The notes under the pieces: generated by a model
What the model saw: the letters and a program-made list of their open reading frames with translations, nothing else
Told to the model about the DNA's origin: nothing
Database searches by the model: none
Translations under genes and position numbers: made by a program
Shown: piece after piece, positions 1 through 63,361 of the stretch
How positions within the stretch are numbered: position 1 is the first letter of the stretch
Layout: the number at the start of each line of letters is the position of its first letter
NCBI GenBank assembly: GCA_015494395.1
Contig: WGBG01000011.1
Location: 1-63,361, forward strand
Length of the DNA stretch: 63,361 bases
Direction of reading: 5' to 3'
From: Deltaproteobacteria bacterium
Lineage (GTDB): Bacteria; Desulfobacterota; Dissulfuribacteria; Dissulfuribacterales; QOAL01

Positions 1-556
1 AATCAGACCTGTATCTTGCAAAAACACGTGAGAAATCAAGGGCTACCTTGCAAACTGCCTCATCAAACTCGTAACTCTCCATGACAAACACACCTTGTTT
101 ATCATACTTTTTACCGTCCAATTTATATACCTTTGCTACAAGCTCATCCGGATAAACAAGAACATAATATTTAACCTTTTCCCTCTCATATATGTCAAAT
201 TTATATTTCTCGTCCCGCAATGCGGTGGATTTGCTGATAACTTCAACTATAATTTCAGGTGGTCTGGTAAGAAATCTTTCATTGGTTTCGCCACAAATCA
301 GGACAACATCCGGACGAAGAACGGTGTCTTCGGCAATTTTGTAATCTATCTCCCCCAAGACTTCACACTTGGGGCAAGCCTCAACCTGATTGCCAAGCAG
401 CCTGGCTATCTCATAAGCCAGGGCTTGATGTATCCGGAGCGGCGCTGGAACCATCGCGCAGGCTATCCCGTCTATCAATTCCCATCTTCCTTCCCACTCC
501 ACATAGTCATCGTAAGTGTAGTGAGGTAAGTATTCTTTTTGTAGCATTCTCATCAT
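1..556 (-). CDS. Uma2-family (DUF820) restriction-endonuclease-fold protein; the 3' end runs off the window
   Basis: Hand translation of the minus strand from the ATG at 556 stays open to position 2 with no stop: MMRMLQKEYLPHYTYDDYVEWEGRWELIDGIACAMVPAPLRIHQALAYEIARLL..RPDVVLICGE..PEIIVEVISKSTALRDEKYKFDIYEREKVKYYVLVYPDE. This shows the Uma2 hallmarks. It is missing from the ORF track because no stop lies in the window. The listed 95..529 + ORF is its antisense shadow. Confidence 0.75.
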   Translation of the reverse strand, partial: MMRMLQKEYLPHYTYDDYVEWEGRWELIDGIACAMVPAPLRIHQALAYEIARLLGNQVEACPKCEVLGEIDYKIAEDTVLRPDVVLICGETNERFLTRPPEIIVEVISKSTALRDEKYKFDIYEREKVKYYVLVYPDELVAKVYKLDGKKYDKQGVFVMESYEFDEAVCKVALDFSRVFARYRSD

Positions 557-649
557 GTTGTCCCTTTCCTGACTCCGTCAAAACCTGGCATGAGCGGGGG
601 ATAAAATTCAACTTTAGATCATATACAGAATTCCTGCACCTAGATTGAG

Positions 650-2359
650 CTATAGTGTCCTAACCCATACCTTTTTGCCATCTGACACCACCACGATCCT
701 GATAACATTTTCAAATCCTTGTGCCTCAAGCTCCTTTGCATATACCCTGGTATTTATCTGCTCCACGGCTTCCTTAATTGCCTTCTCCGGCTCCTCTTTA
801 TAAAAACCGGTTATGCTCTTCATCTCCATGAGGATGGCCGGCCTTGTCCTGTCATGACGGGGGATAATGAGAATATCATACCTGCCATATCCAAGCTCAC
901 GGTTGGAGCTGATCTCATACTCGTTTCCGAGATTCAGCAGCAGTCCGAGGACAAAGGCCTGATACACTGCCTCAGGATTCTTGCCCTTGGTATCAAAAAA
1001 GGAAAGGGTGGTTATCACGAACTCGTTCAGTAGACGCTCAAACTGGTCAAGGTCGCCTTTTACCAGGGCATTTAACATTGTAACAAGTTTACGGTTACCG
1101 AAGGATTCTTCAAGCCAGGAAGCAATAATATTCTCAAATATATATCTAACCTCCTCGTTTGGAACAGTTAGACGGCATTTCAGTAGCCGAGGGGCAGGAA
1201 TTTCCTCAATGCACTTCAAGTAACCACTGAAAAAGAAAAGACTGTAGATATACCTGGCTTTGCTTTTGATCTCAGGGAACACGATATTCTTGTCTATTAC
1301 AGATTCAATTGACTGTCCTGCTATCAGTTTTTCAATATTTTCCCTTACCTCCAATCCTCCATCTATAATAAGTTCTTTAATTAGAGCATTGGAGGAGGTA
1401 TTGGCCCAGTAGGGCTCTGGATGGTCGGGACGCTGATTGATGAAATTAAGTATGGACCAGGGATTGAAAATGGTGTTATCCCCAAATCTGTAGCCATTGT
1501 ACCAGGAATCCACCTCGTGAATGCGGTCTTCCAGTTCATAATCTACAAGTAGTGAATCCAGTTCATTCCTGGTAATGCCGAACTTGTCAGAAAATGGTCT
1601 TTCAAGAATCGTATAGACATCCAGATTGTTCAGGTCGGAAAATATGCTCTCCCGCGCCACCCGGAGTATGCCGGTTATAACCCCCTTGTAAACATGTGGA
1701 TTATCCTTGAGCCCGCCGGAAAGCAACCCTCGCATGAAGGAGATCATCTCGTCATAGTAGCCATACTGCCATGATGCATGAATCGGGGTGTCATACTCGT
1801 CAATGAGAATTACGGGAGGAACTCCGTGCGTTTCATGCAGAAACCTGCTTAAGGTCTTTAGTGACTCTTCATAATACTCAGGTGCCCCCTCCTCATTAAT
1901 TATCCTGCCTAATATCTTGAACGAGCCATCCAAAGATTCATCTGCCGATAAATGCCTTTCTATCTCCGAGGCTATAATGCGTTTAAGGCTGAATAAAGCT
2001 GAATCAAAAGTGGTTTTTTTAACATCCTTGAAGGTCAGGAAAATAACCGGATATCTGGCGAAATGTTCCTGAAACTCCCGGGTATCCCTGACAGCAAGAC
2101 CATCAAACAGCTTCTCCGCGCGTGCATTCTCCTCTGCAGATTCATGACGCTCAAAAAAATACCGGAGCATGGACAGATTTAAGGTCTTACCAAAACGCCT
2201 GGGACGGGGGATAAGAAAAATTTCCGATCCTGCCTTTATCACCTCCTGGATAAAAAGGGACTTGTCAATAAAAAGCATCCCTCCTTCCCTGAGCTTGCGG
2301 AAATCACTTATGCCAATGCCTATGCGTTTTTTCATTACCTTCACGCCAAAATCAAGCAA
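650..2359 (-). CDS. AAA-ATPase-like domain protein with a C-terminal PD-(D/E)XK nuclease domain (predicted-ATPase/PDDEXK_9 architecture)
   Basis: The N-terminus IGISDFRKLREGGMLFIDKSLFIQEVI..PRPRRFGKTLNLSML is typical of the predicted AAA-ATPase family. The C-terminus GYGRYDILIIPR..AILMEMKS gives a D..E-x-K nuclease signature. The true start is probably the MKKR codon at 2335. Confidence 0.75.
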   Translation of the reverse strand: MLDFGVKVMKKRIGIGISDFRKLREGGMLFIDKSLFIQEVIKAGSEIFLIPRPRRFGKTLNLSMLRYFFERHESAEENARAEKLFDGLAVRDTREFQEHFARYPVIFLTFKDVKKTTFDSALFSLKRIIASEIERHLSADESLDGSFKILGRIINEEGAPEYYEESLKTLSRFLHETHGVPPVILIDEYDTPIHASWQYGYYDEMISFMRGLLSGGLKDNPHVYKGVITGILRVARESIFSDLNNLDVYTILERPFSDKFGITRNELDSLLVDYELEDRIHEVDSWYNGYRFGDNTIFNPWSILNFINQRPDHPEPYWANTSSNALIKELIIDGGLEVRENIEKLIAGQSIESVIDKNIVFPEIKSKARYIYSLFFFSGYLKCIEEIPAPRLLKCRLTVPNEEVRYIFENIIASWLEESFGNRKLVTMLNALVKGDLDQFERLLNEFVITTLSFFDTKGKNPEAVYQAFVLGLLLNLGNEYEISSNRELGYGRYDILIIPRHDRTRPAILMEMKSITGFYKEEPEKAIKEAVEQINTRVYAKELEAQGFENVIRIVVVSDGKKVWVRTL

Positions 2360-2397
2360 AAATCTTCACTGAAAAAGTCCCAAGCATACTAATTTCC

Positions 2398-3405
2398 TCA
2401 GGAAATTTCTGTAGAACCCTTCATATTGATAAAAAACTTTACCGTTTCAGCAATACCTTCCTCCAGATTCACGCGACATTTCCAGCCAAGCATGGCCTCG
2501 GCCTTGCCGGTATCGGAAAAATTCCTCTTCACATCGCCTGGACGGGGCCCAGCCATTCTTATTTCCGGCCGTCCCAGTGCCTGATCTTCCATAGCACCTG
2601 AAACCATCTCGGCTATCTCAAGCACCGTAGTCTCCCGGCTGGTTGCTATCTGGAAGGTCTCTCCGCCGATACCGGGCCTGGTGGCAGAGAGCACAACGGC
2701 ATCGATCAGGTCATCAATATAGATGAAATCCCTTGTCTGTGTACCATCACCATAGATCTCAAGATGCTTTCCGGCCAGGGCATTTTTTATAAACCTCGCC
2801 ACCACACTGCCCTTGTGGATTGAGCCAGGGCCATAAACATTACCAAAACGAAGCGCCACTGTTTCGAGACCAAAACTTTTGTAATAGGCAGAACAGTACC
2901 CCTCACCGGCCAACTTACTGGCCCCGTATGGCGATACTGGATGCGGGGGCAACTCCTCGTGTATAGGCGGCTCCACCTCACCGGCCGGAGCACCTGAAGA
3001 GGCGAAAACGAAACGGGCGGCACCGGCCCCGCGCGCGGCTTCAAGCATGTTAAAGGTTCCCACTACATTGCACTCCATATCCAGCCTTGGGTTATCAATA
3101 GAGGCGGGCACCCCCGTATTTGCCGCAAAGTGAACTACTACATCCATTCCACTACAGCACAAGGCACATACATCGGGATCACGGATATCACCTACCACCA
3201 GTGTCACTCCTGGCAGGGATCCTGCGGACAAATCTCCTGGTTCCTTTTCCACAAACCGGCAGACCTCGCCCAGATCATCCCTTCCACCCACCGAAAGGTT
3301 GTCGAGGACCCGCACGGAAGCGGCTATCTCCTCTGAAAGAAGTCGCCTTATAAGTGCAGTACCCAGGAATCCGCCCCCCCCTGTAATCAGCCAGTTCAAC
3401 GCCAC
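2398..3405 (-). CDS. NAD-dependent sugar-nucleotide epimerase/dehydratase (GalE-like extended SDR)
   Basis: GGGGFLGTAL Rossmann motif, and YGASK (YxxxK) catalytic motif after an SSGA serine. It overlaps the upstream gene by 10 nt, which suggests an operon. Confidence 0.8.
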   Translation of the reverse strand: MALNWLITGGGGFLGTALIRRLLSEEIAASVRVLDNLSVGGRDDLGEVCRFVEKEPGDLSAGSLPGVTLVVGDIRDPDVCALCCSGMDVVVHFAANTGVPASIDNPRLDMECNVVGTFNMLEAARGAGAARFVFASSGAPAGEVEPPIHEELPPHPVSPYGASKLAGEGYCSAYYKSFGLETVALRFGNVYGPGSIHKGSVVARFIKNALAGKHLEIYGDGTQTRDFIYIDDLIDAVVLSATRPGIGGETFQIATSRETTVLEIAEMVSGAMEDQALGRPEIRMAGPRPGDVKRNFSDTGKAEAMLGWKCRVNLEEGIAETVKFFINMKGSTEIS

Positions 3406-4550
3406 TTTATCCCCCTTAATATCCTGTTTGGCTCTATCCTGTCACTGTGGCGCTCTACCACTGCAAACATCCCATGGAGCACTTCATCAGTGAGCAGGCA
3501 CGGGGTCAGCCCCAGTTCCCTTAACCCGGAGTACACCGGATTATAATAATGCTCCTCTTTCTCCACCCTGGGATTCTCGATATGACTTACTTCCACTCCA
3601 TACCCACGCTCACGGCCCACCTTGACCACCTTTTCCGCAAGCTCGTTCACCGTAAAGGTCTCAGTAACCTGGTTAAAGATTCGCAGTTCCCCCTCAGCCG
3701 GAGGGTTTTCCATGGCAAGGCCTACACAACGGATGGTGTCTCTTATATTTATATATCCCCGGGTCTGGCCGCCCTTGCCGTAAATTGTAAGCGGCACCCC
3801 GGCCACGGCCTGTACCACGAAACGGTTGAGCACGGTGCCGAAAATCTCATCATAATTGAAAGTGGTGCCCAAACGCTGATCCATTTCGGTCTCATCCGTG
3901 CCGATACCATACACCGGACCCTGCTGGAGATCTGTAACCCGAAGGCCCCAGGTGCGCACATAAAACCAGAGCATATCGGTGTCCTGTATCTTGGTGGTGT
4001 GGTAAAAGGAGCTGGCCTGCCGGGGAAACAGGAAACGGTCCCTGCGTCCCTTATGCTCTATCTCTATCCATCCCTCCTCAATATCGATATTAGGGGTGCC
4101 ATACACCCCCATGGTGCCTAACTTGATGATATGACACCGGGGGCAATTCTCATACACGGCCCAGGCCACGTTCTGTGTGGCCTGCAGGTTGTTTCGCAGG
4201 GTAAGGCTTGCGGCAGCGTGGTTCAGCATGGAATATGGGGCCGACGGCTGCTCGGCGTAATGAACTATTGCCTCGGGTGAAAACTCCCGGAACAGGTATG
4301 AAAGAAAATGGTAATCGCAACAATCGCCTATGCGCACATCTATACTGAGGCCGCTCACGTCTTTCCAGATCCTTGCCCGCTCATGAAGATTTGGCGGGAT
4401 AAAAAGCGACTCCACATCATGCCTGCGGCAAAGATCGCGGCGCAGATAGTTATCCACGGCAACTACCTGGTGACCACCTGCGGAAAAATTCATGGCCGTA
4501 GGCCAACCCAGATACCCATCAGCGCCCAGGATCACCACCCGCATCACCAT
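3396..4550 (-). CDS. sqdB: UDP-sulfoquinovose synthase (SQD1/SqdB/Agl3 family)
   Basis: It appears colinear with plant SQD1 as I recall that sequence: GADGYLGWPTA, EQPSAPYSM, KLGTMGVYGTPNIDIEEGW, QASSFYHTTK (the SQD1-specific Y-H-x-x-K), DLQQGPVYG..TDETE, LNRFVVQAVAGVPLTIYGKGGQTRGYINIRDT, NPRVEKEEHYYN. Confidence 0.75.
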   Translation of the reverse strand: MVMRVVILGADGYLGWPTAMNFSAGGHQVVAVDNYLRRDLCRRHDVESLFIPPNLHERARIWKDVSGLSIDVRIGDCCDYHFLSYLFREFSPEAIVHYAEQPSAPYSMLNHAAASLTLRNNLQATQNVAWAVYENCPRCHIIKLGTMGVYGTPNIDIEEGWIEIEHKGRRDRFLFPRQASSFYHTTKIQDTDMLWFYVRTWGLRVTDLQQGPVYGIGTDETEMDQRLGTTFNYDEIFGTVLNRFVVQAVAGVPLTIYGKGGQTRGYINIRDTIRCVGLAMENPPAEGELRIFNQVTETFTVNELAEKVVKVGRERGYGVEVSHIENPRVEKEEHYYNPVYSGLRELGLTPCLLTDEVLHGMFAVVERHSDRIEPNRILRGIKWR

Positions 4551-5656
4551 CCCTCCTCTTCGCGTTCCCCTGGCCAGTAGCGCCTGCCTGGATGATGCTC
4601 TCCCAGATCCACGGTCAACAGATCGTGCTCCTTCAGGAAATTCCGCAGGCCATCTCTGCTCAAGGGTTTGATGTTGGCAGAGATATAAGGATCTGTTACC
4701 GAGGTTTTGATTACGTCGGGATAATCATAATTTATCTGCCTGTATATACCCCGGAAAGCAGGCAGTACGGCAAAGTATTCCCTGAGCTCCAGTGAACGCC
4801 GTGTCTCCTCGCTGCTCATCAACTCCTCATAGAGCTTTTCTCCTGGTTTTGCCCCAATAGTCCTTATTTCTATCCCATCTGGCTTGAAACCGAATACCGG
4901 GGCCAGCTCCTCGATCATCACCTGGGCGAGATCCCTGATCCGTATTACCGACATCTTGGTGATAAACACCTCTCCCCCCCTGGCAATCCTTGCCGAATCT
5001 ATGACCAGGCGAACCGCCTGAGAGATACTCATAATGAAACGGGTCATCTCCGGATCAGTCAAAGTGACCGGGCCACCATCCCTGATCTGTCTGATAAATA
5101 TGGGGATTACCGACCCGCGTGATCCCAGCACATTTCCGAACCTGGTTGAAGCAAACCGTGTTCCATGCGCGGCTGCGCTGCTGTTAGCCGCTGTCATGAT
5201 CCGCTCGCCCATAAGTTTTGAAGTACCCATGACACTGGTCGGGTTAACTGCCTTGTCCGTACTGGTGAATATGACCAGTTCCACCCGGTTGGAACAGGCG
5301 GCAGAGATGATATTCTGTACTCCAATTATATTGGTCTGCACAGCCTCGTAGGGGGAACGCTCACACAGGATTACATGCTTGAATGCCGCTGCATGAAAGA
5401 CCACATCCACGCCTTCCATCATACGGGTAAGCTTGTCCCGATCTCGGATATCGGTGAGGAAGAAGGAGGCCCGGCGGTCATTGATAAACCGCTGCTCAAG
5501 GAAAAAAAGCTCGCTCTCGTTGTTGTCAAGGGCAACGAGCCTGGAGATGCCGTGATCATGCATAAGAAGCTGCCGGACCAATTCTTTGCCAACGGTCCCG
5601 CATGCACCGGTAACCAGCACTTTTTTTCCCATCAATGAATAGCAGTTATCCACCAA
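4544..5656 (-). CDS. Polysaccharide biosynthesis protein of the CapD/PseB/FlaA1 type (UDP-HexNAc 4,6-dehydratase-like SDR)
   Basis: VLVTGACGTVGKEL Rossmann motif, TDKAVNPTSVMGTSK (YxxxK variant of the Polysacc_synt_2 family), FGNVLGSRGSVIP. Confidence 0.7.
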   Translation of the reverse strand: MVDNCYSLMGKKVLVTGACGTVGKELVRQLLMHDHGISRLVALDNNESELFFLEQRFINDRRASFFLTDIRDRDKLTRMMEGVDVVFHAAAFKHVILCERSPYEAVQTNIIGVQNIISAACSNRVELVIFTSTDKAVNPTSVMGTSKLMGERIMTAANSSAAAHGTRFASTRFGNVLGSRGSVIPIFIRQIRDGGPVTLTDPEMTRFIMSISQAVRLVIDSARIARGGEVFITKMSVIRIRDLAQVMIEELAPVFGFKPDGIEIRTIGAKPGEKLYEELMSSEETRRSLELREYFAVLPAFRGIYRQINYDYPDVIKTSVTDPYISANIKPLSRDGLRNFLKEHDLLTVDLGEHHPGRRYWPGEREEEGW

Positions 5657-5854
5657 GTACCCTCTTCACACGCTTCAGATCCCGCGACTTTTTCTTCGAC
5701 CATTCATTACATGAACAAAAAAATCATAATACTCGGCGGACATTCGTTGTGGAATTTTTCAGATGGAGGAAGGCACGGAAAAGATTTATACTCGGCCCTA
5801 TGCCAGCTATTACAACGAAGCACCGGACTGCTCTTATTCTGGAAGTTTCCAGCA

Positions 5855-5886
5855 ATCACTTATTGACCTTATCACTTATTGACCTT
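5855..5886. repeat. Perfect 16-bp tandem direct repeat (ATCACTTATTGACCTT x2) in the 289-bp gap inside the glycan locus
   Basis: Read directly: 5855-5870 and 5871-5886 are identical. It lies about 200 nt upstream of the CapD/PseB-like gene start (5656, minus strand). Confidence 0.9.
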
Positions 5887-5945
5887 AAGTCATAAATTGA
5901 GTGATTGAAACTATAGTTACCTGACTGAGCTGAAAACAAAGCCCC

Positions 5946-7208
5946 TCAGGCTCTTGTAACAATTTCCTCGTATAAAGAAATATATTTTTTCGCTACTATC
6001 CTGCTGTCAAACTCTCTCAAGACTTTTTCCCTGGCATTTTTTCCAATAAGTTTCTGCCGCGTATCGTCTTCCACAACCCACTCTATTCCTCTGACTAAGT
6101 CTTTTGCATCAAAAGGTACGGCCTTGTAACCTGTTTTTTTATGATCCACAATATCTTTAGGACCTGTTGCATCAAAGCAGACAACAGGAGTCCTGCACGC
6201 CATTGCTTCAACCAATGTCTTTCCAAAAGCCTCCATCGTTGAACTGGCAACAAAAACATCTGCTGCAGAATATGCCAAACGCAGTGACACCACGTCATGC
6301 AAAAAATCAAGCATCTTATATTCGAAGCGAAGGTTATGCCTAATCTCACTATCTATCTTACCGAAAAAAAGCAAAAAAATATCATCATCTTTAACATATC
6401 GTAACGCCTCAAGATACAAATTAAATCCTTTCCAAGGATCGCGTAAAGAGTGAGCGCCAGCAAGAACAATTTTTTTATCCTTGGGCAGGCCAAGAATATC
6501 ACGCGAAATTTCTTTATTAACAGGCCTAAAGGCATGAGTATCAATATTATTCGATATTGTCCTAACATCAAATTCTTTAAACAGTTGGCTATTTCTGGCA
6601 CAATCGCTTAACCAATTACTGATCCCAACTACCTTCATATCTCGAGGCAATCTGTATTTCTTGCGCCATAAAACAAACCGAGATAGATCGTATTTCTTAT
6701 AACTGGAAAGTACTTTGCATGTTCCACAACCAGACTCATAATTATTACAATCAAGTGCATAATGACACCCCCCAGTCACTGGCCACATGTCTCGCATAGT
6801 CCACACAATGGGTTTACTGATCTTAGAAAAATGCTTTATATTGACAAATCCACCATTTATCCAGTGGAAATGTACGATATCAGCCCATTTGTACGCTTCG
6901 GTTTCAATAAAATCAAACCCCACCAAACCACAATGAAATATCACCCTCCTTCGTTGGCGATATAGCATTACAGGAAGAACATCAAGTTGTGACCGTAAAA
7001 CATCTTTGATTTTTTGTTTTCTGGAAACAGCAACACTGGTGACAGTGTCATCCCCAAAAGTGTCCCTTGAGTTTGTTAATATTCTGGAGCTGATGCCTGA
7101 TTTTAACAGTCCTTTGTGAAGCCAATACGCTCCCCTGGCAGCGCCACCATTCAACTCCCCGCCAACAATATGCAGGACCTTAAAATCCTGTGACACAATT
7201 ACCCTCAC
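5946..7208 (-). CDS. Glycosyltransferase family 4 (GT-B, retaining)
   Basis: HIVGGELNGGAARGAYWLH N-terminal motif. C-terminal segment ADVFVASSTMEAFGKTLVEAMACRTPVV (E-x7-E region). Confidence 0.8.
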   Translation of the reverse strand: MRVIVSQDFKVLHIVGGELNGGAARGAYWLHKGLLKSGISSRILTNSRDTFGDDTVTSVAVSRKQKIKDVLRSQLDVLPVMLYRQRRRVIFHCGLVGFDFIETEAYKWADIVHFHWINGGFVNIKHFSKISKPIVWTMRDMWPVTGGCHYALDCNNYESGCGTCKVLSSYKKYDLSRFVLWRKKYRLPRDMKVVGISNWLSDCARNSQLFKEFDVRTISNNIDTHAFRPVNKEISRDILGLPKDKKIVLAGAHSLRDPWKGFNLYLEALRYVKDDDIFLLFFGKIDSEIRHNLRFEYKMLDFLHDVVSLRLAYSAADVFVASSTMEAFGKTLVEAMACRTPVVCFDATGPKDIVDHKKTGYKAVPFDAKDLVRGIEWVVEDDTRQKLIGKNAREKVLREFDSRIVAKKYISLYEEIVTRA

Positions 7209-8652
7209 CTAGTTGAGTGGATAATAATTGATGAAAATTTTTAGCAGGATCTTTCGCCCAAAAAACAGCCTTACTTTTATTCGTTTGTTCAACCCACTGA
7301 TTATAGAAGCTTCTTTTGTGTTTGACCTTTTCAATCAACTCTTGAAATTCTCCTGGTGTGTTAATGATCACAGCAGCATTTTTTTCATGAAGACAAAAGG
7401 CATTGCCAGACTCCTCCAAGTTCAATATTACTGTTGGAACACCTAAACCTACGCTTTCAAAAAGCGTAGTTGAAAATACACTGCAATGAATGTGGGTATC
7501 AGACAGTAATTCATAAAAGGAGGCAGAGGGATCTGCTATTTTTACCTTATTCCCTAGGTTAGAATATCTTTCTATATGTTCACAGGTCTCTAATGGATGC
7601 GGTTTAACTGTTAACAATATATCTTCAAGTGGTAACGGGAGAACCTGCTTCAAAAATACTGATAATTGATTAACTATTATCCACTGTGAACTAATCAAAA
7701 CTTTTAGGGGGGATTGTTTTTGAGTGACCTTGTTACTGAACAAAGTCCTTCTATAGAATTCGATACGAGGAAGACCAATGGCTACAGCATCCTCCCTTTG
7801 GCAGTAATTCAGCTTGGGGAGCAAACTGGAAAAATATTCTCCAAATGTCAAAACCTTATCTGGAAAGGGCAGAACGTATTGATTGTCAATGACTTCTTGC
7901 GCATAAGTGTAGGCCATATGACCGTCATATATAATTCCATGTTGCAGCTCCCAAACAGGAATATTTAAAGATTTGGCCGCCATAATGGCTCCTTCTTTGC
8001 CATACGCACATTCTACCAAAAGCAATGAGGGATTAAGTTGACCTAAAAGCCACTTAAAATATAGACGTTGTGCTATATGACGAGACCAAATAGCATCCCA
8101 TTTTTGTTTACTTATCTCACAATTAGTGCCACTCAAAAAAGTATTTAAAGCTGATAATAATTCATTAACTACCGTTTTTGATTTTTTAAAATCTGGACGA
8201 GCAAAGAATACTGCTAAGGGCAGTAATTTATCATCAATATAAAGCTGATCAGGCTTGAGCCTTTCTCTGTATTTTGTAATTTCATAAAAGGAAAGCATAT
8301 TTTCGATGGGGGGATAAAAAAAATCAAAATAGCAATTTTTATAGCTATCCCCAACATAATCTCTTAGCCTATCTGTAGACGTAAGACATAAAATATCTAC
8401 CTGATCCTTAAGAGATACGGCACGGTAGAGCCTTCGTAATGTACCAGGAACTGCGGCAAGCCTGTTCATCCACCTCTGAACCTTATTTGAAGCTACCCTG
8501 GCTCTCTTATTAAAATTTCCTTCACTAATTTTTAGCCATTCAGCTACAGTAAATCTAAAAACAGGCCAAACAGAATAACCATCTACTTGGTATTGAAAAG
8601 GATCAAACTGTTTTTCAAAATTAAATATGACTTCTTTGATATTAAGACTCAT
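7180..8652 (-). CDS. Hypothetical protein; possibly a GT-B ulosonic-acid (sialyl/Kdo-type) transferase carrying an HP motif
   Basis: Long ORF packed tightly in the operon, overlapping both neighbours. The only recognisable signature is LLTVKPHPLE. This resembles the HP motif shared by bacterial sialyltransferase and KpsC/KpsS-type families. The product call is weak. Confidence 0.4.
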   Translation of the reverse strand: MSLNIKEVIFNFEKQFDPFQYQVDGYSVWPVFRFTVAEWLKISEGNFNKRARVASNKVQRWMNRLAAVPGTLRRLYRAVSLKDQVDILCLTSTDRLRDYVGDSYKNCYFDFFYPPIENMLSFYEITKYRERLKPDQLYIDDKLLPLAVFFARPDFKKSKTVVNELLSALNTFLSGTNCEISKQKWDAIWSRHIAQRLYFKWLLGQLNPSLLLVECAYGKEGAIMAAKSLNIPVWELQHGIIYDGHMAYTYAQEVIDNQYVLPFPDKVLTFGEYFSSLLPKLNYCQREDAVAIGLPRIEFYRRTLFSNKVTQKQSPLKVLISSQWIIVNQLSVFLKQVLPLPLEDILLTVKPHPLETCEHIERYSNLGNKVKIADPSASFYELLSDTHIHCSVFSTTLFESVGLGVPTVILNLEESGNAFCLHEKNAAVIINTPGEFQELIEKVKHKRSFYNQWVEQTNKSKAVFWAKDPAKNFHQLLSTQLGEGNCVTGF

Positions 8653-10093
8653 TATCTATCAACGATGGAGAGGTGGTTAAAAAATATTTCTTGAAAAAAA
8701 TAAATATAATGCAAACAAAACTTACCAAAATACTACTTTTAATCAACTCAACTTGAAGTGTAATCTCATGAAATTTTAATAATTCGTAAGATATGACCAG
8801 GCATGAGAGAACGATTCCAACCTTTAATATATTGTACCCTGGATTGAATAAGCGTAAGCTTATCAAATAAACTGACACTGCCATAAACATAAAAGAGATG
8901 ACGGTAGCATAGGCTGCACCCATGATACCGTATTTTGGTATAAGTAAAAAATTCAGCATTATATTTAAAATAGCCGCCGTACCTGTAGTAAAAGGAAGGA
9001 ATTTCGTCTTTTTAAAGAATAGGATTGGATTCACAGCAAAGAAGTACAATCCATTTATGACATAACTGAAAATAATAATGGGTACTATTTGGGCTGATTT
9101 GTGAAATTTAGCAGGTGTTAAAAACAGTAAAAGCTCCTTGGACCACATACTGCCAATCAAACATATTGTACCTATTACCCCCAACCAGATATAAAAAACT
9201 CTTTTAACATGCCAACTATGATTCAAATTTTTATCTTTCATCAAGTCATAATAATTTGGTGCCCAAGCCTGATTAAATGAGTTAACTAAGACACTCATAA
9301 CCATGCCTACCTGATAACCTAATGTATAAATTCCAAGATCAGCCAATGATACATACCGTTCAAGTATGACACGATCTATAAAGTTCAGCGACACTGAGGC
9401 CAATAAGTGAAATACTACAGGAAGGCCGAAGGAAAGAGCATATTTTAGTTTATTGAAAGAAAATTTTAGCCGGAAATTTTTAGCGTAATCCCAATAAAAT
9501 AGGGTAAAAAAAAGAAAATTCCCTATTAAAAGGCCTTTAATTTGACCGAGGGCCCCTTCCCTTAATACGACTATAAAATATATTATACAAGTTGTAGTTA
9601 TTAGAAAATTAACATATTGAAGAGTGGCACATCTCTTAAAATTCTTTCTGCATAGGTAATAACTGATAACAATTTGGTTAAAAATTTGAAAAAATACTAT
9701 CCAAAGGATAAGAATCCAATACGGATTAAAAGGGATTGACTTTTTATCTATAAAAGGCCCAAAAACATTTTCTCCGTAAAAGGTGAAAAATGAGCATACA
9801 AGAAACAAGACAACTAATAAGTATATGTTTATACTGTATAAAAAACTTCCCATTTCTTCTGGTTTATATTTATAGTCGTAATAGAATCGAGTTTGGGCTC
9901 CATAAAACCCAAACATTAAAATAGTAGACAAAACCTGCATGATTACTTGCAGGTATCCTATTATTCCATAATCAGTTGTAGTTAGAAATCTGGTATATAT
10001 TGGAATGAGAAGAAAACCGGATGCTTTAGTAAGAATTTGTGCAATAGCGAATGTTATTCCACCCTTTACTACACTTCCAAAAGAATATGACAT
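8642..10093 (-). CDS. Wzx-type oligosaccharide flippase (MOP/polysaccharide biosynthesis protein family)
   Basis: 483 aa that are highly hydrophobic with many predicted TM segments. The position inside a glycan operon fits. Confidence 0.8.
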   Translation of the reverse strand: MSYSFGSVVKGGITFAIAQILTKASGFLLIPIYTRFLTTTDYGIIGYLQVIMQVLSTILMFGFYGAQTRFYYDYKYKPEEMGSFLYSINIYLLVVLFLVCSFFTFYGENVFGPFIDKKSIPFNPYWILILWIVFFQIFNQIVISYYLCRKNFKRCATLQYVNFLITTTCIIYFIVVLREGALGQIKGLLIGNFLFFTLFYWDYAKNFRLKFSFNKLKYALSFGLPVVFHLLASVSLNFIDRVILERYVSLADLGIYTLGYQVGMVMSVLVNSFNQAWAPNYYDLMKDKNLNHSWHVKRVFYIWLGVIGTICLIGSMWSKELLLFLTPAKFHKSAQIVPIIIFSYVINGLYFFAVNPILFFKKTKFLPFTTGTAAILNIMLNFLLIPKYGIMGAAYATVISFMFMAVSVYLISLRLFNPGYNILKVGIVLSCLVISYELLKFHEITLQVELIKSSILVSFVCIIFIFFKKYFLTTSPSLIDNES

Positions 10094-10101
10094 CAGTTAT
10101 T

Positions 10102-10680
10102 TTAATGGAATTGCTGCGCCTTTTTCAATTTTAAGTAATGTTCTACGTCTCTATACTTAAAAACTGAAGCTGGATGCCCTCCAGCAATGGCATACTTTGG
10201 AATATCAGAGACAACACACGAACCAGCCTGAATTATAGCACCCTCACCTATACATACCCCACCTAAAATGATCACACGGCTGCCAATCCATACATTGTCG
10301 TCAATATTTATATCCTTATAGATATAAGTATCATCGTAGGGTATGGCTTTACCTCGATCATAATTATGAATATGCGTTATAAAAAGACAATCCTCTCCGG
10401 AATGAAAATTGTTACCAATTGTAACTCTTCCATTGCCTCTTATAATGAGTCCATTAAAGTTTGTATTGCGCCCCAAAAAAGTATTACGTGTAAAAACACA
10501 CCTGTTATTTACCTTTAACGGCAATGAATAACTGCCAACCTGACTCATTGCCCTCAGTAAAAAGATTTTCCTTTTATATTCGAGAAAAATACGATCAGGT
10601 AGCGAAAAGATTAAATTAATGCACCTAAGTAAAAATCTGTTGCGTTCCATTGGTGATTTTGATGCCGTAAATCCACACAA
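10102..10680 (-). CDS. Left-handed beta-helix (hexapeptide-repeat) acetyltransferase
   Basis: Hexapeptide repeats: VWIGSRVIILGGVCIGEGAIIQAGSCVVSDIPKYAIAGGHPA. It starts 2 nt after the NeuB-family stop. Confidence 0.75.
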   Translation of the reverse strand: MCGFTASKSPMERNRFLLRCINLIFSLPDRIFLEYKRKIFLLRAMSQVGSYSLPLKVNNRCVFTRNTFLGRNTNFNGLIIRGNGRVTIGNNFHSGEDCLFITHIHNYDRGKAIPYDDTYIYKDINIDDNVWIGSRVIILGGVCIGEGAIIQAGSCVVSDIPKYAIAGGHPASVFKYRDVEHYLKLKKAQQFH

Positions 10681-10681
10681 A

Positions 10682-11734
10682 CTAACTTAACATTTCCCAT
10701 GTAATGATCTCATCTTCTTCTATATCATTCTTTACTGTTCTACCAACCACTATGTCAAAAAATGCAGGGGAAATTCCTGTACCGGGTCTTTTTGCTGTCA
10801 TCATCTCCTCGGTCAGAGTGGTGCCAGCTGGTATATTCTTTGTCGCAACCAAACTTCTGCGGGCATATTTTCTAGAATTTTGTTCCCCATCAGTAACAAC
10901 TTTGTCCCGTTTACCCATCATTGCAGCAAAATATCTCTGCATGGAAATAAACTCCCGAACATCATCAGGATCCATAGCATGATAATGATCATTACCAGGT
11001 AATGACTTATCAAGTGTATAGTGTTTTTCCAGAATATCTGCTCCCTTGACCCAGGCAGCCAACATAGACAGACAATTATGAGCTGGAGAAACATGATCTG
11101 ACCAGCCAATTGTTACATCTGGAAATACTGATTTCAAATAGGGAATAGTTTCAAGGTTGGCATGTTCTGCTGGGGTAGGATACTCCAGAACACAATGCAG
11201 CAAAGCAACTTGTTCAGCTCCTGCTTCTGCGATGATTCTTAATGCTTCATCTATCTCTGATATATAGGATGCTCCTGTGGAAAGCAAAATTGGCTTATTT
11301 TTTTTTGCAATTTTGCGTAATAACGGATAATTAGTGATATCCGCAGACGCAACCTTATAAACAGGCATAAATTCATCCAAAAAATCTGCAAAATGCAAAT
11401 CAAAAGGAGTTGAAGCGAAAAGAATTCCTTTTTGCTGGCACCGCCTGGCTAATTTTCTATACTCCTCATCACCGAAATTATCGTGTTTTTTAAACAGTTC
11501 AAATTGACTAGTTGTAGGCTCTTTTTGAGTATCCCAATATGCCGGACTGTATTTGCTAGCCAATGTTTCAGCCTTATAACTTTGAAATTTTATCATTTGA
11601 GCGCCTGCCGCGGCTGCAGCATCTATCATTTCATAAGCTGTATCCAATGACCCTTCATGGTTAACACCGGCTTCAAGTATCAGAAACGGATTGGCACGAT
11701 CAATTTTAATTCCGGCAATTTCGGTCATACGCAT
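10682..11734 (-). CDS. Nonulosonic acid synthase of the NeuB/PseI/LegI family, with a C-terminal SAF domain
   Basis: FLILEAGVNHEGS, KFQSYKAE, LLSTGAS, GWSDH, LEKHYTLDK, and a C-terminal RRSLVATKNIPAGTTLTEEMMTAKRPGTGISP SAF-like segment. Confidence 0.85.
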   Translation of the reverse strand: MRMTEIAGIKIDRANPFLILEAGVNHEGSLDTAYEMIDAAAAAGAQMIKFQSYKAETLASKYSPAYWDTQKEPTTSQFELFKKHDNFGDEEYRKLARRCQQKGILFASTPFDLHFADFLDEFMPVYKVASADITNYPLLRKIAKKNKPILLSTGASYISEIDEALRIIAEAGAEQVALLHCVLEYPTPAEHANLETIPYLKSVFPDVTIGWSDHVSPAHNCLSMLAAWVKGADILEKHYTLDKSLPGNDHYHAMDPDDVREFISMQRYFAAMMGKRDKVVTDGEQNSRKYARRSLVATKNIPAGTTLTEEMMTAKRPGTGISPAFFDIVVGRTVKNDIEEDEIITWEMLS

Positions 11735-11746
11735 ATTCTACTTTCC

Positions 11747-13402
11747 TTATTTAACGGATTTGCCTAAAATAATGTCCCATACCCTATCAATGCCGCTTTT
11801 AAAATCAAAACTGGTTAGTGATTGGTGCATTTTTTTTCTTAAAATTTGTGATCCGATTATTTCTTTAAATGCCTGTTCAAAAACCCCAAATGTCAATAAG
11901 TTTGACAAGCCAAGATTTATAATTCCGAGTTCTTGATTAGCAAACACATGTCTGACTTCCCTTTCATTCTGATTTATAACGATCATTGGGATTCCCATGG
12001 CAGCCAATTCAAAAACTGTACGTCCTCCTGACGTAATAGCTATATCTGCCTCCGCCATGTATTTACTTATAATGTTAGTGTCTGTAATTATCTGGATCTT
12101 ACCATTTAATTTGTCTATATTTTTTTCTAATTGTGATAAATGCTTATAGCCAGGTCCTACAATTACGGTTAGTTCTAAGTCTTTTTTTATCTTTAGAACC
12201 CATTTGATTATCTTCTCAGTCAGGTTGGATGGATCTGTCCCACCAAACAGGAGTAGAATGTTTTTTACCTTCTCCTTAATGTTGATAGTTTTCGCATTAT
12301 AAAATTCGTCACGGAGACAGACATAGTCCGGTCCGGAAAAAATATGGTCACTTTTACGTGACACTTCAGAACCATACATTGCGTTAATAACTGCATCTGC
12401 TACGGTCTGTCCCTGACCCAAATCCTCAAAATTAATCACCCTGAAACCACTTTGTTTTAGAGCTGTTACATAATCAAGATTTGTATCTAGAATATCATTA
12501 ATGACTATATCGGGGTTGCATCTTTTAATTAGGGACACTTCATTTTCAGATGAGGGATCAAATTCTATAATTGGGTAGAAGCGGGACCTAATTTTTTTAA
12601 TGCCTGGGCGAGATTTATTGCTTATTACAAATAAGTGTTCGTGATCTATACGGCTATCAGCCAACATAAGGCATCTATAAATATGGCCCAGTCCTATTTC
12701 ATTATATCCTTCTACACGATAAAGAATCCTCAGTCGGGCCATCTGTTTTTCTACCAGCCACCAGTCAAACCTATCATCAATATCTACAGATTCTATTTTG
12801 TCACATTCTACGATTCCGACATTTCCACCAAATCTTGTTCCATGTCTCAGCTGATCTCGGGTGCAAACAACTATACCGCCTGTTTCCCTGTAATGTTTTG
12901 GTAAATACTGCCTGTTAAGCCTTTTGGAATAGTCGGGAATGGGGTCGCCATTCTCATTTAGCTTCCACCTTAAATGGACATCTTCGGTCACAGAAACAAC
13001 AGTATCTTTCTTCTCATCAATACACTTTTTAACAGCTTTTTGTATGGTTTCAGGTCTTAATAAAGGAGAGGTAGCCTGAAGTGTCACAACAATATCGACA
13101 ATCCTTTTTGTTTGTTTTTCATACTCCTCAACAGCGTCAACAATAACCTCATCCAAACCTACCTCATCACTGGCTAGATGCGCAGACCTTCTAATAATTA
13201 ACGCTCCATATTCTTTACCAATGTATGCAAGTTCTTCGTTATCAGTGGATACAACCACATCTGAAAAAGAATGTGACTCAAAAGCGGCTCTAAGCACATA
13301 GGACATTAATGGTTTGCCATGAAGTAAGCGGGCATTTTTACGAGGTATGCCTTTTGAACCGCCTCGCACGGGAATTATTGCTATAATGTTAAATTCTGCC
13401 AT
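11747..13402 (-). CDS. Fusion protein: N-terminal CMP-nonulosonate cytidylyltransferase (NeuA/PseF-like) plus a C-terminal PseG-like UDP-sugar hydrolase/GT-B domain
   Basis: N-terminus: IAIIPVRGGSKGIPRKN (CTP_transf_3). From about residue 225: RVEGYNEIGLGHIYRCLMLAD and ADIAITSGGRTVFELAAMGIPMIVI (PseG/GT28-C-like). Confidence 0.75.
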   Translation of the reverse strand: MAEFNIIAIIPVRGGSKGIPRKNARLLHGKPLMSYVLRAAFESHSFSDVVVSTDNEELAYIGKEYGALIIRRSAHLASDEVGLDEVIVDAVEEYEKQTKRIVDIVVTLQATSPLLRPETIQKAVKKCIDEKKDTVVSVTEDVHLRWKLNENGDPIPDYSKRLNRQYLPKHYRETGGIVVCTRDQLRHGTRFGGNVGIVECDKIESVDIDDRFDWWLVEKQMARLRILYRVEGYNEIGLGHIYRCLMLADSRIDHEHLFVISNKSRPGIKKIRSRFYPIIEFDPSSENEVSLIKRCNPDIVINDILDTNLDYVTALKQSGFRVINFEDLGQGQTVADAVINAMYGSEVSRKSDHIFSGPDYVCLRDEFYNAKTINIKEKVKNILLLFGGTDPSNLTEKIIKWVLKIKKDLELTVIVGPGYKHLSQLEKNIDKLNGKIQIITDTNIISKYMAEADIAITSGGRTVFELAAMGIPMIVINQNEREVRHVFANQELGIINLGLSNLLTFGVFEQAFKEIIGSQILRKKMHQSLTSFDFKSGIDRVWDIILGKSVK

Positions 13403-13460
13403 GAATTTTAGCTAACCAAAACGCGAAAATAAGGAGACGATGCATACAGACAAGTACTGA

Positions 13461-14009
13461 TCAGGACTTTGCCTCCTGCCACAAGACAATATTGGGTCTC
13501 TTTTCAAGATTTTCTTTCATATTCTGGTACTCAGATTCAGAGAGTACCAGGTACCTGATTTTTCTGTTTATATATCGTTCTGTTTTTTCGACCAAATCCT
13601 GAAGGTTTTCCCGGTCAACCTCTCCTACAAGCACAAGATCAATTATTCCTGTATCCCGGCCCTCTGCATAATCATCTATTAGAAGGGCAAGTTTAAGGCT
13701 ACCGAGCCTTGAAATAATACTGTCAAGGATCTGCTCCATTCCCAATGCCTTGCGGACCATTGAATGGAGCTCTGGAAAAAGGGGATGTTTGGTATTTGCC
13801 CTGTAAAGAATCTGTCTGCCGTTTCTCTTCTGGTTAAGAAGCCCGGATTCGGACAGGTTTGACAGCTCTTCCTTGATTACGCTTGGAGATGCGGAAAACT
13901 CTCTTGAAAGTTCACGCAGATATGCCTGTTGATCGGGGTTTAGAAAAAGGCGCATCAGAATATTGATGCGTGTTTTGGATGTAATTATCCCGTCAAATAT
14001 ACTTGTCAT
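13461..14009 (-). CDS. Winged-helix (ArsR-like) transcriptional regulator with an uncharacterised C-terminal domain
   Basis: TRINILMRLFLNPDQQAYLRELSREFSASPSVIKEELSNLSESGLL fits an HTH/wing pattern. Confidence 0.6.
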   Translation of the reverse strand: MTSIFDGIITSKTRINILMRLFLNPDQQAYLRELSREFSASPSVIKEELSNLSESGLLNQKRNGRQILYRANTKHPLFPELHSMVRKALGMEQILDSIISRLGSLKLALLIDDYAEGRDTGIIDLVLVGEVDRENLQDLVEKTERYINRKIRYLVLSESEYQNMKENLEKRPNIVLWQEAKS

Positions 14010-14140
14010 CTAATAGTTTAATTTGCCAGAACTCGCATATTCACCGTTGACCAAGCCTGAACAATATTACCAATACCAAATCCGTTCTAATTTTACGAAC
14101 ATTATATAAAATATATTTGAAAAGTGTCAAACAAAAAATT

Positions 14141-15172
14141 CTATTTCTGATTGTCAGGCGTAAATATAAACCGGTATTTGAATTCCCTGGCGTTTTTGAA
14201 ATCAAGCGGCTTTCCGTCCACCTCTGCATAAGGATACATCAGATAATTTAAAGGATGGCCTGTCTGCCTGGGATTAAGCACAATATCCCTGCCTGTTCCA
14301 AAACGCACACGCAGAGGGTCAACTGCACCGAAAAAATAATTATAATACTTTATTGCCTTTTCCGAGGAGGGTTGCAATTTCTCAACCAGCATCTTTTTTA
14401 ATACATCTGCGGGGTCGAGCACCACCCAGCCGTAGCCTGGCTGGAAATATTCAGCCCAACAATGTTCCCATTTGGTAATATCAGATATTTTACCATTCAT
14501 CTTACCAAGCCGTATTCCGAACACCTCCCGTGCAGGCACACCGGCTGCCCGTGCCAGGGCTACCATCACCGAATGGATGTCCACGCAGTTACCCCGCCTC
14601 TCCTTTAAAAGCTGAATAACATCTCCGTCACCGCAGTACTTGGATTCCGGTTTTCGTTTCATATTTTTAACAGTCCACTCATAGATAGCTGAAATTTTTT
14701 CTCTGACTGTTGTGCATCCTTCTGTGATTTCCAGGGCTAGCTCCCGTATTTTTCCATCTGTTGGAACAAGGCGGGCAGGCTCAAGAAACCTGGAATAATC
14801 TCCTGGATTCCAGCATGGCTCCTGAACAGGAATATCCTTCTCCACCCTCTCAAGCCTTTTCACATAAAAGGAAAACTCAAGATGCCGGGCGGTTGTACCT
14901 TGCTTCCATTGGGCATAGACTATTGGCCGCCTATATTTTCTGTCTGTGTACACAGCCGAGTGATGAAAATCGCCCTTAATTTCAACAGCGGTTATCTCCT
15001 GGTAAGGGCCGGAGACCGGATATGGGACCCACAAACAGGTCTTTCCACCAACAGGATGAGAGGAGAGATCAAAGGACATGTTTACAACGCCGGATACGGT
15101 ATCAAGTGCAAGTGCCTGTTGAAACAGAACACACAAAAATCCTAGAGTGACGAAAATCGATATTTTTTTCAC
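14141..15172 (-). CDS. Secreted transglutaminase-like (cysteine protease fold) protein
   Basis: N-terminal signal peptide MKKISIFVTLGFLCVLFQQALA. Core RGNCVDIHSVMVALARAAGVPAREVFG carries the catalytic Cys, followed by HCWAEY and VVLDPAD (His/Asp). Confidence 0.7.
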   Translation of the reverse strand: MKKISIFVTLGFLCVLFQQALALDTVSGVVNMSFDLSSHPVGGKTCLWVPYPVSGPYQEITAVEIKGDFHHSAVYTDRKYRRPIVYAQWKQGTTARHLEFSFYVKRLERVEKDIPVQEPCWNPGDYSRFLEPARLVPTDGKIRELALEITEGCTTVREKISAIYEWTVKNMKRKPESKYCGDGDVIQLLKERRGNCVDIHSVMVALARAAGVPAREVFGIRLGKMNGKISDITKWEHCWAEYFQPGYGWVVLDPADVLKKMLVEKLQPSSEKAIKYYNYFFGAVDPLRVRFGTGRDIVLNPRQTGHPLNYLMYPYAEVDGKPLDFKNAREFKYRFIFTPDNQK

Positions 15173-15343
15173 AGTTTAACTCCTTGTAATTTCTTCGGGT
15201 GCTTTTGCCACGTTTAACACGGCTGGACCCTGCGGGGAAATTGGAAAAATCTATTTTTAAGGCTCAATTTATTGATATAAACGATTGGCAACATCGAAAC
15301 TATCAATATATGTTGATGAAACTTTCCTCAAAGGAGCGCAATT

Positions 15344-17686
15344 ATGGGATTTACAAGGCGAAAGTTTTTGAGCATGGCTTTAAAAGCCGGAATTACCGGT
15401 GCGGCCCTGCCTGTCCTCGATTACAGAGAGGCCCTTGGCCTTGGGAGCGGAAAGGGCTTAAACGGGTGCGATGTGCATGTAACAGGCTGCATGTGGTGCC
15501 AGTGCGGATGCAGCATGCTGGTGTATATCCGGGATGGAAAGGCAGTGCATGTTACAGGTAATCCGGACGATCCCCTTACCAGGGGGAGAATATGCATAAA
15601 GCCAATGGGCTCAATTGAGCTTATGAACAGCCCCTTAAGGCTCAAAACCCCACTCAAGAGAACAGGCGGATTGGGAGACTCGGCACAACTCACGGAGGTA
15701 AGCTGGGAAGAGGCGCTTGACGAAATAGCATACCGGTTATCTGAAATAAGAAAAAAACATGGTGGGGAGTCCCTTGGAATCTGGGCATCCGGCAGGAGCG
15801 CAGCTGACGGACGTTATTTAAGCAAGGCCTTTGCAAAACTGTATGGAACCAGGAACTGGGAGAAAACAGGCCCCTTCTGCAACTACTCAGGGAAGCTTGG
15901 CACTGCCACAGTAACAGGGACCAGAAACACGCCCTGGACATTTACAGACGATGATTTTTTCGCTGCTGATACCTACATACTTATTGGTTCAAACCTTGCA
16001 GCAACAAAACCGGTTTATTTCTTCAGGATCAAAGAACGACTGCGCCAGGGCAAATGCCGCCTGATTTGTATTGATCCCAGGAGATCAGAAACCGCACGCC
16101 ACGCAAACGTACATATCAAGATACGACCAGGAACCGATCTCGCCCTTGCACTGGCCCTTGCCAGATACCTTGTTGATCACAACCTTGTAAAAGAAAGCTA
16201 TCTTGAGGAACATGCCATTGGCCATGAAAAATACAGAAAATTTCTCCTTCAGAATGACTTTTCGTTAAAGTGGGCTGAACGCATAACCGGCATATCGGCA
16301 AATGACATAAGCGACCTTGCCAGGACAGTGGCAGGGAAAGGCAACGTAATAATGCTGGATAATGCCGGCATAAGCCACCACGCAAATGCTGTGCACACCC
16401 ACCGGGCATTTGCCATGCTTGCCGCAATGGCGGGCCGTTACGGCAAAAAGGCAAATGGCTTTGCCTGCCTTAACAACGGTGCCGTGAAAACCGGTGGGCT
16501 TCCCCTGCCTGAATCACTGGTACCCAAAGCCCGGGAAGGTCTTGGCAAAAACCCGGTTATGTGGCTTGAGTCCATTGAAAATTCCCATGCTCCTTACAAA
16601 TTAAGGGCTCTCATATCCACAGGAACTCCCTTTGTTCAGTGGCCTGATCAGAAAAGACTCAGACGACTTGCAGGTGCCCTGGAACTTGGCGTGGGCAATG
16701 AGATAGTGCCAAATATCGGAACCAGATTTTTTGATTTTATGCTCCCCGCAGCCTTCTGGATAGAGGCAGGCGGACTTGCCCCTGTATCAGACGAAAGCCG
16801 CCTTGTCTGGTGTCCGAAGCTGGTAGAGCCGCCAGGGGAGGCAAAGCCTGACAGATGGTGGTGGATAGAGCTTGGTAAACGAATGGGCTGGGGGGACGTC
16901 TTTGATGACAGCCTGAAGGATCCGGAGATTCTTCAGGACAAATGTGCAGCATCAAAGGGATATAGTGTCCGGAACTTTACCAGCAGCAAGTATAATTCCC
17001 TGAGGGCACCTGTTATGGTAAGCAGTGGTACAGTAAAAGAGAGGGACTCACTGTTTCTTGACGGAAAATTCAAGACCGCTTCAGGCAAACTTGAGTTCTG
17101 GACAGAATCCCTTGAGGCAAAGTTCAGGGAGATGGGGCTCCCGCTTTTTGCCGGGTTCTACTCTGACCCCCTTGCCTCACCAAAGGATTGGGACACTATT
17201 TTTCCTCAGCCGAGAATGATAAGATCGCCATTTCTCAAGAAAAAAATCATGATGTTTCCCGTGGAACAAAAACCTGGCAAAGTAGATGCCGAAAAGTTCC
17301 CTCTTATTTTGACTACAGGAAAGCCGTGCGAGGCAATATTCGGACATACATGCCACTGGGTAAAGACCTTAAGTGAATTTGCACCGGAACAGGTCTGCTG
17401 GATTCACCCGGACTGCGCCAGGAAGCACAAAATCAAAAATGGAGACATGATAACTGTTGAAAGCCCCAAGGGAAGCTGTGCTGCAAGGGCATTTCTCACT
17501 GTGGACATAAGGAAGGATACGGTCTTTATTCCAAGTACATTCGGAAAGGAGTATCCCTTTTCCAGAACGGAGACTGATTCAGTGAACTTTTTAACGGCCA
17601 TGGATAACAGATGTCCTATTTCCGGACAAATTGCTTTCAAGGGCGTAAGAGTGAATCTTCAACTGCAACAGACTTCTTCCGGATAA
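15344..17686 (+). CDS. Tat-exported molybdopterin (bis-MGD) oxidoreductase catalytic subunit of the DMSO-reductase superfamily
   Basis: Twin-arginine leader MGFTRRKFLSMALKAGITGAALP. N-terminal 4Fe-4S motif CMWCQCGC..RICIKP. C-terminal MopB_CT-like GDMITVESPKGSCAARAFLTVDIRKDTVFIP. Confidence 0.8.
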   Translation: MGFTRRKFLSMALKAGITGAALPVLDYREALGLGSGKGLNGCDVHVTGCMWCQCGCSMLVYIRDGKAVHVTGNPDDPLTRGRICIKPMGSIELMNSPLRLKTPLKRTGGLGDSAQLTEVSWEEALDEIAYRLSEIRKKHGGESLGIWASGRSAADGRYLSKAFAKLYGTRNWEKTGPFCNYSGKLGTATVTGTRNTPWTFTDDDFFAADTYILIGSNLAATKPVYFFRIKERLRQGKCRLICIDPRRSETARHANVHIKIRPGTDLALALALARYLVDHNLVKESYLEEHAIGHEKYRKFLLQNDFSLKWAERITGISANDISDLARTVAGKGNVIMLDNAGISHHANAVHTHRAFAMLAAMAGRYGKKANGFACLNNGAVKTGGLPLPESLVPKAREGLGKNPVMWLESIENSHAPYKLRALISTGTPFVQWPDQKRLRRLAGALELGVGNEIVPNIGTRFFDFMLPAAFWIEAGGLAPVSDESRLVWCPKLVEPPGEAKPDRWWWIELGKRMGWGDVFDDSLKDPEILQDKCAASKGYSVRNFTSSKYNSLRAPVMVSSGTVKERDSLFLDGKFKTASGKLEFWTESLEAKFREMGLPLFAGFYSDPLASPKDWDTIFPQPRMIRSPFLKKKIMMFPVEQKPGKVDAEKFPLILTTGKPCEAIFGHTCHWVKTLSEFAPEQVCWIHPDCARKHKIKNGDMITVESPKGSCAARAFLTVDIRKDTVFIPSTFGKEYPFSRTETDSVNFLTAMDNRCPISGQIAFKGVRVNLQLQQTSSG

Positions 17687-18560
17687 AGTCCATGAAGGCT
17701 GCATTTATCGGAGAAAGGGTCCTGTTCTTCTTTGTTACCATGTAAAAATTCCTTTTTATCTCAATTCCCCTTACTGGAACAGTATGAAGAATACCGCACT
17801 CCACATAGTCCTGAACAGCCCTTTTGGAAATAAAGGCACTCCCCAGTCCAGCCTTAACCCCCTGCCTCACCGCCTCGGTACTGCCCATTTCAATCACTAT
17901 ATTCAACTGGTCCAATGAAATACCGTATTGGGCAAGTGCCCTTTCAATGGTAAGGCGGGTTCCGGACCCCTTCTCCCTCACAATCAACGGCTGATTCAGA
18001 AACTCCTCAATTTCAATCTGACTTTTACCAGCAAGGGGACTGTCGTTGGCAATGACAAAGGTCAGTTCGTCACTGAAACATGGCTCAAAATCAAGCTTTT
18101 TCCTTTCCATGGATGCACCAACAACACCAAGCTCTATCTGCCCACCCAAGACATCCTCAACAACACTCCTGGTATCAGCAATTATAAGTTTAATATCCAC
18201 CATGGGGCGATGTTTTCTGAACTGGCCAAGAATGGCCGGAAGGAGATACTGCCCGGGAATATTGCTGGCACCAACCTCCAAAACCCCGCGTCCTTCTCCA
18301 ACCAGGCCTGATATACTCTCTTCAGCCTGACGGTTAAGCCGAAGAATCTTCTGAACAAAGGGATAGAGGACCTCACCTGCGGCAGTTGGGATCACCTCTC
18401 TGGACGAACGATCAAAGAGCCGTACCCCAAGCTGCTCTTCAAGGGCCTTCAGGTGTGCGCTTACCGTAGGCTGAGTCAGGTATATTGCCTCGGCAGCCTG
18501 ACTCAGGCTCCTCTTGTCCCATACGGCAATAAACACCTGTAACTGTCTGAAATCAAGCAT
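17637..18560 (-). CDS. LysR-family transcriptional regulator
   Basis: HTH LSQAAEAIYLTQPTVSAHLKALEEQLGVRLFDR plus a LysR substrate-binding-type C-terminal region. The 3' end overlaps the convergent Mo-enzyme gene by 50 nt. Confidence 0.85.
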   Translation of the reverse strand: MLDFRQLQVFIAVWDKRSLSQAAEAIYLTQPTVSAHLKALEEQLGVRLFDRSSREVIPTAAGEVLYPFVQKILRLNRQAEESISGLVGEGRGVLEVGASNIPGQYLLPAILGQFRKHRPMVDIKLIIADTRSVVEDVLGGQIELGVVGASMERKKLDFEPCFSDELTFVIANDSPLAGKSQIEIEEFLNQPLIVREKGSGTRLTIERALAQYGISLDQLNIVIEMGSTEAVRQGVKAGLGSAFISKRAVQDYVECGILHTVPVRGIEIKRNFYMVTKKNRTLSPINAAFMDFIRKKSVAVEDSLLRP

Positions 18561-18587
18561 TTTTTAAAAACTGGCACAAAAAAACAA

Positions 18588-18820
18588 AGTATCTATTCAG
18601 CGTGTAAATGGTCTTGTTTTGGAGTGACTTTGAACAATTTCGTAGTTTTTCTTGGCGAAGCGAAGCCACACAAATCGCTTCTGTCTGAACGAGGGACGAG
18701 CGAGTTTCGCGATTTTGGCGGAGCGAGCCTTAGAGAAACAAAAAATTGTTCACCGGAACGGAAAAACAAGACCATTTACCTACCTTTATTAACATAACAT
18801 AATTACGCTGAACAGTAACA
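18588..18820 (+). mobile_element. Family-A MITE-like element, copy A1 (long form)
   Basis: Left end aGTATCTATTCAGCGTGTAAATGGTCTTGTTTT. Inner inverted repeat AAAACAAGACCATTTA. Right end CGCTGAACAGTAACA. Flanked by the direct repeat AAACAA (18582-18587 and 18821-18826). Confidence 0.8.
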
Positions 18821-18911
18821 AAACAAGTTGATTTATTGTCAGATTTGCTACATTTCCTTGCAGTTTCAGTTAAACTGCTTATCGTCTCATAAGAGCATAA
18901 ATTCACCTATA

Positions 18912-18930
18912 TTGAAACGCTCAATCCAGG
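18912..18930. repeat. Solo right terminus of a family-B element (TTGAAACGCTCAATCCAGG)
   Basis: Matches the right end of B1 and B3. No partner left end lies within about 120 bp upstream. Confidence 0.6.
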
Positions 18931-19015
18931 TATCAAAAACTTTGTGCCTACATATTCACCAAATGAACAATCCATATAAAAATACGCTCTTGCAGTTAAA
19001 AATTGGAGGCATTCA

Positions 19016-20353
19016 ATGACCGATACTAATACCAAAAATCCTTCTCCGGAAGAAGAGCTGCTCACATTAAAAGAGGTAATTGCAATGGGGGTGGGAGGAA
19101 TGGTAGGAGGGGGAATTTTTTCGGTTCTGGGCCTCGCCATCACCCGGGCAGGACACGCCGCACCCGTTGCATTTGCCCTTGGCGGTATCGTAGCCCTGCT
19201 TACTGGCATTTCCTATGCCCGTCTTGGTGTTGCATTCCGATCGGACGGCGGTTCATTCACCTATCTGGAACATGCATTCAAACACCCCAACATATCGGGC
19301 CTTGGAGGGTGGCTGCTTCTTGTTGGGTACATTGGCACAATGGCACTGTACGCCTTTACGTTTGGTGTTTACGGCACTGCAATGCTTGGTAGCGGGCCTG
19401 AACAATCCGGCATGCATCATCTGCTTGAATCACTGGTTCTCTGTACATTCCTGGGAGTAAATTTATACGGCGTTAAGGCAAGCGGCACCAGTGAACTCAT
19501 TATTGTTACTGTGAAGATGCTAATACTGTTTCTTTTTGGCATTATAGGGATATTTTACGCCAAGCCAGACCACATATTTCCCATATTCAACCAGGGATAT
19601 GCTGGCGTTGTAATGGGAGCTGCCCTTATTTTTGTGGCTTATGAGGGCTTTGAACTCATCCCAAATGCTGCAAATGAAATGGTCGATCCGGAGCATAACC
19701 TTCACAAGGGCATTCTCTGGTCAATTTCCATCACCATCGCAGTGTACATACTTGTTTCCCTTGTAGCAGTAGGCAACCTGCTGCCAGATGAAATCATCCG
19801 TTACAAGGAATATGCACTGGCTGTTGCGGCAAAGCCGTTTCTGGGACAGGCCGGTTTCCAGCTTATTGGCCTTGCTGCCCTGTTTTCTGCCTCATCTGCC
19901 ATAAACGCCACAATGTTTGGCACAGCCCGCCTTGGAATGGTAATGGCCACAGAAAAGGTCCTTCCACCGGTCTTTGCATTTCGCCGCAAGCAAAACAACA
20001 TTCCCTGGGTGAGCCTCATTGTTATTACCGCTATCACCCTGATTTTTGTTAATGTTGCAAACCTCACAATTATATCTTCCTTTGCAAGCTCAACATTTCT
20101 GCTGATCTTTGCAGCCATAAACCTCTCGGCCCTCCGTTTGCGTGACCGCATAGATGCCAGCATTGCTGTTGCACTTACTGGCCTGATCTTCACCCTGGCC
20201 TCATGGTTTACGCTAATGTACTATCTGTACACATCAAACCGTACAAGCCTTTACTGGATTGGATCAATGTATCTGGCTATCTTCCTGGCTGAGATTCTGT
20301 TCTCTCAGAGAAGATGGATTATGCGTGAGATCGAGGAGATTGAAGAGATTTAA
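19016..20353 (+). CDS. APC-superfamily amino acid permease
   Basis: 445 aa with about 12 hydrophobic segments. N-terminal GVGGMVGGGIFSVLG motif typical of amino acid/polyamine permeases. Confidence 0.8.
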   Translation: MTDTNTKNPSPEEELLTLKEVIAMGVGGMVGGGIFSVLGLAITRAGHAAPVAFALGGIVALLTGISYARLGVAFRSDGGSFTYLEHAFKHPNISGLGGWLLLVGYIGTMALYAFTFGVYGTAMLGSGPEQSGMHHLLESLVLCTFLGVNLYGVKASGTSELIIVTVKMLILFLFGIIGIFYAKPDHIFPIFNQGYAGVVMGAALIFVAYEGFELIPNAANEMVDPEHNLHKGILWSISITIAVYILVSLVAVGNLLPDEIIRYKEYALAVAAKPFLGQAGFQLIGLAALFSASSAINATMFGTARLGMVMATEKVLPPVFAFRRKQNNIPWVSLIVITAITLIFVNVANLTIISSFASSTFLLIFAAINLSALRLRDRIDASIAVALTGLIFTLASWFTLMYYLYTSNRTSLYWIGSMYLAIFLAEILFSQRRWIMREIEEIEEI

Positions 20354-20382
20354 GATAAAAAATTTAAAAAACAATAAATAAA

Positions 20383-20477
<95 letters not shown>

Positions 20478-20522
20478 GCCTGAAATCTGTTTTACTTAAG
20501 TTTTAGGTCCTGAGAAAACTCA

Positions 20523-20987
20523 TCAGGCTTTCTCTCTCTTCTGCCTGAAAAATTCCCGTATTATGCCCCTGCATTCATCAGCCAGGATACCTGGCACTAC
20601 TTCTACCTGATGATTCAACCTGGAATCCCTGACTATATCAAAAACACTGCCGCAAGCACCGGCCTTTTCATCCCATGCACCGAAGATGAGCCTTGAAATC
20701 CGGGCATGCACCATTGCCCCTGCGCACATGCAGCAAGGCTCAATAGTAACATACAATGACGCACCGGTCAGCCTGTAGTTACCTGCGTGTAAAGCCGCAT
20801 TTCTAATGGCCAAAATCTCAGCATGTGCCGTAGGATCGGCTAAAGAAACCGGAGAGTTGTGAGCCTGGGCAATCACATCTCCATATCCTGATACCACAAC
20901 TGCCCCCACAGGAACTTCCCCGGCCTCCCATGCAATCTTGGCCTGTTTAAGTGCAAGGGTCATATATTTTTCATGCCCTGCAAGCAC
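20523..20987 (-). CDS. tadA: tRNA adenosine(34) deaminase
   Basis: [10 protein letters not shown] and PCCMCAGAM zinc-binding motifs in a 154-aa protein. Confidence 0.85.
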
Positions 20988-22119
20988 TGACTGCCCTTAT
21001 TATCTCTTCACTGTTGACATCATCTGTAATTACAGTACTGCCGATACCCTTGCACAGCACAAAGTTCACCTTTCCATCCCGTACCTTCTTGTCATGCTGT
21101 ACAAGCCTCAGTATTGAATCATCGTCTATAAAATCGGGAATTGTATCCGGGAGGTTAAATCTCTCAATAAGTAAGGAAAGGCGTTTCCTGTCATCAGGTG
21201 AGATTAGCCCACGGTTCTCTGATATTCTGGCAACTGCCACCATGCCCATTGCCACAGCCTCTCCATGTGGAATTTTGTACTCCGAAGAGGCCTCAATGGC
21301 ATGTCCAATGGTGTGGCCAAAGTTCAATATCCGCCTAAGCCCTCCTTCACGTTCATCTTCAGCCACAACCTTTGCCTTTATCTCGCATGACTGCTTTACA
21401 ATTTCCGCAGTGACATGCGGTTCCAGATTTACAACATCCCACCATTTCTCCTCAAGCATGGCAAAGAGATCTTTGCTCCAAATCATGCCGTACTTGATAA
21501 CCTCGGCAAGGCCGTTACGTAGCTCTGAAGCCGGAAGCGTGCACATTACCCCGATATCAGCATAGACTCTCAGGGGCTGGGCAAAGGTTCCCAGAAGATT
21601 CTTGCCCTCTGGGAGATCAACACCTGTCTTGCCGCCTACGGAACTGTCAACCTGGGCAAGAAGCGTGGTTGGGAGCTGGATAAAGGGAATACCACGCATA
21701 TAGATGGATGCCAGGAAACCTGCCATATCACCAGTTACACCGCCACCCAGGGCAAGTATTACCGAACCCCGGTCTGCACCGGATTGCACCATGCGTCTTG
21801 CCAGGTCCACTATGACCTCCATGCGCTTTGACTCCTCACCCGCAGGGAAAGTGAGCATGGATACTCTGTTTCCTGTATTTTCCAGGATGTTTGCAAGGTC
21901 CAGCCCTAAAAAATCCTCTACGTTTGAGTCAGTGACCAATATAAAATTCCGGCCTGGCAGAAATTCAGAAAGCATGTTGCCAAGATCAGAGAGGAGGCCA
22001 GGCCCTATAAGAATATCGTAGCTGTGATCCCCCAGCGGGACGTGAACTGTTTCCCAGACGTGTGAAATATCTTCTGGCGCAACCTTGCTGCATGCGCCAA
22101 ATGAAGGTTCTGCACTCAT
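20971..22119 (-). CDS. aroB: 3-dehydroquinate synthase
   Basis: [56 protein letters not shown], and HGEAVAMGM metal ligands. Confidence 0.9.
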
Positions 22120-22140
22120 GATTATCTCTCTTTCTATTCC

Positions 22141-22878
22141 TTATCGTTTTGCCATACCTACTGCTGAGACTGCTATCTCCGGGTGACGTAAATAGGCCAT
22201 TGCTGCAAGTTTTTCAATTTCATCTTCCACTTTGGCAGGTTCTGGAAGAGAATGAAGATATGGCATATCTGCTTCAAGATTTGAAATATCTTCCAATTTT
22301 ACAGTTTGAGCTATCTTGTCAGTATCAATCACATCTATATTTGAGCCCATGACATTTGAAATACTCTGCCTGTTAATATCAAGCTGACGCACAAATGACA
22401 TTATCTCATCTATTGAATATTTACCCTCAAAAAGTTTCAACTCCTCTTTAATAATGGATAACTCGTCGAGAATTTCAGATTTTAGCTCATCAACCGGCTC
22501 ATATTCATTGTAAAGCAGCCTGTAGGCATCAAACACCATGTTTACAAACCTGGACTTTTTAATCCATCCGTGGGAGTGCATCTTCTCAAGGAGTCTTTTT
22601 CTTATGGTAACGGATTCGTTGACATAGCTATCATAAAAAGGTTTTTCTTCCCAGCCTATCAATGCCATAAACCGGTCTATAATATCCTCATCCATTAACA
22701 GGGAATAGATCCTAACGAATGCCGGCCCTAACCGTTCCTCATATCTTTTATTAAGTTCGTCAATCAGATGCCTGAGGTTTGAAACATCATCCTCTATCAA
22801 TTTCTTTGAGCCAAAATAGCGTTCTGCTATTTCCTTCTTCACCTGATAGGCAAGGGCCTTGCTTATATCACTTTCCAT
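22141..22878 (-). CDS. Hypothetical protein (acidic, predicted helical)
   Basis: 245-aa ORF lying 21 nt upstream of aroB on the same strand. I recognise no family motif. Confidence 0.55.
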   Translation of the reverse strand: MESDISKALAYQVKKEIAERYFGSKKLIEDDVSNLRHLIDELNKRYEERLGPAFVRIYSLLMDEDIIDRFMALIGWEEKPFYDSYVNESVTIRKRLLEKMHSHGWIKKSRFVNMVFDAYRLLYNEYEPVDELKSEILDELSIIKEELKLFEGKYSIDEIMSFVRQLDINRQSISNVMGSNIDVIDTDKIAQTVKLEDISNLEADMPYLHSLPEPAKVEDEIEKLAAMAYLRHPEIAVSAVGMAKR

Positions 22879-22884
22879 GGTTCT

Positions 22885-23107
22885 TTACCTGAATTTTTTG
22901 TCTTAATAAGGTTGTTAAATGGTCTTGTTTTTCCGTTCCGGTGAACAATTTCTTGTTTTTCTAAGGCTTGCTCCGCCAAAATCGCGAAACTCACTCGTCC
23001 CTCGCTCAGACAGACGAGATTTTTGTGGCTCCGCTTCGCCAAGAAAAACTACGAAATTGTTCAAAGTCACTGCAAAACAAGACCATTTACCACACAGAAT
23101 AGATACA
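22885..23107 (-). mobile_element. Family-A MITE-like element, copy A2 (long form, inverted relative to A1; distal arm degenerate)
   Basis: The core 22916-23088 (TAAATGGTCTTGTTTTT...AAAACAAGACCATTTA) is colinear with the reverse complement of A1. The terminus is CCACACAGAATAGATACa. A truncated extra left end, TATCTATTCAGCGTGGTAAA, follows at 23110-23129. Confidence 0.7.
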
Positions 23108-23257
23108 AAATATCTATTCAGCGTGGTAAAGGCTTCTTGCAACCTTCCTTCTTCAAGCTCCCTGCAACAAAGCAAATGCCGCTTGTCCATGGGTAGCTGC
23201 TAAAAAACATTTAAATTTTTTTTGCCACACCCGATAAGTATTAATAAAGTACTGAAA

Positions 23258-23358
23258 TCTGGATTGAGCGTTTCAAAATCTCGAAAAATATTTTTTTAAC
23301 GAAATTAAAAGGAGTTATGGCAATTATAGCTTTCCAGTTTTGAAACGCTCAATCCAGG
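23258..23358 (+). mobile_element. Family-B MITE-like element, copy B1 (short form, 101 bp)
   Basis: TIRs TCTGGATTGAGCG / CGCTCAATCCAGG, extended by TTTCAAAA / TTTTGAAA. Perfect 5-bp direct repeat TGAAA at 23253-23257 and 23359-23363. Confidence 0.8.
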
Positions 23359-23484
23359 TGAAATATACTCATTGAAGTTGCTTCGAAATCCCGTACAAAA
23401 CAGGCCATCTTTTCATTTTAATCATAAAGACAGTTATGGCAAAGAAATTGCATAATTAAAAATATTTCCTTACAGGAGGATATA

Positions 23485-24393
23485 ATGTCAAGCTACAAAA
23501 TTTCGCTATTGATTACTACAACTATCGCACTCTTTATGCTTTGCGCCTGCGGCCAGAAAGTTACAGAGCCGGTTCCACCAATCGTTACAACTACCGGGCC
23601 TGTGGACCACAAGGCTGATCTGGTTCTTCTGCCACTGACTGATTACAGTAATGGCGATACTGTTGACTCTCCGCTTCACAGGCAGGTCAAGGTACGGGAA
23701 GCCCTTACATACAGGCTGATTCAGCATGGATATTACCTGCCGGTTCTTGAAGATGTAACCCAGTACCTTACTGAACATAACATAACTATTGAAAGCCCTA
23801 ATGCAAACATAAAGGACGGTGCACGCCAGTCACTTGAACGGGAGATGGCCTCGGGATGGTCAGCCAAGATGCAGGACAAGATTAATTCAATAGTTTCAAC
23901 AAATGACCAGGCAAATAACTACGCCTCTGGAAAATACAGGTGGCGCGGATTGAGTCCCGGCGTTTTAAAGGGAATTGGGCATCATTTTGATGTTGATTAT
24001 GTGCTCAGGGGACGAATTATCGAGTCACGTATTTCAGATAATGAAAATGCCGTATTTGAGCTGGCACTCGCCCTCCAGGAAGTTAACAGCGGAAAAATAG
24101 TTTGGGCTAACAGGGCACGGGAAGAGGTATCAAGAGAATACAGCGTCTTTGATGAACAGGACGAGCGTAATCAGATGGATCTTGCCATTGAGGCGGCAGC
24201 AGACAAGCTGGTGGCTGATCTTGCAAATACCCTTGAAAAAATGCCTGTGCATAGCAACAGTTATTCCAGGGAAACAGAGGTTGCTCAGAATCCTATTCCA
24301 AAAACACCACCCTGCAATAGTGCTCCCATGATGGAAGAACCTGCTTCAAAACACGGCGTTAAGGATACAAATCCTGCAAACTGGGGTTCTTAG
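23485..24393 (+). CDS. Putative lipoprotein
   Basis: Signal peptide with a lipobox (LFMLCAC-G). A DYVLRGRI segment is reminiscent of LpoB/CsgG-type lipoproteins. The function call is weak. Confidence 0.55.
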   Translation: MSSYKISLLITTTIALFMLCACGQKVTEPVPPIVTTTGPVDHKADLVLLPLTDYSNGDTVDSPLHRQVKVREALTYRLIQHGYYLPVLEDVTQYLTEHNITIESPNANIKDGARQSLEREMASGWSAKMQDKINSIVSTNDQANNYASGKYRWRGLSPGVLKGIGHHFDVDYVLRGRIIESRISDNENAVFELALALQEVNSGKIVWANRAREEVSREYSVFDEQDERNQMDLAIEAAADKLVADLANTLEKMPVHSNSYSRETEVAQNPIPKTPPCNSAPMMEEPASKHGVKDTNPANWGS

Positions 24394-24404
24394 GGAGAAC
24401 AGGG

Positions 24405-24530
24405 CTAAGTTTTCATGACATGGAGTTTGTCACCCACCCCCTGACATGAAAGTTAGCTCAAAAATCAAAGTCGGAAGCTGACAGCAAACATGGCTTCTTT
24501 TACTTTGAGCTTTCAGCTTTGAGCTATTTT
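24405..24530 (+). repeat. Family-C structured repeat, copy C1
   Basis: It is the reverse complement of 26599-26726, differing by a 6-nt indel and a short divergent patch. The internal palindrome AGCTCAAA..TTTGAGCT/GCTGA..TCAGC is followed by ATTTTG, so it is terminator-like in both directions. Confidence 0.8.
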
Positions 24531-24546
24531 GTATTCAAAGGCTGCA

Positions 24547-25659
24547 TCATTCTTTTGATGCAGCCTCTTTATATCCTTCCACCAACTCGTCTATAAGTTC
24601 CTGCACAGAGACAATCTTGTTTACCCGCCAGACGTTTTCACCGCAGAAAACAAAGCCTGCATCAAGGTTTCCGCGCTTGGCATTTACCAGAGACATGCTT
24701 ATACAGTATGGAGTTTCGGGATAATGGCATGTGGCTATACACTTATAGACACATTTCTTTGGAATCTTCTTTCCTGAATTAATTTTGTCAAGAAATTCAC
24801 CCTTTAGTGCCCTGCCTGGCATACCAACCGGGCTTTTTATGATGGTAACGTCATCCCGGCCTGCATTAAGATATGCCTGCTTGAACTTGTCTGAAGCATC
24901 GCACTCATGGGTTGCCACAAACCTTGTGCCCATCTGCACACCTGCAGCACCCATCTTTATAAACCTGTAGATATCCTCGCCTGTATATATTCCACCTGCT
25001 GCAATTACAGGAATCGGGGCATTGTACTTCTCCCTGAATGGTTTAACAGCCTCAATAACTTCGGGCACCAGATTTTCTATCTGAAATTCGGGCTTATCAA
25101 GGTCTTCCGCATGGAATCCAAGGTGACCTCCAGCCTTTGGCCCCTCAACCACAATGGCATCAGGAAGCCTTTCAAAATGTCCCTGCCACCTGCGGCACAG
25201 AATAGTTGCTGCCCGCCCTGATGATACTATGGGAACCAGTTTGGTATTACAGCCCTCAGGAATCATGCCAGGGAGTTTGAGAGGAAGACCTGCGCCGCTG
25301 ATAATAAGGTCAGCGCCGGCACTGGCAGCAGTCTTTACCATGGTTTCATAATCCTGGAGCGCAACCATGATATTTACACCAACCACTCCGTCCGGAACGG
25401 CCTTCTTGACATTTTTTATCTGCTTTGCCAATGCCCTGTAGGTGGCTTCCTGGGGCTTGGCTGCAAAATCCTTTTCTTCAAGCCCTATAAGCACTGCAGC
25501 CAGCACACCTATGCCACCTGCCTTTGCCACTGCAGTGGCAAGGCCCTCCATGGATATTCCAACTCCCATTCCACCCTGAATTACAGGAAGACGCGCTGTT
25601 ACATCACCTATCTTCAGAGGTGGCGGCATTATATCTTTAACAGGAGATTGATTTTTCAT
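24547..25659 (-). CDS. FMN-dependent NAD(P)H oxidoreductase of the nitronate monooxygenase / FabK-like family
   Basis: LPVIQGGMGVGIS, VIAAGGIYTGEDI, GAAGVQMGTRF; TIM-barrel NMO family pattern. Confidence 0.8.
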   Translation of the reverse strand: MKNQSPVKDIMPPPLKIGDVTARLPVIQGGMGVGISMEGLATAVAKAGGIGVLAAVLIGLEEKDFAAKPQEATYRALAKQIKNVKKAVPDGVVGVNIMVALQDYETMVKTAASAGADLIISGAGLPLKLPGMIPEGCNTKLVPIVSSGRAATILCRRWQGHFERLPDAIVVEGPKAGGHLGFHAEDLDKPEFQIENLVPEVIEAVKPFREKYNAPIPVIAAGGIYTGEDIYRFIKMGAAGVQMGTRFVATHECDASDKFKQAYLNAGRDDVTIIKSPVGMPGRALKGEFLDKINSGKKIPKKCVYKCIATCHYPETPYCISMSLVNAKRGNLDAGFVFCGENVWRVNKIVSVQELIDELVEGYKEAASKE

Positions 25660-25706
25660 AATTAAAACAAAATATTACCTGATCAGTATTACTCAATCCG
25701 CATATT

Positions 25707-26582
25707 TTAATATTCTATTGGCAGCTTCTGCACCTGTGACCTGGTAAATACAGGGCCGTCATGACAGACATAAACCGGCCCTACGCTGCAGTGACCGCAT
25801 ATTCCTATGCCACATTTCATGCGATTTTCAAGGGAGAGATATACCTGATCATCGGTCCATCCAATCTCTTCAAGTGGAGGCATTGTAAATTTGATCATTA
25901 TGGGCGGTCCGCAGATGAGTGCAGCAGCATTATCCGGAGACGGGGCAACCTGGCCTGCAATGGTAGGAACAAAACCAACAAGTCCGTCCCACCCGGGGGC
26001 CTCCCGGTCAATGGTGACATGAATGTCAACATCGTCCCGTGCCTGCCACTTTTCAAGCTCATCTCTGTAGAGCAGCATACCAGGTGTCCTTGCACCGTAA
26101 ATAACGGTTATTTTTCCATAATCCTGGCGATGTTCAAGCATGTAAATAAGTGTTGCCCGAAGTGTGGTAAAGGCAAATCCGCCGGCAATAATAACTATAT
26201 TCTTGCCCTTCAGCTCTGTATCAACAGGAAAACCGTTACCCAAAGGGCCTCTTACGCCTATTCTGTCACCCTCATTCATGTTATGAAGAGCAGTGGTGAC
26301 AACTCCGGCCCTGTTAACAGTAAAGAGCAGATGGCCCTCCTCTGTGGGAGAAGAAGCAATTCCAATAGGTATCTCTCCCTTTCCTGCAAGAGAAAGCATG
26401 GCAAACTGTCCGGCTGTATGTTTCCAGGCCTCCCTGTCCGCCTTGTCTTCCAGTACAATGCGGAATGTCTTGAGATTGCCGTCTTCTGTCTCTACCTTGA
26501 TATTGTCCAGGCGAGCCGGATAAGGCCTGTATGGATTTTTTATGCTTGACATATCATTTATCTCTCTAAAATGCCGTGGCAC
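25707..26582 (-). CDS. FAD/NAD(P)-binding oxidoreductase with a C-terminal 2Fe-2S cluster (FlxA / AsrB / HydG-gamma-like)
   Basis: Ferredoxin-reductase-type layout (GQFAMLS, GPLGNGF, IIAGGFAFTTL) ending in CGIGICGHCSVGPVYVCHDG. Confidence 0.75.
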   Translation of the reverse strand: MPRHFREINDMSSIKNPYRPYPARLDNIKVETEDGNLKTFRIVLEDKADREAWKHTAGQFAMLSLAGKGEIPIGIASSPTEEGHLLFTVNRAGVVTTALHNMNEGDRIGVRGPLGNGFPVDTELKGKNIVIIAGGFAFTTLRATLIYMLEHRQDYGKITVIYGARTPGMLLYRDELEKWQARDDVDIHVTIDREAPGWDGLVGFVPTIAGQVAPSPDNAAALICGPPIMIKFTMPPLEEIGWTDDQVYLSLENRMKCGIGICGHCSVGPVYVCHDGPVFTRSQVQKLPIEY

Positions 26583-26598
26583 CGTTTAATTTTATCCG

Positions 26599-26726
26599 AA
26601 AATAGCTCAAAGCTGAAAGCTCAAGGCTAAAAGTAAAAGAAGCCATGTTTGCTTTCAGCTTCCGACTTTGAGCTTTGAGCTAACTTTAATGTCAGGGGGT
26701 GACAGACCCCATGTCATGAAAGTTTA
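26599..26726 (-). repeat. Family-C structured repeat, copy C2 (inverted relative to C1)
   Basis: See C1. Its last roughly 35 bp supply the final 11 codons (..FHDMGSVTP) and the stop codon of the FlxB-like gene. Confidence 0.8.
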
Positions 26727-27747
26727 GGAGTGATCTCATAACTTCCCTGATATCAATATTAACAGGACAGTCCCTTACACATCTTCCGCATCCTACGCAG
26801 GAAATCGGGCCAAACCTGTCGGGAAAGTACTTCATCTTGTGCATGAAACGGTTCCGTACACGCTGAATCTTCTGCCCTCTTGGATTATGGCCTGATGCGT
26901 GGAGGGTAAATAGAGGAAACATGCATGAGTCCTGACACCTTATCCGTCTCCCCTTTCCGTGAAGGGTCTCATCCTGAATATCAAAACAGTAACAGGTAGG
27001 ACATAAAAATGTACATGCTCCGCAGTTTATGCACCTGTCTGCAAGCTCCTGCCAGAACGGGGCATTGTAAAGCTCCATCAGGTCCTTTTTCCTAAGCTGC
27101 TCTTCAGGATTCCTTATCTCATCAGAACCTGATCTTGCCCTTTCCTCAAGTGCTTCAACTGCAGAGAAGTCCGAATCAGTGACCTCTTTACCAAACGATT
27201 CAGCCAGGGCCAGCAACTCCTCTCCACGCTCAGTCATGGCACGGGCTATATAACGTCCATCAATTTCGGTAAGAGATACATCACAACCTTCTGTTCCCAT
27301 TGGTGATCCGCCTGTTTCAGAACAGAAGCATGTTGAACAGACCTGGCTGCATGTAAGGCCAATAATGGCATTTTTATCCATGTTTGCCTGATAATATGTA
27401 TCTGCCTTGCAGGCCAAGGCATTAAGCCCTATGCTTCTTGCATCACATGGCCTTACACCAAATACCACGTTTTTTCTTCCGTTTTCCTCTGGCTCAGATG
27501 GCAGGCAGCAGTCAGGGTCTGTTGGGACAATAGAAAATTTGAGAAGTGTTTCCGGCTGGGGAAAAAGAAAATTTTTTACTGGTCTTGCCGGAACCCCCGG
27601 TTTTATTTCAGGCATGGAATAATCGGTAAGAAGTGTCCATGTACCCTTTGCCGGACCATCAGAGGCTGGAGCGTAAATATCCCTTTCCCCGGCCATGTTT
27701 GAAAGCCACTGTCCAATTGCGTTTCTGTCAAGTTTCAAGGCCTTCAT
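26692..27747 (-). CDS. 4Fe-4S cluster protein (FlxB / AsrA / hydrogenase-beta-like)
   Basis: CINCGACTFLCPTCYCFD and CVGCGRCVRDCP motifs. The start codon overlaps the upstream stop (TAATG). Confidence 0.65.
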   Translation of the reverse strand: MKALKLDRNAIGQWLSNMAGERDIYAPASDGPAKGTWTLLTDYSMPEIKPGVPARPVKNFLFPQPETLLKFSIVPTDPDCCLPSEPEENGRKNVVFGVRPCDARSIGLNALACKADTYYQANMDKNAIIGLTCSQVCSTCFCSETGGSPMGTEGCDVSLTEIDGRYIARAMTERGEELLALAESFGKEVTDSDFSAVEALEERARSGSDEIRNPEEQLRKKDLMELYNAPFWQELADRCINCGACTFLCPTCYCFDIQDETLHGKGRRIRCQDSCMFPLFTLHASGHNPRGQKIQRVRNRFMHKMKYFPDRFGPISCVGCGRCVRDCPVNIDIREVMRSLLNFHDMGSVTP

Positions 27748-28793
27748 TACCTGTCCCCTCCCTTCTCAGACTTCTCTGTAAGGACAAATCCCTGGGGATC
27801 AGCCGGGTTGTACGTGGTAAGGGGCAGGGGTTCATCAAGTGACATTCCTGCCTCGCTTCCATACATTTCAAGCACGTCCTTGTTGAGTTTTTTGGTAAGA
27901 AGCCTCATTGGAATCCCCACTGGACAAACGCTTTCACACGAGCCGCAGTCAGTGCATCTGCCAGCACAGTGATAGGCCCTGAGTATGTGGAAGAGCATTG
28001 TGTCTGTCTGCTCTGTACTCTTTCCAACCCACTGGGGCCTTGAGTCATCAACAAAACAGGTGGGGCAGTAACAGAGCGGGCATGCGTTACGGCACGCATA
28101 ACATCTTACGCATGAAGAAAATGAATCAGCAAACCAGTTCCAGCGTTCTTCAAGTGATTTGTGCTCTATCTCATCAACCTGGGCAAAACGGTCCTGAACC
28201 TGGCGCTCACCAGCAGGATCACCAATAAGGATGTCGTAAATTACAGGGTCAGGATGTACGCATGTCTTGCAGTTATCCCTTACCACGTCCCATCGGTTAA
28301 GCTCCTGCTCAAACCCCTCACCGCAGATTTTAAGGGAATGATCCTCCTCAATGCAGGTCTGAATATCCCTTTCTCCAACAGCCTCCTTTACCTTGCGGGC
28401 GCTTACCATACCCCTGCTTGGAACACCCACTATTACCACCCTGTCCCGGTCAACCTGATTCTCCTTTATCTGTACAACGATATTCCTTGACCAGCATCCT
28501 GTGGCAAGAATGCCAACCTTTGGGAGAGGGCCTTCAGGGGGAGGATCACCAGGCCGTCTTGGCGGTTCAAATGATTTCAGCAGGGCCGGAAGGTAGTTTG
28601 CAAGGTTCAGAACACAGAAACTGTTCCATACCAGTCTGGAAGCATCCTCCTGCTTTCTGGCCACAAAGGGCCTGACGCTCATGGGAAGGCTTCCGGCCTC
28701 ATATCCAATAAAGGCTGCCACTTCACCTGTTGAAAGAAGCCGTTGAGCCTCGGAGCGTATCTTCTCTGTAATCTTCTCGTTTACTGTTGACAT
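27747..28793 (-). CDS. 4Fe-4S cluster protein (FlxC-like)
   Basis: CVRCYACRNACPLCYCPTCF and CTDCGSCESVCP motifs, in a cluster context with MvhD and HdrA. Confidence 0.65.
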   Translation of the reverse strand: MSTVNEKITEKIRSEAQRLLSTGEVAAFIGYEAGSLPMSVRPFVARKQEDASRLVWNSFCVLNLANYLPALLKSFEPPRRPGDPPPEGPLPKVGILATGCWSRNIVVQIKENQVDRDRVVIVGVPSRGMVSARKVKEAVGERDIQTCIEEDHSLKICGEGFEQELNRWDVVRDNCKTCVHPDPVIYDILIGDPAGERQVQDRFAQVDEIEHKSLEERWNWFADSFSSCVRCYACRNACPLCYCPTCFVDDSRPQWVGKSTEQTDTMLFHILRAYHCAGRCTDCGSCESVCPVGIPMRLLTKKLNKDVLEMYGSEAGMSLDEPLPLTTYNPADPQGFVLTEKSEKGGDR

Positions 28794-28798
28794 GGCCT

Positions 28799-29236
28799 CT
28801 ATCCTATTCTCTTCACAAGACGTGTTGACGGCCCCAGTTTTTTCACCTTGTCAGTTACTTCCTTAACCACCTCTGCAAACTGTTCACCTTCTGAGGCTGA
28901 AACCCAGGAAAAATTCACCCTGCCCGGTTCAATTCCTACAAACTCAAGCAGATTATTAAGCAATGCAAACCTCCGCCTTGCAAACAGGTTTCCACTTATG
29001 TAATGGCAATCTCCAGGATGACAGCCGGAAACCAGCACTCCGTCAGCACCTGAACGCAGGGCGTCAAGTATCATGTTGGCGCTCACCCTTCCGGAACAGG
29101 GCAGGCGGATGATTCGAATATTGGGTGGATACTGAAACCTGCTAACGCCTGCAAGGTCAGCGCCTGCATAACTGCACCAGTTACACAGAAACGCCACTAT
29201 CTTGGGCTCCCAATTTTTTTCAGATGTTGTTCCCAT
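28799..29236 (-). CDS. mvhD: Methyl-viologen-reducing hydrogenase delta subunit-like protein (MvhD/FlxD)
   Basis: FLCNWCSYAGADLAG..RIIRLPCSGRV..VLVSGCHPGDCHY is the canonical MvhD cysteine pattern. All positions are Cys; there is no in-frame TGA. Confidence 0.85.
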   Translation of the reverse strand: MGTTSEKNWEPKIVAFLCNWCSYAGADLAGVSRFQYPPNIRIIRLPCSGRVSANMILDALRSGADGVLVSGCHPGDCHYISGNLFARRRFALLNNLLEFVGIEPGRVNFSWVSASEGEQFAEVVKEVTDKVKKLGPSTRLVKRIG

Positions 29237-29359
29237 TTATTTCACCATATTCAGTTATTAACTGACTAATGCGTATTTGCTGACTCTACCCGGGCTGTTC
29301 AATCCAGGAAGCGCCCTGGAACTCTGGCTGGATCAAGACCGTGTGACCCAACCCCTCCG

Positions 29360-32300
29360 CTACCAGTTGTCCATTATAGTCTCAAGCTCTGCCATTATCT
29401 GTTCGTTACCCATGTTTTTAAGGGTAATGGCATCGGAACGGCAGCCTGCCACACAGGCCCCGCAACCCTTGCACATTGCCTCGTTGACAACCGCCTTTTC
29501 AGTTGCCTCATCAATGCTCACCGCATTGTACGCACATACTTCTGTACATACGGCACAACCTGTACATTTGCGCGGATCAACCTGGGCTGTGATACTCTCT
29601 GCAGGTATCTCATCCTGGGACAGCACTATGGAGGCCCTTGAGGCTGCAGCCTGGGCCTGGGCTATGGTCTCATCCATGGGCTTTGGATAATGACACAGTC
29701 CAGCCAGGAAAATGCCGTCTGTTGCAAAATCAACCGGCCTGAGCTTCATGTGTGCTTCCATAAGAAAACCGTCTGCCCTGATGGAGCACTTGAAGAATTT
29801 AGCCAAATCATGAACATCAACCTTTGGCCGAACTGCAGTGGCAAGAACAAGCATGTCAGGATTAAGCTCCACCTCTGCATCAATGATGGGGTCCTTCACC
29901 GTTACCTTTATGTTTCCACCCTCTTCAGTAACAGCCGGAAGGTTTTCAAGGTCATACCTTATAAAAATTATTCCCTTTGCCCTTGCCTCCTGATACAGCC
30001 TTTCACGCTGACCGTATGTGCGTATGTCCCTGTAAAGCATGAAAATATCCATATCCGGATTGAGCTCTTTCAGTTTCAGGGCCTGATCTATTGCGTGGGT
30101 ACAACAAACCCTGCTGCAGTAGGGCCTTTCCGGTACACGTGAACCAACACAGTGGATAAACACCGTCTGGTTAATGCCTGAGAGGGAACTGTCTTCTGCA
30201 ATGAACTTCTGATCAAGTTCAAGAAGGGTATGAACATTGGGATTTTTGCCGTACAGGTAGTTCCATCTGCTGTCACTGTCAGGTTTGAATGACCCTGCGC
30301 CAACTGCAATTATTGAGACACCGTGTTTAAGCTCGGTTCCGTCTGTAAGAACAGTTGTAAAATTTCCAACAGAACCCGATACCCCCTTAACGCTCACACC
30401 GCATTTAAGGTCTATGTTTTCATGGGATTTTACAGTATCAACAAGGGAGGCAAGATAATCCTGCACCGGGTTACCCTGCCAAGTGCGGTAAAATTTACGG
30501 GCATGCCCGCCTATGTCGTCCTTTCGTTCCACCAGGGTTACAGGAAATCCCTGATCTGCCAGTGATACCGCTGCTGTCATTCCTGCAACACCTGCACCTA
30601 TAACAAGTGCGGACTTTGTAACCTTTACGCTGTTATACGGAAGAGGCGCATCTCCTCTGACCTTTGCAACCGCAACCCTTATCAGGTCCTTTGCCTTTTC
30701 CGTGGCTGCCTCCGGTTCGTTCTGGTGAACCCATGAATCCTGGTCACGGATATTGGCCATCTCAAACAGGTATTTGTTTATGCCTGCATTTCTCAAGGTT
30801 TCCTGGAAAAGCGGTTCATGGGTTCTGGGCGTGCATGATGCAACAACAACCCTGTTAAGCCCCTCTTTCCTGATGGTCTCCTCCATCTGGTCAATGGTAT
30901 CCTGTGAACATGTAAAGAGGTTGTTTTGCGCAAGAACAACTCCTGGAAGTGTCTTCGCATATTCAGTAACCGCCTCTACATCCACAACGCTGGCAATGTT
31001 AATTCCACAGGAACAGACAAAAACACCTATCCTGGGAGGCTCGGAATATACGTTCTTTTCCGGGGGATATTCCTTTTTCTTTGTATCCTTCCAGCGTGCC
31101 GGGGCGAGTATGCGTCCTGCCTCAAGTGCCGCTGCGCTTGCCTCCATTACAGACTGGGGAATATCCTTTGGCTCAGCCGCTGCACCGCATACAAATACGC
31201 CGTTACGGCTTGTGCTTACCGGTTTGAATGGATCAGTTACAATAAACTTGTCTGCATCAAGGCTAACACCAGCCTTTGCTGCAAGCTCTATTGCCTGCTG
31301 TGGCATCTCAAGCCCTACTGAAAGGACAACAAGATCAAAATCTTCATACCTTATCTCACCGTCCTCACCGGCATATCTGACCCTGAGGTTATCATTCTCT
31401 CCGGATGGAAGCACCGAGTGTATTCGTGCCCTGTGAAATTTTACCCCTTCGGAAGCTGCACGGTTATAGTACTCCTCAAACTCCTTGCCATGTGTACGCA
31501 TGTCCATGAAAAAGATTGAGGCATCAAGGTCACCGCTTTCAGAATGCTCTCTTGCAATAACTGCCTGCTTTATTGCATACATGCAGCACACAGATGAACA
31601 GTAACCGTGACAGGCCCTGTTTATATCCCTTGAACCTACGCACTGGAGCCAGGCAATCTTCTTTGGTTCCTTTCCATCAGAGGGCCTTTCCATGTGGCCC
31701 ATGCATGGACCTGAGGGGCTTAAAAGCCTTTCAAACTCCATGGAGGTCACTACGTTCGGAAGCCTGCCGTAGCCTGTATAGTCCAGTCTTGAAGGGTCAA
31801 AGGGCTTGAATCCCGGGGCCATTATGACAGATCCAATTTCAAGCATATGCTCAGTTGGCTTGTCGTCAAAGTTGATGGCCTTTGAAGGACATACCTTTTC
31901 ACACATGCCGCACCTGCCTGGCTTGTTAAGCCAGATACAGTGCTGGGCATCAATGGCATATTTCAGGGGAACTGCCTGGGGATATTTCAGATATATTGCC
32001 TTGCGCTTTCCAAGGCCCATGTCAAATTCATTAACCACCTTTTTAGGGCACTTTTCAGCACATGTTCCACATGCAATACACTTTTCAGGGTCAACATAAC
32101 GGGGATTCTGCTTTACAACAGCCTTGAATGAACCCGGCTCACCCTCCAGGGAGACAAGTTCTGACAGTGTAAGCAGGTTTATATTAAGATGGCGTCCGCA
32201 TTCAACAAGCTTTGGAGAAAGGATACAGGCGGAACAGTCATTGGTTGGAAATGTCTTGTCAAGCTGTGACATTCCTCCACCAATGGCAGCACTCTTTTCA

Positions 32301-32440
32301 ACAAGATGCACATAGAAACCGCTGTCTGCCAGGTCTAGAGCAGCCTGTACCCCTGCAATTCCGCCTCCAACAACGAGAACGCTGCCGGAAACCTCTGACA
32401 AGGCACCTGTGTTTCCCTGCTGATTTTTTTTATTACTCAT
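29360..32440 (-). CDS. hdrA: HdrA-like FAD/Fe-S oxidoreductase containing two tandem HdrA-type modules
   Basis: Module 1: VVGGGIAGVQAALDLADSG, TNDCSACILSPKLVECGRH, two CxxCxxCxxxCP motifs, WLQCVGSRD..CSSVCCMYAIKQA. Module 2: GVFVCSCGINI, VIGAGVAGMTAAVSLADQG, IHCVGSRV..CSRVCCTHAIDQA, then a C-terminal 2x[4Fe-4S] (CTGCAVCTEVC, CKGCGACVAGC). Confidence 0.85.
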   Translation of the reverse strand: MSNKKNQQGNTGALSEVSGSVLVVGGGIAGVQAALDLADSGFYVHLVEKSAAIGGGMSQLDKTFPTNDCSACILSPKLVECGRHLNINLLTLSELVSLEGEPGSFKAVVKQNPRYVDPEKCIACGTCAEKCPKKVVNEFDMGLGKRKAIYLKYPQAVPLKYAIDAQHCIWLNKPGRCGMCEKVCPSKAINFDDKPTEHMLEIGSVIMAPGFKPFDPSRLDYTGYGRLPNVVTSMEFERLLSPSGPCMGHMERPSDGKEPKKIAWLQCVGSRDINRACHGYCSSVCCMYAIKQAVIAREHSESGDLDASIFFMDMRTHGKEFEEYYNRAASEGVKFHRARIHSVLPSGENDNLRVRYAGEDGEIRYEDFDLVVLSVGLEMPQQAIELAAKAGVSLDADKFIVTDPFKPVSTSRNGVFVCGAAAEPKDIPQSVMEASAAALEAGRILAPARWKDTKKKEYPPEKNVYSEPPRIGVFVCSCGINIASVVDVEAVTEYAKTLPGVVLAQNNLFTCSQDTIDQMEETIRKEGLNRVVVASCTPRTHEPLFQETLRNAGINKYLFEMANIRDQDSWVHQNEPEAATEKAKDLIRVAVAKVRGDAPLPYNSVKVTKSALVIGAGVAGMTAAVSLADQGFPVTLVERKDDIGGHARKFYRTWQGNPVQDYLASLVDTVKSHENIDLKCGVSVKGVSGSVGNFTTVLTDGTELKHGVSIIAVGAGSFKPDSDSRWNYLYGKNPNVHTLLELDQKFIAEDSSLSGINQTVFIHCVGSRVPERPYCSRVCCTHAIDQALKLKELNPDMDIFMLYRDIRTYGQRERLYQEARAKGIIFIRYDLENLPAVTEEGGNIKVTVKDPIIDAEVELNPDMLVLATAVRPKVDVHDLAKFFKCSIRADGFLMEAHMKLRPVDFATDGIFLAGLCHYPKPMDETIAQAQAAASRASIVLSQDEIPAESITAQVDPRKCTGCAVCTEVCAYNAVSIDEATEKAVVNEAMCKGCGACVAGCRSDAITLKNMGNEQIMAELETIMDNW

Positions 32441-32573
32441 GAAATAATCCCCGAAATTTTCATGTACGTGAAGCCTGTCTGAATAATTTTTTTTAACTAA
32501 AACGCTCAGAACAGTACAAACAGGCCATTTCTTTAGTAGGATTTAATTTAATTGACTGAAAGTAATCAATAAA

Positions 32574-33806
32574 TTATTTATCGCGTACCAGGGCCTTTTC
32601 AAGCCAGTTCCACAGGTGGGTCGTCTTCCATTTACCCCCAAAGTGGCTGCATATATCAAGAACCTGGGTATGGCAGTTGTGACATGGCGTAATTACTACA
32701 TCTGCACCTGTGGCTGCCAACTGGTCAAATTTGATTTTGCCGTATTTCCTTCTGTTTTCAGAAAAACCGGCCTGAAGGGCGCCGCCTCCTCCCCCACAGC
32801 AGTAGTTATTTGACTTGTTTGGCCAGACCTCTATGAAGTTTTCCTCACCTGCAACCTGTTTGATTACAAATCTCAGGTCATCGGCAACTTCATCTCCAAT
32901 TCCCTGACGTACCAGCTTGCACGGGTCCTGAACGGTAAATTTCAGTCCTTCTGTATTCCAGGATGAATCAACCTTGATTCTCCCCTCCCTTATCCACTTG
33001 GCATAAAGGGTAATAATGCTTACAAATTCAAATTTGTGCGGGATATTAAATCTGCGCAACCCTTCCAGGGTCGCATAGTACATGTGGCCTCACTCAGTGT
33101 TGATATAATATCGCACCCCCAGGGCATCTACTGTTTCAGCCTGGTTCCTGACCGTCTTCTCCCAGTCTTCCGGATCCCCGGAAAACAGGCAATAGTTTGC
33201 TCCGTCCCACCATTTTGAGGAATATGTCCAGTCCACGCCTGCAACATGCAGTATTTTCCATAGCGGTACCATCTCCTCAGGCTCGACTGTTGGTTCCTTG
33301 GCATTCTGATTCAGATAAAATTCAGCACCCTTTTTATCTATTGGTGCCTGGAGATCAGCCCACTCAGGCTCATTTTCCCTTACTTCTTCAAGTACGTCGC
33401 CTACTACCCATACGAAATCATCATTGGGGATGCCGGTGCTGTTTGATTCTTTTTGAAGATCACAGGAACGCTGCAGGTTTTTGGGCCTTTTATCCTTTGG
33501 GCGCATACCCCTGAGCTCATAAACAAAACGTCCTACATTAATCTTCATGGGGCATGCATATTCACATCGCTGGCACATGGTACATGAATAAATCCAGTCA
33601 GTTTCCAGTAACTTTTCATCCTGGCCCAGTACCAGAAGCCTCAAAAACTTTCTGGGATCCATGTCCTCTATGCCAGATGCAGGGCAACCGCTTACGCACA
33701 TTCCACACGTAAGGCAGTAATCAATATGGGCATCAGGCACTGCCTCCTGCATGTGCTGCTTGAGTTTTGTCCTGAGTTTCCTGATTTCTAATTTTTGTTC
33801 AAGCAT
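32574..33806 (-). CDS. HdrD/GlpC-type Fe-S (CCG-domain) oxidoreductase. Proposed as a single 410-codon gene read through an in-frame TGA (candidate selenocysteine). The alternative reading is two coupled genes, HdrC-like 33090..33806 and HdrB-like 32574..33083
   Basis: The upstream ORF has CLTCGMCVSGCP and CTMCQRCEYACP and ends ..YYINTE-TGA (33090-33092). The same frame continues GGC CAC ATG into the downstream ORF, which carries an intact CCG signature: DPC-x39-CCGGGGG-x36-CHNC. A hairpin lies 15 nt after the TGA. Confidence 0.5.
33054..33092 (-). promoter_or_regulatory. Candidate bacterial SECIS: UGA followed by the hairpin GCGACCC-UGGAA-GGGUUGC(GC)
   Basis: mRNA sense reads UGA GGC CAC AUG UAC UAU GCGACCCUGGAAGGGUUGCGC. 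The stem is 7 bp including one G-U pair, the 5-nt loop contains GG, and the loop begins 23 nt after the UGA. Confidence 0.35.
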
Positions 33807-34120
33807 TATATCACTCCTGAGCGACTACTCCGGATTTATAAAACAGCCTGCTATATGTGCTTTAAAAGTCAGGTTTTGGTTAGCTGATCCCGGACGTAGT
33901 GGTGAAGACGGGCATAAAAAATCCAGGAACAAAACAAAAAACAGTGACCTGACTGCAGCTTAAAAACTGCCCACTTTCAATTAACTCATTCAGACAATGT
34001 TAGCAAGTGCAGTGTTGAAAAATGAGTTTTCAATTTTTGGGAAATTTATAATTCAAACAGGGGAGAAGGACGGTGATAAGAAAAAAAGTAGATCAGTTAA
34101 TGGGTTACAGATAACACTAT

Positions 34121-34162
34121 ATGGAATTGAGCGTTTCAAAATTTTAAAATGTTCAATCCACA
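34121..34162 (+). repeat. Family-B miniature/degenerate copy (B4)
   Basis: atGGAATTGAGCGTTTCAAAATTTTAAAATGTTCAATCCAca consists of both termini with almost no interior. I found no matching flanking duplication. Confidence 0.55.
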
Positions 34163-34170
34163 TCAAATTT

Positions 34171-34396
34171 TTTAACTGTTCAGCGCATTTATTCAACGAT
34201 GTTGGTAAATGGTCTTGTTTTTCCGTTCCAGAGAACAATTTCTTGTTTTTCTAAGGCTTGCTCCGCCAAAATCGCTAAACTCACTCGTACCTCGCTTAAA
34301 CAGACGCGATTTTATGACTGCGCTTCGCCAAGAAAAAATATGAAATTCTTCAAAGTCACTCCAAAACAAGACCATTTACCACGCTGAATAGATACC
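34171..34396 (-). mobile_element. Family-A MITE-like element, copy A3 (long form)
   Basis: tTTAACTGTTCAGCG ... GGTAAATGGTCTTGTTTTT ... AAAACAAGACCATTTACCACGCTGAATAGATACC. The flanks are AA(A)TTTT on both sides. It ends 8 nt from the gyrB stop codon. Confidence 0.8.
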
Positions 34397-34404
34397 AATT
34401 TTTT

Positions 34405-36828
<2,424 letters not shown>

Positions 36829-36874
36829 CTAACTGGTTAAAAATCTTGTTTTGCTCGCCCTGATTCAAGTTTTA

Positions 36875-38020
36875 TTACTCTGTTTCAAGTTGCATGGGCA
36901 TTATCAGACCCAAAAATCCCGGATCATCCTCCCCTGTAAGGAGACATGGCGAGTCCGAATTGTTAACCGTAAGAATCACCTCTTTTGAATCCATTACCAT
37001 AAGGGCGTCCATCATATACTTCGCATTAAAGGCAATTTCAAATGGCTCGCCATCGAATGTGACCTCTACAATCTCCCTGGCCTCTCCAAGATTTTTATCA
37101 AGTGATTCTATTTCCATGGCGCCCTGGGCAACAGAGGCCTTTACTCCCCTGAATATATTATCTGAGCATAACACAGAGATTCTTTTTAAGGCGTTATATA
37201 CAAGTTCTTTTTTGAATGTAAAAAACCGCTCCCGTGTTTCCGGAATTATTACCCTATAGTCTGGAAACGTCCCTTCAATCAGCCTGATTACAAGTTGATC
37301 ATCTCCGCTATGGACAAAGCAAAATTTTTCATCTACTCCAAGGCGGGCAACTTCCTTCTCCTCGATTATCTTTTTTATCTCCTGTGCGCCCTTTCGTGGC
37401 AGAATTATCCCCTTGGTAAGGTCAAAATGCTCTGAATCCACCTCTGATTCCATTAAACTTAAACGGTGGCCGTCAGAACTTACCATTCTGATAAGCGATG
37501 TGGTGGTTTCTGGATCAGACCCTTCATTTATCTGCTGTACAAAGATACCTGATAATGCAAATTTTTTCTCATCAAACGATGCTGAAAAAATTGTCTTATC
37601 TATAAGAGACTTGAGTGTATTTGAAGATATATCAGTATAATTTTCAGAGTTAATCTGTCTGAATTTTGGAAAATCGTCCGGAGGCAGGCCTCCAATCTTG
37701 TATTCCGCTTTCTCACCAGCGCCTATTGTAATCCAGTAATTGTCATCTTCCTTAAATTCGATCTCCTGAGAAGGAAAGTCCCTTATAATCTCATAGAGCT
37801 TTCGTGAATTAACCGTTACAGCTCCCTGATGCAGTATTTTGCAGGGTATTTTTCCCCGATAGCTGATTTCAAGATCTGTAGCTTCCAGAAACAAATTTTC
37901 GTCATCAGTATAAATAAAGACGTTATTGATTATATTCATGATCGTCTTTTTATCTACAATAGACTGCACTTTCTGGAGTGGCCCAACTATCTTTTCCCTA
38001 TCAACTACAACATGAAGCAT
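36875..38020 (-). CDS. dnaN: DNA polymerase III beta subunit (sliding clamp)
   Basis: 381 aa with a three-domain clamp pattern and a C-terminal ..GLIMPMQLE typical of DnaN. It lies immediately upstream of gyrB. Confidence 0.9.
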   Translation of the reverse strand: MLHVVVDREKIVGPLQKVQSIVDKKTIMNIINNVFIYTDDENLFLEATDLEISYRGKIPCKILHQGAVTVNSRKLYEIIRDFPSQEIEFKEDDNYWITIGAGEKAEYKIGGLPPDDFPKFRQINSENYTDISSNTLKSLIDKTIFSASFDEKKFALSGIFVQQINEGSDPETTTSLIRMVSSDGHRLSLMESEVDSEHFDLTKGIILPRKGAQEIKKIIEEKEVARLGVDEKFCFVHSGDDQLVIRLIEGTFPDYRVIIPETRERFFTFKKELVYNALKRISVLCSDNIFRGVKASVAQGAMEIESLDKNLGEAREIVEVTFDGEPFEIAFNAKYMMDALMVMDSKEVILTVNNSDSPCLLTGEDDPGFLGLIMPMQLETE

Positions 38021-38423
38021 AATTCTTCTCCATTATATAAAGACAAAAAATTATTATTATAAGGAATGTTTGTTTTGTTAATAAGTTTTTAACATGCTGA
38101 TTTTCAACATATATTTTGTGTTAAGGCTGTTAATAAGCAGCTTGAAAAAACTGTTACAAAAAATGAGCTTCAGAGGCAAAACGTGTTATTATCAAATTAT
38201 CAACGGCTTTATTAACAATAGTAGAAGCTATGTCTGATTTTGAAATTCTAACTGTTTGCGAAAAAAAAACAATGTAAAAATACGCTGAACCTTTCAAATT
38301 CAGGATTTGATATCCAGAGAGATTTTATGTAGGTGAGGTTTGTTTCCTTTGAGATTATTACTTTAATCCATAGAGGGTAACAAATCTTGTTCACTAATAA
38401 AAATTAATGGCTACAATTCTAAA
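38021..38423. other. AT-rich 403-bp intergenic region upstream of dnaN: dnaN promoter region and a weak oriC candidate
   Basis: Visibly AT-rich. The 9-mer TGTTAATAA occurs at 38076 and 38128 and inverted (TTATTAACA) at 38209. TTATCAAAT and TTATCAACG lie at about 38188-38204. There is no perfect TTATCCACA box. Confidence 0.25.
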
Positions 38424-39557
38424 ATGGAACTATCTGCAATAATAAAAAACAAAATAGAAAAATCAGGGCCTATTCCATTTCGGGAATTCATGTCTATAGC
38501 CTTGTATCACGATGAGTTTGGGTATTACACAAAATCCAGGTTTCCTGCAGGAGGCAGGGGAGATTTTGTTACTTCGCCTCATACATCCAGGCTTTTTGGA
38601 GCCTTACTATGTAATCAGATAGAGGAATTTTTCAAATATACCTCGTCGTCTGATTTTCAAATAGTAGAGATGGGAGCCGGAGCTGGTTATCTGGCAGCGG
38701 ATATTTTGAGGCATGCTAATGAATGTAGTGCCCTTTCAGAAATCAAATATGTCATAGTTGAGCCCCATTCTGAAACAAGGGCTATTCAGAGATCAAATCT
38801 CGAAAATTTGCCTTCAAAGGTGGAATGGGTGGATGGTTTAGATAATCTTGAAGAGTTCCGTGGTTGCTTTATATCTAATGAGCTAGTGGATTCTTTTCCA
38901 GTCCATCTGGTTCATAAGGAAAATAATGATTGGTTTGAGGTTTATGTGGATCTGGATTCGCAAGGGGCATTTGTCGATATTTTAAATCCTATCCTTGATC
39001 ATGATCTTAATAATTACCTGGTCACGTTACCGTTTCAAGTTCCATCGCCGTATCGAACTGAGATTAATCTTGCTGCAAAAAATTGGATCAGGCAGGTATC
39101 AGGTGTCTTAAAAAAGGGATTCGTTTTGACCATTGATTATGGTTACTCTGCTGATAACTTTTTCGCTCCTCATAGGAATAGAGGCACTCTGTTGGGTTAC
39201 TATTCTCAGAATGTGGTTGAAAATGTGCTTCAGAACCCTGGTTTTATCGACATCACATCCCATGTAAATTTCACAGACTTGTGCAGATGGGGAAAGGAGT
39301 ACGGGCTTGAGCCCATAGGTTTTGCGCCTCAGTATGCCTTTTTGGGAGGACTGGATTTTGAGGCTACTTTCAGGAAAATTTATAAGCGGGTTGACCCGTT
39401 TTCGACTGAAATGGCAGCGGTTAAGATGTTAATTTTACCCCAGGGCATGGGCGAGAGTCATCAGGTTTTAGTTCAATCCAAAAATATAAATTCTTCTGAT
39501 TTAAAACTCTCCGGCTTTAATTTCGTAAACAGAGTTAATTCTATTTGTGAGTCTTAA
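38424..39557 (+). CDS. Class I SAM-dependent methyltransferase of the MidA/NDUFAF7 (DUF185) family
   Basis: PIPFREFMSIALYHDEFGYYT N-terminus, FVTSPH, IVEMGAGAGYLAADIL SAM motif, and ISNELVDSFPVH. Confidence 0.75.
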   Translation: MELSAIIKNKIEKSGPIPFREFMSIALYHDEFGYYTKSRFPAGGRGDFVTSPHTSRLFGALLCNQIEEFFKYTSSSDFQIVEMGAGAGYLAADILRHANECSALSEIKYVIVEPHSETRAIQRSNLENLPSKVEWVDGLDNLEEFRGCFISNELVDSFPVHLVHKENNDWFEVYVDLDSQGAFVDILNPILDHDLNNYLVTLPFQVPSPYRTEINLAAKNWIRQVSGVLKKGFVLTIDYGYSADNFFAPHRNRGTLLGYYSQNVVENVLQNPGFIDITSHVNFTDLCRWGKEYGLEPIGFAPQYAFLGGLDFEATFRKIYKRVDPFSTEMAAVKMLILPQGMGESHQVLVQSKNINSSDLKLSGFNFVNRVNSICES

Positions 39558-40196
39558 ATGAATAAAAAAAAGTTTGATCTGGTTATTTTTGACTGTGATG
39601 GAGTGTTGTTTGATTCAAAGGAGGCTAACCGTCAGTATTATAACGAATTGTTAAAAAGGCTTTCTCTTCCTGCTATGTCAGAGCTGCAACTGGAATATTG
39701 TCATAGTCACACTGCTGATGAGTCCATTGCCTTTCTTTTGAACGGTTTGCCTCAATTAGTCTTACAAAGAGCTAAGCAGGAAGTTAAAAATATATCTTAT
39801 GATGATTTTTTGAAATACATGTCTGAAGAGCCTGGTATGAGGGAAACTGTCTCATTTATAAAAAAAAATATTCCTACGGCTATTGCCACTAATCGTACTA
39901 CCACTATGCCGTTGCTGGTAAAAATGTACAGCCTTGATACTTTATTCGATAAAATTGTTTGTGCCCTTGATGTAAAAAAGGCCAAACCTGACCCAGAGTG
40001 TATTTATAATATTCTGCAGTACTTCAATATTCCTGCAAACAGAGCTGTTTATATTGGGGATACTGTAGTGGATCAGTATGTTGCAGAAGCAGCTGGTATT
40101 CCTTTGATTGCCTATAAAAATAACCATCTTGATGCGATGTTTCACGTGGAACACTTTGATGAAATAAAAGAAATAGTGTTAGGTGGTTGTAATTAG
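39558..40196 (+). CDS. HAD-superfamily hydrolase (phosphoglycolate phosphatase-like)
   Basis: DLVIFDCDGVLFDS (motif I), ATNR (motif II), K..PDPE, and YIGDTVVD (motif IV). Confidence 0.8.
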   Translation: MNKKKFDLVIFDCDGVLFDSKEANRQYYNELLKRLSLPAMSELQLEYCHSHTADESIAFLLNGLPQLVLQRAKQEVKNISYDDFLKYMSEEPGMRETVSFIKKNIPTAIATNRTTTMPLLVKMYSLDTLFDKIVCALDVKKAKPDPECIYNILQYFNIPANRAVYIGDTVVDQYVAEAAGIPLIAYKNNHLDAMFHVEHFDEIKEIVLGGCN

Positions 40197-40273
40197 AGAT
40201 TGATTTCGAAATTATGTTTATTGACGGGCCATAATACGCTTTTGTATTTACCACGCTTAAATGCAAAAAAATA

Positions 40274-40471
40274 TGAATCTATTCAGGGTGATAATTGGTC
40301 TTGTTTTGGAGTGACTTTGAATAATTTCGTAGCTTTTCCTGGGGAAGCGCAGCCAGAAAAACGCGTCGGTCTGAGCGAGGCACGAGCGAGTTTCGCGATT
40401 TTGGCGTAGCTAGCCTTAGAAAAACAAGACCAATTATCAAACTTATAATATCAATACGCAGAACAGTTACA
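40274..40471 (+). mobile_element. Family-A MITE-like element, copy A4 (short form)
   Basis: tGAATCTATTCAGGGTGATAATTGGTCTTGTTTTGGAGTGAC ... AAAACAAGACCAATTATCA ... CGCAGAACAGTTACA. The direct repeat AAAATA lies at 40268-40273 and 40472-40477. The element ends 26 nt before the adk ATG. Confidence 0.8.
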
Positions 40472-40497
40472 AAAATATAAAATCAGAGGAAGGTTTT

Positions 40498-41142
40498 ATG
40501 GCAAGCACTATCGTTTTTATAGGTCCTCCAGGGTGTGGAAAAGGTACTCATGCAGCCAAATTAAGCAACGATTATGACATATTACCTGTATCTGTGGGTG
40601 AGTATTTACGTCAGGAGGTGAAAGCCAAAACAGAATTGGGCGTGAAAATAGCGTATATTATGTCGAGAGGGGAATTGGTTTCAGACGAAATAGCCGTTGA
40701 AGTTGTAAAAGGCGTCTGTTATTCAAACAGGGAGAAAAATATACTCCTGGACGGATTTCCCAGGACAGTCAAGCAGGCGGTATTATTGGATGAATTTTTA
40801 CCTGATTATAATAGGCAAGTTGACATAGCGGTATATTTTAAGGTTTCGGATAAAGAGGTGATACGAAGAATTTCAGGACGCCGGTTGGATCCTCTAACAG
40901 GCAAAATTTATCATATTGAGTTTAATCCTCCCCCAGAGGGTGTCCATACTATCCAAAGAGATGATGACCGTATTGAAGTAATTAAGAAAAGGCTTGAGCT
41001 TTTTTATAATGAGACAGCTCCTGTGGCAGATTATTATAAGAAACAGAAAAAAATTGCAGAAATAGACGGAGAAGGGGCACTGGATGAAGTATATAGCCGA
41101 CTGTTGAGCGCAATAAAGCAGTATATTGAGAAAACCGCATAA
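40498..41142 (+). CDS. adk: Adenylate kinase
   Basis: IVFIGPPGCGKGTHA P-loop, LLDGFPRT, RRISGRR, and a DD.. LID segment without zinc cysteines. Confidence 0.9.
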   Translation: MASTIVFIGPPGCGKGTHAAKLSNDYDILPVSVGEYLRQEVKAKTELGVKIAYIMSRGELVSDEIAVEVVKGVCYSNREKNILLDGFPRTVKQAVLLDEFLPDYNRQVDIAVYFKVSDKEVIRRISGRRLDPLTGKIYHIEFNPPPEGVHTIQRDDDRIEVIKKRLELFYNETAPVADYYKKQKKIAEIDGEGALDEVYSRLLSAIKQYIEKTA

Positions 41143-41146
41143 GATA

Positions 41147-41173
41147 CGGTATTAAAACGATACCGGCATTTTT
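41147..41173 (+). terminator. Weak intrinsic terminator candidate after adk
   Basis: CGGTAT-taaaacg-ATACCG (6-bp stem) followed by GCATTTTT, starting 5 nt after the stop codon. Confidence 0.35.
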
Positions 41174-41265
41174 CCTTTGGTTAATGTGCTGTGTTGGTTG
41201 TTTGTGAAACGGCGATGTCAAAAAAAAGGGTCACAGCTAATTTGCCATGACCCTTGATTATTCTT

Positions 41266-41342
<77 letters not shown>

Positions 41343-41406
41343 TCGGATGCGTGTATAATAATCAGTTTTTGTTGATTGTCAATCTCTGTTAATTAAGTAA
41401 TTTAAT

Positions 41407-41603
41407 GGTATCTATTCAGCGTGGTAAATGGTCTTGTTTTGGAGTGACCTTGAATAATTTCGTAGTTTTTCTTGGGGAAGCGCAGCTACAATCGCCTCTC
41501 GCTGAGCGAGGTACCAGCGAGTTTCGAGATTTTGGCGGTGCAATCAATAGAAAAACTAGACCAATTATCAGCCTTCATTAACTAAACGCGCTGAACAGTT
41601 AAT
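41407..41603 (+). mobile_element. Family-A MITE-like element, copy A5 (short form)
   Basis: GGTATCTATTCAGCGTGGTAAATGGTCTTGTTTTGGAGTGAC ... AAAACTAGACCAATTATCA ... CGCTGAACAGTTAAT. The flanks are TTTAAT and TTTAAG. It sits between a TPR-protein gene stop and the tRNA-fMet 5' end. Confidence 0.8.
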
Positions 41604-41625
41604 TTTAAGGCAAGATTAGAAACCA

Positions 41626-42462
41626 TTACTTAATGTCACGCTTATGGCCGTTTTTAAGCTGCAGCGTGTATTCTTTCTCCAGAAGCAAGGCAATTTCGTT
41701 TAATCGCTTTTCTAGGATGCGAAGCGCTGATTTGGCCTCACGGCAGTTGGGGTTTATTTTCAGAGCCTGTTCAAAGGCATTTTTCGCCTCTGTGTACCAA
41801 CTGCCCTCAAGATAACTTTCACCTGCTATGCAGTACGCCTCATCCATGTTGTTTGGGAAAATGTTCCTTAGAATAGAGCCGATACCATTTTTTCTTTCCC
41901 AACCATTGGGATTTTCATCCTTTTGATCAAGGATAAAGCGGATGAGCAGCGCGTTGTCCTTTTCATTAGCGGTGATTGCGTACAGTTTGTCCAGTGCCTT
42001 TTCATATAGGCAGCGTATGCGTTTGATACTATTGTAAACCTCATCGTTTATCTCCTGAAAAAACATGGGACAGGTATCCTCAGAGGTGTTTTTATTTTGA
42101 GGTAGCTGCAGAGTCTGGTATACAGGACGGTAATGCATGAGAACATAGAGGTTTTCCTTGAGTTTCATCGCCTCGTGGAAGAGAGTCCCAATCATCCAGT
42201 CAAAAAGAAATGTGTCAGGATTTTTTTGAGGTTCAGCATCCTTCCACATTAAATGACTCATATCTTTAAGATGCCATAGCATGCCCTTGGCCTCCTGGGT
42301 ACCTACCCATTTGTCCATACCCTCGTATGACAGGCCTTTTTTGGAAAAATTGGAATCAAGTTTCTTAAAAAAGTCAAAGGACTTAAAAAAATCCTTTACT
42401 ATGTTTTTTATATAGATGTCTCTATGATCAACAAGCCAGTCCTTGTTGGAAGCAAGTGTCAT
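41626..42462 (-). CDS. Hypothetical protein with a C-terminal TPR-like motif
   Basis: AYCIAGESYLEGSWYTEAKNAFEQALKINPNCREAKSALRIL is TPR-like. The remainder is unrecognised. Confidence 0.55.
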   Translation of the reverse strand: MTLASNKDWLVDHRDIYIKNIVKDFFKSFDFFKKLDSNFSKKGLSYEGMDKWVGTQEAKGMLWHLKDMSHLMWKDAEPQKNPDTFLFDWMIGTLFHEAMKLKENLYVLMHYRPVYQTLQLPQNKNTSEDTCPMFFQEINDEVYNSIKRIRCLYEKALDKLYAITANEKDNALLIRFILDQKDENPNGWERKNGIGSILRNIFPNNMDEAYCIAGESYLEGSWYTEAKNAFEQALKINPNCREAKSALRILEKRLNEIALLLEKEYTLQLKNGHKRDIK

Positions 42463-42577
42463 TCAGTACTACCTCTGTGGTTTTTATGATGATAAAATGG
42501 TACTGCGATCGTACAGCCTTGAGCTTTAAGTCTTTAGCTCTTTACACACAATTATAACGGCTTGAAAGAGTCTTTAC

Positions 42578-42783
42578 TTTAGATTGAGCATTTCAAAACC
42601 TGGAAAATTATTTTTTCAATGAAATTCAAAGGAATTAGTAATTATAGATTTCCGGTTTTGAAACCTTTCGGGATTTCCGGATTCACTGCATCTCCTTTGC
42701 CAGAGGAACCCCAATATAGCCGACTATTATGGGAATTCCTCTTTCACGGATTAGCAGCAAATCCGACAATCGCTCAATCTAGG
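42578..42783 (+). mobile_element. Family-B MITE-like element, copy B2 (long form carrying a nested insert of about 105 bp)
   Basis: TIRs TTTAGATTGAGCA / CGCTCAATCTAGG. Perfect 5-bp direct repeat TTTAC at 42573-42577 and 42784-42788. The interior is colinear with B3. Confidence 0.8.
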
Positions 42784-42806
42784 TTTACTGTAAATAACCC
42801 GGTAAT

Positions 42807-44033
42807 ATGAATATATTAGGACAAGAATGTCAGATATCCTTTCAAAGGGCAAGAGAAATAATAAAGGAATTACCCTTTAAGGGCACGGAATTTGTGGAGC
42901 TATCAAGGCTGTCAGGTCGAACTGCTGTACATGACATTGTTGCTACAATTTATTCACCTAGCTCTGCAACCTCCCTTAAGGACGGATATGCCGTTGTGTC
43001 TGATGACATAAGCACAGCCTCAGAGAATAATCCGTTAACCCTGGCTATAGCGGGAACTGTGTTGGCAGGAGATACGAAATCGCCTGGTATAAAATCCGGT
43101 GAGGCTTTGAGGATAATGACAGGTGCCATAATACCGGAGAGTGCTAATGCGGTACTGGCATCTGAATTTGCGAAAGAGAATGAGGATGGATCAGCAGTCA
43201 GGGTGTATGCTGATGCAGTTCCTGGGAAGAACATTTTGCCTCGTGGCGGGGAGCTTGATAAAGGCCAGCTTCTAGTACGAAAAGGTGAGGTTATCACGCC
43301 TGAAGCAGTTGCCCTCCTTGCTGCATCCGGCCTTGTGGGTGCTGATGTGTTCAAAATACCAAGGGTTGCACTGCTTGCAACTGGAAGTGAGATAGTAAAT
43401 CAGGGAAGCACCTTGACACACGGCCAGATCTTCCAGAGTAACCATTATGTTACAATGTCATGGCTTAGATCAAGGGGGATTGATAGCGAGATATTTATAG
43501 CTCATGACAATTTCAGTGACATGGCCAGGGAGACTGAGCGCCTTGTTTCGGAATTTGATGCAATTATTACAAGCGGAGGCCTGCTTTCAGGAGACAGAGA
43601 CATAGTTGTCCCGGTTATGGAGAGTGTGGGGACAAGGTATCTGTTTAGACGGGTCAAGATAGGACCCGGTAAGGGGGTGTGTTTAGGCATGTGCGGTGAT
43701 ACAGTAATCTTTAACTTGCCTGGAGGACCTCCTTCTAACTATCTTTCGTTTATGCTACTGGCGTTACCAGGTATTTTAAGGCTTGCCGGATTTTCCCAGC
43801 CATTTTTTCCAAAAAGGACAGCCGTGCTTGATTCACCTGTTTCAGGCCCAAGAAATTGGACGCAGTTTTCCTTAGGAAAAACCTCATGGAACGGAGCAAC
43901 TCTTCATGTAAAACCCGTGGATCCAGGCAGCAGGCTCATGAAAATAGCAATCTCCGACTGTGCTATAGAAATTGCCGAGGGAGTTGATTCACTGGATGTG
44001 GGAGACATGGTAGTAGTCCACGACTTTTCCTGA
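42807..44033 (+). CDS. moeA: Molybdopterin molybdenumtransferase
   Basis: MoeA layout: SLKDGYAV, IMTGAIIPE, VALLATGSEI, ITSGGLLSGDRD, and NLPGGPPS. Confidence 0.85.
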   Translation: MNILGQECQISFQRAREIIKELPFKGTEFVELSRLSGRTAVHDIVATIYSPSSATSLKDGYAVVSDDISTASENNPLTLAIAGTVLAGDTKSPGIKSGEALRIMTGAIIPESANAVLASEFAKENEDGSAVRVYADAVPGKNILPRGGELDKGQLLVRKGEVITPEAVALLAASGLVGADVFKIPRVALLATGSEIVNQGSTLTHGQIFQSNHYVTMSWLRSRGIDSEIFIAHDNFSDMARETERLVSEFDAIITSGGLLSGDRDIVVPVMESVGTRYLFRRVKIGPGKGVCLGMCGDTVIFNLPGGPPSNYLSFMLLALPGILRLAGFSQPFFPKRTAVLDSPVSGPRNWTQFSLGKTSWNGATLHVKPVDPGSRLMKIAISDCAIEIAEGVDSLDVGDMVVVHDFS

Positions 44034-44052
44034 TACGGGAAGGGGGCTTAGA

Positions 44053-45051
44053 ATGCCAAAGAGAAAAAAAATCCTAATTTTCCTGATTATTGCAGCAGTG
44101 GCCGGAGGAGTTTTTGGGTTCAAGGTATTTACCAACGGCACCCAGAATGACGGAAATGACCTTTTTATTTTCGGAAATGTGGATGTGAGAGAGGTTAATC
44201 TTGCCTTTTATGCTACTGGACGTATTGCAAAGCTCCTTGTAGACGAGGGTGACAAGGTAAAAAAGGGCCAGCTTCTGGCAGAGCTTGAGGATTCCAGATA
44301 CAGGCATGCAGTAGCAAAACTTAAAAGTGACCTGGTGGCACAGCGTGATCTTCTCGCCAGATTAAAAAACGGAAGCCGGCCCCAGGAGAAGGCAGATGCC
44401 ATGGCAAGGGTAGAGGCAGCAGATGCAAGACTTGAGTTAGCCAAAATTACAGCCCGCAGGCTTGAGAAGCTTTCAAAAACCGATTTTGTTTCAAAACAGA
44501 AGCGAGACAACGCAGAGGCAGAGCTTCGGGCAGCAAAAGCAGCCTTGAAAAGCGCCCGAGAACATCTTTCCCTTGTGCTTGAAGGCCCCAGAAAGGAGGA
44601 TATCCAGAGGGCAGAGGCACAGCTCAAGTCCCTTGTTTCAGCCCTTGCACTTGCAGAGGAAGAACTAGCAGACACAAAACTTTATTCACCTGCAGAAGGT
44701 ATTATTCAAAATCGGATTCTTGAGCCAGGCTCTATGGCATTTCCAAATACACCGGTTTTCAGCCTGGCACTTACAGACCCGATCTGGGTAAGGGCTTATA
44801 TTCCTGAGCCTTCCTTAGGGAGAGTTAAAAAGGGCATGAAGGTTGAGGTAACTTCAGACAGTTTTTCTGAAATCAAGTACCAGGGATGGGTAGGCTTCAT
44901 TTCACCTGTGGCAGAGTTTACTCCAAAATCAGTCCAGACAACCGAACTTCGTACAAGGCTTGTTTACAGGGCGAGGTGCTTTGTAAAAAACAGTAATGGG
45001 GAATTAAGACTGGGCATGCCTGTTACTGTGCGGGTTTTAACAGAAGAGTAG
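44053..45051 (+). CDS. HlyD-family periplasmic adaptor (membrane fusion protein)
   Basis: N-terminal TM segment, biotinyl-lipoyl-like GRIAKLLVDEGDKVKKGQLLAELED, a long Ala/Glu/Lys coiled coil, and a beta-barrel C-terminus LRLGMPVTV. Confidence 0.8.
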   Translation: MPKRKKILIFLIIAAVAGGVFGFKVFTNGTQNDGNDLFIFGNVDVREVNLAFYATGRIAKLLVDEGDKVKKGQLLAELEDSRYRHAVAKLKSDLVAQRDLLARLKNGSRPQEKADAMARVEAADARLELAKITARRLEKLSKTDFVSKQKRDNAEAELRAAKAALKSAREHLSLVLEGPRKEDIQRAEAQLKSLVSALALAEEELADTKLYSPAEGIIQNRILEPGSMAFPNTPVFSLALTDPIWVRAYIPEPSLGRVKKGMKVEVTSDSFSEIKYQGWVGFISPVAEFTPKSVQTTELRTRLVYRARCFVKNSNGELRLGMPVTVRVLTEE

Positions 45052-45064
45052 CAGAAAAGTCACC

Positions 45065-46087
45065 CTATCCCTCTATCACTGTGCAGTTTCTGCCTCTTGA
45101 TTTGGCAAGATAGAGCCGTTTGTCTGCAAGTTCCACAAGTGCATCTTCTGTTAAGTTTTTAAGCTCTGTTGCAGATGCCACCCCTGCTGAAAAACGTACC
45201 TCAAGATCATGTCCTTTCCATTTAAAACTGTGTGAGTTTACCACATGTCTGAGTCGTTCGGTAAATGCAAGTCCTGTTTGAATATCTCCCTGGCAGATTC
45301 CAAAAAACTCCTCACCTCCAAATCTGCCAAGCTCATCCTCTTTGCGCTTAGCCGAATACATGATCCCAGCCATGGTTGAGAGCACATAATCCCCAGCCTT
45401 GTGGCCCCAGGTATCGTTAATTTTTTTGAAGTGGTCAACATCAATTAGTATGAAGCAGAAGTCGTCTATATGGCCCCTGCAGTACTGTCCAACATTTATT
45501 TCCATTATCCTGTCCATGATAGAGCGTCTTGGAAGGCCGGTCAGCTCGTCATAGTACCCGAGCCGCTCAAGCAGCTCCTTCTGTTCCATCTCCTTGGTTA
45601 CATCGGTAAGACAACCTGGTGATAGGTAGATGTCATCTCCAGGAAACTTCATAATAATAGCCTGGTCCTTAAGCCATACAGTACCTGTGCCAACAGAAAG
45701 TTTGTAAATTGCCTCTACCCTGCCCTGTTCAATGACCTTTTGTCTGAGATCCAGCCTTTTTGATTGCAGCTTGGAGCCACTGATTATCTGTTCTTCAACT
45801 GTTGCATGAATGGAATCGGTATAGTGATACTCCCTGCGGTCAAGTACCTTTTGTCTGATGCACTCAGCAGGATCGCCTTCCGGACACTCAAGTAATCTTC
45901 TTAACCTTGGGCTGGCGTACTCGTACCATATCCTCTTTCTGTCACCTTGCCATGCTGCAAGATATGGTATGGGCGGAAGAAGTGATTTTTCCATAGCGAT
46001 ACAGGTAGTAATAAATTTTTCAAGATGCTCTAATATTTCACCGTTCAGCCCGGGCTTGTGAAGCAGTTTACCTGTGTATCCTTGCAT
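45065..46087 (-). CDS. Diguanylate cyclase (GGDEF domain) with an N-terminal sensory region
   Basis: DVDHFKKINDTWGHKAGD and RFGGEEFFGI active-site motif. Confidence 0.85.
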   Translation of the reverse strand: MQGYTGKLLHKPGLNGEILEHLEKFITTCIAMEKSLLPPIPYLAAWQGDRKRIWYEYASPRLRRLLECPEGDPAECIRQKVLDRREYHYTDSIHATVEEQIISGSKLQSKRLDLRQKVIEQGRVEAIYKLSVGTGTVWLKDQAIIMKFPGDDIYLSPGCLTDVTKEMEQKELLERLGYYDELTGLPRRSIMDRIMEINVGQYCRGHIDDFCFILIDVDHFKKINDTWGHKAGDYVLSTMAGIMYSAKRKEDELGRFGGEEFFGICQGDIQTGLAFTERLRHVVNSHSFKWKGHDLEVRFSAGVASATELKNLTEDALVELADKRLYLAKSRGRNCTVIEG

Positions 46088-46139
46088 TAGGTCCCTCTTT
46101 TATGCGGTTTTTTATGTTATTCCCCACCATATATTTCTG

Positions 46140-46347
46140 CCTGAATTGAGCGTTTCAAAAGTTTGAAGACATAATTTTATACGATATCAAAAGGAGTTAC
46201 ACCTATAATACTCTTCAACTTTTGAAACCCTTCGGGATTGCCGGATTCACCGCATCTCCTTTGTAAGAGGAATTCCCATATAGCCGACTATTATGGAAAT
46301 TCCTCTTTCGCGGATCTGCAGCAAATCCGACAATCGCTCAATCCAGG
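46140..46347 (+). mobile_element. Family-B MITE-like element, copy B3 (long form)
   Basis: TIRs CCTGAATTGAGCG / CGCTCAATCCAGG. Perfect 5-bp direct repeat TTCTG at 46135-46139 and 46348-46352. The nested insert has its own stem AGAGGAATTCCCATA..TATGGAAATTCCTCT. Confidence 0.85.
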
Positions 46348-46720
46348 TTCTGCATAATGAGATATTATGCAGATTAATGAGCGATTTTTATGAAAAATAT
46401 AATGTGAGAAAATAAAGAAATTTTTATTTAAATGAAACCAGACAACGGAAACATTATAGTAAAAATTTTTTCCAAAACAAATAAATTAATTAGGAATTAT
46501 CCAAATCAACAAGTAGTTAAAGAGTTTGGGACCTGGAAGACCATGCAAGAAGTGCTATAAGTACCACTTCTTATTAGCTCATCTCTAAATTACCAGTTCA
46601 TTCAAGATTATATCCATTATGTCGATATCTATAATGTCTATGGATATCAATATAAAATTTTTAGCTGTTTTTGAGCTGCTGACTTTAAACTCAGTGCTGA
46701 TTTTCATAATCTTTTGATCT

Positions 46721-47731
46721 ATGGTGCATTTCCCAAAAAGAAATATACAGGCCATATTGTGCGTGATGATGTTTGTTGTAGTGCTCAGTATTACGGTATG
46801 GCTTGTATGGGATTCCTATAACTTTCAGGAGCTATTTGCCCATGTGGTAAGTACAGGTCCTGGAGTGGGCCCTGATGGTATTTTAATATCCTGGCACGGT
46901 GTCGAACATATCCAGAGGATTATTAGAGCAAGTGCTGCCCTGATAATAGCGGTTTTCACACTCTGCTCACTTCTCATGTGGTATGTCATACGATCACGTA
47001 TTTTGCTCGCCCGTGCTGCCTCAATAAGGAAAAAGAGTCATGAAAGATACAGATTTCTGACTGAGGGCTTGCCAACTATAGGTATATTAAGATTCAGCCT
47101 GGCTGATTTCAGAGTTATAGACTGCAATCGTGCTGCACTAAATATTACAGGTATGCCAAGGACAGAGTTTGTAGGCAGACCGGTAACTGATTTTGTTGAC
47201 CCAAGAGATCTTAATGTGGTTATGCTTGAGCTTGAGGAACTCAGGGGTGGACGTACAAGCCATTATTTTCCTGTAAAAATGGTGCATTACAATGGTGGAA
47301 CCCAGTACATTGGCTGGCATATAGCTGTAATCAGGCAACCGGATGAGGAGCCTCAGGCAGTTGCAATAATGACAGACGTATCAAAGGAGCAGAAACTTCA
47401 GATAGAACGTATGGAAAAAGAACGGCTGGCTGGCGTGCTTCAGATGGCAGGGGCAGCAGCCCATGAGCTGAATCAGCCTATACAGGCGGTTTCCGGAATG
47501 CTCTACATGGCAATGCAGAAGGTGGATAAGCATGATCCCCTGTACAAGTCGCTTGAGACGATAAGCGCAGAGGTGGAACGTATGACTGCAATCAGCAGAA
47601 AGATTTCCGGCATAAGCTGTTATGAAACCAAGGAGTATGTGGGGGACACGAAGATAATTGATATTGATGCGGCTGCTGGCAACAGACGCAATACGCTCAG
47701 GAGGGGCAGTGCTCAGCGACGCGTACCCTGA
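46721..47731 (+). CDS. Membrane PAS-domain protein with a HisKA dimerisation/phosphoacceptor domain but no HATPase_c domain
   Basis: Two N-terminal TM segments, a PAS-like region (FRVIDCNRAALNITGMPRTEFVGRPVTDFVDPRD), and the H-box AAHELNQPIQAV. The ORF ends about 95 residues after the H-box, and the downstream DNA is occupied by a convergent gene. Confidence 0.65.
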   Translation: MVHFPKRNIQAILCVMMFVVVLSITVWLVWDSYNFQELFAHVVSTGPGVGPDGILISWHGVEHIQRIIRASAALIIAVFTLCSLLMWYVIRSRILLARAASIRKKSHERYRFLTEGLPTIGILRFSLADFRVIDCNRAALNITGMPRTEFVGRPVTDFVDPRDLNVVMLELEELRGGRTSHYFPVKMVHYNGGTQYIGWHIAVIRQPDEEPQAVAIMTDVSKEQKLQIERMEKERLAGVLQMAGAAAHELNQPIQAVSGMLYMAMQKVDKHDPLYKSLETISAEVERMTAISRKISGISCYETKEYVGDTKIIDIDAAAGNRRNTLRRGSAQRRVP

Positions 47732-48857
47732 ACCCTCCGTTTGTAAATGTTGAAAGAATATCTGTTTTAAGCCCAGGAAGCGGATTGTCTCTTGAGGCGG
47801 GTGCCAGACAGATAATGCCCCAATTTTTGAAATTTTTTCTTAATGCACCGGCAAGTTCACGGTAAATATCCTGTTTACCACCCCTTTTGGCTGAAATCCT
47901 CCTTCCGTATGGTGGGTTTGTTATTATCCACCCGGGATTTGTGCATGGAGCAGCGGAGTTCGAGCTAAACCGTCCGGTTTTGAAGGTTATTGAATGGGCA
48001 ACACCTGCCCTTGCTGCATTTGTAATTGCCGCCTTAATAGCCCGGCTGTCAATATCGGCCCCGTAAATCTCTGCACCTTTGTCAGATATGCTGGATTCAG
48101 CCTCCTCCCTTATTCCATCCCAGAGTTCCTTGTTAAAGTTTTTCCAATTCGTAAAGGCAAAATCCCTCAAAATCCCTGGAGCAATGTTTCTGCTTATCAT
48201 TGCTGCCTCTATTGCAATGGTGCCTGAGCCGCAGAGGGGATCAAAAAACGGGGATTTCATGTCCCACGCCGACATCAGTACCAGGGCAGCGGCAAGGTTT
48301 TCTCTAAGTGGTGCCCTTGTACTCTTTATCCTGTAACCTCGCATGTGAAGCGGCATGCCAGAGCTGTCCACGCTTACGGTACATCGATCGCACACAATCC
48401 TTATTATTACCAGAGGAGGATTTTCTGAGCCACTATACTCGTGGTTAAACTTGCCCACCCTCTTTTCTATTCCCTGAAGCGCCCTCTCTTCAACAGCCCC
48501 GGAGTGATAAAGCCGGGATTTGTGGCATGTCACACGAAAGGCTGGTGCGGCTGCACGTTCCGGGCCTATGCCGTAAAGTTCCCAGGGGTAGGCGGAAAAG
48601 CGCTTTACCACTTCAGGAAGTCTTGTAACCTTAAACTGTCCTATGCGTACAATTATGCGGTTTGCTGTGCGAAGGTGGAGATTAGTTTTGTAAAGGTCTT
48701 TAATAGTGCCCGTGTATTCTACTCCGCCCTCAACAACCTTGCATTGCAGTCCAAGGTATTCCAGTTCCAGGCCTGTAATATTTTCCAGGCCAGGCTGTGT
48801 AACTGCAAACATCCTGAGCCTGGTTGCCAGTTCCCTGTCAGTGCCCTTACTCTGCAA
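47697..48857 (-). CDS. THUMP-domain class I SAM-dependent RNA methyltransferase (RlmL/UPF0020-like)
   Basis: THUMP-like N-terminus, DPLCGSGTIAIEAA SAM motif, and NPPYGRR catalytic motif. Confidence 0.8.
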   Translation of the reverse strand: MQSKGTDRELATRLRMFAVTQPGLENITGLELEYLGLQCKVVEGGVEYTGTIKDLYKTNLHLRTANRIIVRIGQFKVTRLPEVVKRFSAYPWELYGIGPERAAAPAFRVTCHKSRLYHSGAVEERALQGIEKRVGKFNHEYSGSENPPLVIIRIVCDRCTVSVDSSGMPLHMRGYRIKSTRAPLRENLAAALVLMSAWDMKSPFFDPLCGSGTIAIEAAMISRNIAPGILRDFAFTNWKNFNKELWDGIREEAESSISDKGAEIYGADIDSRAIKAAITNAARAGVAHSITFKTGRFSSNSAAPCTNPGWIITNPPYGRRISAKRGGKQDIYRELAGALRKNFKNWGIICLAPASRDNPLPGLKTDILSTFTNGGFRVRVAEHCPS

Positions 48858-49767
48858 ATGCCACTACCTCTGTTATATCCCGTGTGCCAAAAAGAAACAT
48901 CAGGAGCCTGTCGATACCAAGTGCCATCCCTGCTGCAGGACGCATGTTTTCAAGGGTTTTTAAAAAATCTTCAGGTAAGGGATAGGATTTAAGCCCTGAC
49001 TCTCTGCGCTTTTCCATATCCTTGATAAAACGCCTTCGCTGTTCGTCCGGATTGTTCAGTTCGGAAAAGCCGTTTGCAAGCTCCATCCCCCCGGCATAAA
49101 GCTCAACACGTTCGGCAACTTCAGGGTCTGAGGGTTTAAGCCGGGCAAGGGAGGCCATTGATGCAGGATAATCCATAAGAAATACAGGCCTGTCCATTGG
49201 AAGGCATGGTTCAACCTTTTCCACCATGTCCATGTCAAACCTGTCAGGGTCTGGTTCTGGCCCTGGTATCCAGCCCGCATAGGTTTCAAAGGCCTGATTT
49301 ACTGTCATCTTTATGAATGGCCCTGAAATGGAGCATACTCCACCTCCTTCAAGGGGGATTTCATCTTCCAGCCCTGCTCCCCTGGCCGCGGCAGATATCA
49401 GGGACTCACAGTCTTCCATGAGAGTCCTGTAGTCATGGCCTGCACGATACCATTCAAGCATGGTGAACTGCGGAAGGTGCATTTTTCCATACTCCTCCCT
49501 GCGGAAAACCGGGGTAATCTGGAAAATTTTTTCCATGCCCTGGGCAAGGAGGCGCTTCATGTGTAGTTCCGGTGATGGAATTAGATAGAGGTCGTGACGC
49601 TTTCCCGGATGGGTACGTGAAATGCCGGCCCCAGGAACACAGAAGGTCTCGATTGAAGGCTCCGGAGCCGGGGCATTGATGAGGATTGGGGTCTGCACCT
49701 CCACAAACCCCTGCTGATGAAACCAGCGCCGCAACGCTCTGATAACACGGTCACGGCGCTTGAGCAT
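48847..49767 (-). CDS. epmA: EF-P lysine-34 beta-lysyl ligase (truncated class II LysRS paralog, PoxA/GenX)
   Basis: FVEVQTPIL, FRREE, MLEWY, and GMALGIDRLLM class II aaRS motifs with no anticodon-binding domain. It lies directly downstream of efp. Confidence 0.85.
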   Translation of the reverse strand: MLKRRDRVIRALRRWFHQQGFVEVQTPILINAPAPEPSIETFCVPGAGISRTHPGKRHDLYLIPSPELHMKRLLAQGMEKIFQITPVFRREEYGKMHLPQFTMLEWYRAGHDYRTLMEDCESLISAAARGAGLEDEIPLEGGGVCSISGPFIKMTVNQAFETYAGWIPGPEPDPDRFDMDMVEKVEPCLPMDRPVFLMDYPASMASLARLKPSDPEVAERVELYAGGMELANGFSELNNPDEQRRRFIKDMEKRRESGLKSYPLPEDFLKTLENMRPAAGMALGIDRLLMFLFGTRDITEVVAFAE

Positions 49768-49781
49768 ATCTATTAGAGATT

Positions 49782-50345
49782 CTACTTTTTTACCCTCTCA
49801 ACATACTCACCGGTTCTGGTATCAATTTTAAGCAGCTCGCCCTCCTCAATAAAGAGCGGTACATTTATCTTGTGACCGGTCTCAAGGGTAACCGGCTTGG
49901 TGGCGCCGGTAGCAGTATCTCCCTTTACACCAGGATCTGCCTTTGTAACCTCAAGTTCTACAAATATGGGCAGGGTTATATCAATGGGTGTATTTTCAAA
50001 GAACAGGATGTCAACTTCCATGTTATCTTTAAGGAAGTTCTTGGCATCCCCCACCTGGTCTGCTGTCAGCATCACCTGGTCATAGGTCTTGGTGTCCATG
50101 AAGTGGTAACCCTCAGCATCATTGTAGAGATACTGCATGTGGGATTCTTCAAGGGGGGCAGGCTCAAACTTGTCACCTGAACGGTACGTACGGTCCATGG
50201 TGTAGCCTGAAATCATGTTCTTGAGCTTGCACCTGTAAAGGGCCTGACCTTTACCGGGTTTTGAAAACTGGAAATCCGTGATGATATATGGTTCTCCGTC
50301 TATGAGGATTTTTAATCCCTTCCTGAGGTCTGATGATTCGTACAA
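49782..50345 (-). CDS. efp: Elongation factor P
   Basis: LRKGLKILIDGEPYIITDFQFSKPGKGQALYRCKLKN. The PGKGQA loop carries the modifiable Lys. Confidence 0.95.
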   Translation of the reverse strand: MYESSDLRKGLKILIDGEPYIITDFQFSKPGKGQALYRCKLKNMISGYTMDRTYRSGDKFEPAPLEESHMQYLYNDAEGYHFMDTKTYDQVMLTADQVGDAKNFLKDNMEVDILFFENTPIDITLPIFVELEVTKADPGVKGDTATGATKPVTLETGHKINVPLFIEEGELLKIDTRTGEYVERVKK

Positions 50346-50503
50346 CTTTATTCTCCTTGGATGTTTATGATAGTTTTATGTCTTCTATTTACTTCCTTAA
50401 TATCCCATACCCAGGTGGTAAACGCCGGGAATATGGTCTGACCCCGGTAAAATATACTGTTTCTTGCCTGGTAACAAGAATAAATCCTGCATGAACAGCC
50501 TGT

Positions 50504-50788
50504 TCAGTACCTGATTACAAAATCTCCATCAACTCCCACAGGTGTCTGTTCCTCAACGGAAACATCCCGAACCCGGCTCCAGGGGGAGCCTTCATGACAC
50601 CACTTGATAAGTGCATCAACCTTTTCCGGTGGCCCTTCTGCCTCAAGCTCTACTGTTCCGTTAGGCAGGTTGCGGACCCAGCCGGTAAGCCCGCCAATCT
50701 GTTTAGCTGCATCACGGGTGGACGCCCTGTAACACACACCCTGAACCAGGCCTGATACTATGGCATGAACCCTTTTTCTATCCTTCAT
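50504..50788 (-). CDS. acyP: Acylphosphatase
   Basis: VSGLVQGVCYRASTRDAAKQIGGLTGWVRNLPNGTVE in a 94-aa protein. Confidence 0.85.
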   Translation of the reverse strand: MKDRKRVHAIVSGLVQGVCYRASTRDAAKQIGGLTGWVRNLPNGTVELEAEGPPEKVDALIKWCHEGSPWSRVRDVSVEEQTPVGVDGDFVIRY

Positions 50789-50806
50789 GGCTTGCCTCCA
50801 TGTGTT

Positions 50807-52855
<2,049 letters not shown>

Positions 52856-52864
52856 TTAAACGTC

Positions 52865-52881
52865 AAGGCATTAATGTTGCA
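52865..52881 (+). promoter_or_regulatory. Candidate sigma-54 promoter (-24 GGCAT / -12 TTGCA) facing the radical SAM gene
   Basis: aAGGCATTAATGTTGCA has GG-N10-GC spacing that matches TGGCAC-N5-TTGCA exactly. It lies 218 nt upstream of the ATG at 53099, and a sigma-54 activator gene is adjacent. Confidence 0.35.
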
Positions 52882-53098
52882 TGACTGCACGGACGGAATG
52901 ATGCTTTAGTATGACCTGCATAGGTAATTTAACTTTTTTTCAGCAAAAATAAAGGATAGAAGATCGGGATTGACAACATCCGGCCATTTGTTTACTTTCC
53001 GACTTGTTTAATGCTATGAAACGAAATTTATTCAACTTTTACCACCCCTGTACCTTCACTACACCTCTTGATTCTCCCAATCCTGAAGGAAATTAAAT

Positions 53099-54508
53099 AT
53101 GGCACGGCTTCTTCTGGTACAATCTCTCTTTGTAGAGCAGTTTGGCATTATGACTCTTTCTGCAGTGGCAAAAGCCGCAGGGCACCAGGTGGCATTTGCC
53201 ATAGGTTCAGACAGGCATATCCTTGAAAAGGCTCAGAAATTCAAGCCCGATGTGGTGGGTTTCAGCGTTCTTACAGGATATCAGGACAAGTATCTTAACC
53301 TGGGCAAGCAGATGAAGCGCATCATAGATCCCTCTCCTCTTATCCTTTTTGGCGGGCCCCACCCTACTTTTTTCCCAAAGGTAGTACTGGAAGATGGCGT
53401 GGATGCAATATGTGTAGGAGAGGGTGAGGGGGCAATTACCGAGCTGCTGGAGGCTGTTGACAGGGGCGATGACATAAGCGGGATCAGGAACTTAGGTTTT
53501 GAGAAAGATGGTGAGCTTGTCTGCAATCCAATGAGGCCCCTTGTGGACCTGGACACCGTACCGTTTCCTGACCGCGAAATTTACGCCGAATACCCGGTTA
53601 TTCATGAGTCAAACATGGTTACATTTATGGCAAGCCGTGGTTGTCCGTATCACTGTTCATTCTGTTTTAACAGAAAGATGGTGGGGATGGTACGTGGCCT
53701 TGGGCAGTGGGTCCGGTTCAGAAGTGTGGATAATTTTATGCAGGAGATTGCCCAGGTCCACGCAAGGCACAAGATAAACTTCATTGACTTCCACGATGAT
53801 ACATTCATCCTGAAAAAGGACTGGCTCTTTCCGTTTCTTGAGGCTTACCGCAGGGAGTTTGCCATTCCGTTCTCGTGCCAGATACGGGCTGACCTCCTGA
53901 CCCCTGAGATTGCAAAGGCATTGAAGGATGCAGGGTGTCAGCGCGTCAGTTTCGGCCTTGAATCTGGTAATGAGGAGCTTCGGAATCTGGTGTTAAAGAA
54001 GAACCTCTCAAACAAGAGTATAAAAAAGGCTGCTGAGATACTTAGAGAGACAGGGATAGAGTTTTTTACCACCAACATGATGGGTCTTCCCGGGGAGACA
54101 CTTGAAGATGCATTCAAGACCTTGGAGCTTAATATTGAAATCGGTACGAGATGCGCATGGACCAGCCTGTTTCAGCCCTTTCCTGGAACAGACCTGGCAA
54201 AATACTGCTTGGATAACGGCTATCTTGAAAAGCCCATCAGCACCGGAAAACCGGTAGATACTCACACCACCAGCCAGTTATCCCAGCCCGACATTGACAA
54301 GGTGGTAAGGCTTCAGAAATTTGCCTACGTGGTGTTGCGGTTTCCCTCACTGTTGCCATTGGTCAAAAAACTTATCAATTATGATTTCCCAACTCTCTAT
54401 TTCTATATTCACAGGATAAGCTATTTGCTGCTCTACTTCAGGGCTGCATATCAGACCACCTGGAAAGAGACCATCAAGCATGCGTGGATAGCTCTGAGGC
54501 ATTATTAG
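53099..54508 (+). CDS. B12-binding-domain radical SAM protein
   Basis: N-terminal cobalamin-binding-like domain (PDVVGFSVLTG). Radical SAM motif SRGCPYHCSFCFN (CxxxCxxC). Confidence 0.8.
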   Translation: MARLLLVQSLFVEQFGIMTLSAVAKAAGHQVAFAIGSDRHILEKAQKFKPDVVGFSVLTGYQDKYLNLGKQMKRIIDPSPLILFGGPHPTFFPKVVLEDGVDAICVGEGEGAITELLEAVDRGDDISGIRNLGFEKDGELVCNPMRPLVDLDTVPFPDREIYAEYPVIHESNMVTFMASRGCPYHCSFCFNRKMVGMVRGLGQWVRFRSVDNFMQEIAQVHARHKINFIDFHDDTFILKKDWLFPFLEAYRREFAIPFSCQIRADLLTPEIAKALKDAGCQRVSFGLESGNEELRNLVLKKNLSNKSIKKAAEILRETGIEFFTTNMMGLPGETLEDAFKTLELNIEIGTRCAWTSLFQPFPGTDLAKYCLDNGYLEKPISTGKPVDTHTTSQLSQPDIDKVVRLQKFAYVVLRFPSLLPLVKKLINYDFPTLYFYIHRISYLLLYFRAAYQTTWKETIKHAWIALRHY

Positions 54509-55964
54509 ATAGTGATATTTTATGTTTTTTAATCCTGTAACGAAGCGTGTCCCTGCTGATGCCAAGACATTTTGCGGCCCGTGTCTGGTTTCCGTCATAC
54601 CTGATTAACGCCTGGCGTATCAGTTCTTTTTCTACATAATCCAGCGATATGCCATCAGGCGGTAAGGAGATAATCCCCTGCTTGTTGACGGTCTCTTTCG
54701 TGGCGGCAGGGATAGTGCCTGATGCAGGCCCTGTATTTACTGTATCCGGGGCTGAAGGATCAGCATATTCAATAATTTCCTTACTAAAATATCTTGCAGT
54801 AAGGACATTGCCGTCTTCAAGCATCATTGCCCGTTCCACAGCATTACGTAATTCCCTGACATTTCCAGGCCAGTCATATCTTTTCAGGCATTTCAGGGCC
54901 AGCGGGTCAATGCCGTTTATCTGTTTCCCATATTCCTCGTTTAGCCGTTTGATAAAGTAGTTGACCAATGGATCTATGTCTTCCTTGCGTTCGCGCAGGG
55001 GCGGGATGAAGATTGTCATTACATTCAGGCGATAAAAGAGGTCCTTACGAAATTCATTACGCATCGCCATGCCCTGAAGGTCCTGGTTTGTAGCAGCAAT
55101 AATCCTGATGTCAACTGCAATGTCCTGTCTGCCGCCAAGACGTCTGAAGGTATTGGTTTCTATAACTTTGAGAATCTTGGACTGCATGGAAAGAGGCATG
55201 TCTCCAATTTCGTCCAGAAAAACGGTTCCTCCATCTGCGGCTTCAAATATGCCCTTTTCTCTCTGGATGGCATCTGTAAATGCCCCCTTTTCATGGCCGA
55301 AAAGTTCATTTTCAAGCAGGTGCTCCGGTATGGCCGCACAGTTTGTCTCGATAAAGGGTTCATCGGCCCTTGCTGAATGAAAGTGTATTGCCCTGGCGAC
55401 AAGCTGCTTACCAGTTCCTGATTCACCAAGGACAAGAACAATCTTTGCATCGGTTTCAGCACAGATCTTGATGAGTTTGAAAACTTCAATAATCTGAAGA
55501 GAGTTTCCTACCAGGTTGTCATAGTTGTAGCGTTTGCGCTGTTCCCTCCTGAAAAAATCAACATCCCTGTGGAGTTTCTGCTTCAGAAAGCACTGTTCAA
55601 GAATGTGCTGGATTTCATCAAGGTCAAAGGGTTTTCCAACGTAATCCTCTGCCCCTGCCTTCAATGCCTTAACCGCAGAGTCTGCATCGGCATAGGCTGT
55701 TATCATTACGATGATTACGTCCTTGTTCTGTTCTTTGAACTCTGTGAGCAGATCCAGGCCATTGGCATCCGGAAGGCGTATATCCAATAGGATTACCTCT
55801 GGCTCAAACTCCTGAAATATCTGTCGGGCTTCATTGCCTGAGGCAGCCGTTTCAACCACGAAACCCTCTTCACTAAGGGCCTCCCTCAATGACCACCTGA
55901 CCAGTTTTTCATCATCAACCACCAGAAGGCGCCGTTTTTTCACTCTTTTGTTATCTGTTCTCAT
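54474..55964 (-). CDS. Sigma-54-dependent response regulator (NtrC family: REC, AAA+, Fis-type HTH)
   Basis: REC domain (LLVVDDE..LLDIRLPD), GESGTGKQLVARAIH Walker A, the GAFTDA sigma-54 contact loop, and the C-terminal HTH RAAKCLGISRDTLRYRIKK. Confidence 0.9.
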   Translation of the reverse strand: MRTDNKRVKKRRLLVVDDEKLVRWSLREALSEEGFVVETAASGNEARQIFQEFEPEVILLDIRLPDANGLDLLTEFKEQNKDVIIVMITAYADADSAVKALKAGAEDYVGKPFDLDEIQHILEQCFLKQKLHRDVDFFRREQRKRYNYDNLVGNSLQIIEVFKLIKICAETDAKIVLVLGESGTGKQLVARAIHFHSARADEPFIETNCAAIPEHLLENELFGHEKGAFTDAIQREKGIFEAADGGTVFLDEIGDMPLSMQSKILKVIETNTFRRLGGRQDIAVDIRIIAATNQDLQGMAMRNEFRKDLFYRLNVMTIFIPPLRERKEDIDPLVNYFIKRLNEEYGKQINGIDPLALKCLKRYDWPGNVRELRNAVERAMMLEDGNVLTARYFSKEIIEYADPSAPDTVNTGPASGTIPAATKETVNKQGIISLPPDGISLDYVEKELIRQALIRYDGNQTRAAKCLGISRDTLRYRIKKHKISLSNNASELSTHA

Positions 55965-58080
55965 TTCTAAGTGCTATGGTCTCAGTTTCAATGGCCTGCC
56001 TGTCACTTTGTACAGGCAAGAGAACTGTAAAGGTGGAGCCCTTTCCGGGGGTACTTTCAACAGTTATGGAGCCACCATGTTGTTCAATAATCCTATGGGA
56101 GATTGAGAGCCCAAGGCCTGTACCATCGGATTTGGTGGTGTAAAATGGGTTAAAAATCATCTCATGAGAACTGCTATCAATTCCCTTCCCTGTATCTGTG
56201 ACTTCCACAGCCAGGAAATTGAGCAGCTTTATTTTTGGTACCTCACTGCAGTTTCCGGGTTTATGATCCGGTTTCAGCTCAAGTCTAATTTTGATGGTAA
56301 GGGTCCCGCCAGGATCCATGGCGTCTATGGCATTAATGAACAGGTTTATAAACACCTGCTGAAGCTGACCAGCATCCCCTGGTATCTTTGGCAGGTTCTC
56401 TTCATAGTTTTCAACCACCTTGATCTGTTTATTTTCAATCTGGGTATGTACCATGAAAAGAGACTTTTGAATAATTTCTTCCAGATATATGTTGGTAAAT
56501 TTGGATTCTCGGGGCCTGGCAAATTTAAGGAGGTTGGTTACAAATCCATCAAGCCGTTTTACCTGGTCAAATACCTCCTTGAATATCGTGTAGTGCTTGC
56601 TATCCTTGTCCTGGCTTCGGCTCATGACCTGGAGTGCCCCTGCGATGCCTGCAAGGGGATTTCTTATCTCATGGGCAACACCTGCTGCAAGTTCTCCCAG
56701 AGATGCCAGCCTCTCAACCCTTGCAAGATGGGCTTCCATGTTTTTGCGCTTTGTTATGTCCTGAAATATACAACTTAATCCGCTTATTTCATTATTACTG
56801 TCTGTAATGACTGAATAACATATTTCAGACGGGAATATCTCTCCATTTTTACGGCGCATGGGAACTTCAATGACCATGCCCATTGCCGCATCAACCTCAT
56901 CAACTGTATCAAGGAAGAAACACTTGTGTCTGCTGTCACTGTAAGAAAGGAAGAAATCCAGAGATTTTCCCAGGAGTTCCCGGCTGTCATACCCAAGTAT
57001 CATTTCCGCTGCCCTGTTTACGCTGTTGATCTTGAGATACTGATCCAGGGTCACCAGGCCGCTTCGCAGGTTTTGGATAATGCTCTGGTAAAAACTCTTG
57101 ATCTGCTGAATCTCTTCAAGCTGATCTGCTATCTTTATGAGCATCTCCTGGTGTTTTCTTGCACGTCCAATTGCAAATGCGGCATGCTTTACCACAGCCG
57201 AGGAGAGACGAATTTCGTCGTAGGTAATTTCCTGTCCTGATTCAACCTTATCAGCAAGAACAAATCCGTAAAAACTTTTATCGTCGCATATGGGAATTAT
57301 CATGAAGGCATCTACATCACCCAGCAGGTATCCAATTATCTCATCGTATTTATTGAGATACATGATGGAGTAATGTTGTATACTACTGTACCTGTCCATC
57401 TCCTCCTCGGGCAGACCACTGCCTGGAACACAGAGGGTTATCTTCTGCCTGCGTTCACTGTCTCTTTCTGTATCCAGGTCTTCCCTGTACACCTTGAAGA
57501 ATTTTGATGAGCAGGGTGATTCCTTTAGCTTGGAATAGTGCATGACATTGACCGGTTCCTTGTCATAGTAAACCCGCTTCAGAAGTCCTCCAAGCTTGTT
57601 GAACGGAACCCGATATCCCTCTATGCCAGTGTCATTAAAGCCGTATCCCAGGTATGTTTCAAGGTACTCAACAGAAGGATCAAGGATAAGGAGAAGGATG
57701 CGTTCAAAATTGGTGGTATTTATAAGGTCTTCCACTAGGAAGTTCAGGAGGACAGCGTCTTCGTCAGAACATGCCATGCGTCTGGCACTTCTGTAGAGGG
57801 ATCGGAGCGCCTTTATGCTGGTTTTAATTTCTGAACTGTCTTTTTGTTTCACCTTATAATCCATCCATTTCGGTTTACGCATTATCCTCTGCATCAGTCC
57901 ACCTCCCCCTTTGGTGCTAAAGCCCTGAGCGGTTCCCCTGTCCATCCTGTTTTTCAGATATCCGTTTTCAGGTATGTTGACCCGCTGTAACGGCCTATGC
58001 CGGACATCACATATCCACCCACCTGGAATATGAAAGAACTTAATGTACGTGTCAAGGCAGTCAAATTGTTGGTCAACCAA
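55951..58080 (-). CDS. Sensor histidine kinase (GAF-like and PAS sensory regions, HisKA, HATPase_c)
   Basis: H-box AHEIRNPLAGI, N-box NLFINAIDA, DTGKGI, and GTGLGLSI. It overlaps the response-regulator start by 14 nt. Confidence 0.85.
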   Translation of the reverse strand: MVDQQFDCLDTYIKFFHIPGGWICDVRHRPLQRVNIPENGYLKNRMDRGTAQGFSTKGGGGLMQRIMRKPKWMDYKVKQKDSSEIKTSIKALRSLYRSARRMACSDEDAVLLNFLVEDLINTTNFERILLLILDPSVEYLETYLGYGFNDTGIEGYRVPFNKLGGLLKRVYYDKEPVNVMHYSKLKESPCSSKFFKVYREDLDTERDSERRQKITLCVPGSGLPEEEMDRYSSIQHYSIMYLNKYDEIIGYLLGDVDAFMIIPICDDKSFYGFVLADKVESGQEITYDEIRLSSAVVKHAAFAIGRARKHQEMLIKIADQLEEIQQIKSFYQSIIQNLRSGLVTLDQYLKINSVNRAAEMILGYDSRELLGKSLDFFLSYSDSRHKCFFLDTVDEVDAAMGMVIEVPMRRKNGEIFPSEICYSVITDSNNEISGLSCIFQDITKRKNMEAHLARVERLASLGELAAGVAHEIRNPLAGIAGALQVMSRSQDKDSKHYTIFKEVFDQVKRLDGFVTNLLKFARPRESKFTNIYLEEIIQKSLFMVHTQIENKQIKVVENYEENLPKIPGDAGQLQQVFINLFINAIDAMDPGGTLTIKIRLELKPDHKPGNCSEVPKIKLLNFLAVEVTDTGKGIDSSSHEMIFNPFYTTKSDGTGLGLSISHRIIEQHGGSITVESTPGKGSTFTVLLPVQSDRQAIETETIALRNENR

Positions 58081-58304
58081 ACTAACCTTGCAGAAACAGC
58101 TCCTTTAGGATGATGATATAATTTACGTGAAAACTGTTTAAAATTACATTCGGCATTAATTTGATATTACATGAAATATTTTTGCACAATAATTTATTTG
58201 TCTGATCCACGGGATAAATAGATAAAATAATGAGGGGAGTGGTGATGCAGTTTAAGGCAGGGACACCTAGAAAAGACGCCCCTGCTTTTGCGTTTGGAAA
58301 CTGT

Positions 58305-61300
58305 TTACCTGCCAAAAGCGGCTGCAAACTCATCTACGCTGACTGTGGGATTGAGGCCAGTGGCAAGGGCTGCCAGGTCCAGTCCGTCCACATCTCCGTC
58401 TTGATCATAGTCTGCTGGAGATGAGCCAAGGATGGTCAAGGTGGAGTGCGCATCCCGGCAGGGCGCAGATAGCCCTCCACATTCCGTAACCTTCCAGAGA
58501 TTAAAGTCTATCAGTCCGTCACATGAGTAGTTGGTGTTCTTACAGAAGGCGGGATAGGTTTCATCAATTACCGTTAATGCGTTGATCTCATATGTGTTGT
58601 TGTCAATCATATGTGGTAGATCACCTGTTGTTGGCTTGCCGTCCAGTATCTTGAACAATGGCTGGCCCTCTTCGGAACGCACAGTATTATTTTCAAACGT
58701 ACAACCTGATGCATTTGTAAATGCAGTGAAAAATACAACCTGAGCCCCTTCACTTCCAGGTAAAGAGTTATACTGTACGGTGTTTCCTGTAATGATGTTA
58801 TCCTTTCCTGTAATGGCAAGACCGCTGAGGGAGTTGTTCTCCACAATATTATTTTCAATGTGAACTGCTGTTACATTGGCATCAAGCATAATGCCTGCGC
58901 TTCTGAGTTCCCTGGAGCCTCCGTTTCTCACGGTGTTACCTGTAACCCGTGTGCCTGTACTGATGTTAAGAAGATAAATACCGGCTGAGTCATAGGAGAG
59001 AGTATTTGCCTCTTCAACCAGGTTATTGGATATGGTGGTGTTAATTATATTCTGAGCCTGGCCTGGGAAATCAGCGCTTACTGATATGCCTGCAGATCCT
59101 GATCTCAATACTGTATTGCCTGATATGGTATTATTCCAGCTATAAATTCCGTAAGCCGGCCCTGGACTCATAGAGTATATACTTATTCCGGTAACAAGGG
59201 AATCTGTCACTGTACTGTTAATTACGCTGCTGTAGCTTGTATTATGAAACAGAACTCCACTCCTGTGGCCGTCTGATCCGATTCCAGTAATGTTCAAATT
59301 TTCCAGGTTTATGTGGTTGCATTCGTAGAGATAGATACCACATTCTTTGTAACCCCTCAAATTGATGTCTTTTATTGTGATATAGTCAAGTCGTGAGAGA
59401 TTAAAGCCCATTCGATATTGGGAGAGTTCTATATTTTCGTCTGAAGGGTTAAGCTCCGAATGAATATAAAGTGACTTTTCCTGGTCGTCCCAGTACCACT
59501 GTCCCGGCCGAGTAAGGCTGTTTACAGTCACTATGAGTCCACCCGGAGGAGAGAGAGTCAGAAAGAATTTTTCCTCAGTACCGCTATCATTCAGCTGCCT
59601 TACCTCTACATTGTAGGTCGATAACCAGTGAAGGGTGGGGTCATTAAAAAATGTGATGCCGGACACCTGCTTTGACGCAACATCAACAGATGTCACCCAC
59701 ATATTGCAGTAATATCCGTCGGTTTGTAAAAGAACGGCTCCTGGCCTTACCTGGCTCACGTCGGAACTGAACTGAAGCGTTGCTATTGGGGCCATTGGGG
59801 TCCCATTGTAAAATACAACACCCGGCTCCCAGCTCCAGTTGATGGTTCTGTATATATTTGTGTCAACCTCTTCCCACTGGATGGCAAAGGGAAAGTCAGG
59901 ATAGGTGGCATCAAAGAGTGGCGGTGGATCAGCAGGGTCACCGTAGGCACCTATGGTTATAGGATAGCCTTCCATGCCCGAGTCCTTAAGGGTCACGCCT
60001 TCCTGATGCCAGACATCTCCCCGTTTGAACAGTATGGAATCACCGGGCCCGAAGGTGCCCGCTGGACTCCGGCTAATCTTGTAGATGTTTTTCCAGGGCT
60101 GTTCAGGAGAGGTGCCGTTGTTGTTGTCGTTGCCTGTGGAATAACTGACATAGTACGTCTTTGTATCTGTGGGAGGCTCAATTATTGTCTCGCATGTTGG
60201 GGGTTCCGGGGGAGGCGGGGTGCCATTATAGTATGAATGATCTTCGATGTGGGTACCTGATGCACATTTCCAGGTATCAAAGTCAATTGGTTCGCTGCAT
60301 TCATATTTGTTGACCCAGCAAAAAGGCGTGGGATTGGTAGAAGTATAGTTGTTGTAATCAATGGTATGTGGCAAGTCGCCATCGGTTGGGTGGCCGTTAA
60401 GCACCATGAAGAGGGACTGGTTGTCTCCAGCATCCATGGTGTTGTCCGTGACAGTGCAGTTGGAAGCATTCTCCTTCACAGTAAAAAATAGAACTTGTGC
60501 TGAAGGCCACGACTGCACTCCATTATACCTGATGGTGTTGTTGGTGATGTGGTGTGAGCTTCCTGTTGCAGTTATGCCTCCTAGCGAGTTGTTTTCGATA
60601 ATATTTCCATCAATGGTTACCGGCAGTACATCACTGTCTACCATGATTCCTGCACTTCTTAACTGGACAGAGCCGCCATCTCTTATGGTGTTGTTAATAA
60701 TTCGGTTTCCATCGCCAATATTAAGCAGATAGATACCTGCAGCATCATAAGACAGGCGGTTGGAACCCTCTATGAGGTTTCCATATATAGTGTTGTGATG
60801 CACACAAGTCTGGCGTGAGGCAGTGTCTGTATTGATACTTATGCCGGCAGAGCCTGAGTAACGAATTTCGTTGTTTGAGATTGTGTTGAAAGATGCGCTG
60901 AGCTCAGAGTTCCAGAGATAGATACTTATCCCTGTTCTTAGGGAGTAATCTATACTGGAGTTTTCTACAAGGCTGTTATTAGTTTCATTAAGCAAAATAC
61001 CGGTCATATGGCCCGATGCGCCTGTTCCAAATATCTTTACATTCCTGACGGTGAAATTATTGCACGAGGCAAGGTATATTCCTACGTCCTTGAATCCCCT
61101 GAAAGTAATGTCTTCAATATTTATGTATTCTTGGGTGTTTGCCACAAATCCCCAGTTGGTAAAGCCCACATCTGAGCTTTCTGCTGCTTCCAAAGAATCT
61201 GCATAGAGATAAATGGAGCCTGTATCACTGTCCCAGTACCACTGACCCGGCGCGCTAAGGCTCTGAGGCTCTGTACGAAGTCCCCCATTTTCAGATATAG

Positions 61301-62009
61301 TCACATATGCGTTGATCTCTTCCCCTGTAACATCATCCAACTGGCGTACCTGAACGGTGCTGTTGGCTATCCAATATTTGTCAGGGGCGGTAAAAAAAGT
61401 AATGCCGTAAAGTTTGTTTTCCTGGGAGTTTACAGCTGTAACCCAGAAGTTGCCGTAGTAACCCTCTGTTTGGATCAGCACAGCGCCAGGTTTTATACTG
61501 TCAACACTGGATGCACATTCGATGGTATATATTGATGGCATTGGAATGTTGTCATAGATAAGCAGGCCAGGATAGTTGTTCCATGATGGTGAGGTGGTTC
61601 TGAAAACATTGCCTGATACATTCGTCCAGGTAACTGCCAGGGGATATGTTCCGTCAAATACAGGTGTTGGTGCGTTGGTGTCGCCATATACCCCTATTGT
61701 TATGGGGTTATCTGCCGTACCTGACCACTTGAGCCAGAGTCCTTCATGCCATGTCTCTCCGCGTTTGAATAATATCTGGTCTCCTGGGGAAAAGCTGGAG
61801 TTACTGACTTTTGCCGCTGTTTTCCATGGACTGGTATAAGTTCCCGGGTTGTTGTCATTCCCGTTTGTTGCATCCACATAGTATGTTGCAGCCCCTGCGA
61901 CAAGGCAGGTAGCCCATATCCATGTCAGGCAGACTAAAGAGACAAGTATATAGTGCGGAGACTTGCGGCAGAGTCGGCAGTGTACTGCTCCCGTGTCAGT
62001 TATTTTCAT
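58305..62009 (-). CDS. Secreted giant right-handed parallel beta-helix repeat protein: two tandem modules of about 560 aa plus a C-terminal dockerin/EF-hand-like Ca-binding loop
   Basis: Signal-like N-terminus (..LTWIWATCLVAGA). Repeated NNTI/GNTV/ENN beta-helix rungs (SAGI.., NNTIR.., ENNSLGG..). The two modules start at ATYYVDATNGNDNNPG and KTYYVSYSTGNDNNNG. The C-terminus is DYDQDGDVDGLDLAALA. Confidence 0.75.
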   Translation of the reverse strand: MKITDTGAVHCRLCRKSPHYILVSLVCLTWIWATCLVAGAATYYVDATNGNDNNPGTYTSPWKTAAKVSNSSFSPGDQILFKRGETWHEGLWLKWSGTADNPITIGVYGDTNAPTPVFDGTYPLAVTWTNVSGNVFRTTSPSWNNYPGLLIYDNIPMPSIYTIECASSVDSIKPGAVLIQTEGYYGNFWVTAVNSQENKLYGITFFTAPDKYWIANSTVQVRQLDDVTGEEINAYVTISENGGLRTEPQSLSAPGQWYWDSDTGSIYLYADSLEAAESSDVGFTNWGFVANTQEYINIEDITFRGFKDVGIYLASCNNFTVRNVKIFGTGASGHMTGILLNETNNSLVENSSIDYSLRTGISIYLWNSELSASFNTISNNEIRYSGSAGISINTDTASRQTCVHHNTIYGNLIEGSNRLSYDAAGIYLLNIGDGNRIINNTIRDGGSVQLRSAGIMVDSDVLPVTIDGNIIENNSLGGITATGSSHHITNNTIRYNGVQSWPSAQVLFFTVKENASNCTVTDNTMDAGDNQSLFMVLNGHPTDGDLPHTIDYNNYTSTNPTPFCWVNKYECSEPIDFDTWKCASGTHIEDHSYYNGTPPPPEPPTCETIIEPPTDTKTYYVSYSTGNDNNNGTSPEQPWKNIYKISRSPAGTFGPGDSILFKRGDVWHQEGVTLKDSGMEGYPITIGAYGDPADPPPLFDATYPDFPFAIQWEEVDTNIYRTINWSWEPGVVFYNGTPMAPIATLQFSSDVSQVRPGAVLLQTDGYYCNMWVTSVDVASKQVSGITFFNDPTLHWLSTYNVEVRQLNDSGTEEKFFLTLSPPGGLIVTVNSLTRPGQWYWDDQEKSLYIHSELNPSDENIELSQYRMGFNLSRLDYITIKDINLRGYKECGIYLYECNHINLENLNITGIGSDGHRSGVLFHNTSYSSVINSTVTDSLVTGISIYSMSPGPAYGIYSWNNTISGNTVLRSGSAGISVSADFPGQAQNIINTTISNNLVEEANTLSYDSAGIYLLNISTGTRVTGNTVRNGGSRELRSAGIMLDANVTAVHIENNIVENNSLSGLAITGKDNIITGNTVQYNSLPGSEGAQVVFFTAFTNASGCTFENNTVRSEEGQPLFKILDGKPTTGDLPHMIDNNTYEINALTVIDETYPAFCKNTNYSCDGLIDFNLWKVTECGGLSAPCRDAHSTLTILGSSPADYDQDGDVDGLDLAALATGLNPTVSVDEFAAAFGR

Positions 62010-62113
62010 GTTAAACTCCGTAATATTTTTTAAAGTTGCTCAAGTTTGGCTCTGTTATAAGAAGTCGTGCCCTGGATTACTTGTTCGGGCGTATCTGTTT
62101 ACAAATAATTATT

Positions 62114-62133
62114 CTTATCAAGAAGTATGCCAA
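62114..62133 (-). promoter_or_regulatory. Weak sigma-54-like promoter candidate upstream of the beta-helix gene
   Basis: The minus strand reads TTGGCATACTTCTTGATAAG: the -24 TGGCAT is good, the spacing is GG-N10, but the -12 is TTGA rather than TTGC. It lies about 105 nt upstream of the ATG at 62009. Confidence 0.2.
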
Positions 62134-62244
62134 AAAATATTCTGTAAAGCCTGTAAGATTCACACCTGTTTAGTAGATTTTTATAAATTCAAGACATTAA
62201 GGTAACCTTATTTCCGGGTATTGTGAAATGTTTTTCTGCCTTAA

Positions 62245-63156
62245 TTGGAGGGCTGGATTATGAAGTGCAGGGATATTCATGCAAGTTGTCAAACTGAGAG
62301 ATTTATGCTGCGATCTGAATCCCATATTCTGGTTTGGCATGATTCCTTGAATATTTACGTCCTGCTTTTCCTGTTTTTTATTTTATTTTTTGGACCGGAA
62401 ATGGCACTGGCGGAAAAATCCGGAGCAGTAGAGTTGCGACCGGAACAGATTTTTGATGCCGTTACCATACGGACATTTCCCCATGATCCCAGGGCATTTA
62501 CTGAAGGCCTTCTGTTCTACAATAGCATTCTCTTTGAATCAACAGGACGTTACGGCAGATCGGAGTTAAGAGAGGTGGACATTGAGACAGGCAGGGTCAA
62601 AAGGCGGGTCTCTATTGACAAAACACTGTTTGGAGAGGGTGTATGCGTCTTTTCCGGACGGATGGTGCAGCTTACATGGAGGGCAGGAAAGGGCCTGGTC
62701 TATGATGCGGTTTCATTGAAACAGGTTGGTAGCTTTACCTACAGTGGAGAGGGCTGGGGGCTTACATTTGATGAAAAGCACCTTGTTATGAGTAATGGAA
62801 CGGATGTGCTTAGATTTCTTGATCCTGCGACCTGCAGGCCGGTCAGGAGCGTTCGGGTCCACAGCGCCTCAAGGGGGGCGGTGTATTTTTTAAATGAGCT
62901 TGAGTATGTAAATGGCGAGATCTGGGCAAATGTATGGCGTAAGGACCTGATTGTACGCATCAATCCGAAAGATGGCCGTGTAACCGGCTGGATAAGGCTT
63001 GGAGGGCTTGTGGGTAATGCTGAAAGAACCCACCAGGAGCAGGTCTTTAACGGTATTGCCTGGGATAACAGGAAAAAACGGTTAATCGTGGCCATCAAAT
63101 CGTGGCCACTACTCTATGAGATCAGGCTCGTGCCCTGTCCTCAAGCTGGGAAATAA
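62245..63156 (+). CDS. Glutaminyl-peptide cyclotransferase (beta-propeller, plant/bacterial type)
   Basis: [46 protein letters not shown], and [15 protein letters not shown]. The N-terminal hydrophobic segment suggests export, and the true start may be an internal Met. Confidence 0.8.
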
Positions 63157-63361
63157 CGGCAGCCCCGCATGAATCACTGAAAATGTTTACAGTGGTGCGG
63201 CACATGTCAAGCACCCTGTCCACCATAAGTATCGGGGCAATGGCCTCTGCCGGAAGTCCAATTGCGTTGAGTATTACGGTTATAGCCACAAGGCTTGCAG
63301 CAGGGATCCCTGCCACTCCTATGGACGTGAGGAGAGCGGTTATTACAACTGTAAACTGCTG
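63122..63361 (-). CDS. Dicarboxylate/amino acid:cation symporter (DAACS/GltP family), C-terminal fragment; the 5' end lies beyond the window
   Basis: The frame is open to the window edge, and the C-terminal sequence ..[54 protein letters not shown] is typical of the family. Confidence 0.7.

Follow-up and report, generated by a model that had tools for sequence, protein, structure and literature searches.

Which sugar does a surface-glycan locus produce when it carries a gene of the UDP-sulfoquinovose synthase family, SQD1/SqdB? Sulfoquinovose occurs in thylakoid and rhizobial sulfolipids and in archaeal N-glycans, and our literature search (sulfoquinovosamine and 6-sulfo-QuiNAc; sulfoquinovose in bacterial EPS, CPS and O-antigen, in Desulfobulbaceae and in cable bacteria) brought up no bacterial polysaccharide described as containing a C-sulfonated sugar. 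The question is posed here by a contig of a deltaproteobacterium (WGBG01000011.1), for which the original prediction proposed an SQD1/SqdB-type synthase in the glycan operon of a probable sulfate reducer; by the window we mean the whole stretch of DNA analysed, 63,361 nucleotides in length. The neighbours of the gene are those that had been claimed, namely a GalE-like SDR, a CapD/PseB-like dehydratase, a GT4 glycosyltransferase 1.4 kb away and a Wzx flippase, and they lie with it on the minus strand, which the prediction left unstated:

2398..3405, minus strand: GalE/WbpP-like (GalE/RmlB-like) extended SDR, here SDR3, a probable nucleotide-sugar 4-epimerase whose start overlaps the stop of the SQD1-like gene
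3396..4550, minus strand: SQD1/SqdB-family extended SDR of what we call clade A; 384 aa from an ATG start, with the signature EQP / YHTTK / DLxQGPVYG
4544..5656, minus strand: partner, a Pen-like Polysacc_synt_2 UDP-HexNAc dehydratase (CapD/PseB-like); PF02719 at 326 bits, probable start at the ATG at 5632
5657..5945, no strand: intergenic gap of 289 bp and composition break, GC-rich cassette against the AT-rich rest of the glycan genes
5946..7208, minus strand: GT4 glycosyltransferase, not specifically SqdX-like, 1.4 kb from the SQD1-like gene
7180..8652, minus strand: 490-aa protein with no Pfam domain, matched weakly by models for surface carbohydrate and for BFO_1060-type glycosyltransferases
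8642..10093, minus strand: Wzx-type flippase (Polysacc_synt)
10102..10680, minus strand: hexapeptide-repeat acetyltransferase
10682..11734, minus strand: NeuB-family nonulosonic acid synthase (NeuB 337 bits, PseI 249 bits, each under its cut-off)
11747..13402, minus strand: PseF-like cytidylyltransferase fused to a PseG-like UDP-sugar hydrolase

The open reading frame at 3396..4550 is a real, intact gene of the SQD1/SqdB superfamily. A phmmer search against the PDB matched its product to Arabidopsis SQD1 (1QRR, 1I24) at 4e-128, and the alignment to 1QRR runs in one stretch without gaps or indels (query 3-384, 1QRR 2-383), which bears out the predicted colinearity; SFYHTTK and the second motif of the prediction, GTMGVYGTPNIDIEEG, are both found in the translation. 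The N-terminal GxxGxxG NAD site reads ILGADGYLGW, and the catalytic Thr145, Tyr182 and Lys186, together with His183 (SQD1 numbering), are kept within KLGTMGVYG and SFYHTTK. Because a GGAGG box stands immediately 5' of the ATG at 4544, the third codon, and most homologues are 381-382 aa long, this ATG is probably the true start, giving a protein of 382 aa. It overlaps the stop of the partner dehydratase as TGATG, and the gene is translationally coupled to the Pen-like dehydratase upstream and to the GalE-like SDR downstream, the three cassette genes overlapping one another in the window (TGATG, GTGGCGTTGA). Close homologues carry the JGI/NCBI annotation UDP-sulfoquinovose synthase. The protein scores 430.6 bits against NF041015, the curated NCBIfam equivalog, for a cut-off of 575, but we rejected this failure as a sign of non-membership: P0124, an SQD1-type representative that scores 540 bits to 1QRR, also falls below the cut-off at 474, which is hence narrower than the function.

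Membership in the family, as had been predicted, does not extend to orthology with SqdB or SQD1. By its sequence, the protein belongs to an uncharacterised clade, clade A, separate from the SQD1-type and alphaproteobacterial SqdB clades, and is not the orthologue of any validated synthase. The clade has a FastTree support of 88 (97 with the sister paralogue included), in a tree in which the SQD1-type clade is recognised solely by scores to 1QRR and the position of Agl3 is not resolved. Identity to the query is 58-83% within clade A, across many phyla, 43-56% to the SQD1-type proteins and 37-43% to alphaproteobacterial SqdB. Residues T146, M147, Y150, Y183, H184 and K187 (query numbering) are invariant in 88 sequences of the three clades, and clade A is distinguished from SQD1/cyanobacterial and alphaproteobacterial SqdB by R101P, L184T, N208M and V211P, with Pro at the R101 position in all of its members (64/64); E148V is found in the query's subclade. 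Alanine mutants of Agl3 at H95, R101, M145, E147 and Y148 are inactive or impaired, R101 being essential (PMC4388408). The equivalents of H95, M145 and Y148 are kept in the query, R101 is Pro and E147 is Val. Taking E148V plus R101P as decisive proof of lost function was nonetheless rejected, for the SqdB of Sinorhizobium meliloti also reads GTMGVYG, with Val in place of E148, and Pro is often seen at position 101 in the family at large, including unvalidated lineages that do not have the partner. R101P is thus a clade marker only; by analogy with the wall formed by GalE K84 and WbpP G102, it might presumably open room for an N-acetyl group. The Y-H-x-x-K motif, which had been put forward as diagnostic, occurs throughout the family and, taken alone, is not diagnostic of the product.

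The partner dehydratase finds its closest solved relative in Pen (6BWC), matched over the full length at 8e-82 (PseB 5e-57); its bit scores are 278 for Pen, 205 for FnlA-like, 197 for both PseB and CapE and 176 for PglF, and Pen ranks first for partners from three phyla, 50-70 bits above the PseB, CapE, PglF and FnlA-like entries. The partner motifs are STDK...MGTSK, and 70 partner proteins have S[ST]DK...MGxxK in common, with S[ST]DK in 69 of them. Because Met stands where Pen has the catalytic Tyr of TDKxnYx3K, as it does in PglF and CapE, the partner may carry out 4,6- instead of 5,6-dehydration. The third enzyme, SDR3, has UDP-Glc/GlcNAc 4-epimerases as its best PDB matches (6e-48), Pal (6BWL) reaching only 5e-38.

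The CapD-like gene, adjacent as had been noted, is no mere neighbour. A Polysacc_synt_2 partner lies within about 4 kb of the clade A gene in about 77 of 80 loci from many phyla, usually with the clade A gene directly downstream of its dehydratase, and about half of the loci also have a GalE-like SDR3 homologue (40-75% identity) close by. The distance matrices of the SQD1-like gene and the partner correlate (Mantel r 0.40, a value reached in 0 of 999 permutations). Across clade A loci no glycosyltransferase is conserved beside the pair, nor is there an SqdX/SqdD-type partner, and the coupling of the pair hence lies in sugar-nucleotide synthesis. The partner dehydratase is absent next to paralogues from outside clade A, two of which adjoin GT4 genes; genomes with a clade A gene often hold another paralogue, of the canonical type, which in two loci has a GT4 gene as its neighbour. 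The linkage has a single origin at the base of the clade, and its weight rests on retention, not on repeated emergence: the pairing has been conserved over many phyla inside otherwise variable polysaccharide loci. Occurrence of the SQD1-like gene is patchy (present in 10 of 69 genomes from the order, absent from all 4 other species in the genus), which fits a variable surface trait. Fusions in the family were also surveyed. Homologues of 715-750 aa, considered as Pen::SQD1 fusions, proved to be SQD1 homologues with inserts at three sites, many containing the LAGLIDADG domain PF14528, and look like intein carriers. Three kinds of two-domain fusion are genuine: CysH::SqdB, SqdB::GT4 and SQD1-type::GalE-like. 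The fused ORFs Pen::SQD (P0354) and clade-A SQD::SDR3 (P0304), with one sequence each and truncated domains, may be gene-call artefacts.

The host is a probable sulfate reducer, as had been anticipated: dsrA (573 bits) and aprA (934 bits) both exceed their curated thresholds, and the nearest relatives belong to the Desulfobulbaceae. A true cysH was not found in the genome, and the presence of aprA and dsrA supports a predicted capacity to supply sulfite. Clade A is found in sulfate reducers, anammox bacteria, Rubrobacter, Saprospiraceae and marine Rhodobacterales, among others, and its cultured carriers include Desulfatibacillum alkenivorans DSM 16219, Rubrobacter marinus SCSIO 52915, Histidinibacterium aquaticum and Neptuniibacter sp. 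PT8_73. Since the clade and its Pen-like partner are co-inherited across many phyla, both aerobic and anaerobic, the link to sulfate reduction on which the original prediction leaned is incidental. A PAPS reductase is encoded within 10 kb in 9 of the 80 clade A loci (the one that was checked scores 246 bits for a cut-off of 154), and five of these contain the gene string CysH-SDR-Pen-SQD, followed by SDR3 in four. CysH::SqdB fusions make up more than 40 clusters and indicate that the SQD1/SqdB family channels sulfite.

Taken as a whole, these observations suggest that the three-gene cassette probably makes a C6-sulfonated nucleotide sugar (UDP-6-deoxy-6-C-sulfo-hexose) for a glycan. Sulfite would be the sulfur donor, provided here through the dissimilatory APS reductase and in other carriers through a co-encoded PAPS reductase. 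The glycosyltransferases, which vary from locus to locus, and Wzx would build the UDP-activated sugar into a surface glycan. As to the mechanism, Pen releases UDP-6-deoxy-GlcNAc-5,6-ene, which in Bacillus thuringiensis is processed by a required second SDR, Pal (PMC8987622), and Agl3 and SQD1 form an analogous ene when sulfite is missing (PMC4388408). The most likely route, held tentatively, is a hand-off of this kind: the Pen-like enzyme would convert UDP-GlcNAc into free UDP-6-deoxy-GlcNAc-5,6-ene; the SQD1-like enzyme would oxidize C4, add sulfite onto C6 of the enone and re-reduce C4, yielding UDP-2-acetamido-2,6-dideoxy-6-sulfo-glucose (UDP-6-sulfo-QuiNAc); and 4-epimerisation to the galacto form would follow, possibly by the GalE-like SDR. 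Against the general reading stand the Pro at the R101 position throughout clade A, the Met that replaces the catalytic Tyr of Pen and, to our knowledge, the ability of SQD1-type enzymes to dehydrate UDP-glucose without any helper. A broader and more speculative proposition is that the clade and its partner constitute a split two-enzyme route to the undescribed UDP-N-acetyl-6-sulfoquinovosamine or its 4-epimer, that gene transfer has carried the cassette into hundreds of species from many phyla, and that C-sulfonated amino sugars might be common, and overlooked, in bacterial surface polysaccharides.

The product of clade A need not be plain UDP-sulfoquinovose, as an ordinary UDP-sulfoquinovose synthase would make from UDP-glucose and sulfite for a sulfoquinovose polysaccharide of the kind put forward in the original prediction, with the Pen-like and GalE-like enzymes supplying an unrelated 6-deoxy-HexNAc (QuiNAc/FucNAc type) to the same repeat unit. 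Full colinearity with SQD1, retention of every catalytic residue and the annotation of close homologues would all agree with such a synthase, as would the Val at the E148 position, shared with an SqdB from the sqdBDC sulfolipid operon of S. meliloti, and a dehydratase with a reductase/epimerase is the standard 6-deoxy-HexNAc route. Two independent sugars, on the other hand, would be unlikely to stay adjacent in about 77 of 80 loci across phyla while every glycosyltransferase varies; the four clade-specific substitutions fall in active-site motifs and remove R101, a residue whose change to Ala inactivates Agl3; and the same genomes often have the second paralogue of canonical type, beside a GT4 in two loci. 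On balance we find this account unlikely. An enzyme that does not sulfonate at all is rather improbable. It would act like Pal on the 5,6-ene, by 4-oxidation and 5,6-reduction to a 4-keto-6-deoxy-HexNAc, or would use a nucleophile other than sulfite, and the loss of R101 and the need of B. thuringiensis Pen for Pal speak in its favour, as does the fact that the SQD1-like protein is the sole SDR beside the partner in about half of the loci, where the third SDR is absent. Yet the His that follows the catalytic Tyr does not vary, nor do the other family-specific blocks; the protein is about 50% identical to SQD1 and aligns with it free of indels; and several unrelated loci have a true PAPS reductase embedded in one string with these genes.

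Two further readings draw on the genes beyond the gap. In this locus, with its NeuB-family synthase, its PseG/PseF-like fusion and no aminotransferase, a sulfo-HexNAc could be condensed into a 9-sulfo nonulosonic acid, a very improbable outcome in our estimation. A DegT-type aminotransferase was not found within the locus, which thus lacks the full pseudaminic/legionaminic acid pathway set; complete sets are located elsewhere in the same genome, on contigs C156 and C180. Synthesis of the sulfolipid (SQDG) head group is scarcely credible, even if SqdX/SQD2 belong to GT4 and a member of that family lies 1.4 kb away. That gene belongs to a block of different composition (GC content of 52-54% in the cassette, 32-41% in the rest of the glycan locus and 47.8% in the genome) beyond the 289-bp gap, is not conserved beside clade A, and was rejected as SqdX because it resembles the GT4 domain of an SqdB::GT4 fusion, presumed SqdX-like, no more than generically, at 25% over 177 aa. 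It is surrounded by Wzx, NeuB and cytidylyltransferase genes, and in two-copy genomes it is the other paralogue that adjoins a GT4. The assignment to a Wzx-type glycan locus instead of sulfolipid synthesis was therefore sound.

The cell-surface product of the cassette is hence probably a carbon-sulfonated sugar and possibly an undescribed N-acetylated one. If true, a portable cassette present in at least several hundred species would make sulfonated sugars far commoner on bacterial surfaces than has been thought, and glycan chemistry would gain a permanently anionic, sulfatase-resistant building block. Sulfoglycolytic and sulfofucolytic bacteria would gain a source of substrate beyond phototrophs (no biosynthetic route to sulfofucose is known; PMC12421959), and the organosulfonate cycle would acquire a new source and sink in C-sulfonated amino sugars. 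The pairing of a dehydratase with an SQD1 homologue also lends itself to testing how a single SDR reaction cycle might be split over two enzymes.

Arabidopsis SQD1 (1QRR) and cyanobacterial SqdB (UDP-sulfoquinovose synthase, EC 3.13.1.1) have the same extended-SDR fold and length as the query and about 50% identity to it, GxxGxxG, T145, M146, Y149, Y182, H183 and K186 being kept; their partner is SqdX/SQD2, whereas clade A is found with a Pen-like dehydratase in polysaccharide loci. The SqdB of S. meliloti and Rhodobacter (sqdBDC) is of the same family and has the Val at the E148 position in common with the query, but is only 39% identical, keeps R101 and serves lipid synthesis, with a glycosyltransferase gene after it (the sqdD position) and no dehydratase before it. 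Agl3 of Sulfolobus acidocaldarius is a family member whose UDP-sulfoquinovose goes into an N-glycan, not a lipid; we know of no dehydratase partner for it, and its essential R101 is absent in clade A. Without sulfite, it releases UDP-Glc-5,6-ene, which qualifies the ene as a competent intermediate (PMC4388408). The Pen/Pal pair of the B. thuringiensis pseudaminic acid route differs in that the second enzyme here is an SQD1 homologue rather than Pal, the third SDR is closer to 4-epimerases than to Pal and the locus has no aminotransferase; its Pen has the same TDK acid/base pair as our partner, and the proposed logic is alike, with a dedicated dehydratase handing its ene to a second SDR.

The prediction of an SQD1/SqdB-type UDP-sulfoquinovose synthase gene colinear with SQD1, set between two sugar-nucleotide enzymes and close to a glycosyltransferase, is confirmed as an observation. 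Both motifs claimed for the protein are found in its translation, and the neighbours described are all present, with the GT4 gene lying beyond a 289-bp gap. The features of the locus are the following:

2-2359, minus strand: predicted AAA-ATPase/PD-(D/E)XK gene (PF09820 and PF08011) that follows the cassette, plus a small ORF crossing the contig end; the contig edge borders the glycan locus
2398-3405, minus strand: GalE/RmlB-like extended SDR (SDR3) with similarity to 4-epimerases
3396-4550, minus strand: SQD1/SqdB-family ORF of 384 aa (the query), containing SFYHTTK and GTMGVYGTPNIDIEEG
4544-5656, minus strand: Polysacc_synt_2 dehydratase (the partner), upstream of the query
5657-5945: gap of 289 bp between the three-gene cassette and the GT4 gene
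5946-13402: AT-rich block with, in order, GT4, a 490-aa protein without Pfam domain, Wzx flippase, hexapeptide acetyltransferase, NeuB-family synthase and a cytidylyltransferase::PseG-like hydrolase fusion

In a phmmer search of all PDB chains, the best matches of the query are Arabidopsis SQD1 entries (1QRR, 1I24 and 1I2B; ~4e-128), aligned in one gap-free stretch over residues 3-384, and SDRs other than SQD1 score at most 35 bits. The NCBIfam UDP-sulfoquinovose synthase model matches the query end to end at 430.6 bits against a cut-off of 575, a threshold that is uninformative here because an SQD1-type representative (474 bits) also falls under it. The gene overlaps both of its neighbours and is translationally coupled to them: the partner stop and the third-codon ATG of the query form TGATG, preceded by a GGAGG box, and SDR3 starts with a GTG inside GTGGCGTTGA, within the overlap. 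Since most homologues are 381-382 aa long, the real start of the query is probably at 4544.

The tree used to place the query holds 170 SQD1-family members. Among these are full-length proteins representing 95 clusters at 50% identity, the proteins of 80 genome loci, paralogues from five of the genomes of these loci, homologues borne on plasmids, and S. meliloti SqdB. In this tree the query belongs to a tight clade (FastTree support 88, or 97 with a sister paralogue included) whose members are 58-83% identical to it despite their many source phyla (Desulfobacterota, Brocadiia, Myxococcota, Chloroflexota, Actinomycetota, Bacteroidota, Gemmatimonadota, Planctomycetota, Alpha- and Gammaproteobacteria). 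The plant-SQD1 clade stands apart, at 43-56% identity, with scores against 1QRR of 540 and 611 bits for its representatives and 431 for the query; the alphaproteobacterial clade with S. meliloti SqdB, whose gene is adjoined by a glycosyl-transferase gene in the sqdD position, reaches 37-43%. Membership of the SQD1/SqdB family is upheld, in a clade separate from both plant SQD1 and S. meliloti SqdB, and several genomes carry a member of this clade along with one or two paralogues of other kinds. All catalytic positions are invariant over the three clades. At eight positions the query's clade has a fixed residue that differs from both validated clades, and four of these positions lie in catalytic-residue motifs (R101P, L184T, N208M and V211P in SQD1 numbering). 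The Sulfolobus acidocaldarius synthase Agl3 is inactivated by R101A (PMC4388408). Nonetheless, since Pro at position 101 is common in other, unvalidated lineages and S. meliloti SqdB also has the E148V of the query's subclade, neither R101P nor E148V is disqualifying. Many family proteins of 715-1108 aa (P0123, P0142, P0164, P0259 and many more) are interrupted by inserts of ~150-400 aa at three conserved sites (after residue 145, GT|MG; around 185-194; at 236/237), with two inserts in P0259; many contain PF14528 (LAGLIDADG) and hence look like inteins.

In ~77 of the 80 loci, a dehydratase homologous to the partner (45-76% identity) is encoded within ~4 kb, mostly directly upstream of the SQD1 homologue and on the same strand, and S[ST]DK...MGxxK is common to 70 partner proteins. 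An SDR3 homologue (40-75% identity) is found nearby in about half of the loci, and clustering of all 1,162 ORFs from the 80 loci revealed no other conserved gene, the variable surroundings including GT2, GT4, Wzx, DegT, UDP-glucose dehydrogenase, sulfotransferase and initiating transferase genes. The partner accompanies the sister paralogue (58% identical to the query), and is absent beside paralogues outside the clade in S. meliloti, Pelagovum, Pseudonocardia and Haladaptatus, as well as beside the 41-48% identical copies of Paracoccus and Rubrobacter; in two loci, GT4 adjoins the non-clade copy instead. The distance matrices of SQD1 homologues and partners correlate (Mantel r 0.40, reached by 0 of 999 permutations). 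The association of clade and partner arose once, and is therefore not the outcome of repeated convergence; what matters is that the two genes have stayed together despite extensive transfer and the reshuffling of all that surrounds them. As the pair is not accompanied by any particular glycosyltransferase, its coupling must lie in the production of sugar nucleotides.

The best solved relative of the partner is 6BWC (8e-82, full length), which leads the FnlA-like, PseB, CapE and PglF entries by at least 70 bits and also ranks first for Anaerolineae and Saprospiraceae partners, by 59 and 58 bits. The enzyme in this structure, Bacillus thuringiensis Pen, is a UDP-GlcNAc 5,6-dehydratase whose product, UDP-6-deoxy-D-GlcNAc-5,6-ene, is oxidised at C4 and processed further by a second SDR, Pal (PMC8987622). 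When sulfite is absent, UDP-sulfoquinovose synthases release UDP-Glc-5,6-ene (PMC4388408, PMC8987622). Taken together with the Pen relationship of the partner, this release suggests a division of labour in the synthesis of UDP-6-sulfo-QuiNAc: the Pen-like enzyme would convert UDP-GlcNAc into the ene, and the SQD1 homologue would oxidise C4, add sulfite onto C6 and reduce C4 to yield that product. The partner differs from Pen in having Met at the position of the Pen Tyr, a feature that it has in common with PglF and CapE, and sequence cannot tell whether it stops at the ene. SDR3 is closer to UDP-Glc/GlcNAc 4-epimerases than to Pal (6e-48 versus 5e-38), is devoid of the dehydratase acid/base pair and could epimerise the product or its precursor. 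Natural fusions join an SQD1-type synthase to a GalE-like SDR (P0303, with ten members, and P0339), so that an epimerase working with the SQD1 family is not unique to the query's clade. These fusions are also a possible UDP-sulfofucose route; the biosynthetic route to sulfofucose was stated as not known in a 2025 paper (PMC12421959). Another natural fusion, P0344, joins the synthase to a GT4 (SqdB::SqdX-like).

In 9 of the 80 loci, which represent at least five phyla, a PAPS reductase gene lies within 10 kb. Five loci show the string CysH-SDR-Pen-SQD, with SDR3 next in four of these, and one has the order Pen-SQD-CysH; the CysH scored from one locus reaches 246 bits with the phosphoadenylyl-sulfate reductase equivalog (cut-off 154). 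At roughly one cysH per few thousand genes, we estimate a chance expectation below one among the ~1,160 ORFs, an enrichment treated as qualitative because the loci are not independent. The SDR between cysH and the Pen-like gene (L044, L054, L082, L083 and L093) is a fourth, generic extended SDR of ~303-340 aa with 27-30% identity to SDR3 in the cases measured, and the full cassette may thus have four SDRs. Fusion proteins of the CysH::SqdB type make up more than 40 clusters (P0373-P0410 among them; 673-725 aa, alpha-type SqdB, e.g. Nocardioides), which suggests that the wider family is wired to a private sulfite source, and on a Pelagovum plasmid cysH directly follows sqdB (L108:5001-6907). 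The source genome (3.2 Mb, 92% complete) contains no real cysH, and APS reductase would be the sulfite supplier in it. The host does look like the sulfate reducer that had been predicted, with dsrA and aprA above curated cut-offs and Desulfobulbaceae as closest relatives. Yet aerobes carry the cassette equally well, and the proposed tie of the gene to sulfate reduction is therefore a host convenience and not the reason why the gene exists.

The glycan locus is a mosaic. GC content is 52-54% in the cassette (2398-5656) and 32-41% from GT4 to the cytidylyltransferase fusion, against 47.8% for the genome, a sharp difference that points to separate origins of the two halves, and the intervening gap may hold a separate promoter. 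Homologues occur in 10 of 69 genomes of the order (9 of the 10 at ≥59% identity) and in none of the four other species of the genus, a patchy distribution consistent with a surface antigen that varies. The AT-rich block, with its NulO synthase, hydrolase/cytidylyltransferase fusion and acetyltransferase, has no aminotransferase. Complete Pse-type sets exist elsewhere in the genome, at two further nonulosonic-acid loci (C156:1899-7440, with PseB-like, DegT, PseG-like and NeuB-like genes together, and C180:12371-18696), which makes the NeuB set of the window the third in the genome, and an incomplete one. The 490-aa protein (7180-8652, minus strand) weakly matches TIGR04396 (surface carbohydrate biosynthesis) as well as a BFO_1060 glycosyltransferase model, and is hence a candidate nonulosonic-acid transferase. 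A sulfonated nonulosonic acid made by this locus is conceivable but speculative, and only 6 of 81 loci have a NeuB homologue close to the cassette, so that the product does not in general end up as a nonulosonic acid.

A literature search found no paper on the pairing of an SQD1 clade with this dehydratase, no report of a 6-sulfo amino sugar and no description of C-sulfonated sugars in a bacterial polysaccharide. Both enzyme families, that of the query and that of the partner, are already known, as is the type of locus; the novelty lies in an SQD1 clade that is distinct, widespread and linked, within polysaccharide loci, to a Pen-like dehydratase.

Follow-up and report, generated by a model that had tools for sequence, protein, structure and literature searches.

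An in-frame UGA, almost certainly read as selenocysteine, in an HdrD-like iron-sulfur protein gene of the Desulfobacterota

The locus and its joined reading frame

The window considered here, that is, the whole stretch of DNA that was analysed (63,361 nucleotides), comes from an uncultured metagenome-assembled genome of the Desulfobacterota. On its minus strand, at 33806..33090, lies a 238-codon open reading frame (ORF; 238 amino acids) that is characterized by two CxxCxxCxxxCP motifs and closes with ...YYINTE followed by a TGA at 33092-33090, the listed end of the ORF counting the stop codon. After the TGA the same frame proceeds through GGC CAC ATG (33089-33081) into a 169-codon ORF (169 amino acids) at 33083..32574. 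Joined, the two form a frame of 410 codons, closed by TAA (32574..33806, minus strand), that holds one in-frame TGA, at residue 239, where the protein reads NTE-U-GH. The cysteines of the joined product are spaced C206-x32-U239 in the upstream part and C296-x39-C336C337G-x36-C375xxC378 in the downstream part. An earlier reading of this DNA, made from the sequence alone (the sequence-only reading), had described the two ferredoxin-type motifs ahead of the stop after YYINTE, the frame continuity into the second ORF with 410 codons in all, the spacings DPC-x39-CCG-x36-CxxC and NYC-x32-U-G, and a UGAGG ahead of the ATG at 33083; each of these features is present in the sequence as it described them. 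On the evidence of the frame, Pfam, homologues and a structure model, the locus is assigned as an HdrD-like (GlpC / Fe-S oxidoreductase-like) selenoprotein gene.

The encoded protein has two ferredoxin motifs of the [4Fe-4S] type and two CCG domains, of which the N-terminal one, with Sec239, is degenerate and the C-terminal one complete. Pfam detects Fer4_17 and Fer4_8 (E about 3e-10) and the CCG family PF02754 (E = 7.5e-11, residues 291-382), the last of these in the C-terminal domain only. A sequence match to HdrC lies in the N-terminal part. The cysteines of the two [4Fe-4S] motifs and of the complete CCG motif are invariant in the homologue alignment. The N-terminal CCG-like domain retains C206 and U239 only, without a CC doublet or a CxxC, and the protein thus carries one of the two complete five-Cys CCG motifs of canonical HdrB/HdrD. 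HmcF (residues 4-392), TmcB (24-394) and DsrK each match the joined sequence in a single stretch, and full-length homologues, numbering in the hundreds and 405–450 amino acids long, cover 92–100% of it. An AlphaFold model of a 72%-identical Cys homologue (P0001), standing in for the joined sequence, is one folded chain with a pTM of 0.86. In it the cysteine equivalent to U239 sits between a strand (234-237) and a helix (241-253) in blocks of pLDDT 86-90, and the structure that the model matches best is EtfD (9OJN, TMq 0.70), with HdrB next.

Directly downstream, at 29360..32440 on the minus strand, is a gene for an HdrA-like flavo-iron-sulfur protein of the HdrL type, with 1026 amino acids and two HdrA-like modules, which scores 996 bits with the HdrA2 model against a cut-off of 1100. 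Of 82 loci, at least 59 have an HdrL homologue beside the HdrD-like gene, and HdrL is the likely redox partner of the HdrD-like protein. At some loci several tblastn pieces gave the appearance of TGA splits in HdrL as well; these proved to reflect the internal duplication of HdrA-like modules or an insertion of ~1.35 kb rather than stop codons. Next in order comes mvhD (28799..29236, minus strand), encoding an MvhD-like (FlpD) iron-sulfur subunit of 145 amino acids in its Cys form (CNWCSY; PF02662, 190 bits). The same strand carries three more genes, at 25707..28793, for a 348-aa Fer4 protein, syntenic in close loci, a 351-aa HydB/AsrA-like Fe-S protein and a 291-aa HydG/AsrB-like FAD/NAD(P)-binding [2Fe-2S] protein. 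As all their matches fall below equivalog cut-offs, these names convey family resemblance only; together, the three resemble a module for NAD(P)H input.

Sec/Cys pairing and the SECIS hairpin

The TGA at 33092-33090 almost certainly encodes selenocysteine, and we conclude with high confidence that 33806-32574 is one gene, whose product is an HdrD-like iron-sulfur disulfide reductase of the cytoplasm, 410 residues long and with Sec at residue 239. The pairing of Sec with Cys carries much of this reading. In the 120 best full-length homologues, which are single polypeptides, the column of residue 239 is Cys without exception, within the motif NTE[C/U]GH; the sequence-only reading had proposed this very alignment as a check. 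The core TE[C/U]GH is invariant across these 120 homologues and 80 loci. At the same site, 80 related species genomes carry TGA in 60 cases and TGC or TGT in 20; TAA or TAG, the codons that orthologues split into two proteins might have shown, occur in none, although these two codons close 31 of the 45 other ORFs in the window (TGA closes 14). The TGA form is also found in the isolates Desulfoprunum benzoelyticum DSM 28570 and Desulforhopalus singaporensis DSM 12130. The U-G-H sequence around the codon agrees with a published Sec motif, discussed below. One Desulfotignum entry (P0028) is named 'oxidoreductase, selenocysteine-containing'; its residue in this column is Cys, and its name is therefore no evidence for the Sec site.

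Downstream of the codon lies a bacterial SECIS hairpin (33056..33074, minus strand). The structure, GCGACCC/UGGAA/GGGUUGC, begins 15 nt past the UGA, as had been noted from the letters alone, and is contained within the coding sequence (codons A-T-L-E-G-L). Its 8-bp stem pairs 33074-33067 with 33063-33056 and encloses the apical loop GGA (33066-33064), 23 nt from the UGA. The fold has an energy of -12.6 kcal/mol (z = -4.4), which none of 200 shuffled sequences equalled or bettered. Published rules for bacterial SECIS elements (bSECIS) specify an apical loop of 3-9 nt, an upper stem of 4-16 bp, a G in the first two loop positions, a UGA-loop distance of 16-37 nt and an MFE of at most -7.5 kcal/mol (PMC13188914), and the loop, stem, spacing and energy of the window hairpin all lie within them. 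Compared with the consensus bacterial SECIS (bSECISearch model, as summarised in PMC13188914), it is the same small in-ORF hairpin with a 3-nt loop starting G-G, and differs in no notable respect.

The hairpin is conserved together with the codon. An 8-bp hairpin with a GG loop lies 15 nt downstream of the TGA in all 58 distinct TGA loci, where 96.1% of the cells of the stem alignment are paired, 66 cells show double changes and four of the eight pairs display compensatory changes. This level of pairing was reached by none of 500 shuffles, and slid controls gave 17-47%. At the 20 Cys loci the hairpin is not seen, pairing there (46.9%) being at background. A covariance model trained on 48 distant TGA loci only recovers all nine close TGA loci that had been held out, whereas the 20 Cys loci give no hit. 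Run over both strands of the 63-kb window, it finds this SECIS hairpin alone (21.1 bits, E = 0.004; next 11.9 bits). Rfam has no bacterial SECIS family, and nothing relevant in it matched the region.

Alternative readings of the interrupted frame

Public records hold the gene as two proteins, in clusters of 22 N-terminal and 48 C-terminal halves, and the statement in the sequence-only reading that such genes are often split in annotation is borne out by these separate clusters. Taken at face value, the records would mean two genes with coupled translation, the first for an HdrC-like ferredoxin subunit that stops at the TGA and the second for an HdrB-like CCG subunit that begins at the ATG at 33083, with UGAGG as its Shine-Dalgarno sequence. 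The caveat that such coupling might operate had been raised at the outset, and it has some appeal, given that the ATG stands two codons past the TGA with GAGG ahead of it, that gene callers deliver two proteins, and that HdrC and HdrB of methanogens are separate subunits. At the level of the family, however, it fails. An ATG at the third codon is present in 11 of 59 TGA loci and missing in 48, and in 32 of the 59 the first ATG is located 89 codons downstream. The first two codons after the TGA always specify Gly-His, with synonymous variation among GGC, GGT, GGG and GGA and between CAC and CAT, and the GAGG is made up of the codons for Glu-Sec-Gly, occurring equally in the Cys loci as GAR-TGY-GG. 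Moreover, the break would fall inside a folded domain at the cost of an invariant Cys, the stop is never TAA or TAG, and the hairpin covaries with TGA only. Two coupled genes are thus very improbable, and the two-gene public annotation is wrong, as the apparent stop almost certainly is a selenocysteine codon. Some independent start of the C-terminal part may nevertheless take place in the clade of the window, where an ATG preceded by GAGG follows the UGA, for instance under selenium limitation.

Fainter still is the prospect that a nonsense mutation or a miscall has inactivated an HdrD-like gene. The uncultured, metagenome-assembled origin of the sequence lends itself to this explanation, as does the single base that separates TGC or TGT from TGA, but recurrence effectively refutes it. 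An identical 238-aa ORF with the same TGA end is present on four contigs from separate assemblies, and the TGA is therefore not a sequencing error; the assembly GCA_027041665.1 bears the identical locus; the 22 N-terminal database entries are near-identical and 238 amino acids long, TGA occupies the same codon in 60 species, isolates included, and conservation extends to the hairpin and to the frame beyond the TGA.

UGA has been reassigned in some uncultured bacterial lineages, but a genome-wide change to Trp or Gly, or non-specific read-through, is just as remote here: the 14 other window ORFs closed by TGA have normal lengths under table 11, the HdrD-like pair is the only one in the window joined by an in-frame TGA with coding on both sides, the aligned residue is always Cys and never Trp or Gly, and a dedicated SECIS-type hairpin accompanies the codon. 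Three more in-frame-TGA candidates in the window all ran antisense to real genes and were dropped.

Family relationships and possible function

The selenoprotein encoded in the window is an ordinary member of a known family, and both the family and its Sec site have already been published. The Fe-S oxidoreductase (GlpC) selenoprotein family was reported from glpC-hdrA-frhD operons of Deltaproteobacteria (Zhang et al. 2006, PMC1794560), and a 2026 review lists the Fe-S oxidoreductase-like (GlpC) family as PTHR43551 with the Sec motif UGH (PMC13188914). The window protein shares with it the U-G-H motif, a single Sec per protein, a host in the Desulfobacterota and neighbours of the hdrA and mvhD/frhD types. 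The published five-gene operon, however, includes FrhG/FrhA hydrogenase subunits, in place of which the window contains an HdrL-type double HdrA and the NAD(P)H-module genes, and the MvhD and HdrL copies in the window are Cys forms. A Sec-containing hdrD4 has been reported in Desulfobacterium autotrophicum HRM2 (PMC2702500); going by the published description, the HdrD4 / hdrL loci of that organism are similar in that they too encode a soluble protein with HdrC-like and HdrB-like domains, Sec and linkage to HdrL/MvhD. The literature (PMC1794560, PMC2702500, PMC13188914) accordingly agrees with what the sequence-only reading had stated, namely that GlpC/Hdr-type Fe-S oxidoreductases are deltaproteobacterial selenoproteins.

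DsrK, HmcF and TmcB, the HdrD-like catalytic subunits of membrane complexes in sulfate reducers, share the architecture of the window protein, with a pair of [4Fe-4S] motifs, a single complete CCG motif and the TE-C/U-GH sequence, but harbour Cys where it has Sec. They differ also in their context, as no DsrM/HmcE-type membrane partner lies near the window gene: its neighbours (HdrL, MvhD and the NAD(P)H-module proteins) are soluble, and a membrane cytochrome-b partner is not among them. Since the NCBIfam equivalog scores are far under their cut-offs (186 versus 750, 179 versus 735 and 124 versus 400 bits), the protein is no orthologue of any of the three. Methanogen HdrBC and mycobacterial EtfD (PDB 5ODC, 8RVU, 9OJN) display the same fold, the modelled Cys homologue matching EtfD along its full length and HdrB in the CCG half. 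HdrB possesses two complete five-Cys CCG motifs and two noncubane clusters, in contrast to the sole C206 and U239 of the first domain here; EtfD binds a linear [3Fe-4S] cluster together with a noncubane one. The window protein has no membrane domain.

In DsrK, HmcF and TmcB the T/GECGH cysteine is the only one kept from a lost second CCG cluster, and a catalytic role in reducing disulfides or trisulfides has been proposed for it (PMC10861901). In sequence alignment, it is with this cysteine that the Sec of the window protein pairs. The sequence-only reading had put U239 where the CC pair of a first CCG motif would be, which is probably wrong: NYC206 appears to pair with NYCC336/337, and U239 probably takes the position of the first Cys of CxxC in the degenerate CCG domain. 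The alignments behind this mapping are mutually consistent, though weak and sub-threshold. Against solved HdrB, the C-terminal CCG domain alone aligns significantly and the N-terminal match of NTECGH to MTECNGC is sub-threshold; together with an internal-repeat hhalign E of 0.12, this makes the mapping tentative. A sequence match to EtfD (9OJN) appeared only with the ferredoxin domain included and gave no residue-level counterpart of U239.

If the standard bacterial mechanism applies, SelB-GTP with Sec-tRNA(Sec) would bind the hairpin (33074-33056) as the ribosome meets the UGA, and Sec would be inserted in place of chain release. The residue would then occupy the position of the retained T/GE-C-GH cysteine, next to the lone noncubane [4Fe-4S] cluster in the C-terminal CCG domain, from where Sec239 might attack a disulfide or trisulfide of the substrate. 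By analogy, that substrate could be DsrC-like, and electrons may be supplied by the co-encoded HdrL-MvhD flavo-iron-sulfur module and the NAD(P)H-binding module. A broader, two-part proposal is possible rather than probable: that the Sec/Cys exchange (60 Sec and 20 Cys species) marks the TE-C/U-GH residue as the redox-active nucleophile of single-CCG reductases of the HdrD/DsrK/HmcF/TmcB type, and that the conserved HdrD(Sec)-HdrL-MvhD-NAD(P)H-module operon encodes an NAD(P)H-linked, possibly electron-bifurcating disulfide/trisulfide reductase of the Desulfobacterota. Were this true, a natural and repeated exchange of Sec and Cys would provide independent evolutionary evidence on the mechanism of an enzyme class. 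The placement of Sec on exactly the cysteine recently proposed as catalytic in DsrK, HmcF and TmcB offers a useful pointer for work on disulfide and trisulfide reduction by single-cluster CCG proteins. The records are split, and three of every four related species genomes in the sample have the TGA form; gene catalogues and metabolic models for sulfate reducers and syntrophs therefore give too low a count of an intact Hdr-type reductase and understate how far these organisms depend on selenium.

Elsewhere in the 63-kb window, a tRNA scan (ARAGORN) returned tRNA-Ser and tRNA-Met and no tRNA-Sec, Rfam over the whole window gave two tRNAs and nothing else, and an NCBIfam scan of about 40 window ORFs found no selA, selB or selD. 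The one indirect hint of sel genes in the genome is a window gene at 17637-18560 for a selenium-metabolism-associated LysR regulator (NF040786, 311 bits; cut-off 250).

A single gene with an in-frame TGA

The upstream ORF (33806..33090, minus strand) consists of 238 codons, carries two CxxCxxCxxxCP ferredoxin motifs and ends in ...YYINTE followed by a TGA at 33092-33090. The codons GGC CAC ATG then lead, with the frame unchanged, into a downstream ORF (33083..32574, minus strand; 169 codons) that bears a complete CCG signature. The fusion proposed in the sequence-only reading is thereby confirmed in frame: the joined product has 410 residues, the TGA is residue 239 and the spacings described earlier, C206-x32-U239 and C296-x39-CCG-x36-CxxC, are exact on recheck. 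As an identical 238-residue ORF with its end at this TGA is present on four contigs of separate assemblies, the TGA is no sequencing error. Among the 45 other ORFs of the window, 31 stop at TAA or TAG and 14 at TGA, so TGA serves as an ordinary stop in the rest of the genome, with no global reassignment. Judged from sequence, the original observation is confirmed: the TGA is almost certainly a selenocysteine codon in one HdrD-like gene.

Several results point to 33806..32574 being one gene. Searched with cysteine at position 239, the joined sequence matches the NCBIfam models HmcF (residues 4-392), TmcB (24-394) and DsrK without interruption across the junction. A search of 5.8 billion proteins yielded thousands of relatives, the best 120 of which were aligned: these are single polypeptides of 391-532 residues, mostly 405-450, with query coverage of 92-100% and identity of 50-73%. 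The residue-239 column, where a cysteine in homologues had been named as a check on the selenocysteine proposal, is cysteine in 120/120, within an invariant NTE-C-GH motif. In an AlphaFold model of a 72%-identical cysteine homologue (pTM 0.86), the equivalent cysteine belongs to a well-predicted domain and is flanked by strand 234-237 and helix 241-253; ending the chain at the TGA would thus cut the fold.

The two halves of the gene are stored as separate database proteins, one in a cluster of 22 (∼238 residues) and the other in a cluster of 48 (168-177 residues), in agreement with the earlier statement that such genes are mis-annotated as split. Because gene callers divide them, TGA forms are under-sampled in protein databases, and the codon was therefore surveyed at the DNA level, using one genome per species. 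Across 80 related loci, nearly all from Desulfobacterota, the aligned codon is TGA in 60, TGC in 16 and TGT in four; TAA or TAG, which would have spoken for two separate proteins, was found in none of the 80, nor was any other sense codon. The TGA form is not confined to metagenome-assembled genomes: the isolates Desulfoprunum benzoelyticum DSM 28570 and Desulforhopalus singaporensis DSM 12130 carry it too.

The alternative raised at the outset is translational coupling, with an independent start at the nearby ATG, separated from the TGA by two codons, and UGAGG acting as a Shine-Dalgarno sequence. Both elements are present in the window, but the ATG occupies this position in only 11 of the 59 distinct TGA loci, and 32 have no ATG until 89 codons downstream. 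The two intervening codons always specify Gly-His and differ among loci only in their third base (GGC/GGT/GGG/GGA; CAC/CAT), a signature of translated sequence. The supposed Shine-Dalgarno element is made up of the Glu-Sec-Gly codons, and its equivalent, GAR-TGY-GG, is also found in cysteine loci. Two separately translated products would, on the modelled cysteine homologue, sever the fold. Read-through of one gene is hence the preferred explanation, and in the window's clade some C-terminal fragment may start at the ATG under selenium scarcity.

The SECIS hairpin

The predicted hairpin (GCGACCC/UGGAA/GGGUUGC; 33074-33056, minus strand) does start 15 nt past the UGA and folds at -12.6 kcal/mol (z = -4.4), a value that none of 200 shuffles equals. 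It satisfies all constraints of the bacterial SECIS consensus quoted in PMC13188914, namely a 3-9-nt loop whose first two positions contain G, a 4-16-bp stem, a UGA-to-loop distance of 16-37 nt (here 23 nt) and a minimum free energy of ≤ -7.5 kcal/mol. The same hairpin is present, in register, in 58/58 distinct TGA loci. Over these loci an 8-bp stem with a 3-nt loop shows standard pairs in 96.1% of cells, loop bases 1-2 are G-G, and four of the eight stem pairs display compensatory double changes (66 cells), the closing pair being G-C, U-A or A-U. Neither the pairing nor the covariation is matched in any of 500 column shuffles, and sliding the 3' arm lowers pairing to 17-47%. Compensation is reached through Thr/Val/Ile, Leu/Arg/Gln and Glu/Ala changes and through synonymous choice among codons for Gly and Leu, so that selection acts on RNA pairing in addition to the coding constraint. 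In the 20 cysteine loci 46.9% of cells in the hairpin columns are paired, no better than the slid controls.

Rfam holds no bacterial SECIS model. A covariance model was built from the hairpin alone, using 48 TGA loci of distant clades only (≤62% protein identity). Applied to both strands of the whole window, it returns a single significant site, 33053-33077 (21.1 bits, E = 0.004), the runner-up scoring 11.9 bits. Among held-out loci, it hits 9/9 TGA loci from the clade to which the window belongs, each where expected, and 0/20 cysteine loci. One of the TGC loci, L009:4697-4756 from a Desulfocapsaceae metagenome-assembled genome, is nested among close TGA relatives (L008, L010-L012) and retains a recognisable yet broken hairpin (GCGACCACCGAGGGGTTG) undetected by the model. 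The pattern suggests that Sec was recently converted to Cys here and that the SECIS is decaying.

Protein identity and the place of selenocysteine

In structural comparison the modelled cysteine homologue aligns along its full length with mycobacterial EtfD (9OJN; TMq 0.70), and its CCG half with methanogen HdrB; in sequence, the N-terminal part matches HdrC. This makes the protein an HdrD-type fusion in which an HdrC-like part is joined to an HdrB-like one. Orthology to HmcF, TmcB or DsrK is rejected, with scores of 124-186 bits against cut-offs of 400-750, and there is no membrane partner gene near the HdrD-like gene.

The complete CCG motif is C-terminal only, and an N-terminal CCG-like domain retains just C206 and U239. 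DsrK, HmcF and TmcB likewise combine a single CCG motif with one strictly conserved cysteine in T/GECGH, regarded as the survivor of a missing cluster's ligands and proposed to be essential for disulfide/trisulfide reduction (PMC10861901); Sec239 sits in the same motif, TE-U-GH. The sequence-only reading put selenocysteine at the CCG cysteines of a first CCG domain; this assignment is probably off by one motif element, a shift that leaves the main conclusion unaffected. Three weak lines from sequence and model agree in probably equating C206 with the CC doublet and U239 with the leading cysteine of CxxC. First, NYC206 resembles NYCC336/337 and INTE-U-GH resembles ITP-C375-HNC; second, this pairing recurs in an internal-repeat hhalign comparison (E = 0.12); third, sub-threshold HdrB alignments set NTECGH opposite MTEC-NGC, and both domains of the model share a strand-Cys-helix topology.

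An 'Fe-S oxidoreductase (GlpC)' has been on the list of bacterial selenoprotein families since 2006 (PMC1794560), its Sec motif is given as UGH in a 2026 review (PMC13188914), and the Desulfobacterium autotrophicum genome paper describes an hdrD4 with Sec, together with loci for HdrL and MvhD (PMC2702500), which bears out the earlier statement that GlpC/Hdr-type selenoproteins recur in Deltaproteobacteria. Motif, host group and neighbour type are all the same here: the gene is a further, unannotated member of a described selenoprotein family. The biology is already known, and the value lies mainly in correcting annotation. The source record of a Desulfotignum phosphitoxidans homologue (EMS81429.1) calls the protein 'oxidoreductase, selenocysteine-containing', yet the sequence lacks U and has cysteine in its NTECGH motif; the label was apparently transferred from a Sec-containing relative.

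Genomic neighbourhood

Directly upstream of the operon, on the same strand, lie dnaN and gyrB (34405-38020, minus), with dnaA not adjacent to them; the next gene upstream, divergent, encodes a Methyltransf_28 protein (38424-39557, plus). The HdrD-like gene is followed by an HdrL-type double-HdrA protein (1026 residues), MvhD (FlpD; 28799-29236, minus; 145 residues, PF02662 190 bits) in the gap between hdrL and the next gene, a Fer4 protein (348 residues), a HydB/AsrA-like Fe-S protein (351 residues), a HydG/AsrB-like FAD/NAD(P)-binding protein (291 residues) and a nitronate monooxygenase-like protein. MvhD/FrhD is itself a known selenoprotein family; the window's copy reads CNWCSY and is the cysteine form. 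Of 82 loci, at least 59 have an HdrL homologue adjoining the HdrD-like gene. In L049, L055, L075 and L079, HdrL is longer by ∼1.35 kb of in-frame sequence, probably an inserted domain, located between the segments that align with residues 1-166 and with residues 164 onward of the window's protein. Judged by published Hdr-type complexes, the most likely product of the window's operon would be a reductase linked to NAD(P)H and possibly flavin-bifurcating, with the HdrD-like subunit performing the thiol/disulfide chemistry.

The 63-kb window contains no tRNA-Sec, selA, selB or selD. A hint of selenium use within the window comes from one gene only, that of a LysR regulator (17637-18560, minus) whose 311 bits exceed the curated cut-off of 250 for NCBIfam NF040786, 'selenium metabolism-associated LysR family transcriptional regulator'. 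This gene converges, with an overlap of ∼50 nt, on a molybdopterin oxidoreductase gene (15344-17686, plus; 780 residues) whose product resembles FdhA, NasC and PhsA in its N-terminal half only. Elsewhere, a sugar-nucleotide cluster (2398-13402, minus) with dTDP-glucose dehydratase-, UDP-sulfoquinovose synthase-, PseB-, NeuB- and PseG/PseF-fusion-like genes suggests synthesis of a nonulosonic (pseudaminic or legionaminic-type) acid for a surface glycan. The 1234-residue product of 58305-62009 (minus) combines parallel beta-helix repeats with a segment weakly resembling lacto-N-biosidase; this large protein is probably secreted or located at the surface.
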